From: Candidatus Poribacteria bacterium | Lineage (GTDB): Bacteria; Poribacteria; WGA-4E; WGA-3G | Assembly (NCBI GenBank): GCA_958295815.1 | Contig: OY282374.1 | Coordinates: 514,856-578,855, forward strand | DNA length: 64,000 nt | Reading direction: 5' to 3' | In this document: positions 1 through 64,000 of the stretch, one piece after another | Layout of the letters: each line of letters begins with the position of its first letter | Numbering within the stretch: the first letter of the stretch is position 1 | Translations under genes and position numbers: made by a program | Notes under the pieces: model-generated | What the model was told of the DNA's origin: nothing | Databases searched by the model: none | What the model saw: the letters and a program-made list of their open reading frames with translations, nothing else

Positions 1-7
1 GGGTAGA

Positions 8-505
8 TTGGGCACTTTCTTCGGTTATCAAAGTTACGGTGTTGTGCCGGATGTGATTACGATGGCAAAAGCACTCGGTAGCGGTGTGCCAATCGGCGCG
101 ATGTTAGCAAAACGGAAAATAGCAGAGAGTTTTGTCCCCGGCACCCACGCTGCGACATTCGGTGGAAATCCGTTGGTCACAGCAGCAGCAGCCACAACCG
201 TTAGAACCATCTTAGAAGAGAATCTTGCCGTGAACGCCGTCAAAATGGGGAATTACCTTGCTGGTGGGCTGATGGAACTAAAAGACAAGTATCCCGTCAA
301 AGAGGTGCGTGGGAAAGGCTTGCTTCGGGGCTTAGTCATGGATGTCGATGCCAAACCACTCGCTGCACAGTGTATTGAAAACGGGCTCGTCACGATATGC
401 ACTAACGATTACGTTCTCCGATTCTTACCGCCCCTGAATATCAACGCAGGTCATGTTGAGGAGGCTGTAGGTATCGTTGAAAAATCGATGTCGGAAGTTC
501 TTTAA
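8..505 (+). CDS. argD: class-III PLP aminotransferase, acetylornithine aminotransferase-like, C-terminal part (5' end outside window)
   Basis: translation matches ArgD-type C-terminus (GKGLLRGLVMD...VLRFLPPLNI). Confidence 0.7.
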   Translation: MGTFFGYQSYGVVPDVITMAKALGSGVPIGAMLAKRKIAESFVPGTHAATFGGNPLVTAAAATTVRTILEENLAVNAVKMGNYLAGGLMELKDKYPVKEVRGKGLLRGLVMDVDAKPLAAQCIENGLVTICTNDYVLRFLPPLNINAGHVEEAVGIVEKSMSEVL

Positions 506-1435
506 ATGCGATACATCGCTTCCACAATCTTGACAGGTAGGAGCGATCTCCGAATCGCGACTTCTTCACCCAACCATCGATCGCCGCTAAGTTTAAAAAA
601 CCTAGCTGCACGGGCAGAAATCTGTGTCTTATGTCTTTTCCTTGCAGTTGTTGGATGTGTTGGTACAAAGACGATTGAGTTGTCCCCCGCAACTCGTGCC
701 GAATTAGATACTATCCTCAACACACTGCAGGTGAGATACGATCTGACCGGTTCCTTGAAAATTATTCGGATGATGGTAACGATTGAGGAGGGCGAGCAGA
801 GCGAGGAGCTTCGCGAATTGTTATGGTATAAAAAATCGGAGAACGGTGGGGAATTGCTCCATATCCAAGCGTTAGGACCGATCAATGAACCGCGCGGGAT
901 CGCAATCGCCAATCAGGACAAAAACCAGTTCATGCTTCGTCTTCTGAACGAGCAGAAAGCGTACCTCGGTCCACTGTCCGACGGTGCTTTGCAGGAGATT
1001 TTCGGCATCGATCTACGCGTGTCGGATGTGTTAAGTGCCATTTTCGCGAATCCGTTTCTTGACGGACGCACTGATGAATTCATATCGGTTGAAAGTTCTG
1101 GGGCGAAATTTATCATTGCGCGTCCGGGTATCCAAGAGGGACATGTGGAGACCATTACGCTCTTTATCCGAGAGGAGGAACCGCGGGTTGCCGAGTGGCA
1201 TATCCACGATGAGAACGGAACGCTTCAGCAACGCGCCGCTTTCTCTGACTATCGCGAAGTCGGTGGCATTCTCCGAGCTCACAAGGTCGAAATTGAACGT
1301 CCGCTTGACGAGACACGAGTCGTTGTGAAAATTGCCAAAGTCGAACTGAATGTTGAGATTAAAGATAGTAAGTTCGATGTTGAACCCTTTCTGGGTGAAG
1401 ATATCGAAATTATCCCGTTGTCGGAGTTGGAGTAG
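506..1435 (+). CDS. LolB/LolA-like (DUF4292-like) lipoprotein; start codon uncertain
   Basis: hydrophobic h-region ending in lipobox-like VVGC; sits directly upstream of ispE as lolB does in lolB-ispE operons. Confidence 0.45.
   Translation: MRYIASTILTGRSDLRIATSSPNHRSPLSLKNLAARAEICVLCLFLAVVGCVGTKTIELSPATRAELDTILNTLQVRYDLTGSLKIIRMMVTIEEGEQSEELRELLWYKKSENGGELLHIQALGPINEPRGIAIANQDKNQFMLRLLNEQKAYLGPLSDGALQEIFGIDLRVSDVLSAIFANPFLDGRTDEFISVESSGAKFIIARPGIQEGHVETITLFIREEEPRVAEWHIHDENGTLQQRAAFSDYREVGGILRAHKVEIERPLDETRVVVKIAKVELNVEIKDSKFDVEPFLGEDIEIIPLSELE
538..562. repeat. solo degenerate copy of hairpin repeat family A (taggagCgatctccgaatcGcgac)
   Basis: 22/24 identity to the 26-nt unit found in arrays at 19.1, 35.9 and 62.7 kb; hairpin retained by compensatory change (gcgat/atcgc). 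Confidence 0.5.
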
Positions 1436-1446
1436 TAGCAAGAATT

Positions 1447-2325
1447 GTGCAAGACATACGGGTTCGCGCCCATGCGAAAATCAATCTCTATCTGGATGTC
1501 GTGGGCAAACGCGAGGACGGCTATCATAACCTCGAAACGATCTTCCACTCAATCGGCTTGCATGATGATGTCATCATTCGTAAACAGGAGACGAAGGGGA
1601 TAACGGTTCACTGTGAGCATCCAGCGGTTCCGTGTGATTCCAGCAACTTGGCACACCGTGCGGCACAATGCCTCAGCGATGAAGTCGGTGGCATTGGTGG
1701 CATCACAATTGACATCTGCAAGCGAATTCCGGTCGCAGCCGGTCTCGCCGGAGGAAGTGCCAACGCTGCCGCAGTTCTTCACGGTGTGAATCAACTCTTT
1801 GAACTCGGTTTAACACAGGACCTGTTGATGCACCTTGGGTCACAATTGGGTGCGGATGTTCCGTTTTGTTTGCACGGTGGGGCGGCGTTAGGACTCGGCA
1901 TTGGCGAGCGACTCACGCGCCTTCCCGCGCTTTCTGATATATCCCTCCTCCTTTTGAACCCGGGTATTGAAGTTTCGACGGCATCGGTTTTTAAGAAATT
2001 AAATTTTTCCTTGACAAAGCGCAAGCAAGCGGGTATAATTATAAAGACTTACGTGGAGAAGAGTGATGTTGTTGGCATCGGGGAAAACCTTTACAATTGT
2101 CTTGAGATGCCAGTATTTTCCGAGTATCCCGAAGTCGGTGTGCTGAAAGATGAGTTATCTACGCAGGCTGGGTGTTACGGCGCATTGATGTCGGGGAGTG
2201 GTGCTACGGTTTTCGCTATTGTGTATAATAGGGACGCTGCACACCGGAGCGAGTCACACTTCAAAAGTAGAGTCAGTTTTTGCACATCTACGGTAACCAG
2301 CCCTGTTGGTGTGTATGTATATTGA
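1447..2325 (+). CDS. ispE: 4-diphosphocytidyl-2-C-methyl-D-erythritol kinase
   Basis: N-terminal RVRAHAKINLYLDVVGKREDGYH and C-terminal MSGSGATVFAI GHMP-kinase motifs. Confidence 0.9.
   Translation: MQDIRVRAHAKINLYLDVVGKREDGYHNLETIFHSIGLHDDVIIRKQETKGITVHCEHPAVPCDSSNLAHRAAQCLSDEVGGIGGITIDICKRIPVAAGLAGGSANAAAVLHGVNQLFELGLTQDLLMHLGSQLGADVPFCLHGGAALGLGIGERLTRLPALSDISLLLLNPGIEVSTASVFKKLNFSLTKRKQAGIIIKTYVEKSDVVGIGENLYNCLEMPVFSEYPEVGVLKDELSTQAGCYGALMSGSGATVFAIVYNRDAAHRSESHFKSRVSFCTSTVTSPVGVYVY
2011..2039 (+). promoter_or_regulatory. perfect sigma-70 consensus TTGACA-N17-TATAAT embedded in ispE coding sequence
   Basis: ttgacaaagcgcaagcaagcgggtataat read directly from the sequence. Confidence 0.4.
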
Positions 2326-2333
2326 TGAATTGA

Positions 2334-2405
2334 AGGGCGGTGGCCAAGCGGTAAGGCACAGGTCTTTGGAACCTGCATGCGTAGGTTCGAATCCTACCCG
2401 CCCTG
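2334..2405 (+). tRNA. tRNA-Gln (anticodon TTG), CCA not encoded
   Basis: 7-bp acceptor stem AGGGCGG/CCGCCCT, D-loop GCCAAGCGGTAAGGC as in E. coli tRNA-Gln, anticodon loop CTTTGGA, T-arm GTAGGTTCGAATCCTAC. Confidence 0.85.
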
Positions 2406-2517
2406 TCTCCTTTTTAAACAAGATCTTCTAATCGCGACCTTTTCTTAAAGTAAAACACGGCGCGATTGTTATAGGACTATAGAACGCATCTTACCTAACG
2501 ATGCATGGACAAGAAAA

Positions 2518-3204
2518 ATGCAACAAGCAAAATTAGAAGTTCAATCACGCCACGCTTTCGGCAAGCAGAACACGCGGGCACTCCGGCGTGAAGGTGAAGT
2601 TCCAGCCGTTTTATATGGACGTGCGCAAGACACTGTAGCGATTCAACTTAACGCCCGGATTTTCAAGCAATTCCTACGCACGCACGGTGAAAACGTTATC
2701 ATTAATATGGAAGTTAGTGGTGGGAACGACGAAACTGTCATTATCAAAGAAATCCAGCGCGATCCGGTGGAGAAGCATCAACTCCTTCACGCTGATTTTA
2801 TCAGGATATCGCTCGATGAACCTGTAACCTCAACTGTTCCCCTGATTTTGGTAGGCACCCCTCTCGGTATTGAGGAAGGTGGCGTTCTTGAAGCCCCGCT
2901 CCGTCAACTGACCCTTCACTGTCTGCCTATGCAACTGCCCACGGATATTTCTATTGATGTCAGCGAATTGGATATAGGGGACACGATCCACATATCTGAT
3001 TTAAGCCTCAGTGATGAAATTGAGATCATGGACGAATCCGATCGGATTATTGCGATGGTGAGCCAACCGCGGATCCAACTCGAAGAAGAGGTTGAAGATG
3101 CTGAAGTTGAAGGTGAACTTGAAGGTGAAGAAGCCACTGAAGAGCAGCCCACGGAACCTGAGGTTATTTCCCGTAGGCGGAGCGATGACGAGGCAGAAGA
3201 ATAA
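2518..3204 (+). CDS. rplY: 50S ribosomal protein L25 / general stress protein Ctc, with acidic C-terminal extension
   Basis: L25/Ctc N-terminal domain (AFGKQNTRALRREGEVPAVLYG) plus Glu/Asp-rich tail. Confidence 0.9.
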   Translation: MQQAKLEVQSRHAFGKQNTRALRREGEVPAVLYGRAQDTVAIQLNARIFKQFLRTHGENVIINMEVSGGNDETVIIKEIQRDPVEKHQLLHADFIRISLDEPVTSTVPLILVGTPLGIEEGGVLEAPLRQLTLHCLPMQLPTDISIDVSELDIGDTIHISDLSLSDEIEIMDESDRIIAMVSQPRIQLEEEVEDAEVEGELEGEEATEEQPTEPEVISRRRSDDEAEE

Positions 3205-3214
3205 CGTTGTCTAT

Positions 3215-4387
3215 ATGCAAAAGAAGCCACGAGAAGTACGCGTGAACAGCCGTTCTGTAGCTGTTTGCGCGTTTTTTTTAGGTGTTCTTGCCTTGTCTAT
3301 TGCACCCAACGGTATTGCCCAAGAACCGGATGTTCATTTTATTGATGTTGATGGGAAAACAATCGCAAAGGTGCCCGCGCAGCTCAAAGATGAGAACGTT
3401 TACCTCTCCGTTGACGCTATAAAACGCGTTTTCGATCCCGCAATGATGCACCAGTATAACCACCCCCGAAAACGACTCACCCTCAAAACGAAGAACAAGC
3501 AGATTCGCTTGCAGATGGGCAGGCCGACAGTTAGTATTGATCCAGGTGGAAGGGTACTCACGCTTCCGACACCTCCGATAATTATTGCACAGCAGCCAAT
3601 GGTGCCGATTGCTTTCTTCATACAACTCCTGCCAATTCTCAATGATGTTGAGGTGATCTATAATCCGAGTCTAAGAAGAGTCCGGATGAGGCCTAAAGGG
3701 ACTTGGACACCTGTCGAGGAAACTAATTCCCAGAGTTGGGCGATCATCATCGACCCCGGACACGGTGGCACGGAGGATCGCGGATGCGAAGGGAACACTG
3801 GGCTTCTTGAAAAAGATGTCGTCCTTTCGCTTGCAAAACAGATCCAACAAATTAGTAAACAGGAGCGTATGCAGGTTTACCTCACCCGTAAGACAGATAC
3901 GAAAAAAACACACTTTGAGCGTATTCAGGTTGCTAACCGAAACGAAGGGAAACTTTTTCTCAGTTTACACTGCAACGCATCTTTTTCACCGCACGAGAAA
4001 GGTATCAAGATTTACCTCAATAACCCCAAAGGACAACTTCGGTTCCCAAGTACTGTCGGTCAGTCCGCCGCAGGACAGAGATTAAAGATCCTTGCCCAAG
4101 CCAATTTTTTGAAGCAGAGCCGAGACTTGGCAGCTGCCCTACAAACAGAACTAAATTTTCTAACAGAAATTCCAGTTGAGACTACCGAGTTACCGCTTGT
4201 GACGTTATCTGAAATTTATATGCCAGCTGTTGTTTTGGAACTCGGTTATCTTTCTAATGTTGAGGATTTAGAGAAACTCTCTAATCCTGAGTATGTTACG
4301 AGCATTGCACAAGCCGTCACCCGTGCTATCCGGCACTACGTCTCTTCTGTTAATCGGTCTGTTCCGACAACAGTGTCAGAACAGTAG
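3215..4387 (+). CDS. N-acetylmuramoyl-L-alanine amidase (Amidase_3) with N-terminal beta-domain and signal peptide
   Basis: AIIIDPGHGG...LSLHCNAS amidase_3 signature; ATG at 3215 chosen because the longer ORF (3092) overlaps rplY in another frame. Confidence 0.8.
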   Translation: MQKKPREVRVNSRSVAVCAFFLGVLALSIAPNGIAQEPDVHFIDVDGKTIAKVPAQLKDENVYLSVDAIKRVFDPAMMHQYNHPRKRLTLKTKNKQIRLQMGRPTVSIDPGGRVLTLPTPPIIIAQQPMVPIAFFIQLLPILNDVEVIYNPSLRRVRMRPKGTWTPVEETNSQSWAIIIDPGHGGTEDRGCEGNTGLLEKDVVLSLAKQIQQISKQERMQVYLTRKTDTKKTHFERIQVANRNEGKLFLSLHCNASFSPHEKGIKIYLNNPKGQLRFPSTVGQSAAGQRLKILAQANFLKQSRDLAAALQTELNFLTEIPVETTELPLVTLSEIYMPAVVLELGYLSNVEDLEKLSNPEYVTSIAQAVTRAIRHYVSSVNRSVPTTVSEQ

Positions 4388-4398
4388 TGTAACCCAAG

Positions 4399-5103
4399 TT
4401 GCTACTAACAAATTTTGGATATGTCAACAAGGTTTTTCATGCACTGTCCACACCCCAGAAGGGTGATATGTCTATAGAATCTTCCACAACATGTAACGAG
4501 GACAAAATAGTGGAATATAACAACAGTGCTGGCTTTTCGAGGCTCTTAGTGATATGGGGAATGACCCTTGTTGTTGTCGCAGTTGCTCTCGGTGTGACAT
4601 TGTACCTGATTAACCAATCAAAACAAGAGGTTATTCCTACTGCTCCACCGCCGTTACCTGTTGCTGCGAACCCATCAGATACACCACCGCCCCCTCAAGA
4701 AGTCAATTTGTTTCTGCTGGATCCGGCTGCGTTTACACTTGTCCCGGTTAAAATTGAACGGCGACTTCATACGGAACTTACCAAGCGTTTGAGTCAAGTG
4801 GTCAAGGCACTTATCCAAGAAACGCCTCCTAACTTTAGGAATCCCATTCCTCGTGGCACACTCCTCAACGAGGTCTATGTTGACAGCCAACAGACTGCCT
4901 ACTTGGATTTTTCAAGTCATCTTACTGACGGGCATATCGGTGGCACGACTGCTGAGGGTTTAACCGTCATGGCGATACTTAAGACCGTCTTTGATGCCTT
5001 CCCTGATGACATTAAACAGGTTCAGATTCTAATTGATGGTAACCAAGTGAAGACGCTTGCAGGTCATCTTAACCTCTCACAGCCTCTGCATTTTTTTGAT
5101 TGA
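4399..5103 (+). CDS. GerMN-domain membrane-anchored protein
   Basis: single TM, Pro-rich linker, GerMN-like C-terminal domain (YLDFSSHLTDG...ILIDGNQV); GerMN genes commonly partner amidases. Confidence 0.5.
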   Translation: MLLTNFGYVNKVFHALSTPQKGDMSIESSTTCNEDKIVEYNNSAGFSRLLVIWGMTLVVVAVALGVTLYLINQSKQEVIPTAPPPLPVAANPSDTPPPPQEVNLFLLDPAAFTLVPVKIERRLHTELTKRLSQVVKALIQETPPNFRNPIPRGTLLNEVYVDSQQTAYLDFSSHLTDGHIGGTTAEGLTVMAILKTVFDAFPDDIKQVQILIDGNQVKTLAGHLNLSQPLHFFD

Positions 5104-5178
5104 GGTATGTGTGAGGGAAATATAAGCAATCGCCACAAATTCTTAACCGACCACTAATAACTAACCACCACGAAAAAA

Positions 5179-5769
5179 ATGAAACTTATTGTTGGGCTTG
5201 GAAATCCCGGGCTGCGCTACCAATACACTAAACATAACATCGGTTTTCGCGTAATTGATGCCCTCCACGAAAAAACGCAACACAATCGGCAGATCTCGCG
5301 CCATATACAAACATCGGTCTGCAAATCGCTTGTTATGCAAACAACATGGCACGACACGTCCGTTATCCTCGCGAAACCGATGACATATATGAACAACAGT
5401 GGCGTCGCTGTTGCTGCACTCGTCAATCGGTTTGAGGTGCCGCTCTCGCAACTCTGTGTCGTCTATGATGATGTGCATTTGGACATCGGGGTCCTCCGAA
5501 TACGACAGAAGGGAAGCGATGGCGGACAAAAGGGGATGAAGTCTATCATTCATCGCTTGGGTACAAACGAATTTCCGCGCTTACGTATCGGTATTGGCGA
5601 ACCGGTCGGTAATATGGTGGATTACGTCCTAACAGAATTTTCGGAAGCCGAAGAGATAGAGATTGAACCGACTATTCATCGAGCAGTTGATGCTGTTGAA
5701 GCGTTTGTTACAGATGACATCCTTACAGTCATGAATCGGTTTAACAGACGCGAACCGGTCGGAAAATGA
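5179..5769 (+). CDS. pth: peptidyl-tRNA hydrolase
   Basis: MKLIVGLGNPG...HN.G, PMTYMNNSG and RLRIGIG motifs. Confidence 0.9.
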   Translation: MKLIVGLGNPGLRYQYTKHNIGFRVIDALHEKTQHNRQISRHIQTSVCKSLVMQTTWHDTSVILAKPMTYMNNSGVAVAALVNRFEVPLSQLCVVYDDVHLDIGVLRIRQKGSDGGQKGMKSIIHRLGTNEFPRLRIGIGEPVGNMVDYVLTEFSEAEEIEIEPTIHRAVDAVEAFVTDDILTVMNRFNRREPVGK

Positions 5770-5801
5770 GATAGCAGGACATTGGATATTAAATTTTTCA
5801 G

Positions 5802-5830
5802 TTGACGTGATCGCCAAGTTGTCGTATAAT
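5802..5830 (+). promoter_or_regulatory. sigma-70-type promoter TTGACG-N17-TATAAT upstream of hen1-pnkp
   Basis: ttgacgtgatcgccaagttgtcgtataat, about 45 nt upstream of the hen1 start. Confidence 0.5.
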
Positions 5831-5874
5831 GCGTTATATTCTCTTTTGACTCCCTGTATTTCTTACCTATCGCT

Positions 5875-7293
5875 ATGTTGCTGACAATATCAACCACGTA
5901 TCCTCCTGCAACCGACCTCGGTTATTTGTTGCATAAACACCCATCACGAATTCAATCCTTTAAGCTCGCCTTTGGTCAAGCACACGTCTATTACCCAGAG
6001 GCACATGCTGAGAGGTGCACGGCAGCACTGCTTCTTGATGTTGATTCGGTTGGACTTACCCGCCGTCCGCACGGACAGTTCTCGGAAAATTTCGCACTGG
6101 CGCAGTACGTCAGTGATCGTCCTTACGTTGCTTCGTCGTTTTTGAGCGTCGCGATCGCGCGGGTGTTTAGCAGTGCGTTGTCGGGCAAGTGCAAAGAACA
6201 TCCAGACCTCGCTGAGACCGCTATTCCTTTACGTGCAAAATTATCCATCTTGCCATGTCGTGGAGGAGAGGAATTGTTGCGACGACTTTTCGAGCCGCTG
6301 GGTTATATAGTAGAGGCAGAACGACATGCGCTGGATGCTCAATTCTCGGATTGGGGAGAGAGCCGTTATTTTACAGTGACGCTCGAAAACACCTGTCGCT
6401 TGAGCGAACTCCTCACACATCTTTACATTCTGATGCCTGTACTTGACGACGAAAAACACTATTGGGTTGACGATGCCGAGATCGAAAAACTGTCAAGGCG
6501 TGGTAATGATTGGCTTGCTGCGCATCCAGAACAAGAATCTATTGTCCGTCGCTATTTGAAACATCAACAAGGTCTTACGCGAAAGGCACTTGCCCAATTG
6601 CGCGAAGAAGATGTTCAACAAACTGACGAGCCGATTCAGCAAGAAGCAGAAGCGCAGGTTGAAGAACGAATGGGTCTCAACGATGTCCGTTTGGCTGCGG
6701 TCACTGAAGTCCTCAAACAATGTGGCGCGAAACGTGTTCTTGATTTGGGGTGTGGTGAAGGGAAACTTCTCCGAAGGTTATTGGCTGAAGACCAGTTTGA
6801 AGAGATCGTTGGAATGGATGTTTCACATCGCGCACTAAAGATCGCGCGGGAACGACTTCGTCACGATAGGTTGCCAGAGAAACAGAAAAAACGACTTCGT
6901 CTGTTCCAAGGGTCGCTCGGATATCGAGATAAACGCTTGGTTGGATACGATGCAGCTGTGGTTGTAGAGGTAATCGAACACTTAGATTTGCCACGACTTT
7001 CGGCTTTTGAGCGGGTGCTTTTTGAATCTGCCTGCCCCCGAACCGTGCTGCTGACAACACCAAACATAGAATACAACGTGAAATTTGAGAACCTACAGGC
7101 TGGACGCTTCCGACATAAAGACCACCGTTTCGAGTGGACGCGGGACGAATTTCAGTCCTGGGCAACCAGTATTTCTAACCGCTTTGGTTATACCGTTATG
7201 TTTCATTCAATCGGACCAGAGCATGAAGACGTCGGATCACCGACACAGATGGCAGTTTTTGTCCGAGAAGGTCGGGAAGGCAAAATAACATGA
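5875..7293 (+). CDS. hen1: bacterial Hen1 3'-terminal RNA ribose 2'-O-methyltransferase
   Basis: bacterial Hen1 N-terminal domain (ATDLGYLLHKHP) plus C-terminal SAM methyltransferase (VLDLGCGEGKLL); 4-nt ATGA overlap with pnkp. Confidence 0.85.
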   Translation: MLLTISTTYPPATDLGYLLHKHPSRIQSFKLAFGQAHVYYPEAHAERCTAALLLDVDSVGLTRRPHGQFSENFALAQYVSDRPYVASSFLSVAIARVFSSALSGKCKEHPDLAETAIPLRAKLSILPCRGGEELLRRLFEPLGYIVEAERHALDAQFSDWGESRYFTVTLENTCRLSELLTHLYILMPVLDDEKHYWVDDAEIEKLSRRGNDWLAAHPEQESIVRRYLKHQQGLTRKALAQLREEDVQQTDEPIQQEAEAQVEERMGLNDVRLAAVTEVLKQCGAKRVLDLGCGEGKLLRRLLAEDQFEEIVGMDVSHRALKIARERLRHDRLPEKQKKRLRLFQGSLGYRDKRLVGYDAAVVVEVIEHLDLPRLSAFERVLFESACPRTVLLTTPNIEYNVKFENLQAGRFRHKDHRFEWTRDEFQSWATSISNRFGYTVMFHSIGPEHEDVGSPTQMAVFVREGREGKIT

Positions 7294-9854
7294 TTATGCA
7301 AATTCCTGAACCTTCACTTGTCCTCCTTATTGGACCTTCCGGTTCAGGCAAGTCCACCTTTGCACGTAAGCATTTTAAGCCGACTGAGATTCTTTCATCG
7401 GATTTCTGCCGGGGGCTTGTTTCGGACGATGAGACCGACCAAACGGTAACGAAAGATGCATTCGAAGTGCTGCGTTTCATCGCAGCGAAACGGCTCGCTG
7501 CTGGGAAACTAACGGTCGTTGATGCAACAAACGTTCAGGCGGACGCACGAAAACCTTTGCTTGCATTGGCACGCGAATATCATTACTTAACTGTTGCCAT
7601 TGTATTTGACATGCCTACAAAACTTTGTCAGGAAAGAAATGAGGCGCGGCCCGACCGCGATTTCAAATCGTATGTCATCCGCCAGCAGCGTCAGCAACTA
7701 CGCCGTTCACTGCGTGGACTCAAACGTGAAGGTTTTCGGAACTTCATCTATGTGATGTCCACATCGGAAGCCGTTGAATCTGCATGTGTTGAGCGACAAC
7801 CACTGTGGACGAATCGTAGAGACGAGCAAGGACCATTTGACATCATTGGTGATATTCACGGCTGTTTTGACGAACTTGTTGAATTGCTCAAAGAACTCGG
7901 TTATGGAATCTCAACGCAGCCGAGCGGTGAAATCGTTGTTGAGCCGCCGCAGGGCAGAAAGGCGGTTTTCGTCGGAGATTTTGTTGACCGGGGTCCAAAG
8001 GTTCCCGAAGTGTTACGCTTGGTCATGGGAATGCAAAAGACTGGTGCAGCTATCTGCGTGCCCGGAAATCATGACGTGAAACTCGTACGTGCGCTCCGCG
8101 GCAAAAATGTGAAGCAAACACACGGGTTAGCGGAATCGTTATCTCAATTAGAGAAAACACCAACCGAATTTAAGACGCAAATCGCAGAATTCCTCGATGG
8201 TTTAGTGAGCCACTACGTACTTGACGACGGAAAGTTGGTCGTCGCACACGCTGGAATGAAGGCGGAATTACAAGGTAGGGCATCGGGACGCGTCCGAGAA
8301 TTCGCAATGTATGGAGAAACCACCGGGGAAACCGATGAGTTCGGCTTACCAATTCGGGTCAATTGGGCTGACGAATATCGTGGTGCTGCGATGGTTGTCT
8401 ATGGGCACACACCAGTTGCTGAGCCGCAGTGGGTAAACCAGACAATCAACATTGATACTGGATGTGTTTTTGGTGGCAAATTGACGGCGTTGCGGTATCC
8501 CGAAAAAGAACTCGTGTCTGTTCCCGCACACCAGACCTATTATGAACCGACCAAGCCGCTTCTTGATGAAGTGAACGAACTGCCTTCAGTCAAAACGCAG
8601 GCGTATGATGATGTCTTGGATATTAATGATGTGATGGGAAAGCGCGTTATCAGCACAAGGTTACATCACAACATAACAATCCGCGAAGAGAATACGATAA
8701 CCGCGCTTGAGACGATGAGCCGTTTCGCTGTGAATCCAAAATGGCTTATATACCTTCCACCGACAATGTCCCCAACTGAAACGACAAATAGCCCCGGTTT
8801 GCTTGAACATCCAGCAGAAGGGTTCACTTATTATCGTAGGCAGGGTATATCCAATGTCATCTGGGAAGAAAAACACATGGGATCCCGCGCTGTTGTTGTC
8901 GTTTGTCGGGATCCGGAAACTGCAAAAAGGCGATTTGGTGTTATCGGGGACACCCTCGGCATCTGTTATACACGAACCGGCAGACGTTTCTTTGAGGATG
9001 CCGCAATTGAAACTGAACTGTTAAGACAGGTAAAAGAAGCAATAGACAATGCCGATTATTGGAAAATCTTCGATACAGATTGGATCTGTCTTGACTGCGA
9101 GTTAATGCCTTGGTCGGTTAAGGCTCAGGAGCTGTTACGGCAACAATACGCGCCAGTGGGCACATCAGCTCGTATCGCTTTGGGAGAAGCTGTTGTCTCC
9201 TTAGAGATTGCCGCTGAACGAGATATTGACGTGAGCCATGTATTGGATGACTATCGTCAACGCACCGAAGCAGTGGCGGAATACGTTAAGGCTTATCAGC
9301 AATACTGCTGGCAGGTACAATCTGTCGCAGACCTGAAACTGGCTCCGTTCCATCTCCTTGCGACGGAAGGTGCCGTGTATTTCGACAAAGACCATCAGTG
9401 GCACATGCAAATGCTTACGAAACTCTGTCAAAGTTCTGAGAATGACCTATTGTTTGCAACTTCCTGCGGGGTAGTTGATGTGACTGATGACGCAAGTCAG
9501 GCTGAGGCGATTCGACTGTGGGAAGAACTCACGGCGCAGGGAGGCGAAGGCACAGTCATCAAACCTCTGGATTTTGTCGTTCATGGCAAACGAGGATTGA
9601 TACAACCCGCTGTAAAATGTCGCGGTCGTGAGTATCTCCGGATAATCTATGGACCTGAGTACACCTTGCCCCAGAACTTAGAACGTCTACGTTCCCGTGG
9701 GCTCTCTCGCAAACGTGCCCTCGCGCTCCGGGAGTTTGCATTGGGCGTTGAGGCACTTGAGCGTTTCGTTCGCCGTGAACCCTTATCTCGTGTTCACGAA
9801 TGCGTTTTCGGAATTTTAGCACTCGAAAGTGAGTCGGTTGATCCAAGGCTCTGA
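7290..9854 (+). CDS. pnkp: polynucleotide kinase-phosphatase Pnkp (kinase, metallophosphoesterase and ligase-like domains)
   Basis: P-loop GPSGSGKST kinase, calcineurin-like GDIHGC...GDFVDRGP...GNHD phosphatase, long C-terminal adenylyltransferase-like domain. Confidence 0.85.
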   Translation: MIMQIPEPSLVLLIGPSGSGKSTFARKHFKPTEILSSDFCRGLVSDDETDQTVTKDAFEVLRFIAAKRLAAGKLTVVDATNVQADARKPLLALAREYHYLTVAIVFDMPTKLCQERNEARPDRDFKSYVIRQQRQQLRRSLRGLKREGFRNFIYVMSTSEAVESACVERQPLWTNRRDEQGPFDIIGDIHGCFDELVELLKELGYGISTQPSGEIVVEPPQGRKAVFVGDFVDRGPKVPEVLRLVMGMQKTGAAICVPGNHDVKLVRALRGKNVKQTHGLAESLSQLEKTPTEFKTQIAEFLDGLVSHYVLDDGKLVVAHAGMKAELQGRASGRVREFAMYGETTGETDEFGLPIRVNWADEYRGAAMVVYGHTPVAEPQWVNQTINIDTGCVFGGKLTALRYPEKELVSVPAHQTYYEPTKPLLDEVNELPSVKTQAYDDVLDINDVMGKRVISTRLHHNITIREENTITALETMSRFAVNPKWLIYLPPTMSPTETTNSPGLLEHPAEGFTYYRRQGISNVIWEEKHMGSRAVVVVCRDPETAKRRFGVIGDTLGICYTRTGRRFFEDAAIETELLRQVKEAIDNADYWKIFDTDWICLDCELMPWSVKAQELLRQQYAPVGTSARIALGEAVVSLEIAAERDIDVSHVLDDYRQRTEAVAEYVKAYQQYCWQVQSVADLKLAPFHLLATEGAVYFDKDHQWHMQMLTKLCQSSENDLLFATSCGVVDVTDDASQAEAIRLWEELTAQGGEGTVIKPLDFVVHGKRGLIQPAVKCRGREYLRIIYGPEYTLPQNLERLRSRGLSRKRALALREFALGVEALERFVRREPLSRVHECVFGILALESESVDPRL

Positions 9855-20097: not shown

Positions 20098-20712
20098 TCA
20101 AGTTTGACTTCCGAGTTTCGCTAAATGCAAAACGAGTGTCGTATTACCAATGGCGAGCACTGCGCCAACAACGGTTTGTAGAAGTGTATGCCGTTTTCGG
20201 TAAACCCGTGCCCAAGCAATCAATGGAATCAGCAAGAATAACCAACCAAATTGTGGATTAACAAGCATCACGAGTACGGTGACACATCCGGTGGCAACGC
20301 TACTGTGAAAACTAATTTTCCACATTAGGGTGATTGCGAAAAAAACGACACTGTTTGTGATATAAGCGACGCCTGCCCAGACAATTTCACGTGCCGCACC
20401 CAGTTCGTGCAATAGAAAAGTTCCCACAATCATACTGATGAGTGTACAGCATAAAGGTAGGAACCGTTCTTCTCTATTTTTCAGGTGTAGATCGCTTACT
20501 TTGGCGAACCGGACCATTACTGCTATCGACAGGGCGGGTAGGACGGTAACAAATAATACTACGATCGCCAACCACCGGAGGCTGTCTTGAGGTGCTGCAT
20601 GTTTTTCGACAACTCCGAAGGCTGTCGCAATGGGTACCAAAAAAGGGCTAAAAACGACAGAGATACACCATGCTAACCGTGCCGTAATTGTCGATAGGGT
20701 CCTGCGCGTCAT
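20098..20712 (-). CDS. PAP2-superfamily membrane phosphatase (phosphatidylglycerophosphatase-like)
   Basis: five to six TM helices, KISFHSS and RVYRKRH resembling PAP2 motifs SGH and SR...H. Confidence 0.45.
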   Translation of the reverse strand: MTRRTLSTITARLAWCISVVFSPFLVPIATAFGVVEKHAAPQDSLRWLAIVVLFVTVLPALSIAVMVRFAKVSDLHLKNREERFLPLCCTLISMIVGTFLLHELGAAREIVWAGVAYITNSVVFFAITLMWKISFHSSVATGCVTVLVMLVNPQFGWLFLLIPLIAWARVYRKRHTLLQTVVGAVLAIGNTTLVLHLAKLGSQT

Positions 20713-20719
20713 CAATTAA

Positions 20720-21730
20720 TTAGTTTGACGTTTCCAACGTTTTGAAGAAATTAACTAAGTCTGTGCCGTGTGTGCTGGCGTTGACTTTTTTATCGATTTC
20801 CAGAATTTTCCCCTCTTTATCGATAATAATAGATAATCGATCGATCCTTCCTTCAAGGACATTTGTCGCACCATATAGGAGTGAAAGATTGCGACTGGTG
20901 TCTACTAAAAGAGGGAAATTCAACTGATTTTCTTCGGAAAATCTCTGGTGTGAATCGGCGTCATTTACAGTAATTCCAAAAATCTGAGCATCGTATTCGG
21001 CAAAACTACTCGACTCATCACGGAGCGAGCAAACTTCTGCCGTTCAGCCAGTACCAAAGTCGCGCGGATAAAACGCGAGTACAACGTTCTTTTTTCCACG
21101 AAATTCACTTAATTGGTGCGTTTTACCACTGCCATCAACAGCAATAAAATCAGGGGCAGTTTGTCCGGCTTCTACCTTCGGTAGCACCTCTTTAAGCTGG
21201 ACAACCACATCTTCGCCGTGTGTTTTAGTGTTAACTTCTCTATCAATAGCACGGATGTATCCGGATTTGTCGATGATAAAAGTTGTCCGTTTTGATGCTT
21301 TGAAGTTTTCGATGATACCGCTGTACTGCGTACTCACCTCAAATTCGGTATCTGCCAATAGAGAAAAGCCGAATTTTTGCGCTGCTCTGAATTGCTTGTG
21401 TGATTCGACGGAGTCAACACTCACGCCGAAAAGCACACTATCAGTTGCTTCTATCTCGCTCAAACTATCCCGGAGCGAGTTGAGTTCGGCTGTTCAGCCA
21501 CCGGTAAAATCCTTCGGATAAAAGGCGAGAACGACATTCTTTTTACCTAAGTAATCGCTGAGATTCCGCTCAACACCTTCTTCATCTTTGAGTGTAAAAT
21601 CTGGGGCTGTCATCCCCGCTGTTAGCGTATCTGGCGTTGTCACTGCTTCCTCCCCTGAAGCTGCTGGAATTATAAGGGCTGTCATGAGGATAGCAGCCCA
21701 GACGCTCGCATTAAGCCGCGTTAGAAACAT
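20720..21730 (-). CDS. secreted tandem-domain BCP/PrxQ-type peroxiredoxin with two in-frame TGA (putative selenocysteine) codons at the peroxidatic positions
   Basis: three ORF-track pieces (21494-21832, 21044-21463, 20720-20923) share one frame; FYPKDFTGG-TGA-TAELNSLRD and FYPRDFGTG-TGA-TAEVCSLRD align to the Prx motif FYP.DFT.GC(T)xxxC.FRD; N-terminal signal peptide. Confidence 0.75.
20999..21041 (-). promoter_or_regulatory. bSECIS-like hairpin downstream of second in-frame UGA (GCUCGCUC-CGUGAU-GAGUCGAGU, outer GGCA/UGCC)
   Basis: stem-loop with apical GU; shares CUCGCUCCGNGAU with the first hairpin. Confidence 0.45.
21455..21479 (-). promoter_or_regulatory. bSECIS-like hairpin 14 nt downstream of first in-frame UGA (CUCGCUC-CGGGAUAGUUU-GAGCGAG)
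   Basis: perfect 7-bp stem with GU-containing loop read from the mRNA strand. Confidence 0.5.
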
Positions 21731-21883
21731 CACATTATGCCTCCACGAATTTTTTATCGCAAGTTTTCGGCTTACAGCTTCGCCGAAAAATATTATTATC
21801 GAAATTATACGCCAATTTCCTGTGAGTGTCAAGAAAACTCCGATCGGCGTAGCACTGTTTCGTTTTTTGATAGCCTTGTAGTC

Positions 21884-22750
21884 TTAGTTTGAAAGAATGT
21901 CATGTTCTTCAAGCCATGTCTTCAAAGGCACGTCGTCATCCTTAGGTGAAAAATGCCCATTTGCATTAGTTCCACCACCGAGAAGCTGCTGTCGAATCGG
22001 GTCATTTCGTTCAAACATCTCTTTCGGGATGGTCATGTTATCTTTGCTCCGTAGCCATCGATAGCCGTATCCATAAAAGAGTCCCTTGCGGGTGATGTCT
22101 GAATCATTTTCGCTGCGGGAATGCCATAGACGTCGGTCGAAGAAGACCGCGTCACCAGGTTTACAACAGACGGGTATTGCCCCCTTCGGAAGCGAACCGT
22201 CTGTCGGACGGTCTTCGAGTTTATTCCATAGGTGACTTCCTGGGATGATATAGAAGTTTCCGCGTCCAGGCTCTGAGCAGTCAGATAGCCAGTAGACGAC
22301 TTTGATAGAGAGACGGGGTCGAGGTGAGCTTTCCATCTCAATATTAACACGTCCACTATCCTGATGCCAGCCGAGCGGTGTCGGTTTACCACGCACTTCC
22401 TCTGGACGTGGTGGTGTAATGATGAAATGGCTGTGGTAGGAGTAGATATTCCACCCCAAAATGCCCCAGATCTTCGGAAACGTTTTATACCAGTCCAAAA
22501 TGTTCACGAAGACCTGATCTGTGCCGAGGAAGTTCGGATAGAAAAAATTGTTATGCGCAGCCAGTTGGTTTTTGGTATATGGGTCGTAACCGGCATCGAG
22601 GTGTTGTTGATAGATGTTGTCCACCCGCGTTTCGAGCCGTTCAACGAGATCTGGCGGGAGTGCATTTTCGATGATTAAATACCCATCTTCATTCATAGCA
22701 CTGCGTTGTTCATCTGTGAGCTGGTGTTGTAGATGTCTTTCGTCAAGCAT
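21884..22750 (-). CDS. phytanoyl-CoA dioxygenase (PhyH) family Fe(II)/2-oxoglutarate oxygenase
   Basis: WHQDSG...H.D double-stranded beta-helix facial triad; PhyH-like length. Confidence 0.75.
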   Translation of the reverse strand: MLDERHLQHQLTDEQRSAMNEDGYLIIENALPPDLVERLETRVDNIYQQHLDAGYDPYTKNQLAAHNNFFYPNFLGTDQVFVNILDWYKTFPKIWGILGWNIYSYHSHFIITPPRPEEVRGKPTPLGWHQDSGRVNIEMESSPRPRLSIKVVYWLSDCSEPGRGNFYIIPGSHLWNKLEDRPTDGSLPKGAIPVCCKPGDAVFFDRRLWHSRSENDSDITRKGLFYGYGYRWLRSKDNMTIPKEMFERNDPIRQQLLGGGTNANGHFSPKDDDVPLKTWLEEHDILSN

Positions 22751-22797
22751 AGCTTAAATCTCCGATTTATGATGATTATCCGAGGTGCGTGAATAGG

Positions 22798-23751
22798 TTA
22801 ATCCGGTAAAGGACCTTCTATTTGGTCCACCAAGTGAATGGAATGGATGACATCACGGAGGTCTGTGAGCGGGACTTTCCGGTTACGGACGCAATCGGCG
22901 AAGTGGCGGTGCATAGTCAGGACGCCTTCATAATTTGCTGAGTCGCGTTCATCTACACCGTCAACTTCCCAACCGCCCATAACGCTTCTGTTATTGTCCT
23001 CATAAATTTCAATTTCTTCTGGGATTTTCATGTAACAACCAATGCCGACACCGTGCAATTCGGAACGAAGCACGCGTCCACCCGATGCGCGACTCCCGAA
23101 GAGTACACCTGTGACATTATTATCAAAACGGACGAAAGCAGTGTAGAAGTTACGTTGTTCTGCAGCGAACGTGTCTCGATGCGCCGTGACTTCCACGGGT
23201 TCGCCACCTGCCATATAGCGGAGTAGATCGACGACGTGACAAACATCGTTCCAGAGGGTTGTCGTAAATTCTCGGTTCTGACCGATCATTTGCTTGTTAA
23301 AGGTGGTGACGGCTAATGTAACAGGTCCCTTTTCTGCGACCCGTCGCATTGCTTCACGGGTGACAGCGGCATATCTGCGTTGAAACCCTACCATGCAGTA
23401 GACATCGTTGGCAATCGCTGCCTCGAGTAATTGTTGTGTTTCATCGCTGTTCGCACCCGGAGGCTTCTCGATAAACATGTGCTTGCCAGCGTTAAGGCAA
23501 TCCAAGGCGGGTTGCAAAATCCACTTTTCATTCATCACGCAATAGACGACGTCTAAGTCTTCTGTGTCCAACATCTTCCTGTGATCTGTGTAGGTATGTG
23601 GGAACTCATATTTCTGTGCGACTTGTGCGAGTTTTTCTTCATCCAGTTCGCATACCGCGAGCATCTCAACATCATCTTCGAGACGGTTAACACTTGGATA
23701 ATGTGCGCCTTGACTACGTCCCCCTGCACCGATAAATCCTGCTTTAAGCAT
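22798..23751 (-). CDS. Gfo/Idh/MocA family NAD(P)-dependent oxidoreductase
   Basis: MLKAGFIGAGGRSQ Rossmann N-terminus; the longer ORF extends to 23862. Confidence 0.8.
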   Translation of the reverse strand: MLKAGFIGAGGRSQGAHYPSVNRLEDDVEMLAVCELDEEKLAQVAQKYEFPHTYTDHRKMLDTEDLDVVYCVMNEKWILQPALDCLNAGKHMFIEKPPGANSDETQQLLEAAIANDVYCMVGFQRRYAAVTREAMRRVAEKGPVTLAVTTFNKQMIGQNREFTTTLWNDVCHVVDLLRYMAGGEPVEVTAHRDTFAAEQRNFYTAFVRFDNNVTGVLFGSRASGGRVLRSELHGVGIGCYMKIPEEIEIYEDNNRSVMGGWEVDGVDERDSANYEGVLTMHRHFADCVRNRKVPLTDLRDVIHSIHLVDQIEGPLPD

Positions 23752-24006
23752 TGGGACTCTCCTTTGTCTCAATATTCGTGAAACTTTGTCCATTTTGAAG
23801 TGTCCATACTTTAGCACAAATCTAAATTGATGGCAAGAGAATTTTTCGGGGTCGGAGGGCATTTAATTTCCTGAAGTATAGGTCAAAAAGTTTGATTCTC
23901 TGAATGTTTTGTGGTATTCTCTTAACACCACATTAATTTTCAGGCAATCGAGCGTACTATATTCGTAGAACCGCTTGGAACCGAACCGATTGGTAAGGAG
24001 ACACTC

Positions 24007-24825
24007 ATGCCAGTTTTTGATGCAGAAGCCTTAGAATTTTGGGAAGAGAATGGTTACGTTGTTGTGCCAGAAGCCGTCCCTCTTGAGAACTGCCGCGCTG
24101 CGGAACAAGCCGTTTGGGATTTTCTTGAAATGGATCGTGACGATCCAGACAGTTGGTATCCTGACCCACCGCGTCGGAGTATCATGGTAGAGATTTATCA
24201 GCACCAAGCCTTGTGGGATAATCGCCAATACCCGCGTATACATCAGGCTTTCTCAGAAATTTGGGAAAACGAGAAACTTTGGGTTAGTTTTGATCGCGCA
24301 AGCATGAATCCACCTGAACGTTCGGATTGGAAATTCACCGGACCTTACTTGCATTGGGATATGTCGTTGGACGATATGCCGGTGCGTTTAAAGGTACAAG
24401 GTGTGCTGTATCTGGCAGATACACCCGGCAATCAGGGGGCATTCACCTGCATTCCAGGGTTCCATCGGAAATTGGAGTCATGGTTAGATGACCTGCCTGC
24501 CGATACCAATCCACGGGAAGTCGTGCGAGACTACCAAGCCGAAGCGGTTCCGGTTGCCGGGAAAGCCGGTGATCTTGTAATCTGGCACAGTGCATTGCCA
24601 CACGGTAGTAGCCCGAATTCTGCCGAGCGTCCGCGGATGGCGCAATACATAACGATGTCACCAGCACCAACGAACGGAAATCCTGAGTCCCGGATTACCG
24701 GATGGCGCGAACGATTAACAGGTCTCGGCAAAGAGGCGAAAGAGAAGGAACATTACCAGGGGAAGACAGCCGAGTTGACACCTTTAGGGGAAAGACTCCT
24801 TGGGCTTGAATCGTGGGATGTCTGA
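24007..24825 (+). CDS. phytanoyl-CoA dioxygenase (PhyH) family protein
   Basis: PhyH-like N-terminus and HWDMS...H.H.S core. Confidence 0.7.
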   Translation: MPVFDAEALEFWEENGYVVVPEAVPLENCRAAEQAVWDFLEMDRDDPDSWYPDPPRRSIMVEIYQHQALWDNRQYPRIHQAFSEIWENEKLWVSFDRASMNPPERSDWKFTGPYLHWDMSLDDMPVRLKVQGVLYLADTPGNQGAFTCIPGFHRKLESWLDDLPADTNPREVVRDYQAEAVPVAGKAGDLVIWHSALPHGSSPNSAERPRMAQYITMSPAPTNGNPESRITGWRERLTGLGKEAKEKEHYQGKTAELTPLGERLLGLESWDV

Positions 24826-24913
24826 TGCGTCTTTAGTAGTTAAGTTAAATAGATAGGGTGGGTGCTGTGCCCGCTCACTGGTGTCCAGCTGGTGCATGAA
24901 GGAGATTTGCATC

Positions 24914-26206
24914 ATGACAGATTTATTGGCAGCACGGGCACAGATGGCAATGTCTCTCGCGTTTCACATTATTTTTGCAGCAGTCGGTATCGCAATGCCG
25001 CTGCTAATGGTGATTGCGGAGGGATTGTGGCTTAAAACGCGAGAAGAGGTATACCTGACGCTGGCGAAGCAGTGGGCAAAAGGCACCGCTGTGATGTTCG
25101 CTGTTGGTGCCGTCTCTGGGACCGTCCTATCTTTTGAACTCGGCTTGTTGTGGCCCAATTTCATGGCTTACGCCGGTCCAATCATCGGAATGCCGTTTTC
25201 GCTGGAAGGGTTGGCGTTTTTCGTTGAAGCAATCTTTTTAGGGCTTTATCTCTACGGTTGGGATCGCATCCCAAAATATGCACACTGGTTCGCTGGTATG
25301 ATGGTGCTGCTCGGCGGTACGTTTTCGGGCATCTTCGTTGTTACCGCGAATGCTTGGATGAATACACCCACCGGCTTTTCGATTGTCAATGGTGAAGTGA
25401 CAGACATCGATCCGATTGCGGCGATGCTCAATCCCTCCTCGTTCAGCCAAGCACTCCACATGACCATTGCTGCTTTTCTCGCTGTCGGATTTGCAGTGGC
25501 TGGTATTCACGCCTATTTCCTCAGACGCGATCCAAATAACCTTTTCCATCGCCGAGCATTCGCTATTGCGTTAAGTGTCGGCGCGGTGTTCGCACTCCTC
25601 CAACCAATTTCGGGAGACATCAGTGCTAAGAAATTGGCTAAGTATCAACCCGTTAAGCTCGCCGCAATGGAGGCGCAATGGGAGACAGAGCGTGGCGCGC
25701 CCTTACGCATTGGTGGTATTCCTAACGAGGATACTGAAGAAACCCGATATGCCCTTGAGATTCCGAAGGCACTCAGTTTCCTCGCACATTCCGACTTCAA
25801 CGCTGAGATTATGGGACTCAAGGCGGTCCCACGCGAAAATCGTCCACCTGTGGCAATTGTGCATTTCGCATTTCAGATTATGGTGGCGTGTGGGATTGTG
25901 TTGATTACCGCTGGTGTGCTCGGCGGTTGGCTGGCGTGGAGACGAAAAGGTCTGCCAAGCCAACCTTGGTATCTTCGATTTGTCACGTTCTGCACACCAC
26001 TTGGATTTATTGCGATTGAAGCAGGCTGGACGGTCACGGAGGTCGGACGGCAACCGTGGGTTATCTATGGTCTGATGCGTACAGCAGATGCGGTAACGCC
26101 AATGCCAAACCTTGTTGTTCCGTTTGTCAGTTTTACGGTGCTTTACATTTTTCTCTCAATTATTGTTTTCATATTATTACGCCGTCTTATTTTTACCTCA
26201 GTTTAG
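24914..26206 (+). CDS. cydA: cytochrome bd ubiquinol oxidase subunit I
   Basis: MTDLLAARAQMAMSLAFHIIFAAVGI...Q-loop; RBS aggag upstream of 24914. Confidence 0.9.
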   Translation: MTDLLAARAQMAMSLAFHIIFAAVGIAMPLLMVIAEGLWLKTREEVYLTLAKQWAKGTAVMFAVGAVSGTVLSFELGLLWPNFMAYAGPIIGMPFSLEGLAFFVEAIFLGLYLYGWDRIPKYAHWFAGMMVLLGGTFSGIFVVTANAWMNTPTGFSIVNGEVTDIDPIAAMLNPSSFSQALHMTIAAFLAVGFAVAGIHAYFLRRDPNNLFHRRAFAIALSVGAVFALLQPISGDISAKKLAKYQPVKLAAMEAQWETERGAPLRIGGIPNEDTEETRYALEIPKALSFLAHSDFNAEIMGLKAVPRENRPPVAIVHFAFQIMVACGIVLITAGVLGGWLAWRRKGLPSQPWYLRFVTFCTPLGFIAIEAGWTVTEVGRQPWVIYGLMRTADAVTPMPNLVVPFVSFTVLYIFLSIIVFILLRRLIFTSV

Positions 26207-26273
26207 AGACGGATGGTTTGCTGTCAGAGGATCCAGAACTTGTGCTTGTAGCGAGACTTAGTGGAGGGATTTT

Positions 26274-27314
26274 GTGTTTACACTTGAATTCTGCGTCGCT
26301 GGCGTGATGCTTATCTCCCTCGTTATCTATATGTTGACAGGTGGTGCTGATTTTGGCGGTGGGATTTGGGATCTGTTTGCGACGGGTCGCCGTGCAAAAG
26401 CGCAGCGTTCACTTATCATGGAAGCCATCGCTCCGATCTGGGAAGCCAACCATGTCTGGTTAATTGTGATTGTTGTGCTGCTCTTCGTGGCATTTCCGGT
26501 CGCATTCGCGTCGATTAGTACGGCTTTACATATTCCATTGACATTGATGCTCGTGGGTATTGTGCTTCGCGGCTCAGCGTTTGTGTTTCGGACCTACGAT
26601 GTCCAATCGGATACGACACATCGCCGTTGGAGCCGGATGTTCGCCGTCGCAAGTGCTATTACACCTATCATGTTAGGAATTACGTTAGGGGCGGTTGCGT
26701 CCGGCGCGATTCACGTTGACGTGGAGAGTGGACAAGTGGACACCGACTTTATCTCAGCGTGGTTTGCCCCGTTTCCGTTTGCAATCGGTTTTTTCACCTT
26801 GACGCTCTGTGCCTTCCTTGCGGCGGTGTATCTCACGCTAGAGACTGAGGATTCGGGATTAAAAGAGGATTTTCGGCGACGCGCACTCATCGCGGCGGTG
26901 AGTGTTGGGGCAATGGCAGGACTGAGTTTTCTCTTATCTGCTGAAGGCGCGCCAATGATTCGGCAGGGACTCAGTGGTGCCCCTTGGTCGATCCCGTTTC
27001 ATATTTTGACGGGTGCGGTAGCTCTGTGGGCAATCTGGACGATTTGGAAACGTCAATTTCGCCTTGCGTGTATTCTTGTTCCGATACAGGTTACACTGAT
27101 TGTTTTCGGCTGGGGACTTGCACAGTATCCATATCTTGTTACACCCGACTTAACCTTTTCAAACGTAGCTGCACCGGATGCTGTGTTGCGTCCAATGTTG
27201 ATTATATTAGGTGTCGGTGGGGTTCTGTTGGCACCTGCATTCTGGTATCTTTACGCTGTATTTAAGGGCGCGTCTCGAAAAACGAATGATGCTCCAGAGC
27301 AACTTGATACTTGA
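26274..27314 (+). CDS. cydB: cytochrome bd ubiquinol oxidase subunit II
   Basis: GADFGGGIWDL and IAPIWEANHVWLIV CydB motifs. Confidence 0.9.
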   Translation: MFTLEFCVAGVMLISLVIYMLTGGADFGGGIWDLFATGRRAKAQRSLIMEAIAPIWEANHVWLIVIVVLLFVAFPVAFASISTALHIPLTLMLVGIVLRGSAFVFRTYDVQSDTTHRRWSRMFAVASAITPIMLGITLGAVASGAIHVDVESGQVDTDFISAWFAPFPFAIGFFTLTLCAFLAAVYLTLETEDSGLKEDFRRRALIAAVSVGAMAGLSFLLSAEGAPMIRQGLSGAPWSIPFHILTGAVALWAIWTIWKRQFRLACILVPIQVTLIVFGWGLAQYPYLVTPDLTFSNVAAPDAVLRPMLIILGVGGVLLAPAFWYLYAVFKGASRKTNDAPEQLDT

Positions 27315-27429
27315 CACTGGTAAAACAACTCGATGTAAATCCTGCCTTTTCCTTGTTTTTCCCCTCATTTTCTGTTAAAATTAACGTGAGTTTGATAAAT
27401 ATTTAGAGTAGGCGCATTTCCGATTAAAG

Positions 27430-27470
27430 TCCCCCTGATAAGGGGGATTTAGGGGGTTAGATCCCTAAAA
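27430..27470 (+). terminator. two adjacent GC hairpins (tcccccT-gata-Aggggga, tttaggg-ggttagatc-ccctaaa) downstream of cydB; possible terminator
   Basis: inverted repeats read from sequence; no clean U-tract. Confidence 0.3.
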
Positions 27471-27658
27471 AACTCCTCATTCTGGGTGAATTTATTGCTT
27501 TTTTGCTCAATATGCGTCGGTCTTGGCTTCTAATATTTTTTTTCAAACTGGCGTTAAAATTAAAGAGATTTTAGGCAGTTCACTGCTTGTGGTTTCGTGG
27601 ACTCTGTACAAGTATTACCTGAACGCTTCAGCCCAAAAAACAGATTAGATTTAATCTA

Positions 27659-29677
27659 TTGGAACAAAAGTTGAAAGAGAATATCTTTCTGATAGTGTCG
27701 GTGCTGTTGTGCCTCTTTATCTTAGCTGAGGTCAACTATCCGCAGCTTACGCCACAAACTGAGTTGGCACTCTTCGCGATGTTTGGGTTGTTAGTAGTAT
27801 TTTTAAATTACCCTATTCATCAGCGTTTTGCCGACCGCCGCGCTTTCCAACTGTTTGATGTCGTGTTGATAGGAGCTGTGGTTGTCTGCTTCGGCTACGT
27901 CGTGGTTCAAACAGAGCCGATTTTTCAGAGGTTCTGGTTAGATGGTAAACCTCTCGGTGAACGGGCAGGGGCGGAACTGCAGATAGATTACATCATTGGT
28001 GGGTTTGGGCTTGTCTTAATCTTAGAAGCGACGCGCCGTTCTATTGGTATGACGCTTCCGCTACTCTCTCTCGCATTTCTGCTCTATGCCAGTTTTGGAC
28101 AGTTTATGCCGGATTGGCTATTTCCACATCGCGGGTATTCCATTCAACGTATTGTTAGTCAGACATTTTTGCATAGTCAAGGCGCGTTTGGCATCGCACT
28201 TCGGGTCATGTTCACTTACGTGTTCCTTTTTGTATTATTTGGTACGTTACTGGAACGCACCGGGGCTACCGGTTATGTCTTGGATTTGGCGAGACGCGTA
28301 TTCGGTTCGAGTGTAGGGGCACCTGCCAAGGTTGCGGTACTCAGCAGCGGTATGATGGGATCGCTATCAGGTTCGGCTGTCGCGAACACGGCAACAACTG
28401 GCACGTTTACGATTCCTCTGATGAAGCGTTCAGGATTTCAACCGGCGATGGCGGGTGGTATTGAGGCTGCGGCAAGTTCTGGTGGTGCATTGGTCCCGCC
28501 TATCATGGGCGCAGCGGCGTATATGATGCTGGAAATCGTAGAACCGGCTGTCACCTATTTGGAAATCATCAAGGCGGCACTGCTACCAGCGATCCTTTAC
28601 TACACCGGAATGCTGTGCATGGTGCACTTTTTTGCACGAAGCAGTAAGGAGTATGCTGTTCACAGTCCTGACGAAACAGATGGTGATGTACAAGAAGCAG
28701 AAGATAGAAAAATTATAACAGTACAAGGGGTTACCTTTCTGGCGGCGTTTGTTACGCTTATTGGATTTCTGTTGCTCGGTGCTACGCCGTTCCGTGCAGT
28801 GAGTTGGAGTCTTCTGGTAATTATTGGTATAAGCCTATTGAATTTCTTGGGACGGAGAATTCGTAAGCAAGATCCCACGACAGAAACGCGTATTGGAGTT
28901 CAGAATTTACTGAAGGGAATAGACTTCTTAGTATCGCCATGTAAGCGGGCAGCGCAGAGTGGTGTTTCTCTGATTGCAGCCGCTGCATGCGTTGGTATCA
29001 TTTTAGGTGTGGTGACGCTAACCGGCATCGGTGGCAAGTTACCATCAACACTCTTACCCCTTGCTGCTACAAATCTGATGTTGGCACTTTTCTTTCTCAT
29101 GATTTCAACAATTATTCTGGGGATGGGGTTGCCATCATCCGTCTGTTATCTACTGATGGCTATCTTGGTAGGTCCTGTGCTTCTCGACTTAGGGGTTGTC
29201 CCACTTGCTGCGCATTTTTTTATTTTTTATTTTGGGATGATGTCCATGGTGACACCACCGGTTGCCTTGGCGGCATATGCTGCGTCTGCTATTGCCGGGT
29301 CTGGAGTGATGGCGACGGGGTTCGCAGCGTTTAGGTTTGCCCTTGTCGGTTTTGCACTGCCTTACGCGTTTGTGCTACGACCGGCTCTGCTCTGGTTGAG
29401 TGCTGATGGTGGAACGCCAGAGGTCTGGACAGTTTTAGGAAACTTCTCTCTGACGTTGGTTGGAACGGTTATCTTTGCGGCAGCCATCGCTGGATACATC
29501 TTTAACAGAATGACCCTATTGACACGCGGTGTGTTGTTTATCGCTGCGTTTGTTCTCTTTTTTCTACCTATCAATGTGCAACTTGTTTGGATTCATGCGA
29601 TAGTAGTCGTTGCAAGCACCGCTATTTTCTATTATAATTGGCAGCGGAAGGAGGCGTTTCATGAAGAACCGAACTAA
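27659..29677 (+). CDS. TRAP transporter fused permease (TAXI-type DctQM-like, 4TM+12TM fusion)
   Basis: 672-aa polytopic protein with DctM-like core; no cognate binding-protein gene adjacent. Confidence 0.7.
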   Translation: MEQKLKENIFLIVSVLLCLFILAEVNYPQLTPQTELALFAMFGLLVVFLNYPIHQRFADRRAFQLFDVVLIGAVVVCFGYVVVQTEPIFQRFWLDGKPLGERAGAELQIDYIIGGFGLVLILEATRRSIGMTLPLLSLAFLLYASFGQFMPDWLFPHRGYSIQRIVSQTFLHSQGAFGIALRVMFTYVFLFVLFGTLLERTGATGYVLDLARRVFGSSVGAPAKVAVLSSGMMGSLSGSAVANTATTGTFTIPLMKRSGFQPAMAGGIEAAASSGGALVPPIMGAAAYMMLEIVEPAVTYLEIIKAALLPAILYYTGMLCMVHFFARSSKEYAVHSPDETDGDVQEAEDRKIITVQGVTFLAAFVTLIGFLLLGATPFRAVSWSLLVIIGISLLNFLGRRIRKQDPTTETRIGVQNLLKGIDFLVSPCKRAAQSGVSLIAAAACVGIILGVVTLTGIGGKLPSTLLPLAATNLMLALFFLMISTIILGMGLPSSVCYLLMAILVGPVLLDLGVVPLAAHFFIFYFGMMSMVTPPVALAAYAASAIAGSGVMATGFAAFRFALVGFALPYAFVLRPALLWLSADGGTPEVWTVLGNFSLTLVGTVIFAAAIAGYIFNRMTLLTRGVLFIAAFVLFFLPINVQLVWIHAIVVVASTAIFYYNWQRKEAFHEEPN

Positions 29678-29861
29678 ATGGTTGTTCTACTTTCTGATTG
29701 TGTTACTGTTCTTGCTTCACAACGATTTCTGGTTTTGGAAGTCACCGCAACTCGTTTTGGGACTGCCAGTAGGGCTGCTTTATCATATCGGATTCTGTCT
29801 TGCAGTAACATTACTAATGGCTATCTTTGTCAAAGGTGGTGAAGACTGGAGGAAGCGATGA
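29661..29861 (+). CDS. DUF3311-like small membrane protein preceding a sodium:solute symporter
   Basis: two-TM 66-aa protein immediately upstream of, and overlapping, an SSS transporter gene. Confidence 0.55.
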   Translation: MKNRTKWLFYFLIVLLFLLHNDFWFWKSPQLVLGLPVGLLYHIGFCLAVTLLMAIFVKGGEDWRKR

Positions 29862-31303
29862 GCATCGCTGTTATTTTTATCTACCTTATTATGGTGCTGG
29901 TGCTCGGTGCTCTGAGCCATAAACTGTTCCGAAATACTGGGGAAGACTACTTTGTTGCGAGCCGGACAATCAATTGGTTCGTCCTATTGATGACGCTGTT
30001 CGGTACGAACATGACAGCGTTCTCGATTCTCGGGGCATCGGGTGAAGCCTATCATAGGGGGATCGGTGTTTTTGCACTGATGGCTTCGTCTACTGCTATA
30101 GTCGCACCGTGTGTGTTTCTCTTTATTGGGACTCGTCTCTGGCGACTCGGAAAGCGGTTTGGTTATGTGACACAGGCGCAGTACTTCCGCGACCGATGGG
30201 AGTCCAGTGGCTTGGGTCTGCTGCTCTTCATCGTGTTGGTGCTACTGCTTATTCCATATCTGCTCATTGGGGTGATGGGCGGTGGTGGAACGTTGGCGAC
30301 GCTCACAGATGGTAAAATTCCACAGTGGATGGGTGGTTTACTCATTTGCGCTGTTGTCCTGAGTTACGTTACCTACAGTGGTATGCGAGGCACTGCTTGG
30401 GTGAACACTTTCCAAACACTCGTTTTCATGGCTCTCGGAGGCGTTACCTTCTTCGTCATTGTAAACAAGATGGGCGGGTTGTCAAACGCTGTTTCTAAAG
30501 TGGATCCGGGTTTGCTGATGCAAGCGGAGCATATTAAGCCCTTGGAACTATTAACGTATATCTGTATGCCGCTCTGTGTTGGTATGTTTCCGCATATCTT
30601 TTCACATTTCCTAACGGCAAAAGAGGCTGGAACGTTCCGCTATGCGATTATCTTATATCCGCTGTGTATTGCGGTTGTCTGGATTCCGAGCGTGCTGCTC
30701 GGCATATTTGGAAATGTGGATGTCCCCGATTTAAAGGGTTCTCAGGCGAACAACGTGCTGATTCAAATGATTCATATACACGCCCCTGGGGTCTTGGCTG
30801 GGTTTTTAGGTGCCGGTGTTTTCGCTGCGATTATGTCCTCGCTGGACTCACAGTCGCTTGCGATAGGGAGTATGTTTACACACGATATCGTTGCGCATTA
30901 TCGTCGAGAAGCGTTTTCGGAAAAACAGCGGGTGTGGGTAGGACGACTATTTGTGAGTGGTGTGCTTTGTATCACTTATCTTATATCGCTCGTCGCAACC
31001 CCGAGTATTTTCAGACTCGCCGTGTGGTCATTTACTGGATTTTCGGGGCTCTTTCCGATTGTGGTCGCGGCGTTGTTTTGGCGGCGTAGCACCAAGCACG
31101 GCGTGTTCGCCGCAATCATAAGTGTTATTGTATTATGGCTCTATTTCTTTCTCCGAAATTGGCAGACACCGGGGTATACTGTCGGTGGAACCGGGATTAT
31201 GCCTGTTGCGGTCTTGATTATTGTTTCCTCTTGTACGCTAATACTCGTTTCTCTGTTCACAAAACCGCCGAGCACACAAACACTTGGAAAATTTTTTGAT
31301 TAA
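29858..31303 (+). CDS. sodium:solute symporter (SSS) family transporter
   Basis: 13-TM topology with SSS N-terminal signature (YFVASRTINWFV...GASGEAY). Confidence 0.85.
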   Translation: MSIAVIFIYLIMVLVLGALSHKLFRNTGEDYFVASRTINWFVLLMTLFGTNMTAFSILGASGEAYHRGIGVFALMASSTAIVAPCVFLFIGTRLWRLGKRFGYVTQAQYFRDRWESSGLGLLLFIVLVLLLIPYLLIGVMGGGGTLATLTDGKIPQWMGGLLICAVVLSYVTYSGMRGTAWVNTFQTLVFMALGGVTFFVIVNKMGGLSNAVSKVDPGLLMQAEHIKPLELLTYICMPLCVGMFPHIFSHFLTAKEAGTFRYAIILYPLCIAVVWIPSVLLGIFGNVDVPDLKGSQANNVLIQMIHIHAPGVLAGFLGAGVFAAIMSSLDSQSLAIGSMFTHDIVAHYRREAFSEKQRVWVGRLFVSGVLCITYLISLVATPSIFRLAVWSFTGFSGLFPIVVAALFWRRSTKHGVFAAIISVIVLWLYFFLRNWQTPGYTVGGTGIMPVAVLIIVSSCTLILVSLFTKPPSTQTLGKFFD

Positions 31304-31619
31304 TTGTTAGTAACGCGACCACCAAAAGAATAAGAAAAAGGGCACAGCAAACTGGTAAGGTTTCGAGAGTATTCTAACGCAAGTTGCCGTTTTCTAAACA
31401 GGGTTCCTTTCCCTTGAATTTAGTTCTTGAACCGTGCTATTATCATATTGAGAAATCATTTACATTAAATGGAATTATCATTATAATGTTTTTGGAATTT
31501 AGTCAGCGTTGTTTTGCTTAGCGGACAACAAGATTGTTCGAATATCTTTCAAGGTTTTGTCAAGGAAAAAAGGAGGCGGACGGACCTCTCTAACCTGAGG
31601 GTTGAGGTTTTTAGTCCGA

Positions 31620-32405
31620 ATGTTGATGGCACCCAAAAAAACTATTTGTTTTCTTTTACTGATAACATGCATCTTCGCATGCGAGAAAGCTGAAGAACCA
31701 CTTGAACCGGAACCTGAAGAACCGATAGTTCTTGAGTATGGCACTGTTTCTGGTACTGTTACTGATGCTGGGACAGGAAACCCTATCCCTGGCGTCCTTG
31801 TAACCCTATTTGAGAAAGCAATCCTAACCGGTATAGATGGTGCTTACACTTTTCAAAACGTTCTTTACGGGGATGCCCATGCCCTGATGGCAGAGGATAT
31901 GCATTACAAGCCTCATAGTCAGTCTGTTGCCCTCAAACAAGAACGCTTGACCGTGAATGTTGCGCTAACACCGTTAAAGGATCCGGTGCTGGAAATAGAG
32001 GATTTTTTTGAGCATTTCTCCGACCTACTTGAGTCTGTAGATATGGAAAATATTGAAGCGATTCAGGCACTTTTTTCGGAAACTTATGCCGCTGCAGATG
32101 ATGATGCTACCGTCTTCGGTGTAGCGTCAGGAATAATTCCTGAAAATTATGAAGATATCGATCCAGCGATTAGCCAACTTTTTATGGAGTATACCTTCCT
32201 TGAATTCATATTCCAGGACGTGGAGATGGATGTGAAGCATGCCAAGAAAGCGGCTGTAACACTTCGGCTTGATGTGAACGCGAGAAAAGAGGGGGAAGAA
32301 GACTTAAGAGAAATCAAAGCCGATTGTAAATTTGAGTTCCGGCGTGAAGGCGCAGATTGGAAAATTGTATACTGGCAGCTTCTTGCAATAGACATCCGCT
32401 TGTGA
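31620..32405 (+). CDS. lipoprotein with carboxypeptidase-regulatory-like beta-sandwich and SnoaL/NTF2-like C-terminal region
   Basis: lipobox IFAC; GTVSGTVTDAGTGNPIPGVLVTL CarbopepD_reg-like motif. Confidence 0.45.
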   Translation: MLMAPKKTICFLLLITCIFACEKAEEPLEPEPEEPIVLEYGTVSGTVTDAGTGNPIPGVLVTLFEKAILTGIDGAYTFQNVLYGDAHALMAEDMHYKPHSQSVALKQERLTVNVALTPLKDPVLEIEDFFEHFSDLLESVDMENIEAIQALFSETYAAADDDATVFGVASGIIPENYEDIDPAISQLFMEYTFLEFIFQDVEMDVKHAKKAAVTLRLDVNARKEGEEDLREIKADCKFEFRREGADWKIVYWQLLAIDIRL

Positions 32406-32449
32406 TTTCGAGGGTGGGACTTTCAAACTCGCGAGCAACGATATAGTAT

Positions 32450-33295
32450 CTAACACTGAGATAGAAAATTCGCAAGGGCTGCGAATTCTGTGATGTCTAA
32501 TGTTTCAGGGCGTCGCTCTGGGGCTATGCCGAGTTCCTCAAACGCAGCTGCCAATCCATCTGCCGACGCGAATCTGCCGCGGACTAAGGCGTTTTTTAGC
32601 ATTTTTCGTCGTGTCCTGAACGCCGTCCGTACGACTTTAAAGAACAGTTCCTCATCTTCGACGTCAACCTTCGGACTTTTGTGCATCGTCAGTTTTAGAA
32701 CGGCAGAATCTACCTTCGGTGCGGGGTAAAAGTTTTCTGGCGATAGCGTGGCAATTAGCGTCGTTTCAGCATGATAAGCGACACCAATCGTCATGGCACC
32801 ATACTCCTTCCCTCCGGGTCCAGCAACAATCCTTTCCGCTACTTCCTTCTGCATCATTAATATACAACTGTGAATCTGTTTCTGATGGGCAAGAAGTTTC
32901 CACAAAATGGGTGTTGTGATATTGTAGGGCAGATTTGCGATGACTTTGTAGAGATGTGATGCGTCGTCAGATTCAAACAGTGAATTGAATTCCAGTTTAA
33001 GGATGTCTGCGTTAAGGAGGTGGACGCGTGAATCTATGGAAAATTGCGACACTAAAGCCTTGTATAACAATTCATCCACTTCAACGGCAATGACCTGTTT
33101 GGCACGCTCCGCCAAGGTATTGGTGAGATGACCTAACCCGGCACCGATTTCTATAACGGTATCACTGTCTGTGAGTTCCCCGGCTTCAAGAATAATATTG
33201 AGCACTTCTGGATTAACGAGGAAATTCTGTCCTAATTGCTTTTTAGGGCGTGTATGATTGAGGGCAAAAAAGTCACGGACCTGTTGTTGGTTCAT
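32450..33295 (-). CDS. rsmA: 16S rRNA (adenine1518/1519-N6)-dimethyltransferase
   Basis: LGQNFLVNPEVLN...IEIGAGLGHLT KsgA motifs. Confidence 0.9.
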   Translation of the reverse strand: MNQQQVRDFFALNHTRPKKQLGQNFLVNPEVLNIILEAGELTDSDTVIEIGAGLGHLTNTLAERAKQVIAVEVDELLYKALVSQFSIDSRVHLLNADILKLEFNSLFESDDASHLYKVIANLPYNITTPILWKLLAHQKQIHSCILMMQKEVAERIVAGPGGKEYGAMTIGVAYHAETTLIATLSPENFYPAPKVDSAVLKLTMHKSPKVDVEDEELFFKVVRTAFRTRRKMLKNALVRGRFASADGLAAAFEELGIAPERRPETLDITEFAALANFLSQC

Positions 33296-34530
33296 TTTGG
33301 GCTGTTCCGCAGCGTAACAACCTTTGTTAGAATAGTGTCTGCTATGTCGTGTTTGGAGGCACGTGGCAATTGTTCACAAGTACCGTGTCGGTCCAGCAAG
33401 GTGACGATGTTAGTGTCGGATTGGAATCCAGCACCTTCTGCGAGAATGTCGTTCGCGACAATTAGATCGCAATTTTTACGAATCAATTTCTTTTTGGCGT
33501 TCTCGAGAAGGTCGTCTGTTTCAGCAGCGAAGCAGACGAGGGTTTGATGCGTTTTCTGCTCACCAAGAGCCTGGGCTATATCTGGATTCCTTTCAAGTGG
33601 CAGTGTTAAGGGGGCATCAGTCTTTTTGATTTTATGGGGTGTAAATTCGCGTGGACGATAATCGGCAGGCGCAGCCGCCATAATAACAATGTCTGTTCCA
33701 TCGAATGCTTGCAGAACTTCGTCGTGCATCTGGAGTGTTGTCTCGACGTGTTGAGTTTTGATGCTAGCAGGTGGAGAGACAGTCGCGGCTCCGCTGATTA
33801 GACGCACTTCTGCCCCGCGCTGTGCTGCCGCTTGGGCGATAGCGTAGCCCATCTTACCGCTGGAGCGGTTGGTGATAAATCGGACTGGATCGATATACTC
33901 GCGTGTACCACCGGCTGTAACGAGGACGCGTGTGCCGCGCAGATCGTTTATTTCTGCTGTAAGCGCAGTTTCCGATTTTGCCGTGGATACCAGAATACCA
34001 CTTACGCCTTCGAGAATCGTCTCTACTGTATTCAAACGTCCTACACCTTCATAGCCGCATGCCAGATCACCGCTTGCGGGTTCAATGAAATGGAAACCGT
34101 GTGTTTTCAAAGTGTTGATGTTCCGTTGGACGATAGGATTATGATACATGTGCCCGTTCATTGCGGGTGCGAGAAGGACTGGACAATGGACGGAAACAGC
34201 AACAGTAGAGAGTGGATCATCGGCGATGCCGTTTGCGAGTTTACCAATAATATTCGCTGTTGCGGGGACAATCATGAGAAGATCGGCACGGTCGGCGAGA
34301 TCAATGTGCGGAGGTTTCCAATCTGTGCCTGTGTCAAATAAGTCCAGGAGAACCGGGTTTCGCGAGATAACTTGGAATTGCAAAGGTTGGACAAGACGGG
34401 TGGCACTCTCCGTCATAACGACGTGAACAGATGCACCGCTTTTGACAAGTTGGCTCGCCACATCAATCGATTTATGGATGGCTATACCACCTGTGACACC
34501 TAAGATGACGGTCCGATCTTTGAATTCCAT
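33292..34530 (-). CDS. coaBC: bifunctional phosphopantothenoylcysteine decarboxylase / phosphopantothenate-cysteine ligase
   Basis: flavoprotein N-domain (ILGVTGGIAIHK) plus DFP C-domain; 4-nt overlap with ksgA. Confidence 0.9.
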   Translation of the reverse strand: MEFKDRTVILGVTGGIAIHKSIDVASQLVKSGASVHVVMTESATRLVQPLQFQVISRNPVLLDLFDTGTDWKPPHIDLADRADLLMIVPATANIIGKLANGIADDPLSTVAVSVHCPVLLAPAMNGHMYHNPIVQRNINTLKTHGFHFIEPASGDLACGYEGVGRLNTVETILEGVSGILVSTAKSETALTAEINDLRGTRVLVTAGGTREYIDPVRFITNRSSGKMGYAIAQAAAQRGAEVRLISGAATVSPPASIKTQHVETTLQMHDEVLQAFDGTDIVIMAAAPADYRPREFTPHKIKKTDAPLTLPLERNPDIAQALGEQKTHQTLVCFAAETDDLLENAKKKLIRKNCDLIVANDILAEGAGFQSDTNIVTLLDRHGTCEQLPRASKHDIADTILTKVVTLRNSPK

Positions 34531-34580
34531 TTTTTCTGTCGTGAAGTTGTAGCGGTACTTGTAGATCGTAAAGTCTGAAT

Positions 34581-35243
34581 CTAATCTGTACAGTCAACAC
34601 CGAGCAACGGATTAATTGTTTCTATCAGTTGATCATCAATACGGGAGCGTTCGGCGGTAATGATACCTTGAATCTGGTTGACTGCTTGCTGGACTGCGTC
34701 TTCTGGATTGCTGACCCAGTAATCATAATGTTGAATCTCGAGGACTTCAGATTTAGCGATGGCTAAACGCTGTTTCAGTTCTTTTTCTGATTCTGTTTGT
34801 CTGCGACGGAGGCGTTTCTCTAAGATGGCAAAGGATGGTGGAATGATAAAGATGAAAAGGCTTCTTGCTGAATCAAGGTCTTGTGTTCGGATTTGCGATG
34901 CGCCCTGCACCTCGATCTCTAAAATAGCGTCTTTTCCGGCTTCGCGCGCTATCGAGATTTCAGATTTGAGAGTGCCGTAGAAGTTGCCTCGGTATTCTGC
35001 CCATTCTAAGAAGCTGCCCTGCTGAATGTGTTTTTCAAACTCTGCTTTTGATAGGAAATGATAATTAACACCATCCACTTCGTCGGGACGCGGATTGCGC
35101 GTCGTTGCAGAAACGGATAGTTTTAATGTTTGATCGGCTTTGCAAAGGGCACTAACTACAGTGCTTTTCCCTGAGCCAGATGGTCCGGAGATGACAATGA
35201 CAAGGTTCGGTTTGTAGGGATGTGTATTCGCCATTGGAAGCAT
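34581..35243 (-). CDS. gmk: guanylate kinase
   Basis: ISGPSGSGKST P-loop and SATTRNPRPDEVDGVNYHF. Confidence 0.9.
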   Translation of the reverse strand: MLPMANTHPYKPNLVIVISGPSGSGKSTVVSALCKADQTLKLSVSATTRNPRPDEVDGVNYHFLSKAEFEKHIQQGSFLEWAEYRGNFYGTLKSEISIAREAGKDAILEIEVQGASQIRTQDLDSARSLFIFIIPPSFAILEKRLRRRQTESEKELKQRLAIAKSEVLEIQHYDYWVSNPEDAVQQAVNQIQGIITAERSRIDDQLIETINPLLGVDCTD

Positions 35244-35283
35244 CGTGCCCTTGAAAAGATGTGTCTTGCGTCCGAGAGTGTTA

Positions 35284-35742
35284 TTAGTCTGCGGCTTCAG
35301 CCAGTTCTACAAGCACTGGCGATTCAACGCGGATAGCGTCTTTGATACAGACCTCTTCGCACAACTTGCAGCCGACACAATCCTTGGGTTTAACCAATTC
35401 GCAGATACCGAAGAAACTTTCGGCGTGTTCACCGGTGTCTGGATCTTTGAGTTCAAGGCAATCCCATGGGCAAATATGGACACAAAAGTCGCATCCAGAG
35501 CATAGTTCTTCGTAGATAACGGCGATAGGTCGGTGTGTTGGGCGGCGGATGAACTTGCACACCTCGCCGAATTGATCTCGGATTGCCTCGACGGGGCAGA
35601 CCATCCCGCACGCGCTGCAGTCAATACAAATGTTTGGATCGATGATGTGCAGCATGTTCCTATCGCCAGTTATTGCGTCAACTGGGCAGTTGGTTAAACA
35701 TGCCATACATCCGATACATTCGTCAGTGATATAGTATGCCAT
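35284..35742 (-). CDS. poly-4Fe-4S ferredoxin-domain protein (four CxxCxxCxxxCP-type clusters)
   Basis: four Cys clusters CIGCMAC..CP, CIDCSAC..CP, CSGCDFC..CP, CVGCKLC; start at ATG 35742 with RBS. Confidence 0.7.
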   Translation of the reverse strand: MAYYITDECIGCMACLTNCPVDAITGDRNMLHIIDPNICIDCSACGMVCPVEAIRDQFGEVCKFIRRPTHRPIAVIYEELCSGCDFCVHICPWDCLELKDPDTGEHAESFFGICELVKPKDCVGCKLCEEVCIKDAIRVESPVLVELAEAAD

Positions 35743-35866
35743 AAGTTCTTTTCCTGTTCGCTGGCGAGATTTCCTAACCTCGCAGACCTTCATGAAATTC
35801 TCAATGCATATATTTTATCACAATCTTTACAAATTGTCAAGTGTGTTTTGATTTGCCATAATTTTC

Positions 35867-36051
35867 CTGTAGGAGGGATCTCCGAATCCCGATATTAGCT
35901 TCTCTGTAGGAGGGATCTCCGAATCCCGATACATCTTTAGCTTTCCTGTAGGAGGGATCTCCGAATCCCGATACATCTTTAGCTTTCCTGTAGGAGGGAT
36001 CTCCGAATCCCGATATTAGCTTCTCTGTAGGAGGGATCTCCGAATCCCGAT
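35867..36051. repeat. five-copy tandem array of hairpin repeat family A (ctgtaggagggatctccgaatcccgat), with 11-15-nt linkers arranged A-B-B-A
   Basis: exact 27-nt unit five times; linkers attagcttct / acatctttagctttc / acatctttagctttc / attagcttct. Confidence 0.9.
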
Positions 36052-36187
36052 AACTGACAACCGAAAATCGAAGACTGGAAACTACACCGTTGACATTCTG
36101 GCGGTCGTAGACTATAATAACAGTGGTATAGCCCTATGAGAGGGTGCTTTCAAACCATATAAATTATAAAAGGATAAGGTGATTCTG

Positions 36188-36958
36188 ATGGATTTAGGAT
36201 TAAAAGACAAAGTGGTGGTTGTAACAGGTGCGAGTCGCGGGATCGGACGTGCGATCGCACACAGTTTCGCTGATGAAGCGGCGCGCCTGAGTATTTGTGG
36301 CAGAACCGAAGATACACTCCAAAGCGTAACGAGTGAACTCACGGCAAAAGGCGCACAAGTCTTCGCAAAACTCACGGATGTCACAGATACAGGTCAAGTT
36401 GAGGCATTTGTAACGGAAACGCTGGAAACGTATGGCAGGATTGATGTTGTTGTGAACAACGTAGGTGGTAGCCGATGGACCCCTTTAGAAGATATTTCGG
36501 ATACCGAGTGGCACGAGATTTTCGATCTGAACCTGGTTTCTGCAGCACGGGTTAACCAACTCGCGATCCCTGAGATGAAGAAGCAAGGCAGTGGCGTGAT
36601 TCTGATGATTACTTCCATCTACGGCAGGGAGGGTGGTGGACACATTACATATAACGCCGCGAAAGCCGCCGAAATCAGTATGACAAAATCGTTGGCAAGA
36701 GAACTCGCACCGGACAATATCCGTGTAAATAGTGTCGCACCCGGTTCGATTCTCTTTCCGGGCGGCGGTTGGGCGCGCCGGATAGCAGCGGATCCAGAAG
36801 CGATGGAAGCCTTTGTGAAGAGCGATATGCCGTTGGGTAGGTTTGGGAAACCTGAAGAGATTGCGAATGTTGTTGTCTTTCTTGCCTCCGAACGGGCGAG
36901 TCTTGTAACGGGTGCCTGTGTGAACGTTGATGGGTGCCAGACGCACTCAAATATTTGA
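36188..36958 (+). CDS. SDR-family oxidoreductase (3-oxoacyl-ACP reductase-like)
   Basis: TGASRGIGRAIA Rossmann motif and downstream Y..xK catalytic region. Confidence 0.85.
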   Translation: MDLGLKDKVVVVTGASRGIGRAIAHSFADEAARLSICGRTEDTLQSVTSELTAKGAQVFAKLTDVTDTGQVEAFVTETLETYGRIDVVVNNVGGSRWTPLEDISDTEWHEIFDLNLVSAARVNQLAIPEMKKQGSGVILMITSIYGREGGGHITYNAAKAAEISMTKSLARELAPDNIRVNSVAPGSILFPGGGWARRIAADPEAMEAFVKSDMPLGRFGKPEEIANVVVFLASERASLVTGACVNVDGCQTHSNI

Positions 36959-36982
36959 TGTGTCTTGTAGGTAGGTTGGTAT

Positions 36983-37028
36983 GCGGATTATCTCAGCTCA
37001 TTTTTTGTGAGATTATCCGCATTTTTTC
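36983..37028 (+). terminator. rho-independent terminator after the SDR gene
   Basis: perfect 13-bp inverted repeat gcggattatctca/tgagattatccgc followed by attttttcc. Confidence 0.65.
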
Positions 37029-37230
37029 CTTAACATCCTACAACTTTTGAAACTACCGTAGTAGGACTCGTAAACAACTTCTATTTTTCCAGTTGTAGTC
37101 GTTTTTCAGAAAAAAACGGCTCTTCTGTTTATCTTGATAGTGTACGCTTGTGTTCCGGTCATGCCGTGGTAAAGGATACCTTAAGATTTCAGTAGCAATT
37201 TCAACATAAACACTGCTTGTTGTTCGGCAT

Positions 37231-37245
37231 TGGCACGAAACTTGC
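37231..37245 (+). promoter_or_regulatory. sigma-54 (-24/-12) promoter TGGCAC-gaaac-TTGC
   Basis: exact consensus read from sequence. Confidence 0.55.
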
Positions 37246-37406
37246 CTAAGTACTAACATAGTTTGAACACAATGTTCTTGCTAACGAAACTCTAAGTGCT
37301 AACTTTACCTAAAAGGATGACTGAAAATGAAGATTATCTACGTTTTACTCACAACGAATAAGAAATCTTCGACGTAATGTAATTGGGCTGTTACAGAATA
37401 AATATA

Positions 37407-37482
37407 GGGAAACCAGTCTATGTACTGTTCTTGCAGAGAGGATATGTCTTTGCAAGATGAAACGTAGAACAGGTTTCCCTTT
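37407..37482 (+). other. long imperfect hairpin (gggaaacc...ggtttccc) followed by ttt; candidate terminator of a sigma-54-dependent small transcript
   Basis: 8-bp outer stem plus nested inner stems (ctgttc/gaacag, cttgca/tgcaag), T-run after 3' arm. Confidence 0.35.
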
Positions 37483-37797
37483 AGCATTTAAAAGGGGACT
37501 TTCTGTTTTATGGGATCTTGAGCGCGATGTGGAGTATTGCTTGGGTGGATACGTCAAAGTAGTGGAGTTAGCTGCGTCAATAAGACGTATTGCGTCAAAA
37601 TAGCGTGGTTAAAAATCGGTTTGAATTCGTAGCAATAATGGGGTTACGAGCGAGACTTTTATTCTTCAGTTTCAGGAAAACATCTCTTCTTTTTTTCCTG
37701 AATCGAGTGTTTACTTGTGTTTTAGGCACATCATAGTCGAAAAGACGTTTACGATTGTAACAGTTTTGACACAAATATTATGCTATGTTCAAGGGAA

Positions 37798-37812
37798 TGG
37801 CACGAAATTTGC
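37798..37812 (+). promoter_or_regulatory. sigma-54 promoter TGGCAC-gaaat-TTGC about 110 nt upstream of ORF 37925
   Basis: exact consensus read from sequence. Confidence 0.55.
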
Positions 37813-37924
37813 TCTATCAGTTTTATAGTATCATTATGAGAAACCATATACAACGTAGTTAACGTTGGTCAATCATCAGGAACAATGTCACATACTGGAT
37901 CTCTGAATCACAATTCTATAGAGT

Positions 37925-38701
37925 ATGATACCTGGTATAATACTATCGCCAATCCTTAATGAAGAGGGTAGGAGCAGGTGGGCAAAAATCTGCCTATTCC
38001 ACATTCACAGTGAGGTGAAACAAGTGAGAATTGTCATATATACAGCCGGTATTCTTGTCGTCTTAGCGGTTGCATGGACACTGTATCTTAACCTCGGCTT
38101 AAAAGACTTTGAAGCAAGGCTTTCACAGGTTCCTGCGTCTCCCACAACTCCACAGGAGACCTCGCAGGAGACAAAAGTTAGTGAGAGTGATACACAGCCT
38201 GAAACGGAAGTATCCAGTGATGTTTTGGAATTTGATGAGGCTGCTACTGTTGAAGATGTTTACCCGAAAATGGAATCAGAAGAGGATCAAGACTCCCTCG
38301 TTATCTGGACAGACTCGGATACCGAATCGTCCATTGATGCCGAAACAGCGATCGTTGAAGCACCTTTAACTCTTAACGAGGGCACACCGGTAGCAACAGT
38401 TGTGGGTCCCTGTGGTGAAATCTGCGAACCGTCGGAATCGAGTGTAGATATTCTAAGTCTCTCCAAGAATGAGCAGCGTGAGTTCTTCCGTGAAGGCTTG
38501 ATAAGGCGGTTCGGTGATATTCCTGAAGTCCACGTTTTCATTCATTACATGGAACTTGCACACAGTCATCAAACGATTTCAGAGAAAGAGGCTCTGGAAA
38601 ATGCCCGCGCGATTGCCACTCTGTTTCCAAATGAGGCAAACAAAAGACATCTCCAAGAAATGGAGTTGCATGTGGCGTCAAGTAGGGCAACGCGGAGATA
38701 G
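37925..38701 (+). CDS. hypothetical membrane-anchored acidic protein (single TM, Ser/Thr/Glu/Asp-rich extracytoplasmic region); start uncertain
   Basis: TM helix IVIYTAGILVVLAVAWTLYL followed by a low-complexity acidic region; no recognisable domain. Confidence 0.45.
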   Translation: MIPGIILSPILNEEGRSRWAKICLFHIHSEVKQVRIVIYTAGILVVLAVAWTLYLNLGLKDFEARLSQVPASPTTPQETSQETKVSESDTQPETEVSSDVLEFDEAATVEDVYPKMESEEDQDSLVIWTDSDTESSIDAETAIVEAPLTLNEGTPVATVVGPCGEICEPSESSVDILSLSKNEQREFFREGLIRRFGDIPEVHVFIHYMELAHSHQTISEKEALENARAIATLFPNEANKRHLQEMELHVASSRATRR

Positions 38702-38748
38702 CGATTCTTTTGATAAATAGCTTGTCAAAACAATTAATGCAAACAAAA

Positions 38749-38781
38749 ACGACAGGTTGCTCAATCTGTCGTTTTTGTTTT
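38749..38781 (+). terminator. rho-independent terminator (acgacag-gttgctcaat-ctgtcgt + ttttgtttt)
   Basis: 7-bp stem plus U-tract after ORF 37925-38701. Confidence 0.6.
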
Positions 38782-38954
38782 GAAAATTCGTCTAAGTAAG
38801 AAAATACGATTGCCATAGCGGCGGATGTCCCTGCGCCGAAACCTGAATCGAAAGTGAGCTGTTGGAGCGGAATTTTCAAAATGCGAAAGAAATGCGGATC
38901 TTCAAATCCAAACGGTTGATGTTACATACCATCAGAAATCCAACGGAGAGTCTG

Positions 38955-39671
38955 ATGAAATTAGTTATTATTCTAGGGATGTTTATTTTTTTGACTTTCT
39001 CTGCCTCAGCAGGGACGTTTGTAGAGACATTCGATGGTGGGGATTTGGATGAATGGCGGGAAATTATCTTGTTAGATCTTAAGATTAAGCCTGGGACTTG
39101 GGAAATTATTGACGGTGAACTTCACGGGACAATGCGTCATATAGGGCTGCCACGTCTGCTGACGACGGGTGATGAAAAGTGGCGTAATTACACCATTGAA
39201 GTTGATGTATTCCCTCTCGAAAAACACAGTCCCGGAAATATTGGAATAGCTGCGCGAATTCAGGGAACTGTCGGGATAATTAGTCTTATTGGGGATTATG
39301 CCTTCCCATTTCCGGCGAACCCCAACCCTGGACTAACAGTGACATGTTTTGGCGGTGATTTTCACGACAATATTCTCCACTTATTTGGGACTGAAGTTAG
39401 CCCATTGTTGGAATTAGGAACATGGTCTACTATGAAACTCCAGGTGAATGAAGATGTGTTTACGCTTTGGCTGAATGGTGAGCAAGTTTTGCTAGCGAGA
39501 GATGACACCTTTGACTTTTCTACAGGTCGAGTAGGTTTGGTTCTCACAGGTTATACGGTGAAGTTCGATGATTTGGTGATCACCGGCGATGGCATCCCAA
39601 ATAAGGGAAAATTATCAGTAACCCCGACAGACAAACTCGCGACAATGTGGAGTAGTTTGAAGCAGTTTTAA
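38955..39671 (+). CDS. secreted DUF1080-type (concanavalin-like / 3-keto-disaccharide hydrolase-like) protein with conserved C-terminal tail ...DKLATMWSSLKQF
   Basis: signal peptide MKLVIILGMFIFLTFSASA, WEIIDGELHG DUF1080-like motif; paralog of 41851-42597. Confidence 0.6.
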   Translation: MKLVIILGMFIFLTFSASAGTFVETFDGGDLDEWREIILLDLKIKPGTWEIIDGELHGTMRHIGLPRLLTTGDEKWRNYTIEVDVFPLEKHSPGNIGIAARIQGTVGIISLIGDYAFPFPANPNPGLTVTCFGGDFHDNILHLFGTEVSPLLELGTWSTMKLQVNEDVFTLWLNGEQVLLARDDTFDFSTGRVGLVLTGYTVKFDDLVITGDGIPNKGKLSVTPTDKLATMWSSLKQF

Positions 39672-39693
39672 ACTAAAAGAGTGAGGGATATCC

Positions 39694-40254
39694 ATGCTAA
39701 AATCTCCTGCTAAAATCCATCGTGTCCACAAATTTATACACAACAATAAGTTGTGTATCGCCGATCTAGATCGGTTCCGGTTGATAGAAATTAATCGGGT
39801 TGCGTGGGATGTCATCAATCTGAACGCAATGCAACATATCAACACATCACCTTTTTTTCTTATTAACGGCGATGTCCTTCTTGAGAACTTTTCACTACGA
39901 GAAATGTTAAAATGCTTTGATCAAAAGATGATGGGACTCCTGCTAAGTGTACGAGTAGATGATATTCGTCCTTACGGCGAAATCGTATCAGATAGCGATG
40001 GGAGAGTCCAAGCATTTCGTGAAAAACAGCCAATCTGCCGAGCTGGATACATTAACGGTGGCGTGTATCTCTTCAATCGAACTGTCATTGACGCGTTTCC
40101 TAAACACCGAGAGCATTTCTCTATAGAACGAGAGGTCTTCCCATACCTATCCAATCTTTACGCTTTGAAGACCGAAGCGAGTTGGATTGATATTGGAGTT
40201 CCAGAGCGATTAGCGTATGCGAGACAACACTTTCAAAACGGAGCCTGTCGATGA
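39694..40254 (+). CDS. sugar-phosphate nucleotidyltransferase (ManC/GMPP-like) lacking the N-terminal GxGTRL nucleotide-binding segment; possible truncated gene
   Basis: similarity begins about 50 residues into the family (FFLINGDVL ... GGVYLFNRTVID ... WIDIGVP); only 22 bp separate it from the upstream gene. Confidence 0.45.
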   Translation: MLKSPAKIHRVHKFIHNNKLCIADLDRFRLIEINRVAWDVINLNAMQHINTSPFFLINGDVLLENFSLREMLKCFDQKMMGLLLSVRVDDIRPYGEIVSDSDGRVQAFREKQPICRAGYINGGVYLFNRTVIDAFPKHREHFSIEREVFPYLSNLYALKTEASWIDIGVPERLAYARQHFQNGACR

Positions 40255-41720
40255 ATCCCGACATCTTTCGAGCATACGACATTCGCGGCATTCTTGGCGT
40301 GGACTTTGAACCGAAAGATTTTTATCGAATTGCCCGTGCTTTCGCTGCTCGATTTCAACCGAAAATTGTCGCCTTAGGACACGATGTCCGAGAAAGTTCT
40401 TCTCATCTATGGCAACAGGTCGCAGACGGACTCCGAGACTCGGGTGTTGACGTGCTTGATCTCGGTCAGATTTCAACCGATATGCTCTATTTCGCTGTAG
40501 TGCAATATCAGACGGATGGAGGTATTATCATTTCCGCCTCCCATAATCCAGCAGCTTATAATGGCATGAAACTGGTCCGTCAGCATGCTGTACCACTTTC
40601 TTCAGAAACCGGACTCTTTGATGTACGCGATGCCGTTGAAAGCAAAGACCAATTTGAAAAACATATCGCTAGCAAACGCGGCAATCTTCGGACTGCCCTG
40701 TTTTTGGACGCATACCTTGCACATCTGCGGTCTTTTGTGAATTTGCAGCAGCTTTTGAACAGGCGAATTGTCATCAATGCTAATGGTGGACTTGCTGGGC
40801 ATATTGCCGAATGCCTGTTAACATCAACACAGATTCAGATCTGTAAACGGCTATTTTGCAAGCCTGATGGAACATTCACCAACATTCCAGAGGATCGCCC
40901 CGACCCGCTACGCCCCGAGAATCGAAAATTAACGATAGAGACAGTCAAGCAGACAAGTGCGGATCTGGCGGTCGCATGGGACGTAGATGCAGATAGGTGC
41001 TTTTTTTATGATGAAAATGGAGAATTCGTTGAGGGATGTTACATTACGGCACTGCTCGCGGAATGCCTTCTTCAACAAAAACGAGGTGGAATTGTCATTT
41101 TTGACCCAAGAGCCATTTGGGCAGTGGAGAACTCCGTTACTTCTGCCAATGGCACACCACTTCTCAACCGATGCGGACACTCGTTTATCAAAATCCGCAT
41201 GCGGGAAACTGATGCCCTTTTTGCAGGAGAAACCAGTGGACACTACTATTTCCGTGACAATTTCTATGCTGATAACGGTATGCTCCCCTTTTTGTTTGTA
41301 CTTGAAATCCTCTGTGCAAAGAGGAGTTCACTCGCGGAACTGGTTAACCCTCTCCGAGCGAAATATCCGGTTTCTGGTGAAATCAACTTTGCGTTTGAAA
41401 GTCGTAATCTGATGCATGTTGCGATGAACACAGTCGAGCGTACACTGCACCAATTAGGGAGCCATTTCCACCTTGAAGCCCCTGTTGATGGCATGTCGGT
41501 CCGATTTCTCACAAACCGCCGAAGCGGCAATTTCAGTCGTCCAGAACCCGGCAGCTGGCGGTTCAATCTCCGAGAGTCAAACACTGAACCACTTTTGCGA
41601 TTCAATCTTGAAAACGTTGAGTCTCTCTCTCTTCATGTTGAAAAAACGGAGCAGCTTAGTGAAATGCTGGAGAACCTCGGCGGCAGACGAGAAACAAAAT
41701 TTCGTTGGGAAAATGGATAA
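40251..41720 (+). CDS. phosphomannomutase / phosphoglucomutase (alpha-D-phosphohexomutase)
   Basis: active-site SASHNPAAYNG, metal loop DVDADR, sugar loop GETSGH. Confidence 0.85.
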   Translation: MNPDIFRAYDIRGILGVDFEPKDFYRIARAFAARFQPKIVALGHDVRESSSHLWQQVADGLRDSGVDVLDLGQISTDMLYFAVVQYQTDGGIIISASHNPAAYNGMKLVRQHAVPLSSETGLFDVRDAVESKDQFEKHIASKRGNLRTALFLDAYLAHLRSFVNLQQLLNRRIVINANGGLAGHIAECLLTSTQIQICKRLFCKPDGTFTNIPEDRPDPLRPENRKLTIETVKQTSADLAVAWDVDADRCFFYDENGEFVEGCYITALLAECLLQQKRGGIVIFDPRAIWAVENSVTSANGTPLLNRCGHSFIKIRMRETDALFAGETSGHYYFRDNFYADNGMLPFLFVLEILCAKRSSLAELVNPLRAKYPVSGEINFAFESRNLMHVAMNTVERTLHQLGSHFHLEAPVDGMSVRFLTNRRSGNFSRPEPGSWRFNLRESNTEPLLRFNLENVESLSLHVEKTEQLSEMLENLGGRRETKFRWENG

Positions 41721-41850
41721 TTCCGTGAAATGAACCAAGAGAACTTCTCCTAGTAATGGTTTTGAATTATCTCATTATGCCAGGAAGTTCTCATTCTACG
41801 GTGTTGTTCTATTCTGAGGACTTACTTTGAACTCACGTCATAGGAGGATT

Positions 41851-42597
41851 ATGATGAAATCAATTATTATTATCGCCATACTTTTCCTTTTTCCCTTCTG
41901 TACATGGTCAGGCACGTTTCTGGAAACTTTCGATCACGGTGATCTTGAGGGTTGGCAGGAACTTAGTGCCCATGACGCTTTACCCGGTTCATGGGAGATC
42001 ATTGATGGCGAACTTCAGGCAATAATTCCTGGGGCATCTCGTTATCTCATAACGGGTGATGAGACATGGAAAGATTACAGTATCCAGGTTGATGTGATGC
42101 CTCTTGAAAAACCAGGTCCCGGAAATATCTCGATTCTCGCCCGTGTTAAAGGAAATTGGGCAGTTGATTGTGGGATTACCGACCTGATTTTCAATGATCC
42201 TGAATCAAAAGTGGTATGTTCTAGCCTTGATGTTCACGCAAATGAAGGCACCGTTCTGCACATTGAACCTTATCCGGCTTTAAGATCAAATAAATGGTCT
42301 AGACTGAAATTAAGTGTCAATGGAGATCACTTTAGTTTCTGGATAAATGAGAAGAAGATTGTGGAAACGGGAGGAGAGTTTGTCCTCATACAAGACGGTC
42401 GGGAATTTCAACTAAAGACAATGGATCTCTCACGCCACCCGGTAGACACAGGCGGGGCAGGTTTTGGTCTCGCGTATCATACAGCGAGATTCGATAATAT
42501 TACGATCATCGGCGATAGTATACCTGACAAAGGTAGATTACCAGTATCGCCTCAAGCAAACCTATCGACAATGTGGAGTAGTTTGAAGCAGTTTTAG
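41851..42597 (+). CDS. secreted DUF1080-type protein, paralog of 38955-39671, C-terminal tail ...NLSTMWSSLKQF
   Basis: RBS aggagg, signal peptide, SWEIIDGELQ motif, identical last 9 residues to the paralog. Confidence 0.6.
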   Translation: MMKSIIIIAILFLFPFCTWSGTFLETFDHGDLEGWQELSAHDALPGSWEIIDGELQAIIPGASRYLITGDETWKDYSIQVDVMPLEKPGPGNISILARVKGNWAVDCGITDLIFNDPESKVVCSSLDVHANEGTVLHIEPYPALRSNKWSRLKLSVNGDHFSFWINEKKIVETGGEFVLIQDGREFQLKTMDLSRHPVDTGGAGFGLAYHTARFDNITIIGDSIPDKGRLPVSPQANLSTMWSSLKQF

Positions 42598-42755
42598 AAG
42601 GTTGCCATTAAGAATGTCTCTGCTGGAATCAGATCTACATCAGCTGGGTAAATTCCACCACAATGATAGTTTATACATTGTTTAAATTTGAATATGCCTT
42701 TGGAGAAAAATAGGGTTACCGAGTTTTAAAACGACTTTGGATTGGAATAAATCAA

Positions 42756-43925
42756 ATGAGTTTCAGTGTTTTTGAACTATTAACGTACGAAAGAATGATT
42801 TTTTTCGCAATTTTGAGCTGTGGACTTTATGCCAGTTACACTGATTTCCGCTACGGGAAAATCGCTAACGGTTACACCGTGTTTTTAATCGGCTTTGGTA
42901 TAATCTGTCAAATGGTATTCGTAAGTGAAGGAGACATCACCTGGATACACAGTTGTGTTACCCTTTTCGGTGGATTAGGTATCTCTTTTGTATTGTTTTA
43001 TACCGGGATATGGGCAGCTGGGGATGCTAAACTGTTTTGGGGTATCAGTTTACTGATGCCACCGAGTGCTTTTACCCGTACCCCGGAGACGCAATTTTAT
43101 CCGTTGATCTTGATGGTGAATATTTTTCTCCTTTTTTTGGTCTATATCACATTACAGTCCGTCTATAAATTGACCTTTCAACAGCAGCGGATGCTGATTG
43201 TCAAAGGTTTTGTTGCACAAGCAAAGCAATTTCCGAAACGCCTTCTTCAGGTGCTTTCTTATGTCGGTGTAAGTGGACTGGCTTTTTATATTCCCGCACA
43301 CCTTGGTATAGAGTTAGATGTCGCAATCCGCATAGCTCTATTCATAGCGATTGCTTTTGCTTTCAATAGAGTAGTTGAAAAGTACATCCCTCAGAAATAC
43401 AGAATCACATTTCATATTCCGTTTCTCCTTTTAGCTCTCTTTTTGGCTATCCCTTCGCTAATTCAACTCGGTATTTTTATCGTCATTATCTTTGTTTTTC
43501 CATGGTTTCTAATCATGTTTGACTCTGTAGTCCGTTCCGTTTTTACAAAACAGGTTCCTATTGAAAGTCTTCGTCCTAACATGATCCCTGCGGAACGCAT
43601 CGTCAAAATTGAAGGACAAAACATGGACGATAAATACGTGAAAACTCCTGCAGGTTTTGCAAATCCGGCGCGAGATAGCATTATTGTGGATGTTTCATCT
43701 GAAGGGTTAACATCGCCCCAGGTTGAGCACTTGCGCCAACTTGCTGCAGAAGGTAGTTTGAAGGAATACGAAAATAGACTGCTTATTCAGGAAAAAATCC
43801 CATTTGCTTTGATGATTGTTTTGGGCGGCTTAGTGACACTACCTGCAAAGGGGATTGCTTATTCGTTTTTTCAGAGTGCAGAGATGCATCAGGTTTTGGA
43901 GAGAATAGGTTCGTTCTTTTCTTGA
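42756..43925 (+). CDS. A24-family (CpaA/TadV-type prepilin peptidase-like) aspartyl protease domain fused to a long C-terminal membrane/soluble extension
   Basis: YTDFRYGKIAN (first catalytic Asp motif D-x-R-x-x-x-I-P/A-N) and WAAGDAKLF (GGGDVKL-like second Asp); 389 aa versus about 170 aa for CpaA. Confidence 0.5.
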   Translation: MSFSVFELLTYERMIFFAILSCGLYASYTDFRYGKIANGYTVFLIGFGIICQMVFVSEGDITWIHSCVTLFGGLGISFVLFYTGIWAAGDAKLFWGISLLMPPSAFTRTPETQFYPLILMVNIFLLFLVYITLQSVYKLTFQQQRMLIVKGFVAQAKQFPKRLLQVLSYVGVSGLAFYIPAHLGIELDVAIRIALFIAIAFAFNRVVEKYIPQKYRITFHIPFLLLALFLAIPSLIQLGIFIVIIFVFPWFLIMFDSVVRSVFTKQVPIESLRPNMIPAERIVKIEGQNMDDKYVKTPAGFANPARDSIIVDVSSEGLTSPQVEHLRQLAAEGSLKEYENRLLIQEKIPFALMIVLGGLVTLPAKGIAYSFFQSAEMHQVLERIGSFFS

Positions 43926-44771
43926 TTAAAAAATAGCTGGAGTAATCGAGAATATTTACCTTACGTTACTCTCTGGTGTTTTTTGCCTTTGAGTTCTTGG
44001 GTATCCGTACTCTACAAATCTTATCATGTACGGATGATATATAATGACTGTCCCTCCTTGTATACATATCCTCCGTACCTACCACTTGTCACTCACCTTA
44101 CATATTTCCTTCTATTAATTGTGGATTCCACAAGGAAATGCCGATATACAAATCAATAGTGGAACAACTTTGGAGTATATGGGCAATTGACTTGCTATGC
44201 AATCCTTTCTATGCGTGAAATTTTTGCAGAATTTTATGGTATATAGTGGTAATTTTTGCGTGCTAATATCGGAAATGAATTACAAATGAATTTCATTATA
44301 ATGTTTTCAAGAAAAGATAATTACTTTGTTTCTTTTTGATAAACCCAGTGTGTGTCTGTGTTTTAGGGGAGTCTAAGCAATAAATATATACCATTATATG
44401 ATTTTTATATAAATAATGTATATTTATATATCAATTGGCACTAAATTTGCTTGTCTTAATATAGCAGTTCTCACTAAATTTGCATGCTTTTATTAACAAG
44501 GGCGTACTTTGATTTTAATTGAATAAAGTTGTTATCGACTGTGTGTAACTTTCTGAGGAATATATTTGCGGTGTTGATTGCTGATAGTTATCAGTGAAGT
44601 TGTTTTCGTCATAGATATTCAACTGGAAACAACGGTTTCTGACTCACCACTCATACGCGCTAAGTCCTTGAATCAAACTTACATTCGCAAGGAGCGCGCA
44701 TTGCAACGTGACAGGCAGTGAATTTCTTGAACCTGTTCAAAAGCATTAGATGAATCGGGTAGTGTGTAAAA
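43926..44771. other. about 850-bp AT-rich non-coding island (A/T tracts, sigma-54 promoter) upstream of a sigma-54 activator gene
   Basis: no credible ORF; very low GC; direct repeat cactaaatttgc x2. Confidence 0.6.
44436..44450 (+). promoter_or_regulatory. sigma-54 promoter TGGCAC-taaat-TTGC
   Basis: exact consensus; a degenerate second copy (ctcactaaatttgc) lies 40 nt downstream. Confidence 0.55.
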
Positions 44772-46031
44772 ATGAACGACCGAATCAGAGAAGAGAATAC
44801 CTCTAATGAAGTACACATTGTTATTATTAGTGATGTGCCTGATACAGCAAGAAAATTAAAGGACGAGCTTGAACAGAACGGATATAAAGTCTCTATTGCT
44901 ACCGATCGCGACACACAAATCTCGCTCCGCGCTGGCGATGCAATCTTGCGGGTGACCTACGAGGATAACGCTAACTTGCTAATTTCAGGACAACAAAGAG
45001 ATAGCGTGTTTGCGATTGTGGAAGAGGCTCAGTCTGCGCTGAGAAGAGATAAATTTTCAGGGGATTACGGAGAAATTATTGGAGAAAGTTCCCAAATTTT
45101 TGAGGTTCTACAGCAAATTGAAGATCTTGCAGCTACGCCGTTGAGAGTCCTAATTTCTGGTGAAACCGGAACAGGTAAGGGGGTGGTCGCGCGTGCCCTG
45201 CATGAAAATAGTGGCAGATCGGGTGAAATGGTTTCTATCAACTGTGCAGCAATACCAGTAAACTTACTGGAAAGTGAGTTGTTTGGACATGAGAGAGGCG
45301 CATTTACAAGTGCCGATGCCCGACGTATTGGTAGGTTTGAAAGGGCTCACAATGGGACGCTGTTTCTTGATGAAATCGTTGAGATGCCGCTCTCCATGCA
45401 ACCGAAGTTGTTACGCGCAATTGAGGAAGGCGAAATTGAACGCGTTGGTGGTGAAAAGCCAATTGCAGTGAATGTCCGAATTGTGGCGGCTACCAACAAG
45501 GATCTTGCGCGAGCTGTTAAAGATGGTATATTTCGTGAAGACCTCTATTATCGATTGAATGTTGCCTCTATATCTCTACCGATGTTATCAGAGAGAAAGG
45601 AGGATATCTATGTGTTAGTGTCGCATTTCCTTGAGAAATATCGACGATTTTTCAGTCCCTCAATTTTGCAAATCGCTAAAAGTACGCGAGCTCTCCTTGA
45701 AACCTATCCATGGCCCGGGAATGTGCGAGAGTTGGAGAATGCTATTGAGAGAGCTTCTTACCTTATTAAAAAAGGAGTGCTCTTACCGGAGCACCTACCA
45801 GAAGAGATTACGGCGTACCAAAGACAACCTGTGGATGTCTCCAAAGAGATTTCTACATTTGAAGACGAGCAAAAGGTGAGCGTGCCTCTTGGAACGAAGT
45901 TTGACGCAATGGAAGAAGCTTTCATTCGTACCACTTTGGAATGGCATGATGGGAATCGAACAAAAACGGCGGAGACACTCGGGATTGGTATACGAACGTT
46001 ACAGAGGAAGTTGAAAAAATATAACGCTTAA
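44772..46031 (+). CDS. sigma-54-dependent transcriptional activator (bEBP; AAA+ with GAFTSA variant of GAFTGA, C-terminal Fis-type HTH), atypical N-terminal domain
   Basis: Walker A GETGTGKG, GAFTSA, ESELFGHE, C-terminal HTH RTKTAETLGIGIRTLQRKLK. Confidence 0.85.
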   Translation: MNDRIREENTSNEVHIVIISDVPDTARKLKDELEQNGYKVSIATDRDTQISLRAGDAILRVTYEDNANLLISGQQRDSVFAIVEEAQSALRRDKFSGDYGEIIGESSQIFEVLQQIEDLAATPLRVLISGETGTGKGVVARALHENSGRSGEMVSINCAAIPVNLLESELFGHERGAFTSADARRIGRFERAHNGTLFLDEIVEMPLSMQPKLLRAIEEGEIERVGGEKPIAVNVRIVAATNKDLARAVKDGIFREDLYYRLNVASISLPMLSERKEDIYVLVSHFLEKYRRFFSPSILQIAKSTRALLETYPWPGNVRELENAIERASYLIKKGVLLPEHLPEEITAYQRQPVDVSKEISTFEDEQKVSVPLGTKFDAMEEAFIRTTLEWHDGNRTKTAETLGIGIRTLQRKLKKYNA

Positions 46032-46134
46032 TTTCGGTTATCAGAGAATATGATACTTTTCTCTTTGTCCAAATTTTCCCTTGTTTAAACAGAAGCAACA
46101 TGTTAAAATGGTGTGGATGTAGTAACTGAGGAGA

Positions 46135-47451
46135 GTGGACATGGACGCGAAATTGTGGGTTCCAGAATACGACACCCCGGAATTATGGCATAAGGAAATA
46201 TCGCGGCGCTCTTTTTTCAAGGGTGGAGTCACGAGTTTTCTGGGGCTTGTCGCGATGCAGCATTTCGGCTCCAGCAGCTTAGCGCAGCTTGAGGATGTTA
46301 TGCCGCGTGCCAAGCATTGTATCGTCCTGTTCATGAATGGTGGTGCAAGTCAGATAGACACTTTCGATCCGAAACCCGGCACTGAAAACGGTGGTCCCTT
46401 TGCAGCGATTCCAACGAGCGTTAAAGGTATAAAGGTTTCCGAACATCTCCCGCGGGTCGCGCAGCAGGCACATCATCTCTCTATCATTCGTTCCATGGTC
46501 TCACGTGAAGGGAATCATGAACGCGCACGGTATTTACTACATACCGGATATGCACCAGGTGGTGCAGTCAAACATCCAACCCTCGGTTCACTTACCTCTT
46601 ACTACCTTGACGATAGTTTATCGGATCTTCCGAGTTGTGTTAATATTAATGCGCCGACGTATTCTGGCGGATTTCTTGGTGCCACGCATGACCCATTTGT
46701 AGTCAATGATCCGATGCGTCCTGTGGAGGACCTCTCGTATCCGGCACAGATGGACACACACCGCTTTCGCGAACGGCTCAAGATGCTCAGAACAATCGAG
46801 AAGGATTTTATCGCCAAACGGACTGAACGCAGCACGGAAGCACACGAAGCGATTTACAAGAAAGCCGACCAACTCATCAACTCCCCTAAAATAGATGCGT
46901 TTCAACTTAACGATGAACCACTTGCTGTCCGCGAAGCCTACGGCATGAATAAATTTGGTCAAGGCTGCCTGATGGCGCGTCGTCTCGTGGAGGCTGGCGT
47001 CAAATTTGTAGAAGTTTCATTAGATGGATGGGATACACATCAAAATAACTTTGAGCGTACCAGAGAGCTCCTCGATATGGTAGATCCGGCGTTCGCGATG
47101 CTCCTGAAGGACTTGTCCGAGCGCGATCTCCTTGACCAAACTATTGTGCTCTGGCTCGGAGAATTCGGACGTACACCGAGGATTAACAACAACGATGGGA
47201 GAGATCATCATACTAACGGTTGGTCTGCTGTTGTGGCAGGAGGCGGCACAAGCGGTGGACAGGTAGTCGGAAGCACGAATGAAGATGGGACTAAAGTTGT
47301 CAGCGATCCACTCGGCGTGCCTGACCTTTTTGCGTCGCTCTGTTTTGCGTTTGGGATCAATGCAGACGAAGAGAACTACTCCCGCTCCGGACGACCGATT
47401 CGGGTTGTTAATGATGGCATGGTTATAGAGGAGTTATTTAAGACCTTATAG
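46135..47451 (+). CDS. DUF1501 (sulfatase-like) protein with twin-arginine signal
   Basis: RRSFFKGGVTSFLGLVA Tat motif; DUF1501-type core. Confidence 0.7.
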   Translation: MDMDAKLWVPEYDTPELWHKEISRRSFFKGGVTSFLGLVAMQHFGSSSLAQLEDVMPRAKHCIVLFMNGGASQIDTFDPKPGTENGGPFAAIPTSVKGIKVSEHLPRVAQQAHHLSIIRSMVSREGNHERARYLLHTGYAPGGAVKHPTLGSLTSYYLDDSLSDLPSCVNINAPTYSGGFLGATHDPFVVNDPMRPVEDLSYPAQMDTHRFRERLKMLRTIEKDFIAKRTERSTEAHEAIYKKADQLINSPKIDAFQLNDEPLAVREAYGMNKFGQGCLMARRLVEAGVKFVEVSLDGWDTHQNNFERTRELLDMVDPAFAMLLKDLSERDLLDQTIVLWLGEFGRTPRINNNDGRDHHTNGWSAVVAGGGTSGGQVVGSTNEDGTKVVSDPLGVPDLFASLCFAFGINADEENYSRSGRPIRVVNDGMVIEELFKTL

Positions 47452-47516
47452 CGCGCAGCTTGCAAGCGCATATTACTAAAGTATGGATTTTGAAGGCGCG
47501 CCAGCTGGGACAAACA

Positions 47517-48116
47517 ATGAGGGTTATTGCTGGCACATTCAGAGGTAGACGCTTGGCTGTCCCCAAAGGGAACCGTCTCGTCCGCCCAACCACTGATCGG
47601 GTAAAAGAGTCTGTGTTCAGTATCCTGCGAGAACAGGTTGTTGATGCGAATTTTCTTGACCTTTGTGCCGGTACTGGGAGTATGGGGATCGAGGCGTTAA
47701 GCCGTGGGGCGAAACACGTTACATTTTTGGATCGAGATCGGCGGTGCCTCGCAATTATAGAACGAAACTTAGATGTTTGTGGTCTTACAACTGAATCCCG
47801 TGCGAGGTATTATCTACTCTGTCGAGATATTCTAAAAGGGATTAAGTCCCTTCATAAGCAAGCATCTATATTTGATGTTATCTATTTTGATCCGCCCTAT
47901 GGTGTTGGTTTGGAGGACGGTTCGCAGGGCGGTATTGAACTATACACTACCAGTTTAGCACGACTTGCGGAGACCGCGTTACTTGAAATCGGTGGTATGT
48001 TACTTGTTGAACATGCAAAGCAGGTTGTTTTGCCTGACGCTGTTGGAAGTTTAAGTCGGGGCAGACAGGCACGCTACGGGGATACGATCGTATCATTTTA
48101 TCAAAGGAACGTATAG
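47517..48116 (+). CDS. rsmD: 16S rRNA (guanine966-N2)-methyltransferase
   Basis: MRVIAGTFRGRRL...DLCAGTGSMGIEALSRGA...FDPPY. Confidence 0.85.
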   Translation: MRVIAGTFRGRRLAVPKGNRLVRPTTDRVKESVFSILREQVVDANFLDLCAGTGSMGIEALSRGAKHVTFLDRDRRCLAIIERNLDVCGLTTESRARYYLLCRDILKGIKSLHKQASIFDVIYFDPPYGVGLEDGSQGGIELYTTSLARLAETALLEIGGMLLVEHAKQVVLPDAVGSLSRGRQARYGDTIVSFYQRNV

Positions 48117-48178
48117 GTACCTAAGCATTATTAAGGAATTTTTCCTTTTAAACACCGGAAAAAAATACTGGTGGAAGA

Positions 48179-48916
48179 ATGAACATGAAAATCTTGAATC
48201 TTCAATCCGGAACGCCCTTTCAGATGGGCAAAGGTAAAAACTGGCGTGTTGTGCATCCAGATATGGGTTCAACGCAGTTGACACTGAACCATGGGGTTCA
48301 CGCACCTGGTCAAGAATTCACACAGCATTACCACGATGCCTCAGAAGACGCGATTGTCGTATTAGAAGGTGGAGGGGCTATCCGACAAGGGAGTGTTTAT
48401 ACCCCAATTACTGCAGGTGATCTTATTTTTGTACCTGCGACGGAAGTCCATGGAACTGTCAACACCACACCGAACATGGCACGCTTAATTAGTTTCCAAT
48501 CCCCGCCGGATATGGCACTATACCGAGGCGAACGAGATACTCCTAATGAGGCACCGACACCAGCACATGGGCACCGAAGTAACGTTCAAGTCATTAATAT
48601 GGCGCGAAGCGGTCCTGTTTTTGGGAAGCCTGTCGATTGGCGAAGCGTCGTCTCACCGCACAAAGGCTCTGTGCATCTCTCCTTAGACTACATTCACCTA
48701 AATAAAGATGAAGGATTTACGCACGAACCGATAGAGACTGAATCGATCTACGTGCTAAGAGATGGATGTGCTGAAGTGACATCTGATGCTGAGACACGAG
48801 CGTTGGGACAACATGACGTTCTCTTCCTCGCTCCTGGAGACACTTTTTCGCTTTCCAACACAGGGGATGAGCCGACCACAATAATATATTGTTGGGCGGT
48901 TGTCTCTTCTCAGTAG
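48179..48916 (+). CDS. bicupin-domain protein
   Basis: two cupin-like segments with H.H...E...H metal motifs. Confidence 0.55.
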   Translation: MNMKILNLQSGTPFQMGKGKNWRVVHPDMGSTQLTLNHGVHAPGQEFTQHYHDASEDAIVVLEGGGAIRQGSVYTPITAGDLIFVPATEVHGTVNTTPNMARLISFQSPPDMALYRGERDTPNEAPTPAHGHRSNVQVINMARSGPVFGKPVDWRSVVSPHKGSVHLSLDYIHLNKDEGFTHEPIETESIYVLRDGCAEVTSDAETRALGQHDVLFLAPGDTFSLSNTGDEPTTIIYCWAVVSSQ

Positions 48917-49045
48917 CCTTGATGTCCTTAAAATGGTCACTTGCAAGATATATCAGGACGTGCGAATGCCAATCGGTGACGACTTCTGGACGCGTAAGAA
49001 CTGTTTTTGTATACTGGTGCTAAGACCAGAAAAGGAAATTGATGG

Positions 49046-51595
49046 ATGAAATCAGATGATGTAGCTGTCTCACGACGGGGAAACTTGGTCGTGGTAAACC
49101 ACAATAAATTTGAGATTAAATTCAACCTTTCAAAAGGAACATGGGATTACATTAATGAAAGTGGCAACACAATTATCCGCAATGGATGTACACAGATAGC
49201 CCTTAATGATGGGAGTGTTGTCAAAACCGAAGATGCTGGCACCCGCAACTTTATCACAGCGTCTCCACAGGAAGATGCATTCGGTACCTATCACCAGATC
49301 TGTTTCTCACACGAAGCTACTGGGAAGGGTATACGGATAAACACCTACCTCAATTGTTACGCTACACAACCTGCTATTCTGCTGAGAGTCGGTGTTGAAA
49401 ATCTCAGGCAAGGGCGTTCGTTGCAGTTAGGCAGTTTAACGGTACTTAGCGTTTCAACAAACCGCGGTGCGGTATTAGTTGACGGGGCTCCTTCAGATTG
49501 TCACCTTTTCATTAACATGCCGCCTGTTTCTCCGGGTGTAAGTAGAAAACTCTATGACGGGTTTTTGTTGAGCGAGGCAGATGCCAGACATCCTTGTCAC
49601 GATGGGATGCTTCACGATACTGAGAACGACAGGGCATTGGTTTTCGGATTTCTGACAGCAGAGAAATGGTGGCCGCGAATCCAGGTCGGTTGTCAAGGCG
49701 ATTCGGGGACCAACTCGCAATCCCGAGCTAAAAAGACGTCAACATCGGGTGCTAACCCTTGGGCACTCTATCATCTGTGTGACCAGCAGTGCAAATTCGG
49801 GGAAGAAATTACCTCAGAGACTGTGTACCTCAACTTTTCGGGTGATCCTGCAGCATGTTATGAACACTACACGCAGATGTTGGCACTGAAGAATGGTTGT
49901 GCTGAGGATCCTACCTCTCTTGCATGCGATACTCCTATCACTGCTTGGAATCTTCCTTCTGGGCAATCTCCACTGGACGCGGATACTATCTTAGCACAAA
50001 CCGACGAGCTTGCAGAAAATCCTTTTTTTCAACCAAACTTCCTCAGTGGGATGGGTTATATTCAATTGGATGCCGGGTTGGAACCGCGATTGGAAAGTTA
50101 TGCATCGGTTAAAAATGGATCGGGCGCACAGGCTGCTGACGAAATGCAGGCAGCTCTTAGTCAGATCCGGGCAAAAGGCTTCAAGACCGGGATTCGGATT
50201 AATCCCTTTTGTGCGACGCTTGATTCAGAACTCGTGCAGAAACATCCGAATTACTGCATACAGGAGGTGACGGAGCGAAGGGGGAAAGAGAGGACGCGTC
50301 GGCATTCAAGACGTAACACAAATAAATCCGCCACAACGCATCTACCGGAAAATAGTATGGAAGTCGCTCTGTTAGACGTTTCCCACCCCGGAGTGCAGCG
50401 ACATATCCGTGAACAGATTAAACAGATAGTCAACGGATACGGATGTACACTCATCAATGTAGATTTCACAGCTTATACGACCGGTCTCACCAATAGTACA
50501 CATAACTTGCGGTGGCATGACCAAACGCTCACATCTGTTCAACTGTATCGCCTTGCCGGTGAATTACTGAGAGATGCTATTGATGAAGCACGCTCGGCGA
50601 ACGCATCTGCTAATGGAGAGGTTTTGCTCGCTGGATATAATGCTGTTACGGGACCGTGTCTCGGGGACATCTTACTGAACGCTCCGTTACTTAACCCTCC
50701 ATTTTCCAGTATAGGCGCAGTCTCGAACCGCACAAATGACCCATGGCACCATCAGCGAGGAACGAAGCACCGCTTGAGCAGATATGGAGCACATATCCGT
50801 GAACATAATGTACTCTGGCGGCATGTCTTTGGCGAGCTTGCTGTTGATGAACCAAGACCCGTTAATGAGGCGATTGTGGAGATGACAGCTGCAGCGTTGA
50901 GTGGTGGGGCGGTCTTCTGCACTGACCAATTAACAACGCTCGCTTCGTCACGGGCGGCGCACTTGTCGCGAATCTTTCCACTCTTGGGTGACGCTGCCAC
51001 GCCAGTAAACCTTTATGATGAACCATTCCCACAAATCTGGAGCCTGCCTGTTTCAACGCAGAGCGAAACTTGGCACCTCGCGGCAATCTTTAATTGGAAT
51101 GACCACGAAGATGACGCTTACTTTGAACTTGATGTTCTTGGGTTAGACCAATCTAAAGAGTATCTCGTCCACGATTTCTGGATGCGGCAATACCTCGGAA
51201 AGGCGTCGCATAGTTTAACCTTACTGAATATTCCGCCTCGTTCTGTCAAGCTGCTCTGTTTTCGTGAAGAACAGAGCGTTCCACAGCTGCTGGCAACTGA
51301 TATGCATTATGCGCAAGGTGCTGTCGAAATTCTATCTGCGGGTTGGGATGGCAACAGCCAGAGTTACCTGATCGTTTGCAAACCGCTTAGACAAGCAGAT
51401 AGCACCTGCTTTATTCATGTCCCGGATGGATACATACCGGTAGGTGTGTCGGCTTATGGGAGCGGTTATCAATACAATTGGGATGCCCCAGTCTGTCAAC
51501 TAACGTTTACGAAGATTCAACCAGACAAACTGGTACAGGCAAGTATCCAATTTGCGAAAACCTCTGGTGGTTCTTCTGGTAGGCAGGGTTTATAA
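49046..51595 (+). CDS. large glycoside-hydrolase-like protein (GH36 / alpha-galactosidase-like TIM barrel) with a basic insertion
   Basis: GFKTGIRINPF and LLDVSHPGVQRHI resemble GH36/GH27 catalytic-domain motifs; 849 aa. Confidence 0.4.
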   Translation: MKSDDVAVSRRGNLVVVNHNKFEIKFNLSKGTWDYINESGNTIIRNGCTQIALNDGSVVKTEDAGTRNFITASPQEDAFGTYHQICFSHEATGKGIRINTYLNCYATQPAILLRVGVENLRQGRSLQLGSLTVLSVSTNRGAVLVDGAPSDCHLFINMPPVSPGVSRKLYDGFLLSEADARHPCHDGMLHDTENDRALVFGFLTAEKWWPRIQVGCQGDSGTNSQSRAKKTSTSGANPWALYHLCDQQCKFGEEITSETVYLNFSGDPAACYEHYTQMLALKNGCAEDPTSLACDTPITAWNLPSGQSPLDADTILAQTDELAENPFFQPNFLSGMGYIQLDAGLEPRLESYASVKNGSGAQAADEMQAALSQIRAKGFKTGIRINPFCATLDSELVQKHPNYCIQEVTERRGKERTRRHSRRNTNKSATTHLPENSMEVALLDVSHPGVQRHIREQIKQIVNGYGCTLINVDFTAYTTGLTNSTHNLRWHDQTLTSVQLYRLAGELLRDAIDEARSANASANGEVLLAGYNAVTGPCLGDILLNAPLLNPPFSSIGAVSNRTNDPWHHQRGTKHRLSRYGAHIREHNVLWRHVFGELAVDEPRPVNEAIVEMTAAALSGGAVFCTDQLTTLASSRAAHLSRIFPLLGDAATPVNLYDEPFPQIWSLPVSTQSETWHLAAIFNWNDHEDDAYFELDVLGLDQSKEYLVHDFWMRQYLGKASHSLTLLNIPPRSVKLLCFREEQSVPQLLATDMHYAQGAVEILSAGWDGNSQSYLIVCKPLRQADSTCFIHVPDGYIPVGVSAYGSGYQYNWDAPVCQLTFTKIQPDKLVQASIQFAKTSGGSSGRQGL

Positions 51596-51668
51596 CACCA
51601 GTGAATGTGGATGTCACCGACCGCGCTTCTGTGCGATCTTATGTTGCAATAAAATCGAGGATTGGACT

Positions 51669-52301
51669 GTGAGTACTATTCGGACGAAGCTGCAAACTCT
51701 CAAAACACAGGCAAGCGTCTGTACAGCGTGTGATTTGTCGAAAACTCGTGCGAATGTTGTTTTTGGCAGTGGGAGTGCTGATGCGAAATTAGCCGTTGTC
51801 GCGGAGGGACCGTCCGCCGCTGATAATCATACGACCCTTCCATTTTCGGGTCCTGCTGGGAATGTGCTTGATGAGGTGCTCGCTGCGAACGGTTTAACGC
51901 GCAGCCAAGTCTGGTTGACAAATATCATTAAGTGTCGAGCTGCAAGCCTTAAAGGGGGTGTGCTAAAAAATCGACCGCCGAAGGTGTCGGAAATTAAGGC
52001 ATGCTCTAAGTGGCTTGGTGGAGAACTGACCTTGATTCAACCTTCAGTGATTCTGTGTATGGGGGCACCCGCTGCAAAGGCACTCATCCATCGAAGCTTC
52101 CGTATTACCGAGGAGCGCGGCGTCTGGTTTACGGATACACTGTACGCGCCTTTCGCGATGGCGACCTTTAATCCGGCTTATGTCATGAGACAAGAAGGCG
52201 AGGATTTTGAGGCTGTCCGACAAATCGTCATTAACGATATCGCTGAGGCGCAGCGGAAATTAGATGAATCTGAGGCGTTACCGAAATTAACGCTTTTTTG
52301 A
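51669..52301 (+). CDS. uracil-DNA glycosylase, family 4
   Basis: CTACDL...VVFGSG...AVVAEGPSAADNHTTLPFSGPAGNVL; GTG start chosen to avoid a 44-bp overlap. Confidence 0.75.
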   Translation: MSTIRTKLQTLKTQASVCTACDLSKTRANVVFGSGSADAKLAVVAEGPSAADNHTTLPFSGPAGNVLDEVLAANGLTRSQVWLTNIIKCRAASLKGGVLKNRPPKVSEIKACSKWLGGELTLIQPSVILCMGAPAAKALIHRSFRITEERGVWFTDTLYAPFAMATFNPAYVMRQEGEDFEAVRQIVINDIAEAQRKLDESEALPKLTLF

Positions 52302-52347
52302 TGTTGAAATCTCTGATGTATGTAGACGTCCTGAAAAAACAAGGAAA

Positions 52348-53307
52348 ATGCCATTGAAGAAACAAATTGCTATTGATGCCGTGCTAAAAGCGATGCAGCT
52401 TTGTGAACAGGTGCAAGCTGAGATGGTGTCAACTGATGCGATCCAAAAGGTAGATCGGAGCCCTGTAACCGTTGCTGATTTCGGATCACAGGCACTGATA
52501 TGCAAAGCGATCGGGGACGCTTTTCCTGATGATGTTATTGTTGCTGAAGAAGATGCACAGGCACTTACGGAGAACGCAATACTTTTAGAACGTGTCACGG
52601 ATTATGTGAACCGCTTTGCAAAAGAGAACGTTTCTGCGGACACTGTCTGCGAGTGGATTGATCGGGGAAGCGGTGAGGTCGGACAGCACTTCTGGACGTT
52701 GGACCCAATTGACGGTACAAAAGGCTTTCTTCGCCGCGATCAATATGCAATTGCTTTGGCTTATATTGTTGATGGAATTGTTCAACTCGGTGTTTTGGGC
52801 TGCCCTAATTTGTCGTATCGTTTGGACGCTATGGACGCTGAGCGTGGGTGTCTTTTCGTTGCAGCCCGCGGTGAAGGCACGCAGCTTTATACAACAACGG
52901 GTGACTTTTTAAAGCAGGTCCACGTATCAGAGAAGACGCATCGCTTTGCAGAGAGTTTTGAGTCCGCGCACGGTGATAGCGATGCACATAGCAAAATCGC
53001 GGATGCACTCGGAATTACAGAAATCCCTGTTCGGATGGACAGTCAAGTGAAGTACGGCATTGTTTCCCGTGGTGAGGCGTCCCTCTATATCCGTCTACCG
53101 AACCCCGCATCCCCAGATTATCGCGAATGTATCTGGGATCACGCTGCAGGGATGATTGTTGTTCAGGAGGCGGGTGGGACAGTCACAGACGCTAATGGCG
53201 CACCGCTTAATTTTTTAACGGGGAAACGGATGCATGAGAATCGCGGTATTGTCGCAACTAACGGAAAACTTCATCAACACGTTTTAAACGCTTTATCTAA
53301 TCTATAA
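52348..53307 (+). CDS. 3'(2'),5'-bisphosphate nucleotidase / inositol monophosphatase family (HAL2/CysQ-like)
   Basis: WTLDPIDGTKGF and DVIVAEED metal-binding motifs. Confidence 0.75.
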   Translation: MPLKKQIAIDAVLKAMQLCEQVQAEMVSTDAIQKVDRSPVTVADFGSQALICKAIGDAFPDDVIVAEEDAQALTENAILLERVTDYVNRFAKENVSADTVCEWIDRGSGEVGQHFWTLDPIDGTKGFLRRDQYAIALAYIVDGIVQLGVLGCPNLSYRLDAMDAERGCLFVAARGEGTQLYTTTGDFLKQVHVSEKTHRFAESFESAHGDSDAHSKIADALGITEIPVRMDSQVKYGIVSRGEASLYIRLPNPASPDYRECIWDHAAGMIVVQEAGGTVTDANGAPLNFLTGKRMHENRGIVATNGKLHQHVLNALSNL

Positions 53308-53323
53308 GGAGCGAATAGAGAGT

Positions 53324-54289
53324 ATGAAAGCTGGGCAAATTGTCGCACCACATCAAATTGAGATTGTTGATATAGAACAACCGAATCTTGCCGATTATCC
53401 CGATGGTACAGTGAAGATAAAAACTGCTCATAGTGCCATCTGTGGCACTGATATGCCGTCGTTCGTCCTTGAACACCCGGCGGAAAGTTATCCACTTCAA
53501 CCAGGGCTTTCGATTCACGAGGCAATCGGCGTTGTCACAGATAGTAAATCGGACAGATTCAAAGCGGGGGACTCCGTCCTCGCACTGCCACGCTACATCG
53601 GTGGACTTTCGGAATACTTCCTGTCGGATGAGAGCGTCACGATGCCGTTGACGGATTTCCCACGGAAGGACTGCATCCTAATGTCTCAACCGCTTGGCAC
53701 TGTTGTCTGGGCGTGTCGGAAGCTGCCGAATCTGCTCAATCTTGATGTGGTTGTTGTCGGGCAGGGCCCCATGGGGCTTCTCTTTACGCACATGTTGAGC
53801 AATCTCGGTGCGAAGACGGTGATCACAACCGACGTTGTTGACTTCCGACTTACCGTTTCCAAGAAGATGCGTGCCACACACACAGTTAATGTTGAAAAGC
53901 AAGATCCAGTTGCTGTTGTTGAGAAAATTACGGAGGGCAGAATGGCGGATCTGGTTATTGAGGTGGTTGGACACCAGACAGAGACGATCAATGATTGCCT
54001 CCAGCTGCTAAAGCGCAGTGGAACGCTCCTCGCCTTCGGTGTGCCAGACGACCAGATTTACGATTTCCATTTCGCTGACTTCTTCCGAAAAAATATCAAC
54101 TTCATCGGATCCGTCGGACCAGATGCCCCAAACGACTTCCCACTGGCGATGGATATGATTGCTCAGGGTCGTTTGGATGTATCGCCGATTATCACGCATC
54201 ATCTGCCTTTTACAGAGGCGCAACTCGGATTTGAAATGGCTCTGAACAGGAAGCATGAAGCGATCAAGATTATTTTCGACTACGAATAG
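53324..54289 (+). CDS. zinc-dependent medium-chain alcohol dehydrogenase family
   Basis: CGTD catalytic zinc motif, VVGQGPMGLL Rossmann. Confidence 0.8.
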   Translation: MKAGQIVAPHQIEIVDIEQPNLADYPDGTVKIKTAHSAICGTDMPSFVLEHPAESYPLQPGLSIHEAIGVVTDSKSDRFKAGDSVLALPRYIGGLSEYFLSDESVTMPLTDFPRKDCILMSQPLGTVVWACRKLPNLLNLDVVVVGQGPMGLLFTHMLSNLGAKTVITTDVVDFRLTVSKKMRATHTVNVEKQDPVAVVEKITEGRMADLVIEVVGHQTETINDCLQLLKRSGTLLAFGVPDDQIYDFHFADFFRKNINFIGSVGPDAPNDFPLAMDMIAQGRLDVSPIITHHLPFTEAQLGFEMALNRKHEAIKIIFDYE

Positions 54290-54415
54290 TAGCAGGCACA
54301 CTCCGCTGTGCCGTCACATAGTAGCAGGCACACTCCGCTGTGCCGTAAAAGTAGTAGGCACACTCCGTTCTGCCGTCACATAGTAGTAGGCACACTCCGC
54401 TGTGCCGTTCACAAA
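54286..54415. repeat. four tandem copies of hairpin repeat family B (tagtagcaggcacactccgctgtgccgtcaca) between convergent genes
   Basis: 32-nt unit x4, each with hairpin ggcaca-ctccgc-tgtgcc (third copy mutated to gttctgcc). Confidence 0.85.
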
Positions 54416-55458
54416 GGCAATTCAATCGGACGTCCCTCACGGCTTGATTGGTAGATAGCGAGGATAATTTCCACAGCTTTGCGTCCTTCGCGTCCGTCAA
54501 CGAGGTGCGAGGCATCTTTCTCAAGTCCGTTAATTAGGTTTTCCATCTGCCGCCGATGATTTGCATGGTTTATAGCACGTGGGTCGGAGGCACCGCCGCC
54601 GGTATCCGTTTTTTGTGCGAATTGTTCTCGGATTTCCGCATCTTCAGGAAGTTCTGGGTCAAATTCCCAGGTCACGATGTCCTCTTCGGCTAAGACGACA
54701 GTCCCGTGTGTGCCGGAGATTTCAGTCTTCTTGAGCATGCCGGGGTAAGCGGCAGTCGTGCCTTCGATGACACCGAGTGCGCCGTTTTCAAACCGAAGTG
54801 CAGCAACAGCAGCGTCTTCGACTTCGATCCGTTCGTGCGCCAGTGTATCGGTAAAGGCTTGGACAGATTTGACGGGACCCATGAAATACTGGAGTAGGTC
54901 AATGGCGTGAATAGATTGGTTCATGAGCGCGCCGCCGCCATCGAGGTCCCACGTGCCGCGCCAACCGCCGCTATCGTAGTATTCTTGGGAACGATACCAT
55001 TTGATGTAAGCATCGCCTAAGGTGAGTTTACCGAACCGACCGCTCTCAATTGTGGATTTAACGAGTTGTGTGCTTTCGGTGAAACGAGAATTAAAGATGG
55101 CGCATAATCGGACACCCGCCGCGTCACAGGCTTCGATGATCGCATCGCACCGTGGTAAGGTGATTTCCAGCGGTTTTTCGACGATGACGTGTTTACCGGC
55201 TTCTGCGGCAGCGACAGCAGGTTCCAGGTGCGCACCGCTCGGCGTACAGATGCAAACGATGTCCAGATCGTCACGTTTGAGCATTTCCATATAGTCGATG
55301 TAGCTGTCAACGTTGTATCGGTCGGTGAGCCGTTTGGCATTTTCAGCGTTTCTTGAACTGACTGCGACGAGTTGACCGTGTTCTAATTCAGAAATTGCGG
55401 CGGAGTGAAAATCTGAAATCATTCCACATCCGATAATACCGAATCCGTAAGTCTTCAT
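54409..55458 (-). CDS. Gfo/Idh/MocA family oxidoreductase
   Basis: MKTYGFGIIGCGMIS Rossmann N-terminus. Confidence 0.85.
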   Translation of the reverse strand: MKTYGFGIIGCGMISDFHSAAISELEHGQLVAVSSRNAENAKRLTDRYNVDSYIDYMEMLKRDDLDIVCICTPSGAHLEPAVAAAEAGKHVIVEKPLEITLPRCDAIIEACDAAGVRLCAIFNSRFTESTQLVKSTIESGRFGKLTLGDAYIKWYRSQEYYDSGGWRGTWDLDGGGALMNQSIHAIDLLQYFMGPVKSVQAFTDTLAHERIEVEDAAVAALRFENGALGVIEGTTAAYPGMLKKTEISGTHGTVVLAEEDIVTWEFDPELPEDAEIREQFAQKTDTGGGASDPRAINHANHRRQMENLINGLEKDASHLVDGREGRKAVEIILAIYQSSREGRPIELPL

Positions 55459-55517
55459 ATTTTGTATATTCCTTTTGCGAAATCAAAGATTTGTGGCTGT
55501 AAGTTTAAAAATAAATT

Positions 55518-56156
55518 ATGACTTCCAACGAGAACCAAGTTCCAGAAGATCCAACAGCAGAGGAAACGGAAGCAGAGCAGACCTCTGGTAATAAAGTATT
55601 TAGAATTATCTGTATGACGTTTTGCCTTGCGGTAACGGTGCTGTTTCTTTGGGTTTGGCATCACCAAACGCAGTTCAACGACCACTATCGGAAAGCAACT
55701 TTTCTGATGCGCAACGGCGAAGCAAAACAGGCGATTGAAGTGTATCAGAAAGCAATCAAAAATAAGGCTCGCACGATTTTCTTCGCGAAAGAACCTTCAG
55801 CTTATAACAACCTTGGACAGGCGCATCTGTATGCAGAAGAATATGCCGAAGCGATCGCTAACTTTAAAACAGTAATTGAGATGGCACCCGATATAGCTGA
55901 GGGTTACATCAATCTCACAACTGCGTATCTCCGACAAAATTTACCAGCTGAGGCGCGGACTTCGTGTCTGCACGCCCTTCAAATTTTTCCAAAGACTGCT
56001 CTACTCCACTACAACCTCGCGTGTGCTTATGCGTTAGAGGGTGAATCCCAAAAAGCAGTTGACTCACTCACGCAAGCGGTAAGTCTCAACCCAGAACTCA
56101 AGACTTTTGCACAACAAGAAGACGCACTTAAAGGAGTTGTGTCTGAACTTCCGTGA
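55518..56156 (+). CDS. membrane-anchored tetratricopeptide-repeat protein
   Basis: TM helix plus three to four TPR units (AIEVYQKAIKN..., YNNLGQAHLY..., YINLTTAYL...). Confidence 0.7.
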   Translation: MTSNENQVPEDPTAEETEAEQTSGNKVFRIICMTFCLAVTVLFLWVWHHQTQFNDHYRKATFLMRNGEAKQAIEVYQKAIKNKARTIFFAKEPSAYNNLGQAHLYAEEYAEAIANFKTVIEMAPDIAEGYINLTTAYLRQNLPAEARTSCLHALQIFPKTALLHYNLACAYALEGESQKAVDSLTQAVSLNPELKTFAQQEDALKGVVSELP

Positions 56157-56210
56157 GTGTGTAGGTCTTTGTCTGAGTGAATTATACGCCTATTCCCCTC
56201 TATTTGCAAC

Positions 56211-56241
56211 GAAAAATGGGCGAGAATAAATCCCGCCCATC
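56211..56241 (-). terminator. rho-independent terminator (atgggcg-agaataaatcc-cgcccat) downstream of the LamG gene, A/T runs on both sides
   Basis: 7-bp GC stem, U-tract on minus strand. Confidence 0.5.
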
Positions 56242-56278
56242 TCGGTTACAATAGGCATCGGACAGATACAATCTACCA

Positions 56279-57067
56279 TTACCGCTTCAGTTTACCCCAT
56301 GTCGTTGTCAGTTTGCCGCGAGCAGAAACATCAAGCGTTTCGTTGATGATTTTCTGGATGTCAGCTTCAGAGAGTGCGTAGTTGGCTAACATCAATTCAT
56401 CGATTCGGCCCTGAAAGAAACGGGGGCAGCATCCATTATTTTCGCCTCCAAATTTCAACGATCTGTCCGGCATACTCCGACCAGGTCCCTTCTGTGAGAT
56501 AACTTTGCCATCAGATTCCCCGTTGATATAGAAACGCGCTTCGCTCCCATCCCACGCAAGCGCAACATGGGTCCACTCTTTCGCCTTCAGCTTACCGTCA
56601 GAAATATGGTAGCCGGGGTTATTGGTGTCGTAGAAATAGTAGGCAAGTTGGCCGGCACCGGGTTCGATTTGCAGATAATAGGTGTTTTTGAAGAAAATGG
56701 TGAATTTATTCTCTTGACCACCCGCTGGAAGTTCGTCAGGATAAACCCACGCCATCATCGTAATCTCTTCGTCCATATCGACTTCATCGGAGTGCGCAAC
56801 CTCAATAAAATCGGCTTTACCGACCTTACCAGCCATTTGCACAGCGTCCCCAGAAATGCCTTCAGCCCACTTTATATCGCCGTTGAATTCGCCGACTAAG
56901 CCAGCCGTTTCATCTTCAGTCTTATCCCCTTTGCCTTCGTCGAAATGCCAGACATATAACTTCTCACCGAGTTGTTTCACGTTGCCCTTTCCACCTGCAG
57001 TGAATCCTACTTGGCAGATAGATAGGCTGAGAAAAACGCATAGCATTAGAAAAACTTTGGTTCTCAT
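56279..57067 (-). CDS. secreted LamG-like (Laminin_G_3 / concanavalin-like) protein with C-terminal tail ...GKLTTTWGKLKR
   Basis: signal peptide MRTKVFLMLCVFLSLSI, LYVWHFDEGKGD LamG_3-like onset, RBS ggagg. Confidence 0.65.
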   Translation of the reverse strand: MRTKVFLMLCVFLSLSICQVGFTAGGKGNVKQLGEKLYVWHFDEGKGDKTEDETAGLVGEFNGDIKWAEGISGDAVQMAGKVGKADFIEVAHSDEVDMDEEITMMAWVYPDELPAGGQENKFTIFFKNTYYLQIEPGAGQLAYYFYDTNNPGYHISDGKLKAKEWTHVALAWDGSEARFYINGESDGKVISQKGPGRSMPDRSLKFGGENNGCCPRFFQGRIDELMLANYALSEADIQKIINETLDVSARGKLTTTWGKLKR

Positions 57068-57186
57068 CAGTAATTCCTCCGTATAGAATAAGAGAAGGGC
57101 GATGTAAGAACCCGCCCTTCCGGTAGAACTTGGCAATAGGCAGGCTTTGTGACGCTGCCACTATAACAGAGGGTGTTTAGCTGCTC

Positions 57187-57957
57187 CTACATTTTGAGCT
57201 TGCCCCATGTTGTAGCAAGTTTGTCACCGGGGTCCACAGCGAAGAAAACGCCGTTTTCCATATCCTGATTAATCTCATCAACAGAAAGGGCGCGATTGTA
57301 GATGGCTACCTCATCAACCAAGCCAATCATACCGGGGAGTCCCGTTTGTGCCTTGCCGATGCGGAAGACGACTTCAATGCTGTTAATTTTGCCCTTTGGT
57401 GGTGCGAATTCAACGTCCAATTTACCATCAATGTATTGACGAATCATATCCCCATCGAAGGTAGAAGAGACGTGGTGCCATGCTTCCAATTTCGGCTTAA
57501 TGGTCTGCTTGTTCCGGGAACCTTGCCATCCTCCGATGTTAATCCAGGTCTCAATTTGCGGAGCACCGGTAAACTGTGCGCTCCACTGGAGGCAATAACC
57601 ACCGACGTTTGCTGAACTCCTACGTCCCATCAGGTTGGAGTCCCCTTGAGATTCTTCAGGGAAGTACCATCCCTGAATTGTCAGTTCATCCGTGATGTCG
57701 AGTTCAGGGACTGCGTCAACCTCTACAAACTGATCGGAATTTTCAAGATGAACAGCACCGCCAATTTTGCCATCTTTCGACCAGACTGCACCTTCCAAGG
57801 TGCCTTCAATATTATTTCCACTTACATCTTTCACCTTGCCGCCGTCGTCTTCATCAAAAGTGAAGTACAACATGAGTGCCTTATCGTCATTTATTGCCCA
57901 CGTGTTGACACTTAGGCTCAAGGCGATAAGGCAGAAAACAGTGATAACGGATTTCAT
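57187..57957 (-). CDS. secreted LamG-like protein, paralog of 56279-57067, C-terminal tail ...GDKLATTWGKLKM
   Basis: signal peptide MKSVITVFCLIALSLSVNTWA, LMLYFTFDEDDGGKV LamG_3-like onset. Confidence 0.65.
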   Translation of the reverse strand: MKSVITVFCLIALSLSVNTWAINDDKALMLYFTFDEDDGGKVKDVSGNNIEGTLEGAVWSKDGKIGGAVHLENSDQFVEVDAVPELDITDELTIQGWYFPEESQGDSNLMGRRSSANVGGYCLQWSAQFTGAPQIETWINIGGWQGSRNKQTIKPKLEAWHHVSSTFDGDMIRQYIDGKLDVEFAPPKGKINSIEVVFRIGKAQTGLPGMIGLVDEVAIYNRALSVDEINQDMENGVFFAVDPGDKLATTWGKLKM

Positions 57958-57993
57958 TGAGAGTGAACTCCTTTTTTAGCGGGTGTCGGTTAT

Positions 57994-58104
57994 CGGTTAT
58001 CAGTTATGAGTTAAAGAGGGCACTGTAACAATTGACCGCTTTCTGGCGTCCCCAAGTTTGGGTAGATTGTTACAAAACGTCTCTTAACCGACAACTGATA
58101 ACCG
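57994..58104. repeat. nested inverted repeats forming an approximately 110-nt imperfect stem-loop (cggttatcagtt / aactgataaccg outer; tgtaacaat / attgttaca inner; cccaa / ttggg core)
   Basis: read from sequence, between the TPP-enzyme gene end and the LamG gene start. Confidence 0.5.
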
Positions 58105-58119
58105 AAGACTGGTCGCCAT

Positions 58120-59766
58120 TTAGAAACTGGAAATCTGAATTTCCTTTGAAGTGATAAACTCAAGGAGTGCCGGAACGCCTTCCTGAGTCTTCTGGATGCC
58201 GCGTTGAATAGCTGGAATAATCTGATCAGGTGTTTCGACACGCTCACCGTAGCCACCGAATGCTTTTGCCATGTCTGCATAGTGCCCAGAGATGTCTGTA
58301 GACCTGAATTTTTCGGTAGATACGGGCATAATCGGAATCTCAATCGCCATAGAGAAGTTATTGAAAAGCACTGACAGAATTGGGATTCTTTCTCGCACAG
58401 CAGTCTCGAAATCCATACCGGTAAAACCAATAGCGGCGTCACCCCAGACGTTGACACAGAGATGATCGGGTCTTGCCAGTTTCGCACCCATTGCGAGTCC
58501 GAGACCGTAACCGAGCTGCGTCGTTTTGCCCCAACCGATATAGGTGAGTGGTGCAACAGACTGCCAGAACGGAGACATTTGGTCGCGTGGACTCCCCGCA
58601 TCGTGCGTAATAATCGTATTTTTCACATCAACAGTATGAAGCAGATCCTGGATAACGCGATACGGCGTCATCGGCACTTCATCAGAGGTGAGTTTAGCCT
58701 TCCACTCTTCGAGCCATTCGGCTTTGACCGCACTAATTTCTCCAGTGACAGCTGCCGTCTGCTCCTCAGATGCGCCATTGGAGCGGTCGCGAACTGCTTC
58801 TATTAATCCTTCTAAAATCAAGCCTGCATCGCCGACGAGGGCAATATCAACAGGAACGTCTTTGTTGATATCCGCCGGATCTAATGTAGCGTGAATAACC
58901 CGTTTCCCCTCAGGAATCCTGACCCCGAATCCGGTTCGAGTGAAACTACATCCGATACCGAGAATCAGGTCAGTTTTTTGGAGGAAATGATGCACCGGTT
59001 TCGGAATCGCGCGTCCGCCAGAACCGAGTGCCAAAGGATGATCTTCAGGAAACGCACTCTTACCAGCCAAACTCGTCGTCACAGCAGCCCCAAGCAGCTC
59101 CGCCAATTCTTTCAAGGAGTCCCAAGCTTGTGCGTAATGTACACCTTGTCCTGCGTAGATGACGGGACACTCGGCATTGAGTAGTGCTTCTGCAGCTTCT
59201 TCGATTGCCTCGGTGTCAGGTCTGTAACGTACGGTAGGGACCGGTGACGGATCGAAAGAATCCGAAATTTCCTCACCAAAGATGTCCGATGGGAATTCAA
59301 CGAGCGCAGGACGAGGTCTGCCGTTCCGTACCTGTGTAAAGGCACGCCGCATGGCTTCCGGAACTGATTCAGGCGTCGTAACCTGTTCACACGATTTTGT
59401 CACGTGCCGATAATTCAGGGCAGAATTAAAATTCGGTTGGATTTGTGTTAGACCTCGGGAATAGCCACCCGGCAATACCACAATCGGTGCGGAATCGCCA
59501 AACGCTTGTGCGACACCACCGAATGCGTTTTCGGAACCCGGTCCACTCTGCATGCAGAACACACCGATCTTTTCGCCAGAGGTCATTCGGCTCATCGCAT
59601 CTGCCATGTGAAGTCCAATCCGTTCCTGTCTAACGATAATCGGGCGAATATCCAACTTCGCTGCTGCCTCGATTATTGGGTTGACGGGATAGGCGAATAA
59701 GTACTCTACTCCCTCCGCTTTAAGCACTTTTGCAACTGCATCGACAACTTTCATATTTTTCTCCAA
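58120..59766 (-). CDS. thiamine-diphosphate-dependent enzyme (acetolactate synthase large subunit / sulfoacetaldehyde acetyltransferase-like)
   Basis: three-domain TPP enzyme layout; GDAAIGF TPP-binding motif region. Confidence 0.75.
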   Translation of the reverse strand: MEKNMKVVDAVAKVLKAEGVEYLFAYPVNPIIEAAAKLDIRPIIVRQERIGLHMADAMSRMTSGEKIGVFCMQSGPGSENAFGGVAQAFGDSAPIVVLPGGYSRGLTQIQPNFNSALNYRHVTKSCEQVTTPESVPEAMRRAFTQVRNGRPRPALVEFPSDIFGEEISDSFDPSPVPTVRYRPDTEAIEEAAEALLNAECPVIYAGQGVHYAQAWDSLKELAELLGAAVTTSLAGKSAFPEDHPLALGSGGRAIPKPVHHFLQKTDLILGIGCSFTRTGFGVRIPEGKRVIHATLDPADINKDVPVDIALVGDAGLILEGLIEAVRDRSNGASEEQTAAVTGEISAVKAEWLEEWKAKLTSDEVPMTPYRVIQDLLHTVDVKNTIITHDAGSPRDQMSPFWQSVAPLTYIGWGKTTQLGYGLGLAMGAKLARPDHLCVNVWGDAAIGFTGMDFETAVRERIPILSVLFNNFSMAIEIPIMPVSTEKFRSTDISGHYADMAKAFGGYGERVETPDQIIPAIQRGIQKTQEGVPALLEFITSKEIQISSF

Positions 59767-59811
59767 TCCGTAGTCGCGATCTTGGGATCGCCTTATGTCT
59801 ATAGAAAAGAC

Positions 59812-60624
59812 CTATGAGGTCGGGTTCGTTGGTGTTCCAGCATCCATCACAAGAGGAAAATGGTCACCTACCAATTTATCACCATCGTTAACGGTAACAA
59901 AAGGTTTCATAACGTGGCTTCCGCTGGCATCGTATAGCGTTTCACCTGTCATATAATGCACTGCAATCGCACGCCGAGGACTACCACTGGTGTTGTCGTG
60001 CGAACCGTGCCATGTTAAGGAGTGATGGTAATGAACGTGTCCTTTCGGTACCGGGCAGAGTTCCACGGCTAATTCGTTATCTTCAAAGTGGTCGGGCATG
60101 GAATGGATGTCCTTGACGGAATGCAGAAACCCAATCTGATTGCCCCAATGATAAGAGCCAGGGACCATACGCATACATCCATTACTTTCATCAACATCGT
60201 CCAAGGCGACCCAAGCACTTACCTGACTCGTTTTTGGCGTAAGAATCGGCCAATACGGTGAATCCTGATGCCACATATTTACACCGCCCACTTTCGGTGG
60301 TTTATATTGGATCTGGTCGTGCCAGACGCGTAACTCTGTTGCTGATGTTAGTTGCCCGATTTCTTCTACGATAATTGGGTTATAAACGAGTCGATGGTAG
60401 GCTGGACTCGCCTCCCAAATGTTAACAACTTGCCAGACTGGACTCTCTTCTTTGCGACCGAGATTAGCGATGTGCACCGGCTGCGAAATATCCGCTTTCT
60501 CGTAATCGTCAATAACACGTGCCAATTCTGACCGTAGTTCCTCAACCTGATCATCGCTTAAAACACGGCTTCCAAGGAGAAAGCCTTTCTCACGAAATGT
60601 GTCAACTTGGGTTTGGTTGAGCAT
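59812..60624 (-). CDS. phytanoyl-CoA dioxygenase family protein (tandem paralog 1)
   Basis: WHQDSPYW...ALDD...HYHH...WHGSHDN; about 85% identical to the neighbour. Confidence 0.75.
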   Translation of the reverse strand: MLNQTQVDTFREKGFLLGSRVLSDDQVEELRSELARVIDDYEKADISQPVHIANLGRKEESPVWQVVNIWEASPAYHRLVYNPIIVEEIGQLTSATELRVWHDQIQYKPPKVGGVNMWHQDSPYWPILTPKTSQVSAWVALDDVDESNGCMRMVPGSYHWGNQIGFLHSVKDIHSMPDHFEDNELAVELCPVPKGHVHYHHSLTWHGSHDNTSGSPRRAIAVHYMTGETLYDASGSHVMKPFVTVNDGDKLVGDHFPLVMDAGTPTNPTS

Positions 60625-60645
60625 ACTTCCCTCCCATAAAAAGAC

Positions 60646-61458
60646 TTATATGTTAGCCTTCGTCGGCTTTCCCGCATCCATCACAAGCGGAAAATGGTGA
60701 CCTGCCAATTTATTACCACCATTAACGGTAACAAAACGTTTCATGATGTGATTTCCGCTTTCATCGTAGATGGTTTCGCTCGTCATATAATGCACCGCAA
60801 TTGCCCGACGCGGACTACCGCTGGCGTTGTCATGCGACCCGTGCCATGTTAAAGCGTGGTGATAGTGAACGTGTCCCTTCGGTACAGGACAGAGTTCTAC
60901 CTCCAACTCATTATCTTCAAAGCGATCTGGCAATGAATCAATGTCTGCGACCTCGCGCAAAAATGGCATCTGACTACCCCAGTGATAGGAACCGGGGACC
61001 ATACTCATACACCCGTTGCTTTCGTCAGCATCGTCCAACGCAACCCAAGCACTCACCTGACTCGTTTTCGGCATGAGAATTCCCCACAACGGCGAATCTT
61101 GATGCCAACGGTTGACACCACCAACTTTTGGCGGCTTGTATTGGATTTGGTCGTGCCAGACGCGCAACTCCGTCGCCGACATGAGTTGTCCAATCTCTTC
61201 CACAATGGTCGGGTTGTGAACGAGTCGGTGATAGGCAGCACTCGCCTCCCAAATGTTAACGATTTGCCAAACCGGGCTTTCTTCTTTACCGCCGAGGTTG
61301 GCAATACGAACGGGCTGCGGAACCTCAAGTTTTTCGTAGCTATCAATGACCCGCGCCAATTCAGCACGCAATTCATCAACCTGTTCATCGCTTAATACGC
61401 GGTTTCCGAGAAGAAAGCCTTTTTTACGAAATGTGTCAACCTGAGTTTGGTTGAGCAT
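60646..61458 (-). CDS. phytanoyl-CoA dioxygenase family protein (tandem paralog 2)
   Basis: same motifs; identical first 11 residues MLNQTQVDTFR. Confidence 0.75.
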   Translation of the reverse strand: MLNQTQVDTFRKKGFLLGNRVLSDEQVDELRAELARVIDSYEKLEVPQPVRIANLGGKEESPVWQIVNIWEASAAYHRLVHNPTIVEEIGQLMSATELRVWHDQIQYKPPKVGGVNRWHQDSPLWGILMPKTSQVSAWVALDDADESNGCMSMVPGSYHWGSQMPFLREVADIDSLPDRFEDNELEVELCPVPKGHVHYHHALTWHGSHDNASGSPRRAIAVHYMTSETIYDESGNHIMKRFVTVNGGNKLAGHHFPLVMDAGKPTKANI

Positions 61459-61529
61459 ACTCGCCTCCTATAGCATCTATATCTTAGTACTGAGAAATCT
61501 TGTGGTTTTCCACACTACTGTGTTGTATT

Positions 61530-62564
61530 TTACTTGCCGGTTACCTTATTTTTCAGTTCTACCCACTCTTCATCGCTGAGTTTTGGGGGCCATGCGATCC
61601 GCTCGCCGATGAGTGCGGAGCGATACGCCGCCATAATCACGTCGAATCCAAGCATCGCGAACTCCAATCTGTTGCGATGCGGTTGGTTTTCGTCATCGAG
61701 CCAAGTTGCGATGGCTTGTGTAAAGTCCCGTTGTCCCTGTTTGTCGTCTTCACCGAAGTGCGTTTTCTCGACGAAGTGGTGTGCCATACCCTCAAGCTGA
61801 TAACCCCATGAACCGTTTTCACGCCACCACATCCTGCCTTTGGTCCCCCAGAAATCGAGGTTACACCGTGGATTGCTGCCCGGAAAATCAATAGTTCCAA
61901 ATGCTGTCCGTGCGGATTCAAATAGGACGCGTGCACCGTTCTCAAATGTATAGATCGCCATCAAATTTTCAGGACATTGGCGGTGTGGAACATCATAAAT
62001 CTCGGCACCCTCAACGGCACCCCAGACGTGTGTAATTGGGATGTCTTTAAGCGCAAACAGTACAACGTCCATCAGGTGGGTATCCATGTCGGTGATGTCG
62101 CCTTCGGTACAGGCACGAATGAAGTGTATATCGCCGAGGCTATCGTCGGCAAAAAACTCAAGCAGTTTTTCAGCGAAGGGTAGGTAACGTCGTTGATGGT
62201 TGACGATAATCTTCAAACCTGTTTTCTCGTACGCTGCGGTGAGTGCGTCTGCTTCGCGAGGTCTGAGTGCGAGCGGTTTCTCTATCACCAGTGCCTTAAC
62301 ACCCGCTTCGGCGGCAGGCTCTACCCAAATATGTCGTGGCACCGTCGGCTCTGTTACGGCGTGGATAATATCGGGTTTTTCCATCTCCAACATCTCAGTG
62401 TAGTCTGTATACCCCGGGACGTTGAGTTCTTCTACTGCTGCATTTAACCGTTCCTCGTCAATTTCGCAGATGGCAATTACCTTCATATTTTCGATGCCTT
62501 CATAACGTCGGGCATGGTGTACACCGCGTCTTCCGCCAACGATCCCAGTTCGATACATCGCCAT
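61530..62564 (-). CDS. Gfo/Idh/MocA family oxidoreductase
   Basis: Rossmann N-terminus GIVGGRRG..., C-terminal GFO_IDH_MocA_C-like region. Confidence 0.75.
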   Translation of the reverse strand: MAMYRTGIVGGRRGVHHARRYEGIENMKVIAICEIDEERLNAAVEELNVPGYTDYTEMLEMEKPDIIHAVTEPTVPRHIWVEPAAEAGVKALVIEKPLALRPREADALTAAYEKTGLKIIVNHQRRYLPFAEKLLEFFADDSLGDIHFIRACTEGDITDMDTHLMDVVLFALKDIPITHVWGAVEGAEIYDVPHRQCPENLMAIYTFENGARVLFESARTAFGTIDFPGSNPRCNLDFWGTKGRMWWRENGSWGYQLEGMAHHFVEKTHFGEDDKQGQRDFTQAIATWLDDENQPHRNRLEFAMLGFDVIMAAYRSALIGERIAWPPKLSDEEWVELKNKVTGK

Positions 62565-62680
62565 AATATGCCTCCCAGTTGAAGCGTGCAGTTACAGGTT
62601 TCCGAAACTTGTCATTATATTAACACGCTCGCAAATTTGTGTCAATAGACTGTTTTTGTATCTCAGGGCATTCAGCTTTT

Positions 62681-62808
62681 CTGTAGGAGGGATCTCCGAA
62701 TCCCGACTCTTCTTTCTGTAGGAGGGATCTCCGAATCCCGACTCTTCTTTCTGTAGGAGGATCTCCGAATCCCGACTCTTCTTTCTGTAGGAGGATCTCC
62801 GAATCCCG
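62681..62808. repeat. four-copy tandem array of hairpin repeat family A with 9-nt linker ctcttcttt (last two units carry a 1-nt deletion)
   Basis: ctgtaggagggatctccgaatcccgactcttcttt repeated. Confidence 0.9.
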
Positions 62809-62861
62809 ATTCTGGTCTAAAGTGGGCAGCATACCATAAAGTCGAATTCCAACAAAAAAGC

Positions 62862-62905
62862 CCACCGTCAAAGGACGACAGGCTTTCTTTTTTTTTGCCA
62901 AGTAG
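62862..62905 (-). terminator. putative terminator downstream of the FGE-family gene (GC stem plus a run of nine Ts on minus strand)
   Basis: gcaaaaaaaaagaaagcctgtcgtcctttgacggtgggctttttt read on minus strand. Confidence 0.4.
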
Positions 62906-62979
62906 AAATATTCTTGGCATAGTTCTCTTTTTAATTCGAGATTTCAATGAATTCCTTTGCTGTGCCTGAATGGATTATT

Positions 62980-63873
62980 TCAAAAAACTTGGGACGTTAT
63001 ACCGTTTACACAGCGGAAACCGAAGTTGCTATAGGTGGGATTGCGCTTAGTACGATCAGCAACGCGCACGGCATGAGGGACGCAGCCATCACATCCATCA
63101 CGTACCGCCCGAGGCGTTCTAATCTTCGTAAAGTTATTAATGAGCCAACCTATGTCATAGGAACCAGAAAGTGGATTCCGGTATGGCGACTTTTTGTAGA
63201 AGTCCAAATCATATTCGTCAAGGCACCATTCAAAAACATTGCCTGTCATATCATACAAACCATACCCGTTAACAGGATATGTTCCTACAGGGGTCGTATC
63301 GCCAACTATCCCACCGTAGTTCGCCATGTTGGCATATATTGAATCGCCCCACGGAAACCTCTTACCTACCAGACCACCGCGCGCAGCCTTTTCCCATTCA
63401 GCTTCTGTCGGTAAACGTTTACCTGCCCACTGTGCATAAGCCATCGCTGCATACCAACTGACCCGCACCGGATGGTCGCCTTTGCCGTCGGGATAATTAT
63501 TTCCGTTCCAGTCTTTCAAGTACTGCCCGTTGTGGTATCTTCTCCTAATACGTTCTATTTGCCACCACTTACCTTTTTGCCACTGTGGATTAGCGTCAAT
63601 AAATTTTTTGTATTCCGCATTCGTTACTTCATGGATGTCCATATAGAATGCATCGACATAAACAGAATGCACGGGTTGTTCGCTTTCACCGCCTTCAGCA
63701 TCGTAGCTTCCCATCTGAAACTCACCCGCCGGAATCAGAGCCATACCTTCCGGTGCGACAAGTGCAGCAGTCCCGTCCTCAACAGGCTCATGAGCTTTTG
63801 GCTTAGATCCTATCACACAAACGCAGAGAACACTTATGACAACCAAAACTAAACTACTAATTCTATTGTTCAT
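62980..63873 (-). CDS. formylglycine-generating-enzyme (SUMF1/FGE-sulfatase) family protein with signal anchor
   Basis: GEFQMGS...HEVTNAEYKKF...RLPTEAEWEKAARGG...GNVFEWC motifs. Confidence 0.8.
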   Translation of the reverse strand: MNNRISSLVLVVISVLCVCVIGSKPKAHEPVEDGTAALVAPEGMALIPAGEFQMGSYDAEGGESEQPVHSVYVDAFYMDIHEVTNAEYKKFIDANPQWQKGKWWQIERIRRRYHNGQYLKDWNGNNYPDGKGDHPVRVSWYAAMAYAQWAGKRLPTEAEWEKAARGGLVGKRFPWGDSIYANMANYGGIVGDTTPVGTYPVNGYGLYDMTGNVFEWCLDEYDLDFYKKSPYRNPLSGSYDIGWLINNFTKIRTPRAVRDGCDGCVPHAVRVADRTKRNPTYSNFGFRCVNGITSQVF

Positions 63874-64000
63874 CAGAAATCCTTTCAAAAGACTTTTGGA
63901 ATGTTTCCTTCTGGGCAAATAGCATAACATGGGTTCGGCTTAAAAGTGTATCGCATAGGAATCGATAAAATATAGGCTTAACCATATTGTTAAGCAAATT

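Follow-up and report, generated by a model that had tools for sequence, protein, structure and literature searches.

Organization of the Locus

The DNA analysed here, referred to below as the window, is a stretch of 64,000 nucleotides from Candidatus Poribacteria, a sponge-symbiont bacterium. Translation of the minus strand from 21733 to 20717 yields a single reading frame, which runs from an ATG at 21730 to a TAA at 20722..20720. This frame is broken only by TGA, once at codon 79 (21496..21494), between FYPKDFTGG and TAELNSLRD, and once at codon 229 (21046..21044), between FYPRDFGTG and TAEVCSLRD. An earlier description, here called the sequence-only reading, had reported three minus-strand open reading frames (ORFs) in one frame, split by TGA only, and the translation of the locus agrees with it. 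The PhyH and PAP2 neighbours that it named, with a 4-nt gap to the latter, are likewise all present. The features of the gene and its surroundings are as follows.

20720..21730, minus strand: whole gene, 336 codons including two UGA (predicted Sec) codons; TAA stop at 20722..20720
21653..21730, minus strand: predicted signal peptide, codons 1-26, MFLTRLNASVWAAILMTALIIPAASG before EE; Sec-pathway export predicted from hydropathy
21740..21744, minus strand: Shine-Dalgarno GGAGG, 9 nt 5′ of the ATG at 21730, read from the sequence
21804..21832, minus strand: predicted sigma-70-type promoter, TTGACA-17 nt-TATAAT, in the PhyH-Prx intergenic region, matching the consensus at 12 of 12 positions
20098..20715, minus strand: ORF of a PAP2-like membrane protein, co-oriented, downstream of Prx after a 4-nt spacer (TTAA)

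The PhyH gene (21884-22750) lies upstream of the peroxiredoxin (Prx) gene, and an exact-sequence look-up of its protein returned no record. A TTGACA...TATAAT match is found 5′ of the Prx orthologue in at least 51 of 94 loci. The PAP2-like ORF scores 22.2 bits against PF01569, under the cutoff of 27.2. A PAP2-like gene follows on the same strand within 4 kb of Prx in 85 of 94 loci, and its start lies 1-4 nt past the Prx stop in six of the nine inspected loci that carry one. From this arrangement, it is likely to be an operon partner of the Prx gene.

The N-terminal segment is predicted to be a signal peptide and the protein to be exported, as the sequence-only reading had claimed; a signal-like segment is conserved among family members. 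A hydrophobic core (12-residue mean Kyte-Doolittle value of 2.0-3.2) and an AxA/ASG-type cleavage site occur in 12 of 13 full-length members inspected. Neither a lipobox nor a twin-arginine motif is present.

Domain Architecture and Active Sites

The Pfam search identifies two AhpC-TSA domains (E = 2.7e-68) at residues 39-161 and approximately 188-317, each of which spans one TGA. The PF00578 score is 228 bits, in two stretches, against a cutoff of 26, and the best NCBIfam match is NF006960 (BCP/PrxQ) at 176 bits against a cutoff of 140. Between themselves, the domains share 46% identity. The profile comparison gives the two peroxiredoxin halves that had been expected.

21248..21616, minus strand: Prx domain 1 (AhpC-TSA), with the full catalytic set P72, T76, U79 and R148; Asn at +5
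20780..21169, minus strand: Prx domain 2 (AhpC-TSA/Redoxin), with P222, U229, C234 (+5) and R298; Gly226 in the place of the catalytic Thr
21494..21496, minus strand: UGA-1, codon 79, peroxidatic position of domain 1
21044..21046, minus strand: UGA-2, codon 229, peroxidatic position of domain 2
21029..21031, minus strand: Cys234, sole Cys of the protein, predicted resolving residue (U-x4-C) of domain 2

For comparison, a set of 96 related loci covering both sites was assembled, representing 91 distinct genes with protein identity down to approximately 45-50%. The PxxxTxxU motif of domain 1 (P72-x3-T76-x2-U79) is invariant in all 91 genes, as are the active-site arginines R148 and R298. Domain 2 reads P222-x3-G226-x2-U229 and departs from the PxxxT/SxxC(U) motif; position U-3 is Gly in 83 of the 91 genes and Thr only in eight marine relatives. 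With Gly at this position, the site is not a textbook peroxidatic site, and the loss of the catalytic Thr makes the peroxidase activity of domain 2 uncertain. Domain 2 keeps the Prx fold, yet its active site in this clade departs from the canonical peroxidatic form. The sequence-only reading had set both TGAs at peroxidatic positions: this placement stands by alignment with BCP and AhpE and with Cys-form tandem proteins, subject to the correction that domain 2 has Gly at U-3.

The +5 Cys of domain 2 (C234) is retained in 89 of 91 genes. Domain 1 has this Cys in 43 of the 91 orthologues and Asn in the window gene, so that the sequence confirms the difference noted earlier between the two domains. 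The motifs are U-T-A-E-L-N and U-T-A-E-V-C, i.e., U-x4-C, so that the protein lacks the thioredoxin-like UxxC of the Prx-like thiol:disulfide oxidoreductase selenoproteins (UxxC/UxxU).

An AlphaFold2 (AF2) model was built on P0001, an orthologue 88% identical to the window protein, with a pLDDT of 92.7 and a pTM of 0.88. Its best PDB matches are BCP, BcpB, Bcp1/4, AhpE and PrxQ, each covering one domain, and the per-domain superposition on BCP/PrxQ/AhpE structures gives target TM values of 0.84-0.90. In this search of the PDB, no chain was found that spans both domains (query TM ~0.44). UGA-1 aligns with the Cys in AhpE, and in Bcp1 with a Ser that occupies this position in the solved chain.

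Conservation of the Two UGA Codons

TGA is present at both sites in 96 of 96 loci (91/91 distinct genes), and TGC or TGT in none. Such retention of both codons is not due to chance. Read errors, which could have undone the original observation, are excluded, as the TGAs recur in approximately 96 independent assemblies. Before, between and after the TGAs, third-position entropy is approximately 1.2 bits compared with 0.2-0.5 at positions 1 and 2; this codon periodicity shows that translation runs on past both TGAs. More distant tandem homologues have Cys (TGC) at both positions. The residue at UGA-1 aligns with Cys in P0021, P0023 and P0024, and P0021 carries TGC at both sites.

Most public gene calls amount to a different explanation, in which the TGAs are genuine stops giving truncated Prx fragments, and the locus is either three short genes or a pseudogene in decay. 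Middle fragments of 126-140 amino acids named “peroxiredoxin” are found in at least 278 protein clusters, and the middle ORF could initiate at an internal TTG. However, such fragments would break the Trx fold right at the active site, each Pfam domain reads across a TGA, and the invariant catalytic residues Arg148 and Arg298 are encoded downstream of the TGAs. In addition, the 91 distinct genes, at identities down to ~45-50%, retain both TGAs and the full frame, purifying selection acts after each TGA, and constrained hairpins (described below) lie exactly at the expected SECIS positions. Truncation is therefore regarded as highly improbable. The homologues, which might have revealed separate truncated genes, instead keep the TGAs with coding periodicity beyond them.

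SECIS-like Hairpins

Conserved hairpins lie 12-14 nt after each UGA, with G second in the loop. This G matches the bacterial SECIS rule quoted in PMC13582414; the expected element is a stem-loop directly 3′ of the UGA with G as loop nucleotide 1 or 2.

21455..21479, minus strand: SECIS-like hairpin 1, 7-bp stem CUCGCUC/GAGCGAG and 11-nt loop CGGGAUAGUUU (G at loop position 2)
20998..21042, minus strand: SECIS-like hairpin 2, conserved core 21032..21006 with a bulge, plus a genome-specific lower stem

The stem of hairpin 1 begins 14 nt past UGA-1. The core of hairpin 2 is composed of the arm (UU)GCUCGCUC, a 6-nt loop CGUGAU and the bulged arm GAG-U-CGAG(UAG). Its core pairs are invariant, while the lower stem is confined to the window genome and close relatives. 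Both sites share the 5′ arm CUCGCUC, a loop opening of CG(G/U)GAU and a loop start 21 nt past the UGA.

Synonymous variation has its two strongest troughs in the gene directly 3′ of the TGAs, and these hold all 25 of the lowest 10-codon windows. The trough at site 1 covers codons 81-94 (permutation p = 3e-5), with p = 2.7e-4 at site 2. Leu86 and Leu236 are CTC in 91 of 91 genes and Ser91 is AGC in 85 of 85. Across the 91 genes, the minima of mean folding energy fall just 3′ of both TGAs, and the gene-wide minimum of the folding energy (MFE) is at codons 230-231.

Hairpin 1 has an energy of −10.6 kcal/mol versus −4.7 ± 2.2 for shuffles; taken in the window alone it is unexceptional against shuffles (z −0.4 to −1.9). 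Hairpin 2 reaches −21.8 kcal/mol (z −3.4 to −3.8). Hairpin 1 is recovered in the RNAalifold consensus of the 78-sequence sponge clade. It is not recovered over all site-1 sequences, since the 3′ arm is shifted in divergent members. At site 2, columns 21 and 34 pair in 78 of 79 sequences as G.U, A-U or U-A. A formal count of pair covariation for the site-2 structure was no better than that of shuffles, as the core stem never varies and the long lower stem lacks conservation. The SECIS reading therefore rests on synonymous constraint and the folding-energy profiles. The Rfam covariance check turned out negative, with no SECIS family match at gathering or permissive thresholds and only a chance sRNA match (E = 3.2).

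The duplicated SECIS represents a natural experiment, as one arm, CUCGCUC, is used with different 3′-arm registers and loop lengths. The pair could inform SECIS models and the study of SelB recognition.

Genetic Code and Selenocysteine Machinery

Among the 55 long ORFs of the window, TGA is the commonest stop (21, compared with 17 each for TAA and TAG), and ispE, hen1 and pnkp end in it. This upholds the earlier statement that TGA serves as an ordinary stop in the window, including for ispE and pnkp, and with it the preference for recoding over an alternative genetic code. A genetic code with TGA as sense, read as Trp (code 4) or as Gly (code 25), is suggested by the public gene calls P0001-P0017, which have W at both positions. 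Those calls are all on contigs of 4.2 kb or less, however, and we infer that the code-4 gene model was picked on short contigs for giving the longest gene. A Trp residue would make no functional sense at a peroxidatic position, and there is no other credible in-frame TGA gene in the 64 kb. Together with the frequency of TGA as a stop, this leaves an alternative code with a very low likelihood. The other candidates for in-frame TGA genes in the window were look-alikes only, such as QueA followed by an in-frame YajC, and all were rejected. The outcome in public data is a systematic annotation error, the gene being split into 126-140-aa fragments or given Trp at its active sites in hundreds of assemblies.

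The genes selA, selB and selD are absent from the 64-kb window and from ~1.8 Mb of related loci, and the Pfam search of approximately 55 window ORFs found no sel genes. ARAGORN detected no tRNA-Sec in the window and 103 loci. Slaby et al. 2017 (Table S4) report COG counts of two for SelA, one for SelB and one for SelD in Ca. Poribacteria WGA-3G. Locus L050, from that very genome, carries the Prx gene with both TGAs. Poribacteria have also been listed among the phyla with Sec-type [NiFeSe] hydrogenases. The expectation that the genome would encode the selenocysteine machinery is hence answered in part: SelA, SelB and SelD are published for one related genome, WGA-3G, a carrier of the gene, but no tRNA-Sec was found in the window and the 103 loci.

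It could also be argued that the UGAs are recoded through SECIS and SelB but read as Cys by an allo-tRNA of the tRNA(ReC) type, or that near-cognate read-through inserts a different amino acid, giving a Cys (or Trp) tandem Prx. UGA recoding with a SECIS present has been reported for tRNA(ReC) with UCA or GCA anticodons (cited in PMC13582414). Yet a plain TGC would give Cys at no cost, and none of the 96 loci has made this one-step change, which argues that the inserted residue is not Cys. Moreover, SelA and SelD, needed only for Sec, are reported in WGA-3G. Insertion of Cys or another residue is accordingly considered improbable, and the two active-site residues are almost certainly UGA-encoded selenocysteines. 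The gene-level evidence points to selenocysteine use as a conserved trait of Poribacteria, across more than 80 species representatives.

Proposed Mechanism

The interpretation favoured here, with a probability of roughly 85%, is that one Candidatus Poribacteria gene encodes an exported, duplicated BCP/PrxQ-type peroxiredoxin with Sec at both peroxidatic positions. Each UGA would have its own intragenic SECIS hairpin, which recruits SelB bound to Sec-tRNA(Sec) to decode it; the ribosome would meanwhile translate the codons within the hairpin (S-L-R-D...). The signal peptide would then take a mature protein of ~310 residues across the inner membrane.

In domain 1, the U79 selenolate, together with P72, T76 and R148, may attack H2O2 or an organic hydroperoxide to form a selenenic acid. 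This domain would be a 1-Sec enzyme in the window genome, with its Asn at +5, and a U-x4-C enzyme in about half of the orthologues. In domain 2, U229 and C234 could form a selenenylsulfide (U-x4-C, as in atypical 2-Cys BCPs), to be recycled by a putative periplasmic thioredoxin-fold reductant. The tandem may have arisen when a Sec-containing domain was duplicated along with its SECIS.

A rather doubtful extension of this scheme is a division of labour. With its full catalytic tetrad and dispensable resolving Cys, domain 1 would be the peroxide-reducing selenoenzyme; lacking the catalytic Thr but strictly keeping U-x4-C, domain 2 would no longer be a peroxidase and would serve as a built-in selenol/thiol resolving or relay module. 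If so, domain 2 would resemble a fused thioredoxin and the protein would form, beyond the cytoplasm, a complete redox relay with two selenium atoms, perhaps in cooperation with the PAP2-like membrane protein encoded by its likely operon partner. The change of Thr to Gly raises the testable question of what a Sec active site is capable of once the canonical Prx Thr is gone. An extracytoplasmic selenium peroxidase could also bear on how the symbionts handle oxidants in sponge tissue.

Comparison with Known Systems

The Sec-containing Prx of the COG1225/Bcp type, with a TxxU motif, is a known marine-metagenome family (Zhang, Fomenko and Gladyshev 2005, PMC1088965; GOS analysis, PMC2398784). It is listed in a 2026 review (PMC13188914) as PF00578, TxxU, with one Sec. 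The Poribacteria protein shares with it the PF00578 domain, the PxxxTxxU of domain 1, Sec in place of the peroxidatic Cys, a marine origin and an intragenic SECIS after the UGA. Unlike this family, listed with one Sec and one domain, it consists of two fused Prx domains, each with a Sec and a SECIS; it also has a signal peptide, and its domain 2 has lost the Thr of TxxU. The fusion described for the marine Sec-Prx, in the text that could be consulted, has a non-Prx partner (a PP2C-type phosphatase), in contrast to the Prx-Prx arrangement.

No description of a Prx-Prx double selenoprotein was found in the literature searched. The earlier judgement that a duplicated two-Sec Prx is unusual is accurate; BCP-type Sec-Prx as such is an abundant and already known family, and the novelty consequently lies in the tandem two-Sec architecture. 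What is new is the tandem form with two Sec residues, two SECIS elements and a signal peptide, its conservation across Poribacteria, and the loss of Thr in domain 2. A two-Sec, two-SECIS and predicted-exported subfamily is thereby added to the peroxiredoxin selenoproteins, for which the 2026 catalogue has a single-Sec Prx.

Among solved proteins, E. coli BCP (9a4d_B), M. tuberculosis BcpB (5epf) and AhpE (1xvw), S. solfataricus Bcp1 (3drn) and Bcp4 (3hjp), and Xanthomonas/Xylella PrxQ (5ima/3ixr) share the fold and the catalytic P/T/C(U)/R set, with identity up to ~38% per domain. The C-x4-C arrangement of atypical 2-Cys BCPs recurs as U-x4-C. These solved BCP/PrxQ/AhpE proteins are single-domain and use Cys, whereas the Poribacteria protein is a tandem with two UGA sites. 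PrxU of Eubacterium acidaminophilum is likewise a Prx with Sec at the peroxidatic position, but belongs to a different Prx class; at 110 bits against the NF040737 cutoff of 270, the window protein is not a PrxU member.

Multi-Sec proteins are a small minority of the 119 catalogued bacterial families and subfamilies (PMC13188914, PMC13582414). MbdU, MduS, the methyltransferase/UXPK-star fusions and the UXXU-type group 4 [NiFeSe] hydrogenases also have more than one UGA-encoded Sec per polypeptide, in different families. The UGAs of the UXXU hydrogenases are three codons apart, and their authors raise the possibility of a single SECIS for both, whereas 150 codons separate those of the Poribacteria gene, and each has a duplicated SECIS of its own.

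The Cys-form tandem BCP-BCP (P0021, 375 aa, 32% identity) shares the two-domain architecture and an N-terminal hydrophobic leader, and has C-x4-C in both domains. Unlike the Poribacteria gene, it uses TGC codons, and the RNA 3′ of them forms neither a constrained nor an unusually stable hairpin.

Reading Frame and Family Assignment

The tandem peroxiredoxin (Prx) gene occupies 336 codons of a single minus-strand frame (21730..20720), with GGAGG nine nucleotides 5′ of its start. On translation, the frame is broken only by two TGA codons:

21496..21494, minus strand, in-frame TGA, codon 79 (residue U79)
21046..21044, minus strand, in-frame TGA, codon 229 (residue U229)

The peptide contexts are those quoted in the sequence-only reading, FYPKDFTGG-U-TAELNSLRD and FYPRDFGTG-U-TAEVCSLRD. 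Its placement of both halves among the Prx/BCP families is also borne out. With the TGAs replaced by Cys, a Pfam search returned AhpC-TSA twice (E = 2.7e-68), once across each TGA, and the aligned position is Cys in M. tuberculosis AhpE and Ser in the S. solfataricus Bcp1 chain. Among NCBIfam models, NF006960 (BCP-type thiol peroxidase) ranks first with 176 bits, above its cutoff of 140, while the protein scores far under the cutoff of the PrxU model. The feature is real and its earlier interpretation is supported; a single UGA-recoded selenoprotein gene is given a probability of about 85%. The detailed enzymology is held with less confidence.

Conservation of the TGA Codons

With one genome scanned per species, 80 loci were recovered (65–88% identity); 77 of them bear the name Candidatus or uncultured Poribacteria, and the other three are entered as “uncultured bacterium”. 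A metagenome scan added 23 further loci, with the gene in 20 (43–81% identity). TGA stands at both positions in all 96 loci covering both sites, which represent 91 distinct genes; neither TGC nor TGT occurs at either site among them. Distant tandem homologues have Cys: P0021, a 375-aa protein of 32% identity, has TGC at both sites, C-x4-C in both domains and an N-terminal hydrophobic leader.

The gene is systematically mis-annotated. The full-length public predictions P0001–P0017 show Trp at both selenocysteine (Sec) positions and, since every orthologous locus covering both sites has TGA, this “W” corresponds to TGA in the DNA of those loci. Their contigs are all 4.2 kb or shorter, and code-4 gene models chosen there probably produced the Trp artefactually, a trap when such sequences are aligned. 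Other public calls give a 126–140-aa middle fragment under the name “peroxiredoxin”; such fragments occur in at least 278 protein clusters.

Across the 91 genes, entropy is approximately 1.2 bits at third codon positions against 0.2–0.5 at positions 1 and 2, and this pattern is the same before, between and after the TGAs. The catalytic R148 and R298, each 3′ of a TGA, are invariant. An alternative genetic code does not explain the TGAs: as previously claimed, TGA is an ordinary stop elsewhere. It ends 21 of the window's 55 long ORFs, ispE, hen1 and pnkp among them, more than any other stop, and no other credible in-frame-TGA gene was found within the 64 kb. The recoding is therefore local. A QueA gene and a YajC-like ORF (14937–16289, minus strand) share one frame with one TGA between them; these are two ordinary genes rather than a read-through, and the pair can serve as a false-positive control when genomes are scanned for TGA recoding.

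SECIS-like Hairpins and Sec Machinery

When the window sequence is folded, the RNA 3′ of UGA-2 (site 2) reaches −21.8 kcal/mol (z about −3.5) and that 3′ of UGA-1 (site 1) forms a 7-bp hairpin, by itself unexceptional. Comparative data decide the SECIS question where this folding alone does not. The 25 lowest 10-codon windows of synonymous-codon entropy all lie immediately 3′ of the two TGAs (permutation p values of 3e-5 and 2.7e-4 at sites 1 and 2, respectively). Leu86 and Leu236 are encoded by CTC in 91/91 genes, Ser91 by AGC in 85/85 and Leu90 by TTG in 89/91, with three to six codons in use at the remaining Leu/Ser columns. Minima of mean folding energy (45-nt windows, 91 genes) coincide with these troughs, at −13.7 for codons 230–231 and −11.4 for codon 78 (gene mean −7.2, sd 2.0).

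Both sites have the 5′ arm CUCGCUC, derived from Ser-Leu codons, and the loop start CG(G/U)GAU. This places G at loop position 2, satisfying the bacterial SECIS rule as quoted in PMC13582414. The 3′ arm is GAGCGAG with an 11-nt loop at site 1, and GAG-U-CGAG with a bulge and a 6-nt loop at site 2; RNAalifold consensus structures agree with both designs. In the sequences of divergent members, site 1 takes the site-2 register. At site 2, the long lower stem is lineage-specific, and the variable stem position is paired in 78/79 sequences (G.U, A-U or U-A); covariation at this site was not significant in the standard test because the core stem is invariant. An Rfam search gave no SECIS family match, and no unusual structure follows the TGC codons of P0021, the single Cys-form control.

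Neither sel genes nor tRNA-Sec were found in the 64-kb window or the fetched related loci. Candidatus Poribacteria WGA-3G is listed with two SelA, one SelB and one SelD (Slaby et al. 2017, Table S4), and a locus from this genome (L050) carries the Prx gene with both TGAs. The same study describes SelA and SelB as enriched in sponge symbionts, and a 2026 survey places Poribacteria among the phyla with Sec-type [NiFeSe] hydrogenases.

Protein Anatomy and Proposed Chemistry

The N-terminus (MFLTRLNASVWAAILMTALIIPAASG, cut before EE) combines a basic residue with a hydrophobic core and a cleavage site of the AxA type, features kept in 12 of 13 full-length family members inspected; it contains neither a lipobox nor a twin-arginine motif. 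Export by the Sec pathway is predicted. The AF2 model built for P0001, an orthologue of 88% identity, is confident across the whole chain (pLDDT 92.7, pTM 0.88), and its PDB matches (BCP, BcpB, Bcp1/4, AhpE, PrxQ) span one domain each.

The full Prx set of domain 1 (P72, T76, U79 and R148) is present in all 91 genes. The residue at +5 of this domain varies: 43 genes have Cys, 21 have Gln, 19 have Asn, and the remainder have others. The earlier description of this position, Asn in domain 1 of the window protein and Cys in domain 2 (89/91 genes), was confirmed; C234 is the sole Cys of the window protein. Domain 2 also retains P222, U229 and R298, but at position −3 from Sec, Gly replaces the catalytic Thr in 83/91 genes (codons 222–229; 21020–21070, minus strand). 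This exchange marks the sponge-associated clade, with Thr kept only in eight marine relatives. Despite the loss of Thr, the Sec, Arg and +5 Cys are strictly conserved, and domain 2 may either have retained peroxidase activity or have turned into a relay module.

The most likely chemistry, judged from these residues, is a selenolate/selenenylsulfide route. The selenolate would attack peroxide to give a selenenic acid, which would form a selenenylsulfide with Cys+5 where this exists, to be reduced by a putative periplasmic thioredoxin-fold partner. The two domains share 46% identity and a common SECIS arm, which points to a tandem that arose by duplication of a Sec-containing domain along with its SECIS.

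A related tandem variant without a signal peptide occurs at two loci (L104 10001–10999 and L105; P0018–P0020). Its domain 1 is catalytically dead (Ser replaces Sec, and Arg is lost), and its domain 2 keeps the TGA, Thr at −3 and +5 Cys, the reverse of the degeneration in the sponge clade.

Genomic Context

The neighbours are as the sequence-only reading had them: PhyH precedes the gene, and a PAP2-like membrane ORF follows it after 4 nt.

21832..21804, minus strand, TTGACA-17-TATAAT promoter, perfect consensus match
20098–20715, minus strand, PAP2-like membrane protein, 205 aa (Pfam under cutoff; motifs SFHS and ARxxxxxHxxxQ present)
19233–20057, plus strand, 274-aa ORF, no Pfam or NCBIfam match
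24881–27314, plus strand, cytochrome bd oxidase cydA and cydB, two genes from Prx
5875–9854, plus strand, Hen1 (Hen1_L and methyltransferase) and Pnkp (kinase-phosphatase-ligase), bacterial RNA-repair pair
11185–13137, minus strand, 650-aa protein, DUF6785 and DUF6784 (E = 3e-150)
21884–22750, 24007–24825, 59812–60624 and 60646–61458, four PhyH-family dioxygenase paralogues
22798–23862, 54409–55458 and 61530–62564, three GFO/IDH/MocA oxidoreductases

Of 94 orthologous loci, no fewer than 51 show a comparable promoter match, and 85 have the PAP2-like gene downstream of Prx, in the same orientation and no more than 4 kb away. In most loci inspected, this gene starts 1–4 nt past the Prx stop. The 274-aa ORF adjoins this pair on the opposite strand and is conserved in 73 loci. 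PhyH, GFO/IDH/MocA, YebC and RuvA are also syntenic, and cydA/cydB in a minority of orthologous loci only. In the COG tabulation by Slaby et al., the related COG5285 and COG0673 have very high counts for Poribacteria WGA-3G. There is a 4-nt overlap between hen1 and pnkp, each of which stops at TGA. Two intergenic gaps of approximately 0.85–1 kb hold no long ORF (36958–37925 and 43925–44772).

Comparison with Known Selenoproteins

Literature text searches, with subscription journals and database contents such as BSepDB outside their scope, returned nothing further on tandem Prx or Poribacteria selenoproteins. Bacterial proteins with several Sec residues form a small minority of the 119 families and subfamilies catalogued. 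The GOS study (PMC2398784) describes Prx fusions with other domains, not Prx-Prx. The known Sec-containing Prx family is given one Sec in a 2026 review (PMC13188914), whereas the Poribacteria form is tandem, has two Sec and is predicted to be exported. What is new is a tandem, two-Sec variant of a known selenoprotein family, predicted to be exported and conserved across Poribacteria.

What the first reader, a model, noticed from the sequence alone, without database searches (positions are those of the whole stretch)
20999..21479. Two bSECIS-like hairpins with a shared CUCGCUCCGNGAU core downstream of the two UGAs
After UGA 1, a perfect 7-bp stem CUCGCUC/GAGCGAG with an 11-nt loop begins 14 nt downstream. 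After UGA 2, GCUCGCUC/GAGUCGAGU forms with apical loop CGUGAU and outer GGCA/UGCC. Both keep a GU in the apical loop, as bacterial SECIS elements do. The shared sequence indicates that the duplication preserved both coding and RNA structure.
Basis: seen in the sequence. Interest (0 to 1): 0.6.

Follow-up and report, generated by a model that had tools for sequence, protein, structure and literature searches.

The report
Two SECIS hairpins in a double-selenocysteine peroxiredoxin
Both hairpins are real, and they are almost certainly the RNA signals that make the ribosome read two in-frame UGA stop codons as selenocysteine in a tandem two-domain peroxiredoxin gene kept across Poribacteria; this is a good new example of a well-known mechanism, not a new mechanism.

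Summary
A 336-aa gene (21730..20720) encodes a probable signal peptide and two BCP/PrxQ-type peroxiredoxin domains. Each domain has an in-frame UGA at the catalytic cysteine position.

Both UGAs are followed, 21 nt later, by a hairpin loop starting CGKGAU on a GCUCGCUC 5' arm.

- **UGA conservation.** About 100 related loci (Poribacteria genomes and metagenome contigs) keep TGA at both sites. One lineage is the exception: it lost site 1 to Ser, and its hairpin decayed.
- **Synonymous constraint.** The two post-UGA stretches are the two minima of synonymous variation in the whole gene (p about 1e-9).
- **Pairing.** The 8-bp bulged hairpin is 99.5% paired over 96 sequences, with compensatory changes at two pairs.
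- **Controls.** Cys homologues encode the same S-L-R-D peptide with other codons and have no such hairpin.

- The outer GGCA/UGCC stem is not conserved.
- The "GU" in loop 1 is not conserved; G followed by G or U at loop positions 2-3 is.
- Hairpin 1, with its 11-nt loop, is a derived form. The 3' GAGC slipped from the first to the second GCUC repeat.

Verdict: bacterial SECIS elements, a new member of a known kind. The Sec machinery and actual Sec insertion were not tested.

The parts
20720..21730 (-). Gene for a 336-aa tandem peroxiredoxin selenoprotein: probable signal peptide, then BCP/PrxQ domain 1 (FYPKDFTGG-U-TAE), then BCP/PrxQ domain 2 (FYPRDFGTG-U-TAEVC). ATG at 21730, stop TAA at 20722-20720.
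   Evidence: Translation. Pfam AhpC-TSA, two stretches, E 2.7e-68. NCBIfam Bcp NF006960, 176 bits against a cut-off of 140. PDB Bcp 3drn aligned over the active site. Codon-periodic variation before, between and after the UGAs. The ATG and GGAGG context is conserved in orthologues. The signal peptide is inferred from the sequence only.
21494..21496 (-). UGA 1, the Sec codon at the peroxidatic Cys position of domain 1.
   Evidence: TGA in the window and in all 80 Poribacteria loci and in divergent loci. It aligns with Cys in Cys homologues and with the active-site position of Bcp 3drn, which is Ser in that chain.
21455..21479 (-). SECIS 1, the derived form: 7-bp stem CUCGCUC (21479-21473) / GAGCGAG (21461-21455) with an 11-nt loop CGGGAUAGUUU (21472-21462). 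The loop starts 21 nt after the UGA.
   Evidence: Fold. 95% of cells paired over 78 sequences; the basal pair covaries (CG 44, GC 11, UG 3, UA 1). The core helix is in the MFE structure of 71 of 78 sequences, pair probability 0.89. Synonymous entropy is near zero for the codons UCG CUC ... UUG AGC.
21044..21046 (-). UGA 2, the Sec codon at the peroxidatic Cys position of domain 2.
   Evidence: TGA in the window and all 80 Poribacteria loci and in the metagenome relatives.
21008..21030 (-). SECIS 2, the conserved core: GCUCGCUC (21030-21023), 6-nt loop CGUGAU (21022-21017), GAGUCGAGU (21016-21008). It forms 4 bp, a one-base bulge, then 4 bp. RNAalifold bulges C21012 and pairs G21026 with U21013; the window's own MFE fold instead pairs G21026 with C21012 and leaves U21013 unpaired. 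The loop starts 21 nt after the UGA.
   Evidence: RNAalifold consensus. 99.5% of cells paired over 96 sequences, with compensatory changes at pairs 18-38 and 21-34, and 0 of 500 shuffles reaching the covariation score. The helix is in the MFE structure of 93 of 96 sequences. These are the lowest synonymous-entropy windows of the gene.
20998..21042 (-). Full hairpin 2 as it folds in this window, including the lower stem (with GGCA 21041-38 / UGCC 21002-20999). The lower stem is specific to this clade.
   Evidence: MFE -21.8 kcal/mol, z -3.5. The outer pairs are unpaired in 40-50 of 73 orthologues.
21804..21832 (-). Consensus sigma-70-type promoter TTGACA-17-TATAAT, about 75 nt upstream of the start codon.
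   Evidence: 12 of 12 match. The same pattern occurs upstream of the gene in 41 of 79 orthologous loci. This is a consensus match only.

Best explanation
The two hairpins are bacterial selenocysteine insertion sequences (bSECIS). They lie inside the coding region of one mRNA, one after each of two Sec-UGA codons of a tandem BCP/PrxQ-type peroxiredoxin that is probably exported.

**Inferred mechanism, from the established SelB pathway.**
- SelB.GTP.Sec-tRNASec binds the apical part of each hairpin. That part is the invariant G and the G/U at loop positions 2-3, on a GCUCGCUC 5' arm.
- When the ribosome places the UGA in its A site, the loop lies 21 nt downstream at the mRNA entrance, and Sec is delivered instead of release factor 2.
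- Each UGA needs its own local element. The domain duplication therefore carried the element with it, and both copies stayed under RNA-level selection on top of the S-L-R-D protein motif.

**History of the two forms.**
- The ancestral form is the 8-bp bulged hairpin with a 6-nt loop CGKGAU. It is seen at site 2 everywhere and at site 1 in divergent lineages.
- In the clade that includes this window, codon +10 of site 1 changed from GAG to AAU, AGU or AAA. This removed the top three pairs.
- The 3' GAGC then pairs with the second GCUC of the GCUC-GCUC repeat instead of the first. The result is the 7-bp stem with an 11-nt loop seen here. The 5' arm and the loop start stay at the same distance from the UGA.

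**Shown:** the anatomy, UGA conservation, nucleotide-level constraint, covariation and translation of all three segments. **Inferred:** SelB binding, Sec rather than another residue, export, and the direction of the register slip.
For: - **Anatomy.** UGAs at the Cp position of two AhpC/TSA domains.
- **UGA conservation.** TGA at both sites in the window plus 80 Poribacteria genomes at 62-88% aa identity, and in metagenome relatives 49-96% identical to the divergent relative P0014 used as query.
- **TGA is otherwise a stop.** It ends 19 of 50 long ORFs in the window.
- **All three segments are translated.** Position-3 entropy is 1.1-1.35, against 0.2-0.7 at positions 1 and 2.
- **Synonymous constraint.** Hairpin codons average 0.18 bits against 1.13 elsewhere, p 9.5e-10. 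Six-fold-degenerate codons average 0.24 against 1.37, p 5.6e-6. The lowest sliding windows in the gene are the two post-UGA stretches.
- **Structure at site 2.** 99.5% paired. Pair 18-38 changes CG to GC in 4 sequences. Pair 21-34 is GU 64, AU 27, UA 4. The covariation score is 0.154, against 0.105 for shuffles (0 of 500 as high) and at most 0.04 for slid controls.
- **Structure at site 1.** The basal pair covaries.
- **Prediction.** The core helices appear in the MFE structure of 71 of 78 and 93 of 96 sequences.
- **bSECIS consensus criteria.** Spacing, stem length, loop G and energy are met, as quoted from review PMC13188914.
- **Controls.** Cys homologue L107 encodes CTAEACSLRDE as TGT ACA GCA GAA GCG TGC AGT TTA AGG GAT GAA, with no such hairpin. 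L108 and L109 likewise use other codons.
- **Natural loss.** In the L083-L085 lineage, domain 1 carries Ser (TCA). Its SLRD codons have drifted (TCA CTT CGT GAT) and the 3' arm is gone. Domain 2 keeps both TGA and hairpin.
- Site-1 sequences with GAG at codon +10 have 6-8 ancestral pairs (11 of 12 have all 8) and 2-5 derived pairs. Those with AAU, AGU or AAA have 6-7 derived pairs in all but one (4).
- **Literature.** Sec-type hydrogenases are reported in Poribacteria (PMC13582414). SelA and SelB are enriched in sponge-symbiont bins (PMC5649159).
Against: - No selA, selB, selD or tRNA-Sec gene lies in the 64-kb window. I could not search the rest of the genome, so the Sec machinery in this organism rests on literature only.
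- Hairpin 1 is no more stable than shuffles in a 61-nt context. Its 11-nt loop is outside the 3-9 nt range of the consensus model, unless two G.U pairs are counted.
- Mean z-scores across orthologues are modest, about -1 to -2.
- The stems are almost invariant. Covariation therefore rests on a few pairs and probably a few independent events.
- The Cys-homologue control has only three sequences, from genomes of different base composition.
- There is no experimental evidence of SelB binding or Sec insertion.
Confidence: 0.86

Rival explanations
1. The hairpins are by-products of a conserved peptide motif (C/N-S-L-R-D-E/S) inherited through the domain duplication. On this view they have no RNA function, and the UGAs are decoded or tolerated by some other means.
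For: The shared core is exactly the codons for S-L-R-D, a motif also present in Cys-type BCPs. Within the window the shared run is no longer than one in the FYP motif. Hairpin 1 is not more stable than shuffles in a wide context.
Against: The constraint lies at synonymous positions. Cys homologues encode the same peptide with other codons and do not fold this way. Compensatory changes keep pairing. The element decays where the UGA was lost.
Confidence: 0.03
2. The UGAs are recoded, but not to selenocysteine. The alternatives are Cys through a SECIS-dependent tRNA of the SelC*/tRNA-ReC type, or Trp/Gly under an alternative genetic code. The second is how public gene callers have 'read' this gene.
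For: The public protein collection holds full-length versions with W at both positions. SECIS-dependent UGA-to-Cys tRNAs are described in some bacteria, as mentioned in PMC13582414. The hairpins would look the same under that scenario.
Against: TGA ends 19 of 50 long ORFs in the window, so there is no genome-wide reassignment. Trp or Gly at the peroxidatic position would inactivate both domains. The W versions come from short contigs of 0.9-4 kb called with an alternative code. tRNA-ReC is not reported for Poribacteria in what I read. If Cys were the product, TGC or TGT would be expected to appear among about 100 lineages, and it never does.
Confidence: 0.04
3. Only the 6-nt-loop hairpin (site 2 here) is a working SECIS. 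In this clade the 11-nt-loop hairpin drawn at site 1 would not be the form SelB binds. UGA 1 would then be served by another conformer, for example the 5' arm and loop start closed by G.U pairs, or decoded inefficiently.
For: The loop length is outside the 3-9 nt consensus. The energy is weak. The MFE structure closes the loop with two G.U pairs into a 5-nt loop GAUAG in the window. These pairs are not available in CGU variants.
Against: The 3' arm UUGAGCGA is nearly invariant at synonymous sites (UUG 70 of 71, AGC 71 of 71). The basal pair covaries. UGA 1 is kept in every member of the clade.
Confidence: 0.06
4. The gene is a decaying pseudogene, or it is meant to terminate at the UGAs and yield truncated products.
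For: Standard gene finding splits it into three ORFs.
Against: The same two TGAs and an intact frame persist in about 100 lineages, with position-3-dominated variation in all three segments. Termination at UGA 1 would stop just before the catalytic residue.
Confidence: 0.01

Closest known systems
Bacterial SECIS elements (bSECIS), e.g. E. coli fdhF/fdnG and the consensus model of Zhang & Gladyshev 2005 as summarised in PMC13188914
   Same: A hairpin inside the coding sequence immediately after a Sec-UGA. The UGA-to-loop distance is 21 nt (allowed range 16-37). The upper stem is 7-8 bp. G followed by G or U sits at loop positions 2-3. MFE is at or below -7.5 kcal/mol. There is one element per UGA.
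   Different: The sequence is unrelated to the E. coli elements. The bulge is on the 3' side. Element 1 has an 11-nt loop, outside the model's 3-9 nt range. Both elements share a GCUC-GCUC repeated 5' arm that allows two pairing registers.
Peroxiredoxin (Prx) selenoprotein family, PF00578 with TxxU motif (Sec at the peroxidatic position), abundant in marine metagenomes (PMC2398784, PMC13188914)
   Same: An AhpC/TSA fold with Sec replacing the peroxidatic Cys. Domain 1 has the PxxxTxxU motif. Cys-containing homologues exist.
   Different: Two Prx domains and two Sec residues in one chain, where the review's table gives one Sec for Prx. The protein is of the BCP/PrxQ subtype with a U-x4-C arrangement in domain 2. 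Domain 2 lacks the conserved Thr in most orthologues (FGRGU). A probable signal peptide is present.
PrxU, the Sec-containing thioredoxin-dependent peroxiredoxin (NCBIfam NF040737)
   Same: A selenocysteine peroxiredoxin.
   Different: It scores 110 bits against a cut-off of 270, so this protein is not a member. It belongs instead to the Bcp equivalog NF006960.
Tandem Cys-type BCP proteins (e.g. P0021, 375 aa, 32% identity)
   Same: The same two-domain BCP-BCP architecture behind an N-terminal hydrophobic leader.
   Different: Cys (CTKQAC, CTRQAC) at both active sites. There is no UGA, so no SECIS is expected; its DNA was not examined.

Membership tests
bSECIS (bacterial selenocysteine insertion sequence) | Lies in the coding region directly downstream of an in-frame UGA that aligns with Cys in homologues | tested here: met
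   Both UGAs sit at the peroxidatic Cys position. The hairpins start 13-14 nt after them.
bSECIS (bacterial selenocysteine insertion sequence) | 16-37 nt between the UGA and the apical loop | tested here: met
   21 nt at both sites; the loop starts at alignment column 25.
bSECIS (bacterial selenocysteine insertion sequence) | Upper stem of 4-16 bp and MFE at or below -7.5 kcal/mol | tested here: met
   Site 1: 7 bp, -10.6 to -11.5 kcal/mol. Site 2: 8 conserved bp (18 in the window), -20 to -21.8 kcal/mol. Orthologue mean MFE is -9.6 to -10.2 for the 37-nt core.
bSECIS (bacterial selenocysteine insertion sequence) | Apical loop of 3-9 nt | tested here: inconclusive
   Site 2 has 6 nt, which meets the criterion. 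Site 1 has 11 nt as drawn, which does not. It meets the criterion only if the two G.U pairs of the MFE structure are counted, giving a 5-nt loop.
bSECIS (bacterial selenocysteine insertion sequence) | G in one of the first two loop positions, usually followed by G or U | tested here: met
   Loops start CGG or CGU. G at column 26 is invariant in all three alignments, and column 27 is G or U.
bSECIS (bacterial selenocysteine insertion sequence) | UGA and element conserved together in orthologues; element lost when Sec is lost | tested here: met
   Searches show joint conservation. The Ser variant L083 has a decayed element. Cys homologues lack it.
bSECIS (bacterial selenocysteine insertion sequence) | Binds SelB and directs Sec insertion; the genome encodes SelA, SelB, SelC and SelD | not testable with these tools
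   None of these genes is in the window. Only literature is available: Sec-type hydrogenases in Poribacteria and SelA/SelB in sponge-symbiont bins.
Prx selenoprotein family (PF00578, PxxxTxxU) | AhpC/TSA domain with Sec at the peroxidatic position in a PxxxTxxU motif | tested here: met
   Domain 1 reads P-KDF-T-GG-U. Domain 2 of this window reads P-RDF-G-T-G-U, with the Thr displaced. Most orthologues have FGRGU with no Thr. Deep clades have FTGGU or MTPGU.
PrxU (NCBIfam NF040737) | Score at or above the curated cut-off of 270 bits | tested here: not met
   110.4 bits.
Bcp / thioredoxin-dependent thiol peroxidase (NCBIfam NF006960) | Score at or above the curated cut-off of 140 bits | tested here: met
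   176.2 bits over two stretches, with Cys substituted for Sec in the query.

The most novel reading that the evidence does not exclude
Element 1 of this clade would be a working bSECIS with an 11-nt loop, outside the current consensus. It would have been created by a register slip of the 3' GAGC along a GCUC-GCUC repeated 5' arm, after an amino-acid change destroyed the original top of the hairpin. If so, the Poribacteria SelB reads mainly the 5' arm plus the CGKGAU loop start at a fixed distance from the UGA. It would also show how a coding SECIS can survive protein evolution. Separately, the gene would be the first described tandem peroxiredoxin with two Sec residues that is fixed across a phylum.
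Probability: 0.35. Interest if true: 0.5.

Novelty: new member of a known kind. Interest (0 to 1): 0.38.

Why it matters
- **Annotation.** The gene is mis-annotated in public data. It is either split into three ORFs or "read through" with Trp at both catalytic positions. Recognising the two SECIS elements restores a conserved peroxiredoxin, probably exported, with two selenocysteines, in sponge-associated Poribacteria.
- **A natural series for studying SelB recognition.** It supplies about 170 aligned variants in two structural forms, one lineage with Sec lost, and Cys homologues. This shows which SECIS features are under selection when the element must also encode a protein motif. It could guide SECIS prediction models, whose loop limit of 3-9 nt would miss element 1.
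- **Limit.** It does not change the understanding of the Sec pathway.

Tried and rejected
- **Rfam.** No family matches at gathering thresholds over the whole window. A permissive scan of 20900-21600 gave only chance hits: ES205 at E 1.7 and SNORD74 at E 5.6. I recalled no Rfam family for bacterial SECIS elements, so this says little.
- **tRNA-Sec.** ARAGORN finds only tRNA-Gln in the window.
- **Sec machinery in the window.** Pfam scans of 55 of the 57 selected ORFs, including all long ones, found none. The other two, ruvA and yebC, were named only from their translated sequences.
- **Other selenoprotein genes in the window.** A scan for TGA codons flanked by open frames gave 32 candidates. 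Only the two Prx sites look real; the rest are off-frame shadows or ordinary gene ends.
- **Other copies of the loop motif.** The motif CTCCGKGAYG is not enriched: 9 matches against 10.9 expected.
- **Outer stem GGCA/UGCC.** Tested and rejected as a conserved feature.
- **Window-only argument for RNA-level retention.** Rejected, because the shared run is no longer than the one in the FYP motif.
- **Covariance model.** Not built. The alignment columns are dominated by coding signal, so a model would only find the same gene again.
- **Metagenome scan.** One of its two peptide patterns contained the artefactual W, so it returned only 21 loci.
- **Literature.** Searches for a tandem or double-Sec BCP found nothing specific. 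That is not proof of absence.
- **Regex artefacts.** A spurious match in L080 and an apparently missing site 2 there were checked. Site 2 is present as FYPRNFTGG-TGA.
Full report
**What is at the locus.** The feature lies on the minus strand.
- A gene runs from ATG 21730 to TAA 20722-20720, behind a GGAGG ribosome-binding site.
- It encodes 336 residues: a hydrophobic N-terminal leader (a probable signal peptide, inferred from sequence only) and two AhpC/TSA peroxiredoxin domains (Pfam, two stretches, E 2.7e-68).
- NCBIfam places it with Bcp-type thiol peroxidases (NF006960, 176 bits against a cut-off of 140). It does not belong with the known Sec-peroxiredoxin PrxU (110 bits against 270).
- Each domain has an in-frame TGA exactly where BCPs carry the peroxidatic cysteine: FYPKDFTGG-U-TAELNSLRD (UGA at 21496-21494) and FYPRDFGTG-U-TAEVCSLRD (UGA at 21046-21044).
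- TGA is an ordinary stop elsewhere, ending 19 of 50 long ORFs in the window.

**The observation.** All described elements are present at the stated coordinates.
- *Hairpin 1:* 14-nt spacer, CUCGCUC (21479-21473), 11-nt loop, GAGCGAG (21461-21455).
- *Hairpin 2:* GCUCGCUC (21030-21023), loop CGUGAU, GAGUCGAGU (21016-21008), plus a lower stem that includes GGCA/UGCC.
- *Energetics:* hairpin 2 is well beyond shuffled controls (-21.8 kcal/mol, z -3.5, 0 of 200). Hairpin 1 is not in a 61-nt context (z -0.14) and is borderline in 37 nt (z -2.15).
- *Shared core:* it is the codons UCG CUC CGN GAU (Ser-Leu-Arg-Asp). Inside this one window it is no more striking than the shared FYP codons.
- The window alone therefore does not settle the question.

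**Related sequences.**
- A scan of one genome per species returned 80 loci, all Candidatus Poribacteria, with the full two-domain gene at 62-88% identity.
- Every one has TGA at both positions. L080 site 2 was missed by my first pattern but is FYPRNFTGG-TGA.
- The protein collection holds full-length versions with W at both positions. These are alternative-code gene calls on short contigs, an annotation artefact.
- Divergent relatives recovered from metagenomes (L081-L103) also keep TGA.
- One lineage (L083-L085) is the exception. Its domain 1 has Ser and a degenerate active site, while its domain 2 still has TGA.
- Variation is concentrated at codon position 3 before, between and after the UGAs, so all three segments are translated in this frame.

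**Nucleotide-level constraint.**
- Over 71 distinct sequences, codons +5 to +15 after each UGA have mean synonymous entropy 0.18 bits. The other conserved codons average 1.13 (Mann-Whitney p 9.5e-10).
- Restricted to six-fold-degenerate codons, the figures are 0.24 against 1.37 (p 5.6e-6).
- The lowest 9-codon windows in the whole gene are exactly the two post-UGA stretches.
- For example, Ser +6 is UCG in 69 of 71, Leu +7 is CUC in 71 of 71, Leu +11 is UUG in 70 of 71, and Ser +12 is AGC in 71 of 71. Neighbouring Thr, Ala, Leu and Val codons vary freely.
- Three Cys-type homologues with the same peptide encode it differently and do not form the hairpin. The closest is CTAEACSLRDE, encoded as AGT TTA AGG for S-L-R.
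- In the Ser lineage the former site-1 element has drifted: CTC has become CTT and the 3' arm is lost.

**Structure at site 2.**
- RNAalifold gives an 8-bp helix: columns 17-20 with 36-39, and columns 21-24 with 31-34. It has a bulged base at column 35 and a 6-nt loop CGKGAU.
- I pooled all site-2 sequences with the site-1 sequences of divergent clades, which fold the same way. That gave 96 sequences.
- 99.5% of cells are standard pairs.
- Pair 18-38 changes CG to GC in four sequences. Pair 21-34 is GU 64, AU 27, UA 4.
- The covariation score is 0.154, against 0.105 for column shuffles (0 of 500 as high) and at most 0.04 for slid partners.
- These counts probably reflect only a few independent events.
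- The lower stem seen in this window is not conserved. Pairs 5-49, 6-48, 9-45 and 10-44 are unpaired in 40-50 of 73 sequences.

**Structure at site 1.**
- The 7-bp stem is 95% paired over 78 sequences.
- Its basal pair covaries: CG 44, GC 11, UG 3, UA 1.
- Across orthologues the core helices appear in the MFE structure in 71 of 78 (site 1) and 93 of 96 (site 2 type), with pair probabilities near 0.9. Mean z-scores are only about -1 to -2.

**Two forms of the element.**
- The 5' arm is a repeat, GCUC-GCUC.
- In the 6-nt-loop form, GAG(U) pairs with the second (G)CUC and the downstream GAGC or GAGU pairs with the first GCUC. This form is found at site 2 everywhere and at site 1 in the divergent lineages.
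- In the clade containing this window, codon +10 of site 1 is AAU, AGU or AAA instead of GAG, so the top three pairs cannot form.
- There the downstream GAGC pairs with the second GCUC and is extended by GA(G). This gives the 7-bp stem with an 11-nt loop.
- Counting pairs supports this. Sequences with GAG have 6-8 ancestral pairs (11 of 12 have all 8) and 2-5 derived pairs. Sequences with AAU, AGU or AAA have 6-7 derived pairs in all but one, which has 4.
- The 5' arm and the loop start (C-G-G/U-G-A-Y) stay 21 nt from the UGA in both forms.
- That the 6-nt form is ancestral is inferred by parsimony. No tree was built.

**Comparison with what is known.** The consensus bSECIS model is quoted in the 2026 review PMC13188914. 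It asks for a 3-9 nt loop, a 4-16 bp stem, G in the first two loop positions (usually G then G or U), 16-37 nt from UGA to loop, and MFE at or below -7.5 kcal/mol.
- Element 2 meets all of these.
- Element 1 meets all except loop length. It meets that too only if two G.U pairs are counted.
- Peroxiredoxin (PF00578, TxxU) is a long-known and abundant marine selenoprotein family (PMC2398784). The review lists it with one Sec.
- I found no report of a tandem BCP with two Sec residues in the searchable library. That is weak evidence of novelty.
- A tandem Cys-type BCP exists at 32% identity (P0021).
- Rfam gives no match.

**What remains untested.**
- No Sec machinery gene or tRNA-Sec lies in the window, and I could not search the rest of the genome.
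- Literature reports Sec-type hydrogenases in Poribacteria. It also reports SelA and SelB co-occurring in most sponge-symbiont bins.
- SelB binding, Sec rather than Cys at the UGAs, and export are all inferences.

**Verdict.** These are two bacterial SECIS elements serving two Sec codons of one tandem peroxiredoxin gene.

Three corrections apply:
- the outer stem is not conserved;
- the "GU" of loop 1 is not the conserved feature;
- hairpin 1 is a derived, register-shifted version of the hairpin-2 type.

It is a new, well-documented member of a known kind and of moderate interest.

Noticed in passing
window 20098-20715 (-): A 205-aa membrane protein with a weak PAP2 match (22 bits, below the 27-bit cut-off) starts 4 nt after the peroxiredoxin stop. 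A homologue follows on the same strand in all 75 of the Poribacteria loci L001-L080 in which it was found. This suggests a conserved two-gene unit of unknown joint function.
   Followed up: partly
window 21804-21832 (-): A perfect sigma-70 consensus promoter, TTGACA-17-TATAAT, lies upstream of the gene. The same pattern occurs in 41 of 79 orthologous loci.
   Followed up: partly
window 21764-21789 (-): An inverted repeat, UUUUCGGC...GCCGAAAA, sits in the 5' untranslated region between promoter and start codon. It was found in only 4 of 79 orthologous loci, so it is probably not a conserved element.
   Followed up: partly
window 21047-21073 (-); loci L001-L103: The domain 2 active site lacks the conserved Thr of the PxxxTxxU peroxiredoxin motif. 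It reads FGTGU here and FGRGU in most orthologues, while divergent clades keep FTGGU or MTPGU. Domain 2 keeps a U-x4-C pair; domain 1 has that Cys only in some clades.
   Followed up: no
L083:5001-5981, L084, L085: In this variant lineage domain 1 has lost Sec (Ser, TCA), has a degenerate active site (AFCPTELLVGST), and its SECIS has decayed. Domain 2 keeps both TGA and hairpin. The genomic neighbours also differ (radical SAM/SPASM, GDSL lipase).
   Followed up: partly
proteins P0001-P0017 (public protein collection): Public gene calls 'read through' this gene with Trp at both Sec positions. These are alternative-code calls on short contigs, an annotation artefact that hides a selenoprotein.
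   Followed up: yes
window 5875-9851 (+): A bacterial Hen1-Pnkp RNA repair cassette: Hen1_L plus methyltransferase, followed by kinase, phosphatase and ligase domains of PNKP.
   Followed up: no
window 21884-22750 (-), 24007-24825 (+), 59815-60624 (-), 60649-61458 (-): Four PhyH (phytanoyl-CoA dioxygenase) paralogues, interspersed with three GFO/IDH/MocA oxidoreductases. There are also two 3-keto-disaccharide-hydrolase-like genes, two Laminin_G_3 genes and an FGE-sulfatase gene. This gene content is typical of sponge-associated Poribacteria.
   Followed up: no
window 24881-27311 (+): Cytochrome bd oxidase subunits I and II lie about 3 kb from the peroxiredoxin gene.
   Followed up: no

Follow-up and report, generated by a model that had tools for sequence, protein, structure and literature searches.

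The array of five hairpin repeats at positions 35867–36051 of the window (the whole 64-kb stretch of DNA analysed here) is in our view selfish repeat DNA, an expanded piece of a small transposon that we name MITE-A, and not a purpose-built device; we put the probability of this reading at about 0.7. MITE-A is a small non-coding transposon of Candidatus Poribacteria which contains the hairpin as an internal, tandemly amplifiable module. As an element it is of an ordinary kind, a REP/MITE mosaic like BOX or BrickBuilt. An earlier sequence-only reading had implied a stand-alone protein-binding or regulatory array, and this was not supported. That reading had itself named a match to an IS or MITE terminal repeat as the finding that would overturn it, and the result comes close: the unit belongs to the interior of a MITE-like element with inverted ends and target duplications and does not form its terminal repeat. 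By itself the array is an ordinary repeat, and knowing so spares its pursuit as a new regulatory or CRISPR-like system. The part most worth attention is the promoter-phased integration described below.

Hairpin repeats in the window

The main array lies, as had been claimed from the sequence, in the divergent promoter region that separates a poly-ferredoxin gene from an SDR gene (both by Pfam), with a promoter-like site on either side:

35284–35793: poly-ferredoxin gene, on one side of the array
35840–35812, − strand: promoter-like site TTGACA-17-TAAAAT (11/12), directed away from the array and toward the poly-ferredoxin gene
35853–35866, + strand: decayed left-end module, TTGCCATAATTTTC; the CT directly after it begins the first unit
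35867–36051, + strand: array of five identical 27-nt hairpin repeats, exact matches to CTGTAGGAGGGATCTCCGAATCCCGAT
35867–35893, 35904–35930, 35946–35972, 35988–36014 and 36025–36051, + strand: the five units
36052–36089, + strand: decayed right-hand module, AACTGACAACCGAAAATCGAAGACTGGAAACTACACCG (family right module ...GAAAACCGAAAACTAAATAGCCCTA)
36090–36118, + strand: promoter-like site TTGACA-17-TATAAT (12/12), serving the SDR gene
36179–36958: SDR gene, on the other side of the array

The five exact copies reported earlier are all present, each laid out as CT-GTAG-GA-GGGAT-CTCCGA-ATCCC-GAT, and no match to CTGTAGGAGGGATCTCCGAATCCCGAT is expected by chance (100 dinucleotide-preserving shuffles). 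Tandem Repeats Finder called the array with periods of 42 and 79. The two outer linkers are both ATTAGCTTCT (A, 10 nt) and the two inner ones both ACATCTTTAGCTTTC (B, 15 nt); the A-B-B-A order first described, with each linker used twice, therefore stands, while the lengths given with it (11–15 nt) are corrected to 10 and 15. Linker B is linker A plus CATCT, with a CT/TC swap, and the two are variants of one sequence. The order itself has no palindromic meaning: each period is a copy of one segment (the inner part of the left end, the hairpin and ACATCT), with or without a 5-nt indel. We agree with the sequence-only reading that this is not a CRISPR array: repeat spacers should be unique and ~26–72 nt long, and here short, mutually related linkers are reused.

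The left module at 35853 has the counterparts CAAGGTCATTAAATTTTCCT in the syntenic locus L092 and TAGGGTCATTTAGTTCTCCT in the family consensus, and is ~10 nt shorter than that of L092. The right-hand module abuts the −35 hexamer of the SDR promoter. In this copy the terminal TAGGG is missing and the right end can hardly be recognised. There is one inward promoter candidate at the array, 35834–35862 (10/12), the mirror of the ferredoxin −35, and no terminator was found after the array. A scan for ORFs of at least 20 aa touching the array gave no convincing frame, only a single 49-aa ORF on the opposite strand. The ten flanking genes in the window are ordinary metabolic genes by Pfam.

The unit recurs in the window at the three places reported before, namely 19084–19160 (two units), 62681–62810 (four) and 537–561 (a diverged solo), and two loci of other families had been missed:

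537–561, + strand: diverged solo unit GTAGGAGCGATCTCCGAATCGCGAC, GTAG-GA-GCGAT-CTCCGA-ATCGC-GAC
19066–19194, + strand: second element copy, with decayed left module, two units and right end AAACTGGATACCCTA at 19180–19194
19214–19242, + strand: promoter-like site TTGACA-17-TATACT (11/12), 19 nt past the right end of the 19066–19194 element and directed away from it
54286–54413, + strand: second-family array, four units, period 32, GTAG-CA-GGCACA-CTCCGC-TGTGCC-GT (missed earlier)
59770–59795, + strand: third-family solo unit, GTAG-TC-GCGATC-TTGG-GATCGC (missed earlier)
62640–62645, − strand: −35-like hexamer TTGACA, 18 nt beyond the left end of the element at 62664
62664–62810, + strand: third element copy, with left end CAGGGCATTCAGCTT at 62664–62678, four units and linker TCTTCTTT

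Family 1 accounts for 12 units in the window. In the second element copy the units (19084–19110 and 19134–19160) have one mismatch each and a 23-nt separator, TCTTTCTGACCGCTGACTGCTAC. Those of the third copy lie at 62681–62707, 62716–62742, 62751–62776 and 62785–62810, the last two lacking one G and so having a 4-bp stem; no right end of this copy is recognisable, and a terminator-like hairpin lies 50 nt past its array. The nearest TATAAT to the hexamer at 62640–62645 is at 62614–62619, a non-canonical spacing of 20 nt, upstream of a GFO/IDH/MocA gene (61530–62564). Recognisable MITE-A ends are confined in the window to 62664 and 19180, and target duplications are not recognisable in its decayed element copies. 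The solo at 537–561 is downstream of an aminotransferase gene and upstream of a lipoprotein-like gene and shows a compensatory stem change, from GGGAT/ATCCC to GCGAT/ATCGC. The second-family array overlaps the stop codons of two convergent genes, and its hairpin is also found inside the element copies of L002 and L104 (L-numbers denote loci selected by exact match to a 22-nt core). Every one of the six hairpin loci in the window has its units on the + strand. A replication-strand bias was rejected, as strand compared with local GC skew gave 54 against 65 over 116 loci.

The unit as a GTAG-tagged REP-type hairpin

The 27-nt unit is a GTAG-tagged REP-type hairpin, consisting of GTAG, GA, a 5-bp stem, the 6-nt loop CTCCGA and a GAY tail, with GTAG invariant in 137–138 of 138 aligned copies. 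That each unit holds a small hairpin, as proposed from the sequence, is supported by compensated variants among the copies and not by folding energy. The predicted RNA fold (5-bp stem, 6-nt loop, −6.3 kcal/mol) is no better than shuffles (z = 0.17), but stems of GGGAA/TTCCC (8–9 copies), GCGAT/ATCGC (2–3), GCGAC/GTCGC and GCAAT/ATTGC all occur, and an unpaired stem change is seen in just two copies. The format is that of GTAG-1/2 REPs: GTAG, an unpaired dinucleotide, a stem-loop and, last, a conserved tail of 3 nt (Di Nocera et al. 2013, PMC3733652; Nunvar et al. 2010, PMC2817692). The "taggagg" of each unit had been likened to a Shine-Dalgarno sequence. We read it differently, as the GTAG tag plus GA of GTAG-type REPs (PMC3733652), and a Shine-Dalgarno or small-ORF role was rejected since no convincing frame follows the units and no fixed distance to a start codon was found.

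The likeness to GTAG REPs extends to compensated stems, G-T pairs, several families per genome, high extragenic copy number and clusters in which flanking DNA is reiterated in tandem. Here too the families with the same tag (54286, 59770 and those in element interiors) have different stems, and 118 of 129 unit sites lie outside predicted ORFs. Some GTAG families are, moreover, embedded in longer palindromic sequences (Anabaena GTAG-15). Differences are also apparent. The poribacterial stem is at the short extreme (5 bp) and its 6-nt loop is conserved. Roughly half of the copies are inside a DDE-type MITE, unlike described GTAG REPs. GTAG REPs lie mostly at 3′ ends, whereas nearly half of the poribacterial sites are in divergent promoter regions (49 divergent, 52 co-directional and 6 convergent).

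The units might alternatively act as RNA, be it a protein- or ribosome-sequestering decoy (CsrB-like), a terminator, an insulator or an mRNA-stabilising hairpin. Each unit has GGAGG/GGA motifs, and a partner hairpin, GGCGTGATC-TCCC-GGTTGCGCC, which precedes TTTT, contains three G-T pairs, each of them on the GTAG strand. G-T pairs in GTAG REPs were taken by Di Nocera et al. as a hint of RNA function (PMC3733652), and the terminator-like hairpin after the 62681 array would fit a transcribed element. However, the GGA motifs are in the tag and stem and not in the loop, the fold is no more stable than that of shuffled sequence, and a unit has no set distance from start codons. The flanking promoters in the window are directed away from the array, and the sole inward candidate is the mirror site noted above. 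At co-directional sites the units are sense to the neighbouring genes in 31 cases and antisense in 21, which is nearly random. Rfam gave, at gathering score, only a tRNA at 2334–2405 in the window, and nothing on the arrays even at E = 1. We therefore consider a function as RNA very unlikely. A known RNA family was rejected on the Rfam result, and a CsrB/Rsm-type decoy sRNA because the 35867 array has no inward promoter apart from that mirror site and no terminator, keeps GGA out of its loops and matches nothing in Rfam.

MITE-A, its ends and its relation to ISAs1

The 22-nt core was found in more than 116 stretches from ~39 assemblies among the matches listed, all but one titled Poribacteria; with one assembly per species, this corresponds to ~39 Candidatus Poribacteria species. 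MITE-A is abundant in the intergenic DNA of these sponge symbionts. Its 15-nt inverted ends are TAGGGTCATTTAGTT...AACTAAATAGCCCTA, or as a pattern in inverted pairs [TC]AGGG(T/C)(C/T)ATTTAGTT. Paired-end size classes are 64, 82, 88, 102 and, most often, 122 nt (overall 64–250 nt), with no ORF. A 5′ module, ...CATTTAGTTYTYCT, stands directly before GTAG at a fixed distance of 5 nt in 66 of 143 copies, and 51 copies have a downstream inverted end. Different GTAG hairpins are combined in a mosaic interior, and an element has one unit (at most loci), two, three, four or five. No end module is recognisable near 66 of the 143 units (46%), so the hairpin also exists, and may spread, outside the MITE. 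Many species share exactly the same core, with ends that vary, which is more than simple junk would predict; this is partly ascertainment, because the loci were chosen by exact match to the core, and copies selected by their ends have variant or different hairpins.

These numbers bear on whether the array is a plain, BIME-like REP cluster multiplied by a RAYT, with the nearby MITE ends coincidental in repeat-rich intergenic DNA. The full GTAG-1/2 REP format of the unit (PMC3733652), the coexistence of several families with different stems, the 46% of units without recognisable MITE ends and the classic REP location of the 54286 array (second family), flanked by two convergent genes, all favour such an origin. 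Coincidence does not, however, account for a left-end module at a fixed 5 nt from GTAG, nor for linkers that copy the inner part of that module. Moreover, the units are arranged head to tail, whereas described GTAG families prefer inverted dimers and head-to-tail arrays are rare among them (PMC3733652). No RAYT gene was detected by tblastn with E. coli RayT or by a scan for the HUH...Y..NP motif in the window and 116 loci (0.98 Mb, less than 1% of the genomes concerned). On balance this origin is unlikely.

Comparison of loci shows that the repeats of MITE-A expanded in place. In the syntenic L092, with flanks ~80% identical, there is one unit where the window has five, showing the window array to be a local expansion. 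Similarly, L008 has three units and its orthologue L016 one. The linkers differ between arrays (35867, 62681 and 19084 in the window, L013 and L048), and therefore each array arose in place. An insertion boundary could not be defined between L015 and the window, which are too diverged, and L039 and L009 gave no usable alignment. BOX and BrickBuilt-type elements are built alike, with a leader, a variable number of short internal repeats and a tail with small inverted ends; they are strictly intergenic, vary in repeat number between loci and strains, commonly occur in partial forms without leader or tail and have other small elements nested inside (PMC10969869). MITE-A differs from them in several ways. 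It repeats a GTAG REP-type hairpin together with linkers, where theirs are units of 23 or 45 nt without spacers; its promoters are external to it, at a fixed distance, and not internal; and its clear target duplications of 9–10 bp link it to a named IS family.

Direct repeats of 9–10 bp with at least 80% identity flank 20 of 42 end pairs, many of them perfect:

Perfect 9- or 10-bp direct repeats: L010, L020, L023, L030, L033, L037, L043, L060, L076, L080, L097, L103, L106, L116

One pair of orthologous loci represents the filled and empty states, the flanks of L024 being contiguous in L070. Terminal repeats starting with CAGGG and 10-bp duplications are described for ISAs1 ISs (PMC11946415), and the 40 metagenomic and 8 plasmid ISAs1-family ISs that we inspected have [CT]AGGG ends, many with perfect 10-bp duplications. 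The ends and duplications of MITE-A thus carry the ISAs1-family signature. A member of the family is present in a poribacterial genome (L109, 282–1538; NCBIfam NF033564, 411 bits), with ends TAGGGCAATCGCAT and a 9-bp duplication; what its ends share with those of MITE-A is the terminal TAGGG plus just two other positions. Unlike these ISs, MITE-A is non-coding and 64–250 nt long, and past about the ninth base its ends are unlike those of any IS inspected. An autonomous IS with the same 15-nt ends was not found among 75 metagenomic relatives, nor a relative of the ISAs1 transposase in viral contigs. We know of no ISAs1-derived MITE as described, and the literature searched held nothing specific on poribacterial REPs or MITEs. 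IS630/Tc1-mariner was rejected as the autonomous partner, since the duplications are 9–10 bp and not TA. An IS630-family IS does stand between MITE-A-type ends at L113, where it has its own 40-nt inner repeats, found elsewhere as the ends of another element; it sits in a hairpin loop and is therefore nested.

The array could then have formed as follows. MITE-A would be moved by an ISAs1-family DDE transposase supplied in trans, and one copy would have inserted between the ferredoxin and SDR promoters, its ends later decaying. A 42-nt segment (inner left end, hairpin and ACATCT) would have been tandemly duplicated by slippage or unequal recombination to yield five units, with one 5-nt indel variant giving rise to the A and B linkers. 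A weaker proposal than the promoter targeting described below is that GTAG REP hairpins ride as exchangeable cargo inside this DDE-type MITE, a RAYT-type enzyme or recombination between copies being candidates for their source or exchange. A REP-type hairpin and a DDE-type MITE fused in one mosaic bear on the origin and spread of REPs where no RAYT is evident. Annotators of Poribacteria genomes gain a repeat family for which ends, modules, size classes and duplications are defined.

Spacing between element ends and outward promoters

MITE-A ends lie at a set distance from outward-facing −35 hexamers. At 25 of 97 ends a hexamer matching TTGACA in at least 5/6 positions starts 17–19 nt away (background 0.78 per position, Poisson p = 1e-17), and 28 ends have a full promoter-like site (at least 9/12); promoters were scored by consensus matching, not as mapped transcription starts, and the phasing holds for a minority of ends. 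A promoter-like site is present on exactly one side in 16 of 42 end pairs (about 36 of the 42 are short elements). In the L092 orthologue of the main array the −35 hexamer of the ferredoxin promoter is 18 nt from the left end of the element, and the empty site L070 already contains the promoter. The distance of 18–19 nt equals the 9–10 bp duplication plus 8–9 bp. Autonomous ISAs1-family ISs from unrelated metagenomes have the same spacing at 9 of 66 ends (p = 7e-5), and plasmid members at 2 of 16.

A cis-regulatory array, in which a poribacterial DNA-binding protein occupies the units as operator or enhancer and controls both divergent promoters, would also place repeats beside promoters. Two strong promoter-like sites flank the main array, the inverted repeat GGGAT-N6-ATCCC resembles the site of a dimer, the unit core is identical in many species, and the 18–19 nt distance places the end module at about −55 to −69, as is typical of activator sites. 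Yet stem changes come in compensated pairs, which protein–DNA half-sites do not tolerate, and unit number differs between orthologous loci (5 vs 1 and 3 vs 1). Units are present in 3′ and convergent regions too, and target duplications together with an empty site indicate insertion and not evolution in situ. The spacing is shared by unrelated autonomous ISs in other phyla, and no common function links the genes that follow the phased promoters (RidA, ModA, ArgJ, HflK, epimerases, helicase, ferredoxin and others), on which ground a pathway regulon was also rejected. We therefore assign a very low probability to control by a protein bound at the units.

For MITE-A as an inserted element, the spacing would originate in target choice or in selection. 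Its occurrence also in autonomous ISAs1 ISs from unrelated environments suggests promoter-guided integration in bacteria, with element ends that would prefer targets 18–19 nt from an outward-facing −35; the position of the array in a divergent promoter region would then follow from this preference. We tentatively propose, at somewhat less than even odds, that ISAs1-family transposases and their MITEs choose targets by reading promoters, making a staggered 9–10 bp cut 8–9 bp upstream of the −35 in either orientation. They may recognise TTGACA directly or dock on RNA polymerase bound at the promoter (sigma region 4 or alpha-CTD). The literature searched contained no report that ISAs1 or IS630 elements target promoters. 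Ty3/Ty1 and the Dictyostelium TRE elements integrate at a set distance ahead of genes transcribed by RNA polymerase III, and are eukaryotic retroelements tethered to known transcription factors or polymerase subunits. The analogy is one of working only, in the set distance from a transcription start signal and the genes left intact. If true, promoter reading would be a bacterial counterpart of this "safe-haven" integration, and the elements would be systematic rewirers of everything upstream of position −45. True target choice would explain the pile-up in promoter regions without the killing of genes, predicts widespread displacement of upstream activator and UP-element sites, and offers a possible tool for promoter tagging.

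The Correia elements of Neisseria (CREE/NEMIS) are likewise small and very abundant, with inverted ends, beside genes and tied to promoters, and the folding of their transcripts into long hairpins is a further likeness. However, they carry promoter hexamers themselves and duplicate TA (PMC10969869), whereas for MITE-A the promoter pre-exists in the target and the duplication is 9–10 bp. Lastly, a promoter with a small RNA gene, taking TGTCAAG-N18-TAGGGT as −35 and −10, was rejected for its wrong spacing of 19–20 nt; read on the opposite strand, the hexamer within TGTCAAG is a perfect TTGACA that has a −10 site of its own, 17 nt farther outward.

GTAG hairpins in the window

The unit CTGTAGGAGGGATCTCCGAATCCCGAT is a 27-nt hairpin carrying a GTAG tag, a GA dinucleotide, a 5-bp stem with a CTCCGA loop and a GAY tail. 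Five exact copies lie on the + strand at window 35867-36051, where the chance expectation is no match, and Tandem Repeats Finder reports periods of 42 and 79. The five-copy array noticed in the sequence-only reading is real. The linkers measure 10, 15, 15 and 10 nt, so its A-B-B-A linker order is real too; linker B is linker A plus CATCT, the two being variants of one sequence. All the further places named there for the unit (19084, 62681 and 537) also carry it. A scan of the window for hairpins with a CTCCGN loop detected the array of a second family at 54286-54413.

GTAG hairpins of the window, with the surroundings of the five-unit array
537-561, + strand: solo unit with a compensated stem change, GGGAT/ATCCC to GCGAT/ATCGC
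19084 and 19134, + strand: two units
35284-35793, - strand: poly-ferredoxin gene (Pfam)
35840-35812, - strand: promoter-like TTGACA-17-TAAAAT, pointing away from the array
36090-36118, + strand: promoter-like TTGACA-17-TATAAT, pointing away from the array
36179-36958, + strand: SDR gene (Pfam)
54286-54413, + strand: second family, four-unit array of period 32, GTAG-CA-GGCACA-CTCCGC-TGTGCC-GT
59770-59795, + strand: third-family solo unit, GTAG-TC-GCGATC-TTGG-GATCGC
62681-62810, + strand: four units, one G missing in the last two

The second family shares loop and tag with the main family and differs in its stem; its array overlaps the stop codons of a convergent zinc-ADH (53324-54289, +) and GFO/IDH/MocA oxidoreductase (54409-55458, -). 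The third-family solo sits immediately upstream of the start of a minus-strand gene. At all six loci of the window (537, 19086, 35869, 54289, 59770, 62683) the GTAG strand is the + strand (p ~0.03), and GC skew is positive along most of the window; at 116 other loci the strand of the hairpin shows no relation to local GC skew.

In its build the unit matches the GTAG-1/2 REPs of Di Nocera et al., in which GTAG stays unpaired and is followed by a dinucleotide, a stem-loop and a tail of 3 conserved nt; REPs were also described there within longer palindromes and in tandemly reiterated clusters (PMC3733652). Further traits shared with those REPs are compensated stem variants (GGGAA/TTCCC, GCGAT/ATCGC, GCGAC/GTCGC, GCAAT/ATTGC), G-T pairs and the coexistence of several families in one genome (PMC3733652). 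The main family is unlike classic REPs in its location and its head-to-tail arrays. The defining partner of REPs is a gene for a REP-associated tyrosine transposase (RAYT); none was found in the 0.98 Mb searched, a sample too small to decide.

A mosaic transposon with ISAs1-type ends

The 22-nt core of the unit, GTAGGAGGGATCTCCGAATCCC, occurs in >116 stretches in a scan of a species-representative genome collection. Among the matches listed these come from ~39 assemblies, with Candidatus or uncultured Poribacteria in the title of every assembly except one; Poribacteria live as symbionts in sponges. Since the window shares ~80% identity with one of these genomes along a syntenic stretch (L092), it is itself poribacterial DNA. 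Alignment of 138-143 copies with their flanks revealed 20 conserved nt to the left, TAGGG(T/G)CATTTAGTTYTYCT, and ~8 nt to the right. In 66 copies a constant 5 nt separate the left module from GTAG, and in 51 copies the module's inverted form, AACTAAAT(A/G)(G/A)CCCTA, follows 2-130 nt downstream. A cluster of REPs made purely by a RAYT is a possible origin of the hairpin, yet leaves the linkers and the constant join between unit and left end unexplained. Loci were chosen via the 22-mer, and its perfect conservation is thus partly an effect of that choice; copies picked via the element ends have variant or different hairpins.

Paired ends delimit elements of discrete sizes, most frequently 122 nt. 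This form reads left end, YTYCT, unit, ATCTCACT, a second GTAG hairpin GTAGGCGTGATCTCCCGGTTGCGCC, TTTTCAAACAAAATGGTTAAAAAGCCGAA and right end; its single strand folds into an extended hairpin (-40 kcal/mol, z = -3.5). Three G-T pairs occur in the partner hairpin, every one on the GTAG strand. Since the GTAG hairpins differ between copies, and some copies contain heptad-like CTGAYNG runs or nested small elements, the family is a mosaic, like BIMEs, BOX and BrickBuilt (PMC4596501; PMC10969869). The CTGAYNG runs (e.g. CTGACCGCTGATGGCTGATAACTGAC), a further mosaic module, lie right of units at window 19111-19133 and 36052-36070 and at loci L011, L021, L029, L031, L084 and L093. For about 46% of units no element ends can be recognised in the vicinity; these units are either decayed elements, as in the window, or hairpins that spread independently.

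The element is a transposon. Direct repeats of 9-10 bp, at least 80% identical, surround 20 of 42 end pairs; many are perfect, including TGTTTATGG, GCTAACCCA, CCGGCATAC, ACACTGTAGG and AAATGTTCTC. Moreover, locus L070 is an empty site in which the flanks of the L024 copy are contiguous. The ISAs1 family is characterised by ends starting with (C/T)AGGG combined with duplications of 9-10 bp (PMC11946415), and since the element has both, it conforms to that family in ends and duplication. A poribacterial ISAs1-family transposase gene (locus L109; NCBIfam NF033564, 411 bits; 38% identity to E. coli YhhI) lies inside an IS of 1257 nt that has ends TAGGGCAATCGCAT... and is flanked by a 9-bp duplication. 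The 40 metagenomic relatives and 8 plasmid copies inspected all have [CT]AGGG ends, and most have perfect 10-bp duplications. No autonomous IS with the exact 15-nt ends of the element was found among the L109, metagenomic and plasmid ISs inspected. Within L109 1500-1540, an inward TTGACA ~28 nt from the right end of the IS is likely the transposase promoter, and the 9-bp duplication, CTTTGGTTA, takes in the first two bases of an adjacent MITE end.

An IS630-family IS (L113 2745-4007; 398-aa transposase, NCBIfam NF033545) was initially favoured as autonomous partner, since it lies between element ends within a MITE copy. It was rejected: IS630 elements duplicate TA, this one has 40-nt inner inverted repeats of its own that elsewhere end another small element, and its position in a GTAG hairpin loop (GTAGGCGCGGTT...AACCGCGCC) marks it as nested. 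Its 40-nt ends, ATGAAGATTAAATAATTAATTCGGTAATA, also delimit that separate element (compare L088 2691-2838, L113 360-394 and L033 1652-1679). The location suggests a second transposon family that inserts into hairpin loops. Yet another small element, whose ends read TATGGTGAATT..., lies repeatedly at the TA of CATT-TA-GTT, inside the main element's left end (L103 2577-2799, L024 6322-6570, also L038, L073, L081, L082, L099 and L109), reflecting either a hot spot or a composite that spread as a unit.

Position relative to promoters

By consensus matching on ~180 element ends, we found that elements are phased with promoters. An outward TTGACA match (at least 5/6) starts 17-19 nt from 25 of 97 ends, against a background of 0.78 per position (Poisson p = 1e-17), and a full promoter-like site (at least 9/12) has this spacing at 28 ends; the hexamer in inverse orientation gives no comparable peak at the 97 ends. 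Neither the end-hexamer nor the inter-hexamer spacers are related in sequence, and downstream of the promoters come ribosome-binding sites and functionally unrelated genes. Exactly one side is phased in 16 of 42 end pairs (~36 of the 42 being short elements). At the empty site the promoter pre-existed and the insertion point is ~9 nt upstream of the -35 hexamer; the 18-19 nt therefore equal the duplication plus 8-9 nt. Two minor peaks also occur, at 8 and 27 nt, a hint of helical phasing.

Autonomous ISAs1-family ISs share this spacing: in soil, wetland and other metagenomes 9 of 66 of their ends have it (p = 7e-5), several of them with perfect duplications, and on plasmids 2 of 16 IS ends do. 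Among the eight best promoter matches of the window, three adjoin elements and the remaining five have no such sequence. The copy at 35867 is next to the promoter of the ferredoxin gene; the distance is 18 nt in the syntenic locus L092, and in the window 10 nt have been lost. The other two ends are as follows.

Element ends of the window beside promoters
19180-19194: right end, 19 nt from TTGACA-17-TATACT
62664: left end, 18 nt from TTGACA on the other strand

Our reading of the fixed spacing is that transposases of this clade prefer such targets; selection acting on inserted copies is the alternative. A literature search found no description of a promoter-phased position for these elements, and this position, shared with autonomous relatives, is the single result that may surprise a specialist. 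Two strong promoter-like sites of the window, at 2011 and 5802, have in common an AT-rich stretch, ATTAAATTTTTC (1990-2010 and 5781-5801), directly upstream of the -35 hexamer; this stretch looks like an UP element.

Origin of the five-unit array

The array at 35867 is a local expansion. L092, ~80% identical to the window across the syntenic stretch, has a single unit in place of the five and a better preserved left end (CAAGGTCATTAAATTTTCCT); similarly, L008 has three units and its ortholog L016 one. Outside the window, 122 of 129 sites are single-unit. Periods differ between loci (37/42 nt at 35867, 34-35 at 62681, 50 at 19084, 60 in L013, 33 in L048), as do the linkers. At 35867 the 15-nt linker plus CT (ACATCTTTAGCTTTCCT) copies the inner left end (CATTTAGTTCTCCT), and this part comes after ACATCT, a sequence normally 3′ of the unit; the repeating block is therefore 42 nt of the element's own sequence, probably duplicated in tandem by slippage or unequal exchange.

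A distinct, protein-binding regulatory array, as implied in the sequence-only reading, is disfavoured and without support: stem changes are compensated, neighbouring genes are unrelated, unit number varies among orthologous loci, insertion signatures are present and unrelated ISs have equal promoter spacing. Neighbours could be called for 107 intergenic sites: their setting is divergent at 49, co-directional at 52 and convergent at only 6, and the element-gene distance is not fixed. An RNA role of the units is likewise disfavoured, as the flanking promoters fire outward, orientation is near-random in co-directional regions (31 vs 21), the arrays have no Rfam matches and the unit fold is unremarkable, although the G-T asymmetry keeps this reading alive for GTAG hairpins in general. 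The array at 35867-36051 is a REP-type module, amplified in place, that belongs to a decayed MITE of ISAs1 type. This kind of object is already known; the combination is new, in a phylum that is little studied.

Beside the SDR gene, ~9 kb of lower G+C (0.43-0.45; window 36957-46070) are missing in L092, which runs directly into the homologue of 46071 onwards, making an insertion or island possible. Another poribacterial repeat family, AAGTCCCCCTGATAAGGGGGATTTAGGGGGTTAG, is present at window 27426-27459, with 97-100% matches in several other loci (L106, L110, L107, L064, L010).

Follow-up and report, generated by a model that had tools for sequence, protein, structure and literature searches.

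The window, by which we mean the whole 64-kb stretch of DNA analysed here, carries three motifs that are probably genuine sigma-54 (-24/-12) promoters, whose regulon fills a variable cassette between conserved dehydrogenase and activator genes. There are exactly three copies of the motif TGGCAC-N5-TTGC in the window, at sites that we call P1, P2 and P3 (Table 1), always on the plus strand and always between genes. By chance, 0.15 occurrences are expected, and none of 100 dinucleotide-preserving shuffles contained three or more. Allowing one mismatch added only four further sites to the window, which is a chance-level number. The two islands that hold the motifs have GC contents of 36–39% and 28–35%, against ∼45–50% in their flanks. 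The original prediction had described three exact plus-strand motifs in AT-rich islands, and its count, coordinates and GC contrast were borne out; the T that it placed before each motif is found everywhere except at P2, where the preceding base is A. A PWM trained solely on sites from related genomes, and then run over the window, gave only three matches there of at least 14 bits, scoring 30.0 (P1), 24.3 and 22.6 bits, while the top score over 30 shuffles was 18.2 bits.

Table 1. Features of the window and sigma-54 sites in related loci (an empty cell means that no value is given; minus-strand sites in related loci are marked in the position column).
Feature	Position	Strand	Detail
Short-chain dehydrogenase	36179-36958	+	Pfam
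First island	36959-38023		
Likely intrinsic terminator of dehydrogenase gene	36981..37030	+	15-bp stem then T run
P1 class-A module	37102..37248	+	75.3 bits against profile R1; predicted start ∼37257
P1 class-A upstream element	37139..37159	+	AGTGTACGCTTGTGTTCCGGT, 92 nt before TGGCAC
P1 core	37231-37245	+	TGGCACGAAACTTGC; exact motif
Conserved inverted repeat and overlapping terminator-like hairpin	37403..37498	+	Sole candidate P1 transcript end
Class-B enhancer-like triad	37550..37607	.	190-250 nt upstream of P2, ∼320 nt downstream of P1
P2 class-A module	37663..37815	+	91.8 bits against profile R1; predicted start ∼37824
P2 class-A upstream element	37706..37726	+	AGTGTTTACTTGTGTTTTAGG, 92 nt before TGGCAC
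P2 core	37798-37812	+	TGGCACGAAATTTGC; exact motif
Small hairpin CAACGT-agtta-ACGTTG	37851..37867	+	P2 leader; kept in L091, L093, L094, L096
sORF24, 24 codons	37885..37959	+	MSHTGSLNHNSIEYDTWYNTIANP; first cistron after P2
Acidic membrane-anchored protein	38024..38701	+	N-terminal TM helix, acidic linker, C-terminal domain with RFGDIPEVH
DUF1080-type (PF06439, 3-keto-disaccharide hydrolase) proteins, n = 2	38862-39671, 41827-42597	+	Pfam
Truncated nucleotidyl transferase	39694-40254	+	Pfam
Phosphomannomutase-like enzyme	40251-41720	+	Pfam
A24-peptidase-like membrane protein	42756-43925	+	Pfam
Second island	43926-44771		
Candidate regulatory block upstream of P3	44201..44310	.	Best conserved there, 85% identical to L081
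P3 class-A module	44304..44453	+	82.4 bits against profile R1; predicted start ∼44462
P3 class-A upstream element	44347..44367	+	AGTGTGTGTCTGTGTTTTAGG, 89 nt before TGGCAC
P3 core	44436-44450	+	TGGCACTAAATTTGC; exact motif
Degenerate P3 core copy	44469..44483	+	TCTCACTAAATTTGC; 33 nt after P3; -24 GG lost
NtrC-family sigma-54 activator (bEBP)	44772..46031	+	Short N-terminal domain, AAA+, C-terminal HTH_8
DUF1501 protein, methyltransferase, cupin, melibiase-like protein	46135 onwards	+	Pfam
L081 sites	9625, 9681		
L083 sites	900, 7281		
L084 sites	2750, 6163, 5980(-)		
L087 sites	2611, 5098		
L088 site	7915		
L089 sites	1431, 6020, 5835(-)		
L005 site	5220		
L090 sites	1798(-), 4933(-)		

The motif recurs in related loci. 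Loci L081–L089 were retrieved through activator orthologs at 66–83% identity, and wherever a related locus has both a full-length activator ortholog and sufficient upstream DNA, -24/-12 elements are present in its cassette. Across nine related loci, 16 further sites score at least 21.5 bits, of which 15 are exact TGGCA[CT]-N5-TTGC. The scores are bimodal, with the real set at 21.5 bits or above and the remainder of ∼330 kb at 16.6 bits or below. All 16 sites are intergenic and face a gene start no more than ∼590 nt away (within ∼380 nt for 15 of them). P2 has positional counterparts at L084 2750, L089 1431, L083 900 and L088 7915, and the site orthologous to P3 is L081 9625, while P1 has no ortholog in any relative. 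The spacer differs by promoter class (GAAAC in class A, GGTAA in class B), as do the flanks, and the core is kept, which indicates that it is the GG and GC boxes that are under constraint. Judged from these sequences, such retention is what would be expected of sigma-54 recognition, unlike a repeat. The -24/-12 elements that persist in relatives amid divergent surroundings, between genes and co-oriented with them, uphold the earlier reading of the motifs as sigma-54 promoters.

That the motifs are chance occurrences, or sites of another DNA-binding protein, is extremely improbable. A promoter scan did show that the TTGGCA of P1 and P3 doubles as a weak sigma-70 -35-like match (9 of 12), but three motifs were observed for 0.15 expected, all scoring above the shuffles, both boxes are kept at exact spacing in nine related loci, and their placement and orientation are consistent, with a sigma-54 activator gene adjoining. 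A chance origin is effectively ruled out by the motif counts, the shuffles, the PWM and the scores in relatives.

Among the GTDB Poribacteria loci L001–L006, an exact-motif search found a site in L005 only. The activator matches in L001–L004 and L006 span only query residues ∼85–418, without the N-terminal domain, and these loci may therefore hold paralogs. Within the 64-kb window, Pfam models and an RpoN-box search found no rpoN, and none was found in any fetched related locus; we infer that sigma-54 is present in the host. Poribacteria are uncultivated and, to our knowledge, gene regulation in the phylum is essentially unstudied. Control of this type is ordinary for bacteria, and our literature search found no description of it, nor any paper on sigma-54, for Poribacteria.

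An AAA+ activator, probably the cognate one, adjoins the promoters, and its loop is of the GAFTGA type. In Pfam, the protein matches PF00158 (2.3e-68), the AAA lid and HTH_8 (2.2e-12); its relatives in the PDB are NtrC1 and ZraR, and its closest relatives all come from Candidatus Poribacteria assemblies. Both Walker motifs, A and B, are present. The canonical sigma-54 contact loop is GAFTGA, of which the activator carries the variant GAFTSA, whose F, T, S and A do not vary across eight orthologs. The recognition helix of the HTH, IGIRTLQRKLKKY, is invariant among the orthologs (66–83% identity) and in a short paralog encoded in L005. The protein does not show the receiver, phospho-acceptor Asp and partner kinase of an NtrC-type response regulator: no Pfam family matches its first 100 residues, its N-terminal domain has no conserved Asp after the third strand, and no kinase gene was found within the 64-kb window. 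The N-terminus comprises ∼95 extra residues that are conserved among the orthologs, with a domain of ∼65 residues. No NCBIfam equivalog reaches its cut-off for the activator.

P1, P2 and P3 share a module of ∼150 nt, made up of a T/C-rich tract, a conserved element, an AT-rich stretch and the core. The conserved class-A element, AGTGT-N5-TGTGTTyyrGG, lies 89–92 nt before TGGCAC and occurs three times in the window, at P1–P3 only. At P3, the element and its flank form the dyad AAACCCAG-N7-CTGTGTTT. A general dyad of the form AAACnCAG-N7-CTGnGTTT was rejected as a description of the class-A element; it is good in P3, L084 and L090 but not in P1 or P2. Over the upstream 135 nt without the core, the similarity between P1 and P2 was matched in none of 300 shuffles, and that between P2 and P3 in one of 300. 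Downstream of P1 and P2 the similarity is no better than in shuffles. The regions there are unrelated, and we therefore rejected P1 as a tandem duplicate of P2 that includes the downstream part. Full-length matches to profile R1 were confined to the three window sites and promoters in L005, L081, L084, L089 and L090, with those outside its training set lying in L090 (4917–5063, 64.5 bits) and L084 (2653–2767, 46.2 bits). A metagenome scan with the exact pattern of class-A element plus core returned a single locus (L090), the pattern being too strict for listing a regulon. In L084 and L089, two divergent promoters flank a single class-A element, the layout expected of a shared enhancer.

Class B is characterised by three CGYCA-AAA-TGRCG palindromes, spaced 24 and 17–18 nt, the last of which starts 58–60 nt before TGGCAC. 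This architecture is present in L083 (twice), L087 (twice) and L088. In the window, the palindromes score 19.7 (37573), 15.2 (37591) and 8.5 bits (37550) with a class-B PWM, and the class-A module sits between the triad and the P2 core. Triads homologous to that of the window are found in L083, L084, L087, L088 and L089, and a pair of sites in L005. The combined layout of class B and class A also occurs in L005, with the site pair, and in L090, with a single degenerate remnant, while in L084 and L089 the triad lies ∼505 nt upstream of the first promoter. Of the two enhancer-like elements, the class-B triad is the older. None of the top class-B PWM matches lies near P1 or P3. Enhancer-like elements had been anticipated upstream of the promoters, and candidates were found, namely the class-A element at ∼90 nt and, at P2 only, the class-B triad. 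As for the IHF sites suggested by the A/T tracts, the consensus WATCAANNNNTTR has no convincing match upstream of P2 and of L084 5980(-), read by eye.

The candidate enhancers are of two unrelated kinds, the locus encodes a single activator, and P1 and P3 have no class-B site nearby, so at least one of the elements is probably bound by another protein. The promoters may even be real and run by a different activator, a paralog elsewhere in the genome, with class A and class B serving two proteins; we consider this possible, if on balance unlikely. Consistent with it are the two unrelated types of upstream motif, the many short paralogs (∼330–360 aa) without the N-terminal domain in the family, the position of the L005 and L090 class-A modules next to such paralogs, and the full-length ortholog that is still present in the class-B-only loci (L083, L087 and L088). 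However, the promoters cluster tightly round the full-length activator gene in every locus, and the recognition helix of the L005 short paralog is that of the full-length proteins, which means that short and full-length forms may share their specificity. In the reading that we prefer, sigma-54 RNA polymerase would sit on each TGGCAC-N5-TTGC as a closed complex, and a hexameric activator bound upstream, most likely the 44772–46031 protein, would open it using ATP. As with sigma-54 itself, we infer the pairing of activator and element, the transcript ends and the signal.

P2 most likely drives a pair of genes encoding a peptide and an anchor protein, as gene order and conservation suggest. The first cistron, sORF24, which the original prediction had missed, starts at +73 from the P2 -12 box with an AGGA ribosome-binding site 5 nt upstream. 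Its product has 71–88% amino-acid identity in six loci, where it stands before every acidic-protein ortholog with upstream DNA recovered, and most of the differences affect the third base of a codon (for example, 6/1/13 over the three positions), which is a coding-type pattern. The interval from P2 to the acidic protein is conserved (92% in L091, 80% in L093) because sORF24 lies there. We rejected the P2 leader as a structured RNA, given that its fold is no better than that of shuffles (z = -0.46) and that sORF24 accounts for the conservation. The small hairpin in the leader is changed on both stem sides in L094, to CGACGT...ACGTCG. Contrary to the earlier description, the first island is only partly non-coding, as it contains sORF24.

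The acidic protein starts at GTG 38024, which has a GAGGTG ribosome-binding site, rather than at ATG 37925, because the N-termini of its homologs align there; all ten homologs (P0121–P0130) open with the same N-terminal TM segment, and eight of the ten with MR[IV]V[IV]YTA. P2 is 212 nt from this GTG and not ∼110 nt upstream of the gene as first described, and the gene that it directly serves is sORF24 rather than the acidic protein. The acidic protein matches no Pfam or NCBIfam family. Class-B sigma-54 promoters precede the genes of its distant homologs L083_241 and L088_215, the latter being the first gene after L088 7915. In L091–L097, the pair of sORF24 and acidic protein has no sigma-54 promoter: L093 has it behind a tRNA, L094 carries it on a plasmid-like contig, and in L091 and L092 it is flanked by IS elements; sigma-54 control of the pair is therefore not universal. 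In the window, the P2 transcript would comprise a 61-nt leader with the small hairpin, sORF24, the acidic protein and possibly genes beyond.

P1 lies in DNA that L084 and L089 do not have. Compared with these loci, the window has ∼420 extra bases (∼36962–37382) between the dehydrogenase stop and the conserved inverted repeat, consisting of the terminator hairpin, the P1 module and ∼140 nt without a homolog. The insertion is followed by the ancestral inverted repeat and hairpin, the triad and P2, in that order. In L084 and L089, the arms of the inverted repeat are kept directly after the dehydrogenase stop, with no promoter in front. P1 is intergenic and co-oriented, with the next conserved gene 640 nt away, and the P1-specific stretch (37246–37400) has no homolog anywhere and no conserved ORF, its longest ORFs being 14–25 codons. 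We read P1 as a lineage-specific, functional extra copy whose transcript ends at the hairpin or runs on into the P2 operon. It would thus give either a short transcript of ∼240 nt or read-through that adds to P2.

It is improbable that the product of P1 is a free-standing, sigma-54-dependent small RNA of ∼240 nt (37257 to ∼37500) in the manner of Qrr or GlmY. Like Qrr1–5 and GlmY, it combines a sigma-54 promoter with a structured RNA and a terminator-like hairpin, here with a T-rich tail at the end, no plausible conserved ORF follows, and the predicted RNA 37257–37515 folds better than shuffles (z = -4.8). Unlike them, its RNA has no sequence or structure match, its P1-specific part is not conserved, and its structured part (37403–37498) predates P1, being ancestral and promoterless in L084 and L089. 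The fold signal stems from this ancestral element and is therefore no evidence for a P1-specific RNA. No known Rfam family was found in either island at the gathering score or at E up to 1, which leaves P1 without a match there, and what follows P1 does not amount to a discrete, conserved, structured and terminated RNA.

A second alternative, which we regard as doubtful, is that the class-A unit is a promoter cassette spreading by duplication or insertion, and that P1 is a recent passenger without a selected function of its own. Promoter reuse and putative mobile promoters have been described (PMC3575422), and, as in promoter reuse, homologous promoter-plus-upstream units here front unrelated downstream sequence in one genome. 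Three copies of the module lie within 7.3 kb, each before unrelated sequence, and module homology ends at the -12 box. The position of P1 inside the ∼420-nt insertion points the same way, as do the class-A modules seemingly inserted between triad and gene in the window, L005 and L090, and the tandem core duplicates that decay differently in the window and L081. Unlike in promoter reuse, the window copies are diverged (only ∼60–70% alike), with identity in islands and conservation concentrated in likely binding sites, which fits binding sites at fixed spacing too; mobility is putative, and terminal repeats and target-site duplications were not seen. The P1 core is moreover the top-scoring of the three (30 bits), which argues that it is not decaying as a passenger. 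Our preferred reading of P1 remains that of a functional extra copy.

The activator gene lies 322 nt after the P3 -12 box, and the predicted P3 start leaves a 310-nt leader. We rejected a coding function for this leader, in which neither a conserved ORF nor codon periodicity was found. The P3 region aligns with L081 over ∼700 nt, taking in the module, the block at 44201–44310 and the second tandem core, whose L081 counterpart keeps the GG and has TTGT instead of TTGC. The class-A element and this block are present near P3, and there is no class-B site. P3 would transcribe the non-coding leader together with the activator gene, giving positive feedback. The original prediction had suggested that the activator gene is autoregulated. 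Autoregulation is plausible in so far as the arrangement of P3 before the activator gene is common to L081, the closest relative, but it is not a general feature, because a PWM scan detected no sigma-54 site ahead of this gene in four orthologous loci (L083, L085, L087 and L088). In both L084 and L089, a sigma-54-driven STT3 operon is followed by the activator gene as the last gene. Positive feedback on the activator gene in the window itself appears plausible from this layout.

The flanks of the cassette are syntenic in L081–L089, with the dehydrogenase on one side and the activator, DUF1501 protein, methyltransferase, cupin and melibiase on the other, and the genes between dehydrogenase and activator vary from genome to genome. 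No NCBIfam family was found for the DUF1080-type (PF06439) proteins. A tentative reading, to which we give rather low credence, is that the stretch from dehydrogenase to activator is a hypervariable cargo island in which the regulatory front end and activator are kept, the cargo is swapped, the class-A module is copied to wire in cargo and P1 is freshly inserted. The front end in question consists of a hairpin, the palindrome triad, the class-A module and the sigma-54 promoter. As to the cargo, it includes small secreted peptides, membrane-anchored acidic proteins and glycosylation genes, and also lectin-like and beta-propeller proteins that share a C-terminal tag.

The mechanism is the textbook one of sigma-54 and an enhancer-binding protein with feedback, and the closest known system is glnAp2/NtrC. 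In enteric bacteria, glnAp2/NtrC consists of a sigma-54 promoter, multiple upstream NtrC dyads and an operon that contains ntrC. The present system shares the TGGCAC-N5-TTGC core, class-B sites that are dyad-symmetric, about two helical turns apart and 60–130 nt upstream, and an activator of AAA+ and Fis-type HTH domains whose gene lies downstream of a sigma-54 promoter (positive feedback). Unlike NtrC, the window activator has no receiver domain or conserved phospho-acceptor Asp and no nearby histidine kinase, its loop is GAFTSA, and no NCBIfam equivalog fits at cut-off. The site sequence, CGYCAAAATGRCG, is unrelated to that of NtrC sites, and the products are small secreted or membrane-anchored proteins of no assigned function, not proteins of nitrogen metabolism. 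PspF is resembled by the many ∼330-aa paralogs of the clade, which have AAA+ and HTH domains only, and the PspF/pspA system by the regulated products, which are envelope proteins; unlike PspF, the window activator has the extra N-terminal domain of ∼95 residues, and no PspA-like partner was seen. As in PilR systems, in which sigma-54 controls type IV pilin and secretion-related genes, an A24 prepilin-peptidase-like gene is present in cassettes (the window and L081), and a weakly GspC-like protein (E = 1.2e-6, below the family cut-off) is encoded directly behind an L084 sigma-54 promoter, whereas the cassettes have no pilin, ATPase or secretin genes.

The locus represents a concrete, testable Poribacteria regulon. 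Its promoter consensus is defined (ATTGGCACGAAAYTTGCT), there are two candidates for the enhancer motif, and the dedicated activator lacks a classical sensor domain. Its products form a secreted and envelope set that includes a conserved 24-residue peptide, and the locus illustrates how a promoter module can persist or be duplicated as the genes that follow it are exchanged. Its chief interest lies in the unstudied phylum, the conserved micro-ORF and the variable cargo that would be under this control.

A conserved 24-codon ORF, sORF24, is preceded by a ribosome-binding site and lies in front of every ortholog of the acidic membrane protein whose upstream sequence was retrieved. Substitutions in sORF24 are biased to the third codon position, and the gene calls of all fetched loci omit it. 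At one of these loci, L094 (JGI 3300000400), the sORF24/acidic-protein pair resides on a 52-kb contig together with a Rep3 replication protein, a phage-type integrase and IS605 OrfB, which suggests that the pair travels on mobile DNA. Both here and at L096, a further locus with the pair, the position of the predicted sigma-54 promoter P2 (37798 in the window) is occupied by a small secreted peptide of 48 aa, comprising a signal peptide and then ...SHYDVYYCTN. A relative at L090, a locus with class-A promoter modules, is found directly 3' of a sigma-54 promoter.

Just upstream of the palindrome triad, the class-B enhancer-like element preceding P2, there is invariably a conserved inverted repeat (window, and the activator-ortholog loci L084 and L089). 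A terminator-like hairpin, whose loop AGCATTTA is conserved, overlaps the 3' arm of this repeat. At L084 the triad and the promoter are separated by the insertion of a MITE-like element, and an end resembling that of this element is present at L090 (~2185–2196). An isolated strong class-B palindrome match (18.6 bits) within the CoaBC-like coding region at 34409–34425 of the window is probably due to chance.

Coordinates of elements and genes in the window and related loci
Feature	Location	Details
Conserved inverted repeat	window 37403–37498; L084 2055–2150; L089 ~745–840	arms ATAGGGAAAC...GGTTTCCCTTTA
MITE-like element, ~125 nt	L084 2316–2441	terminal inverted repeats AGGACTTACGCA...TGCGTAAGTCCT
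sORF24	window 37885–37959	MSHTGSLNHNSIEYDTWYNTIANP
Small secreted peptide family	L096 471–617; L094 5731–5856; L090 4511–4834(-)	
Membrane protein	window 42756–43925	type IV prepilin peptidase (A24) and archaeal PepC C-terminal domains
Proteins with shared C-terminal motif	window 38862–39671, 41827–42597; L083 2126–6968; L087 3785–7067	
STT3-family oligosaccharyl transferase	L084 6310–8721; L089 6607–9021	in cassette

The cassette, the variable genes between the dehydrogenase and activator genes, includes a nucleotidyl-transferase ORF (window 39694–40254) of 186 aa, compared with 249 aa at the related locus L081. Its Pfam match is restricted to positions 100–241, and the N-terminus appears to have been lost at the insertion point of the upstream cassette. 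The A24/PepC membrane protein is kept at L081 with 82% identity, and there are no pilin genes near it. Otherwise unrelated secreted proteins share the motif L[ST]T[LM]W[GS]xLKQ[QFW] at their extreme C-terminus: in the window these are lectin-like proteins of the DUF1080 type, at L083 and L087 PD40 beta-propellers. No NCBIfam model matched this motif, a possible tag for sorting or processing. The window also contains a Hen1/Pnkp RNA-repair gene pair at 5875–9854 (Hen1_L, 1.7e-113; PNKP_ligase, 4.2e-179).

At L084 and L089 a sigma-54 promoter is followed directly by the STT3-family gene, then by a methyltransferase gene and the activator gene. This placement of the STT3-family gene suggests that the regulon of these two genomes includes protein glycosylation.
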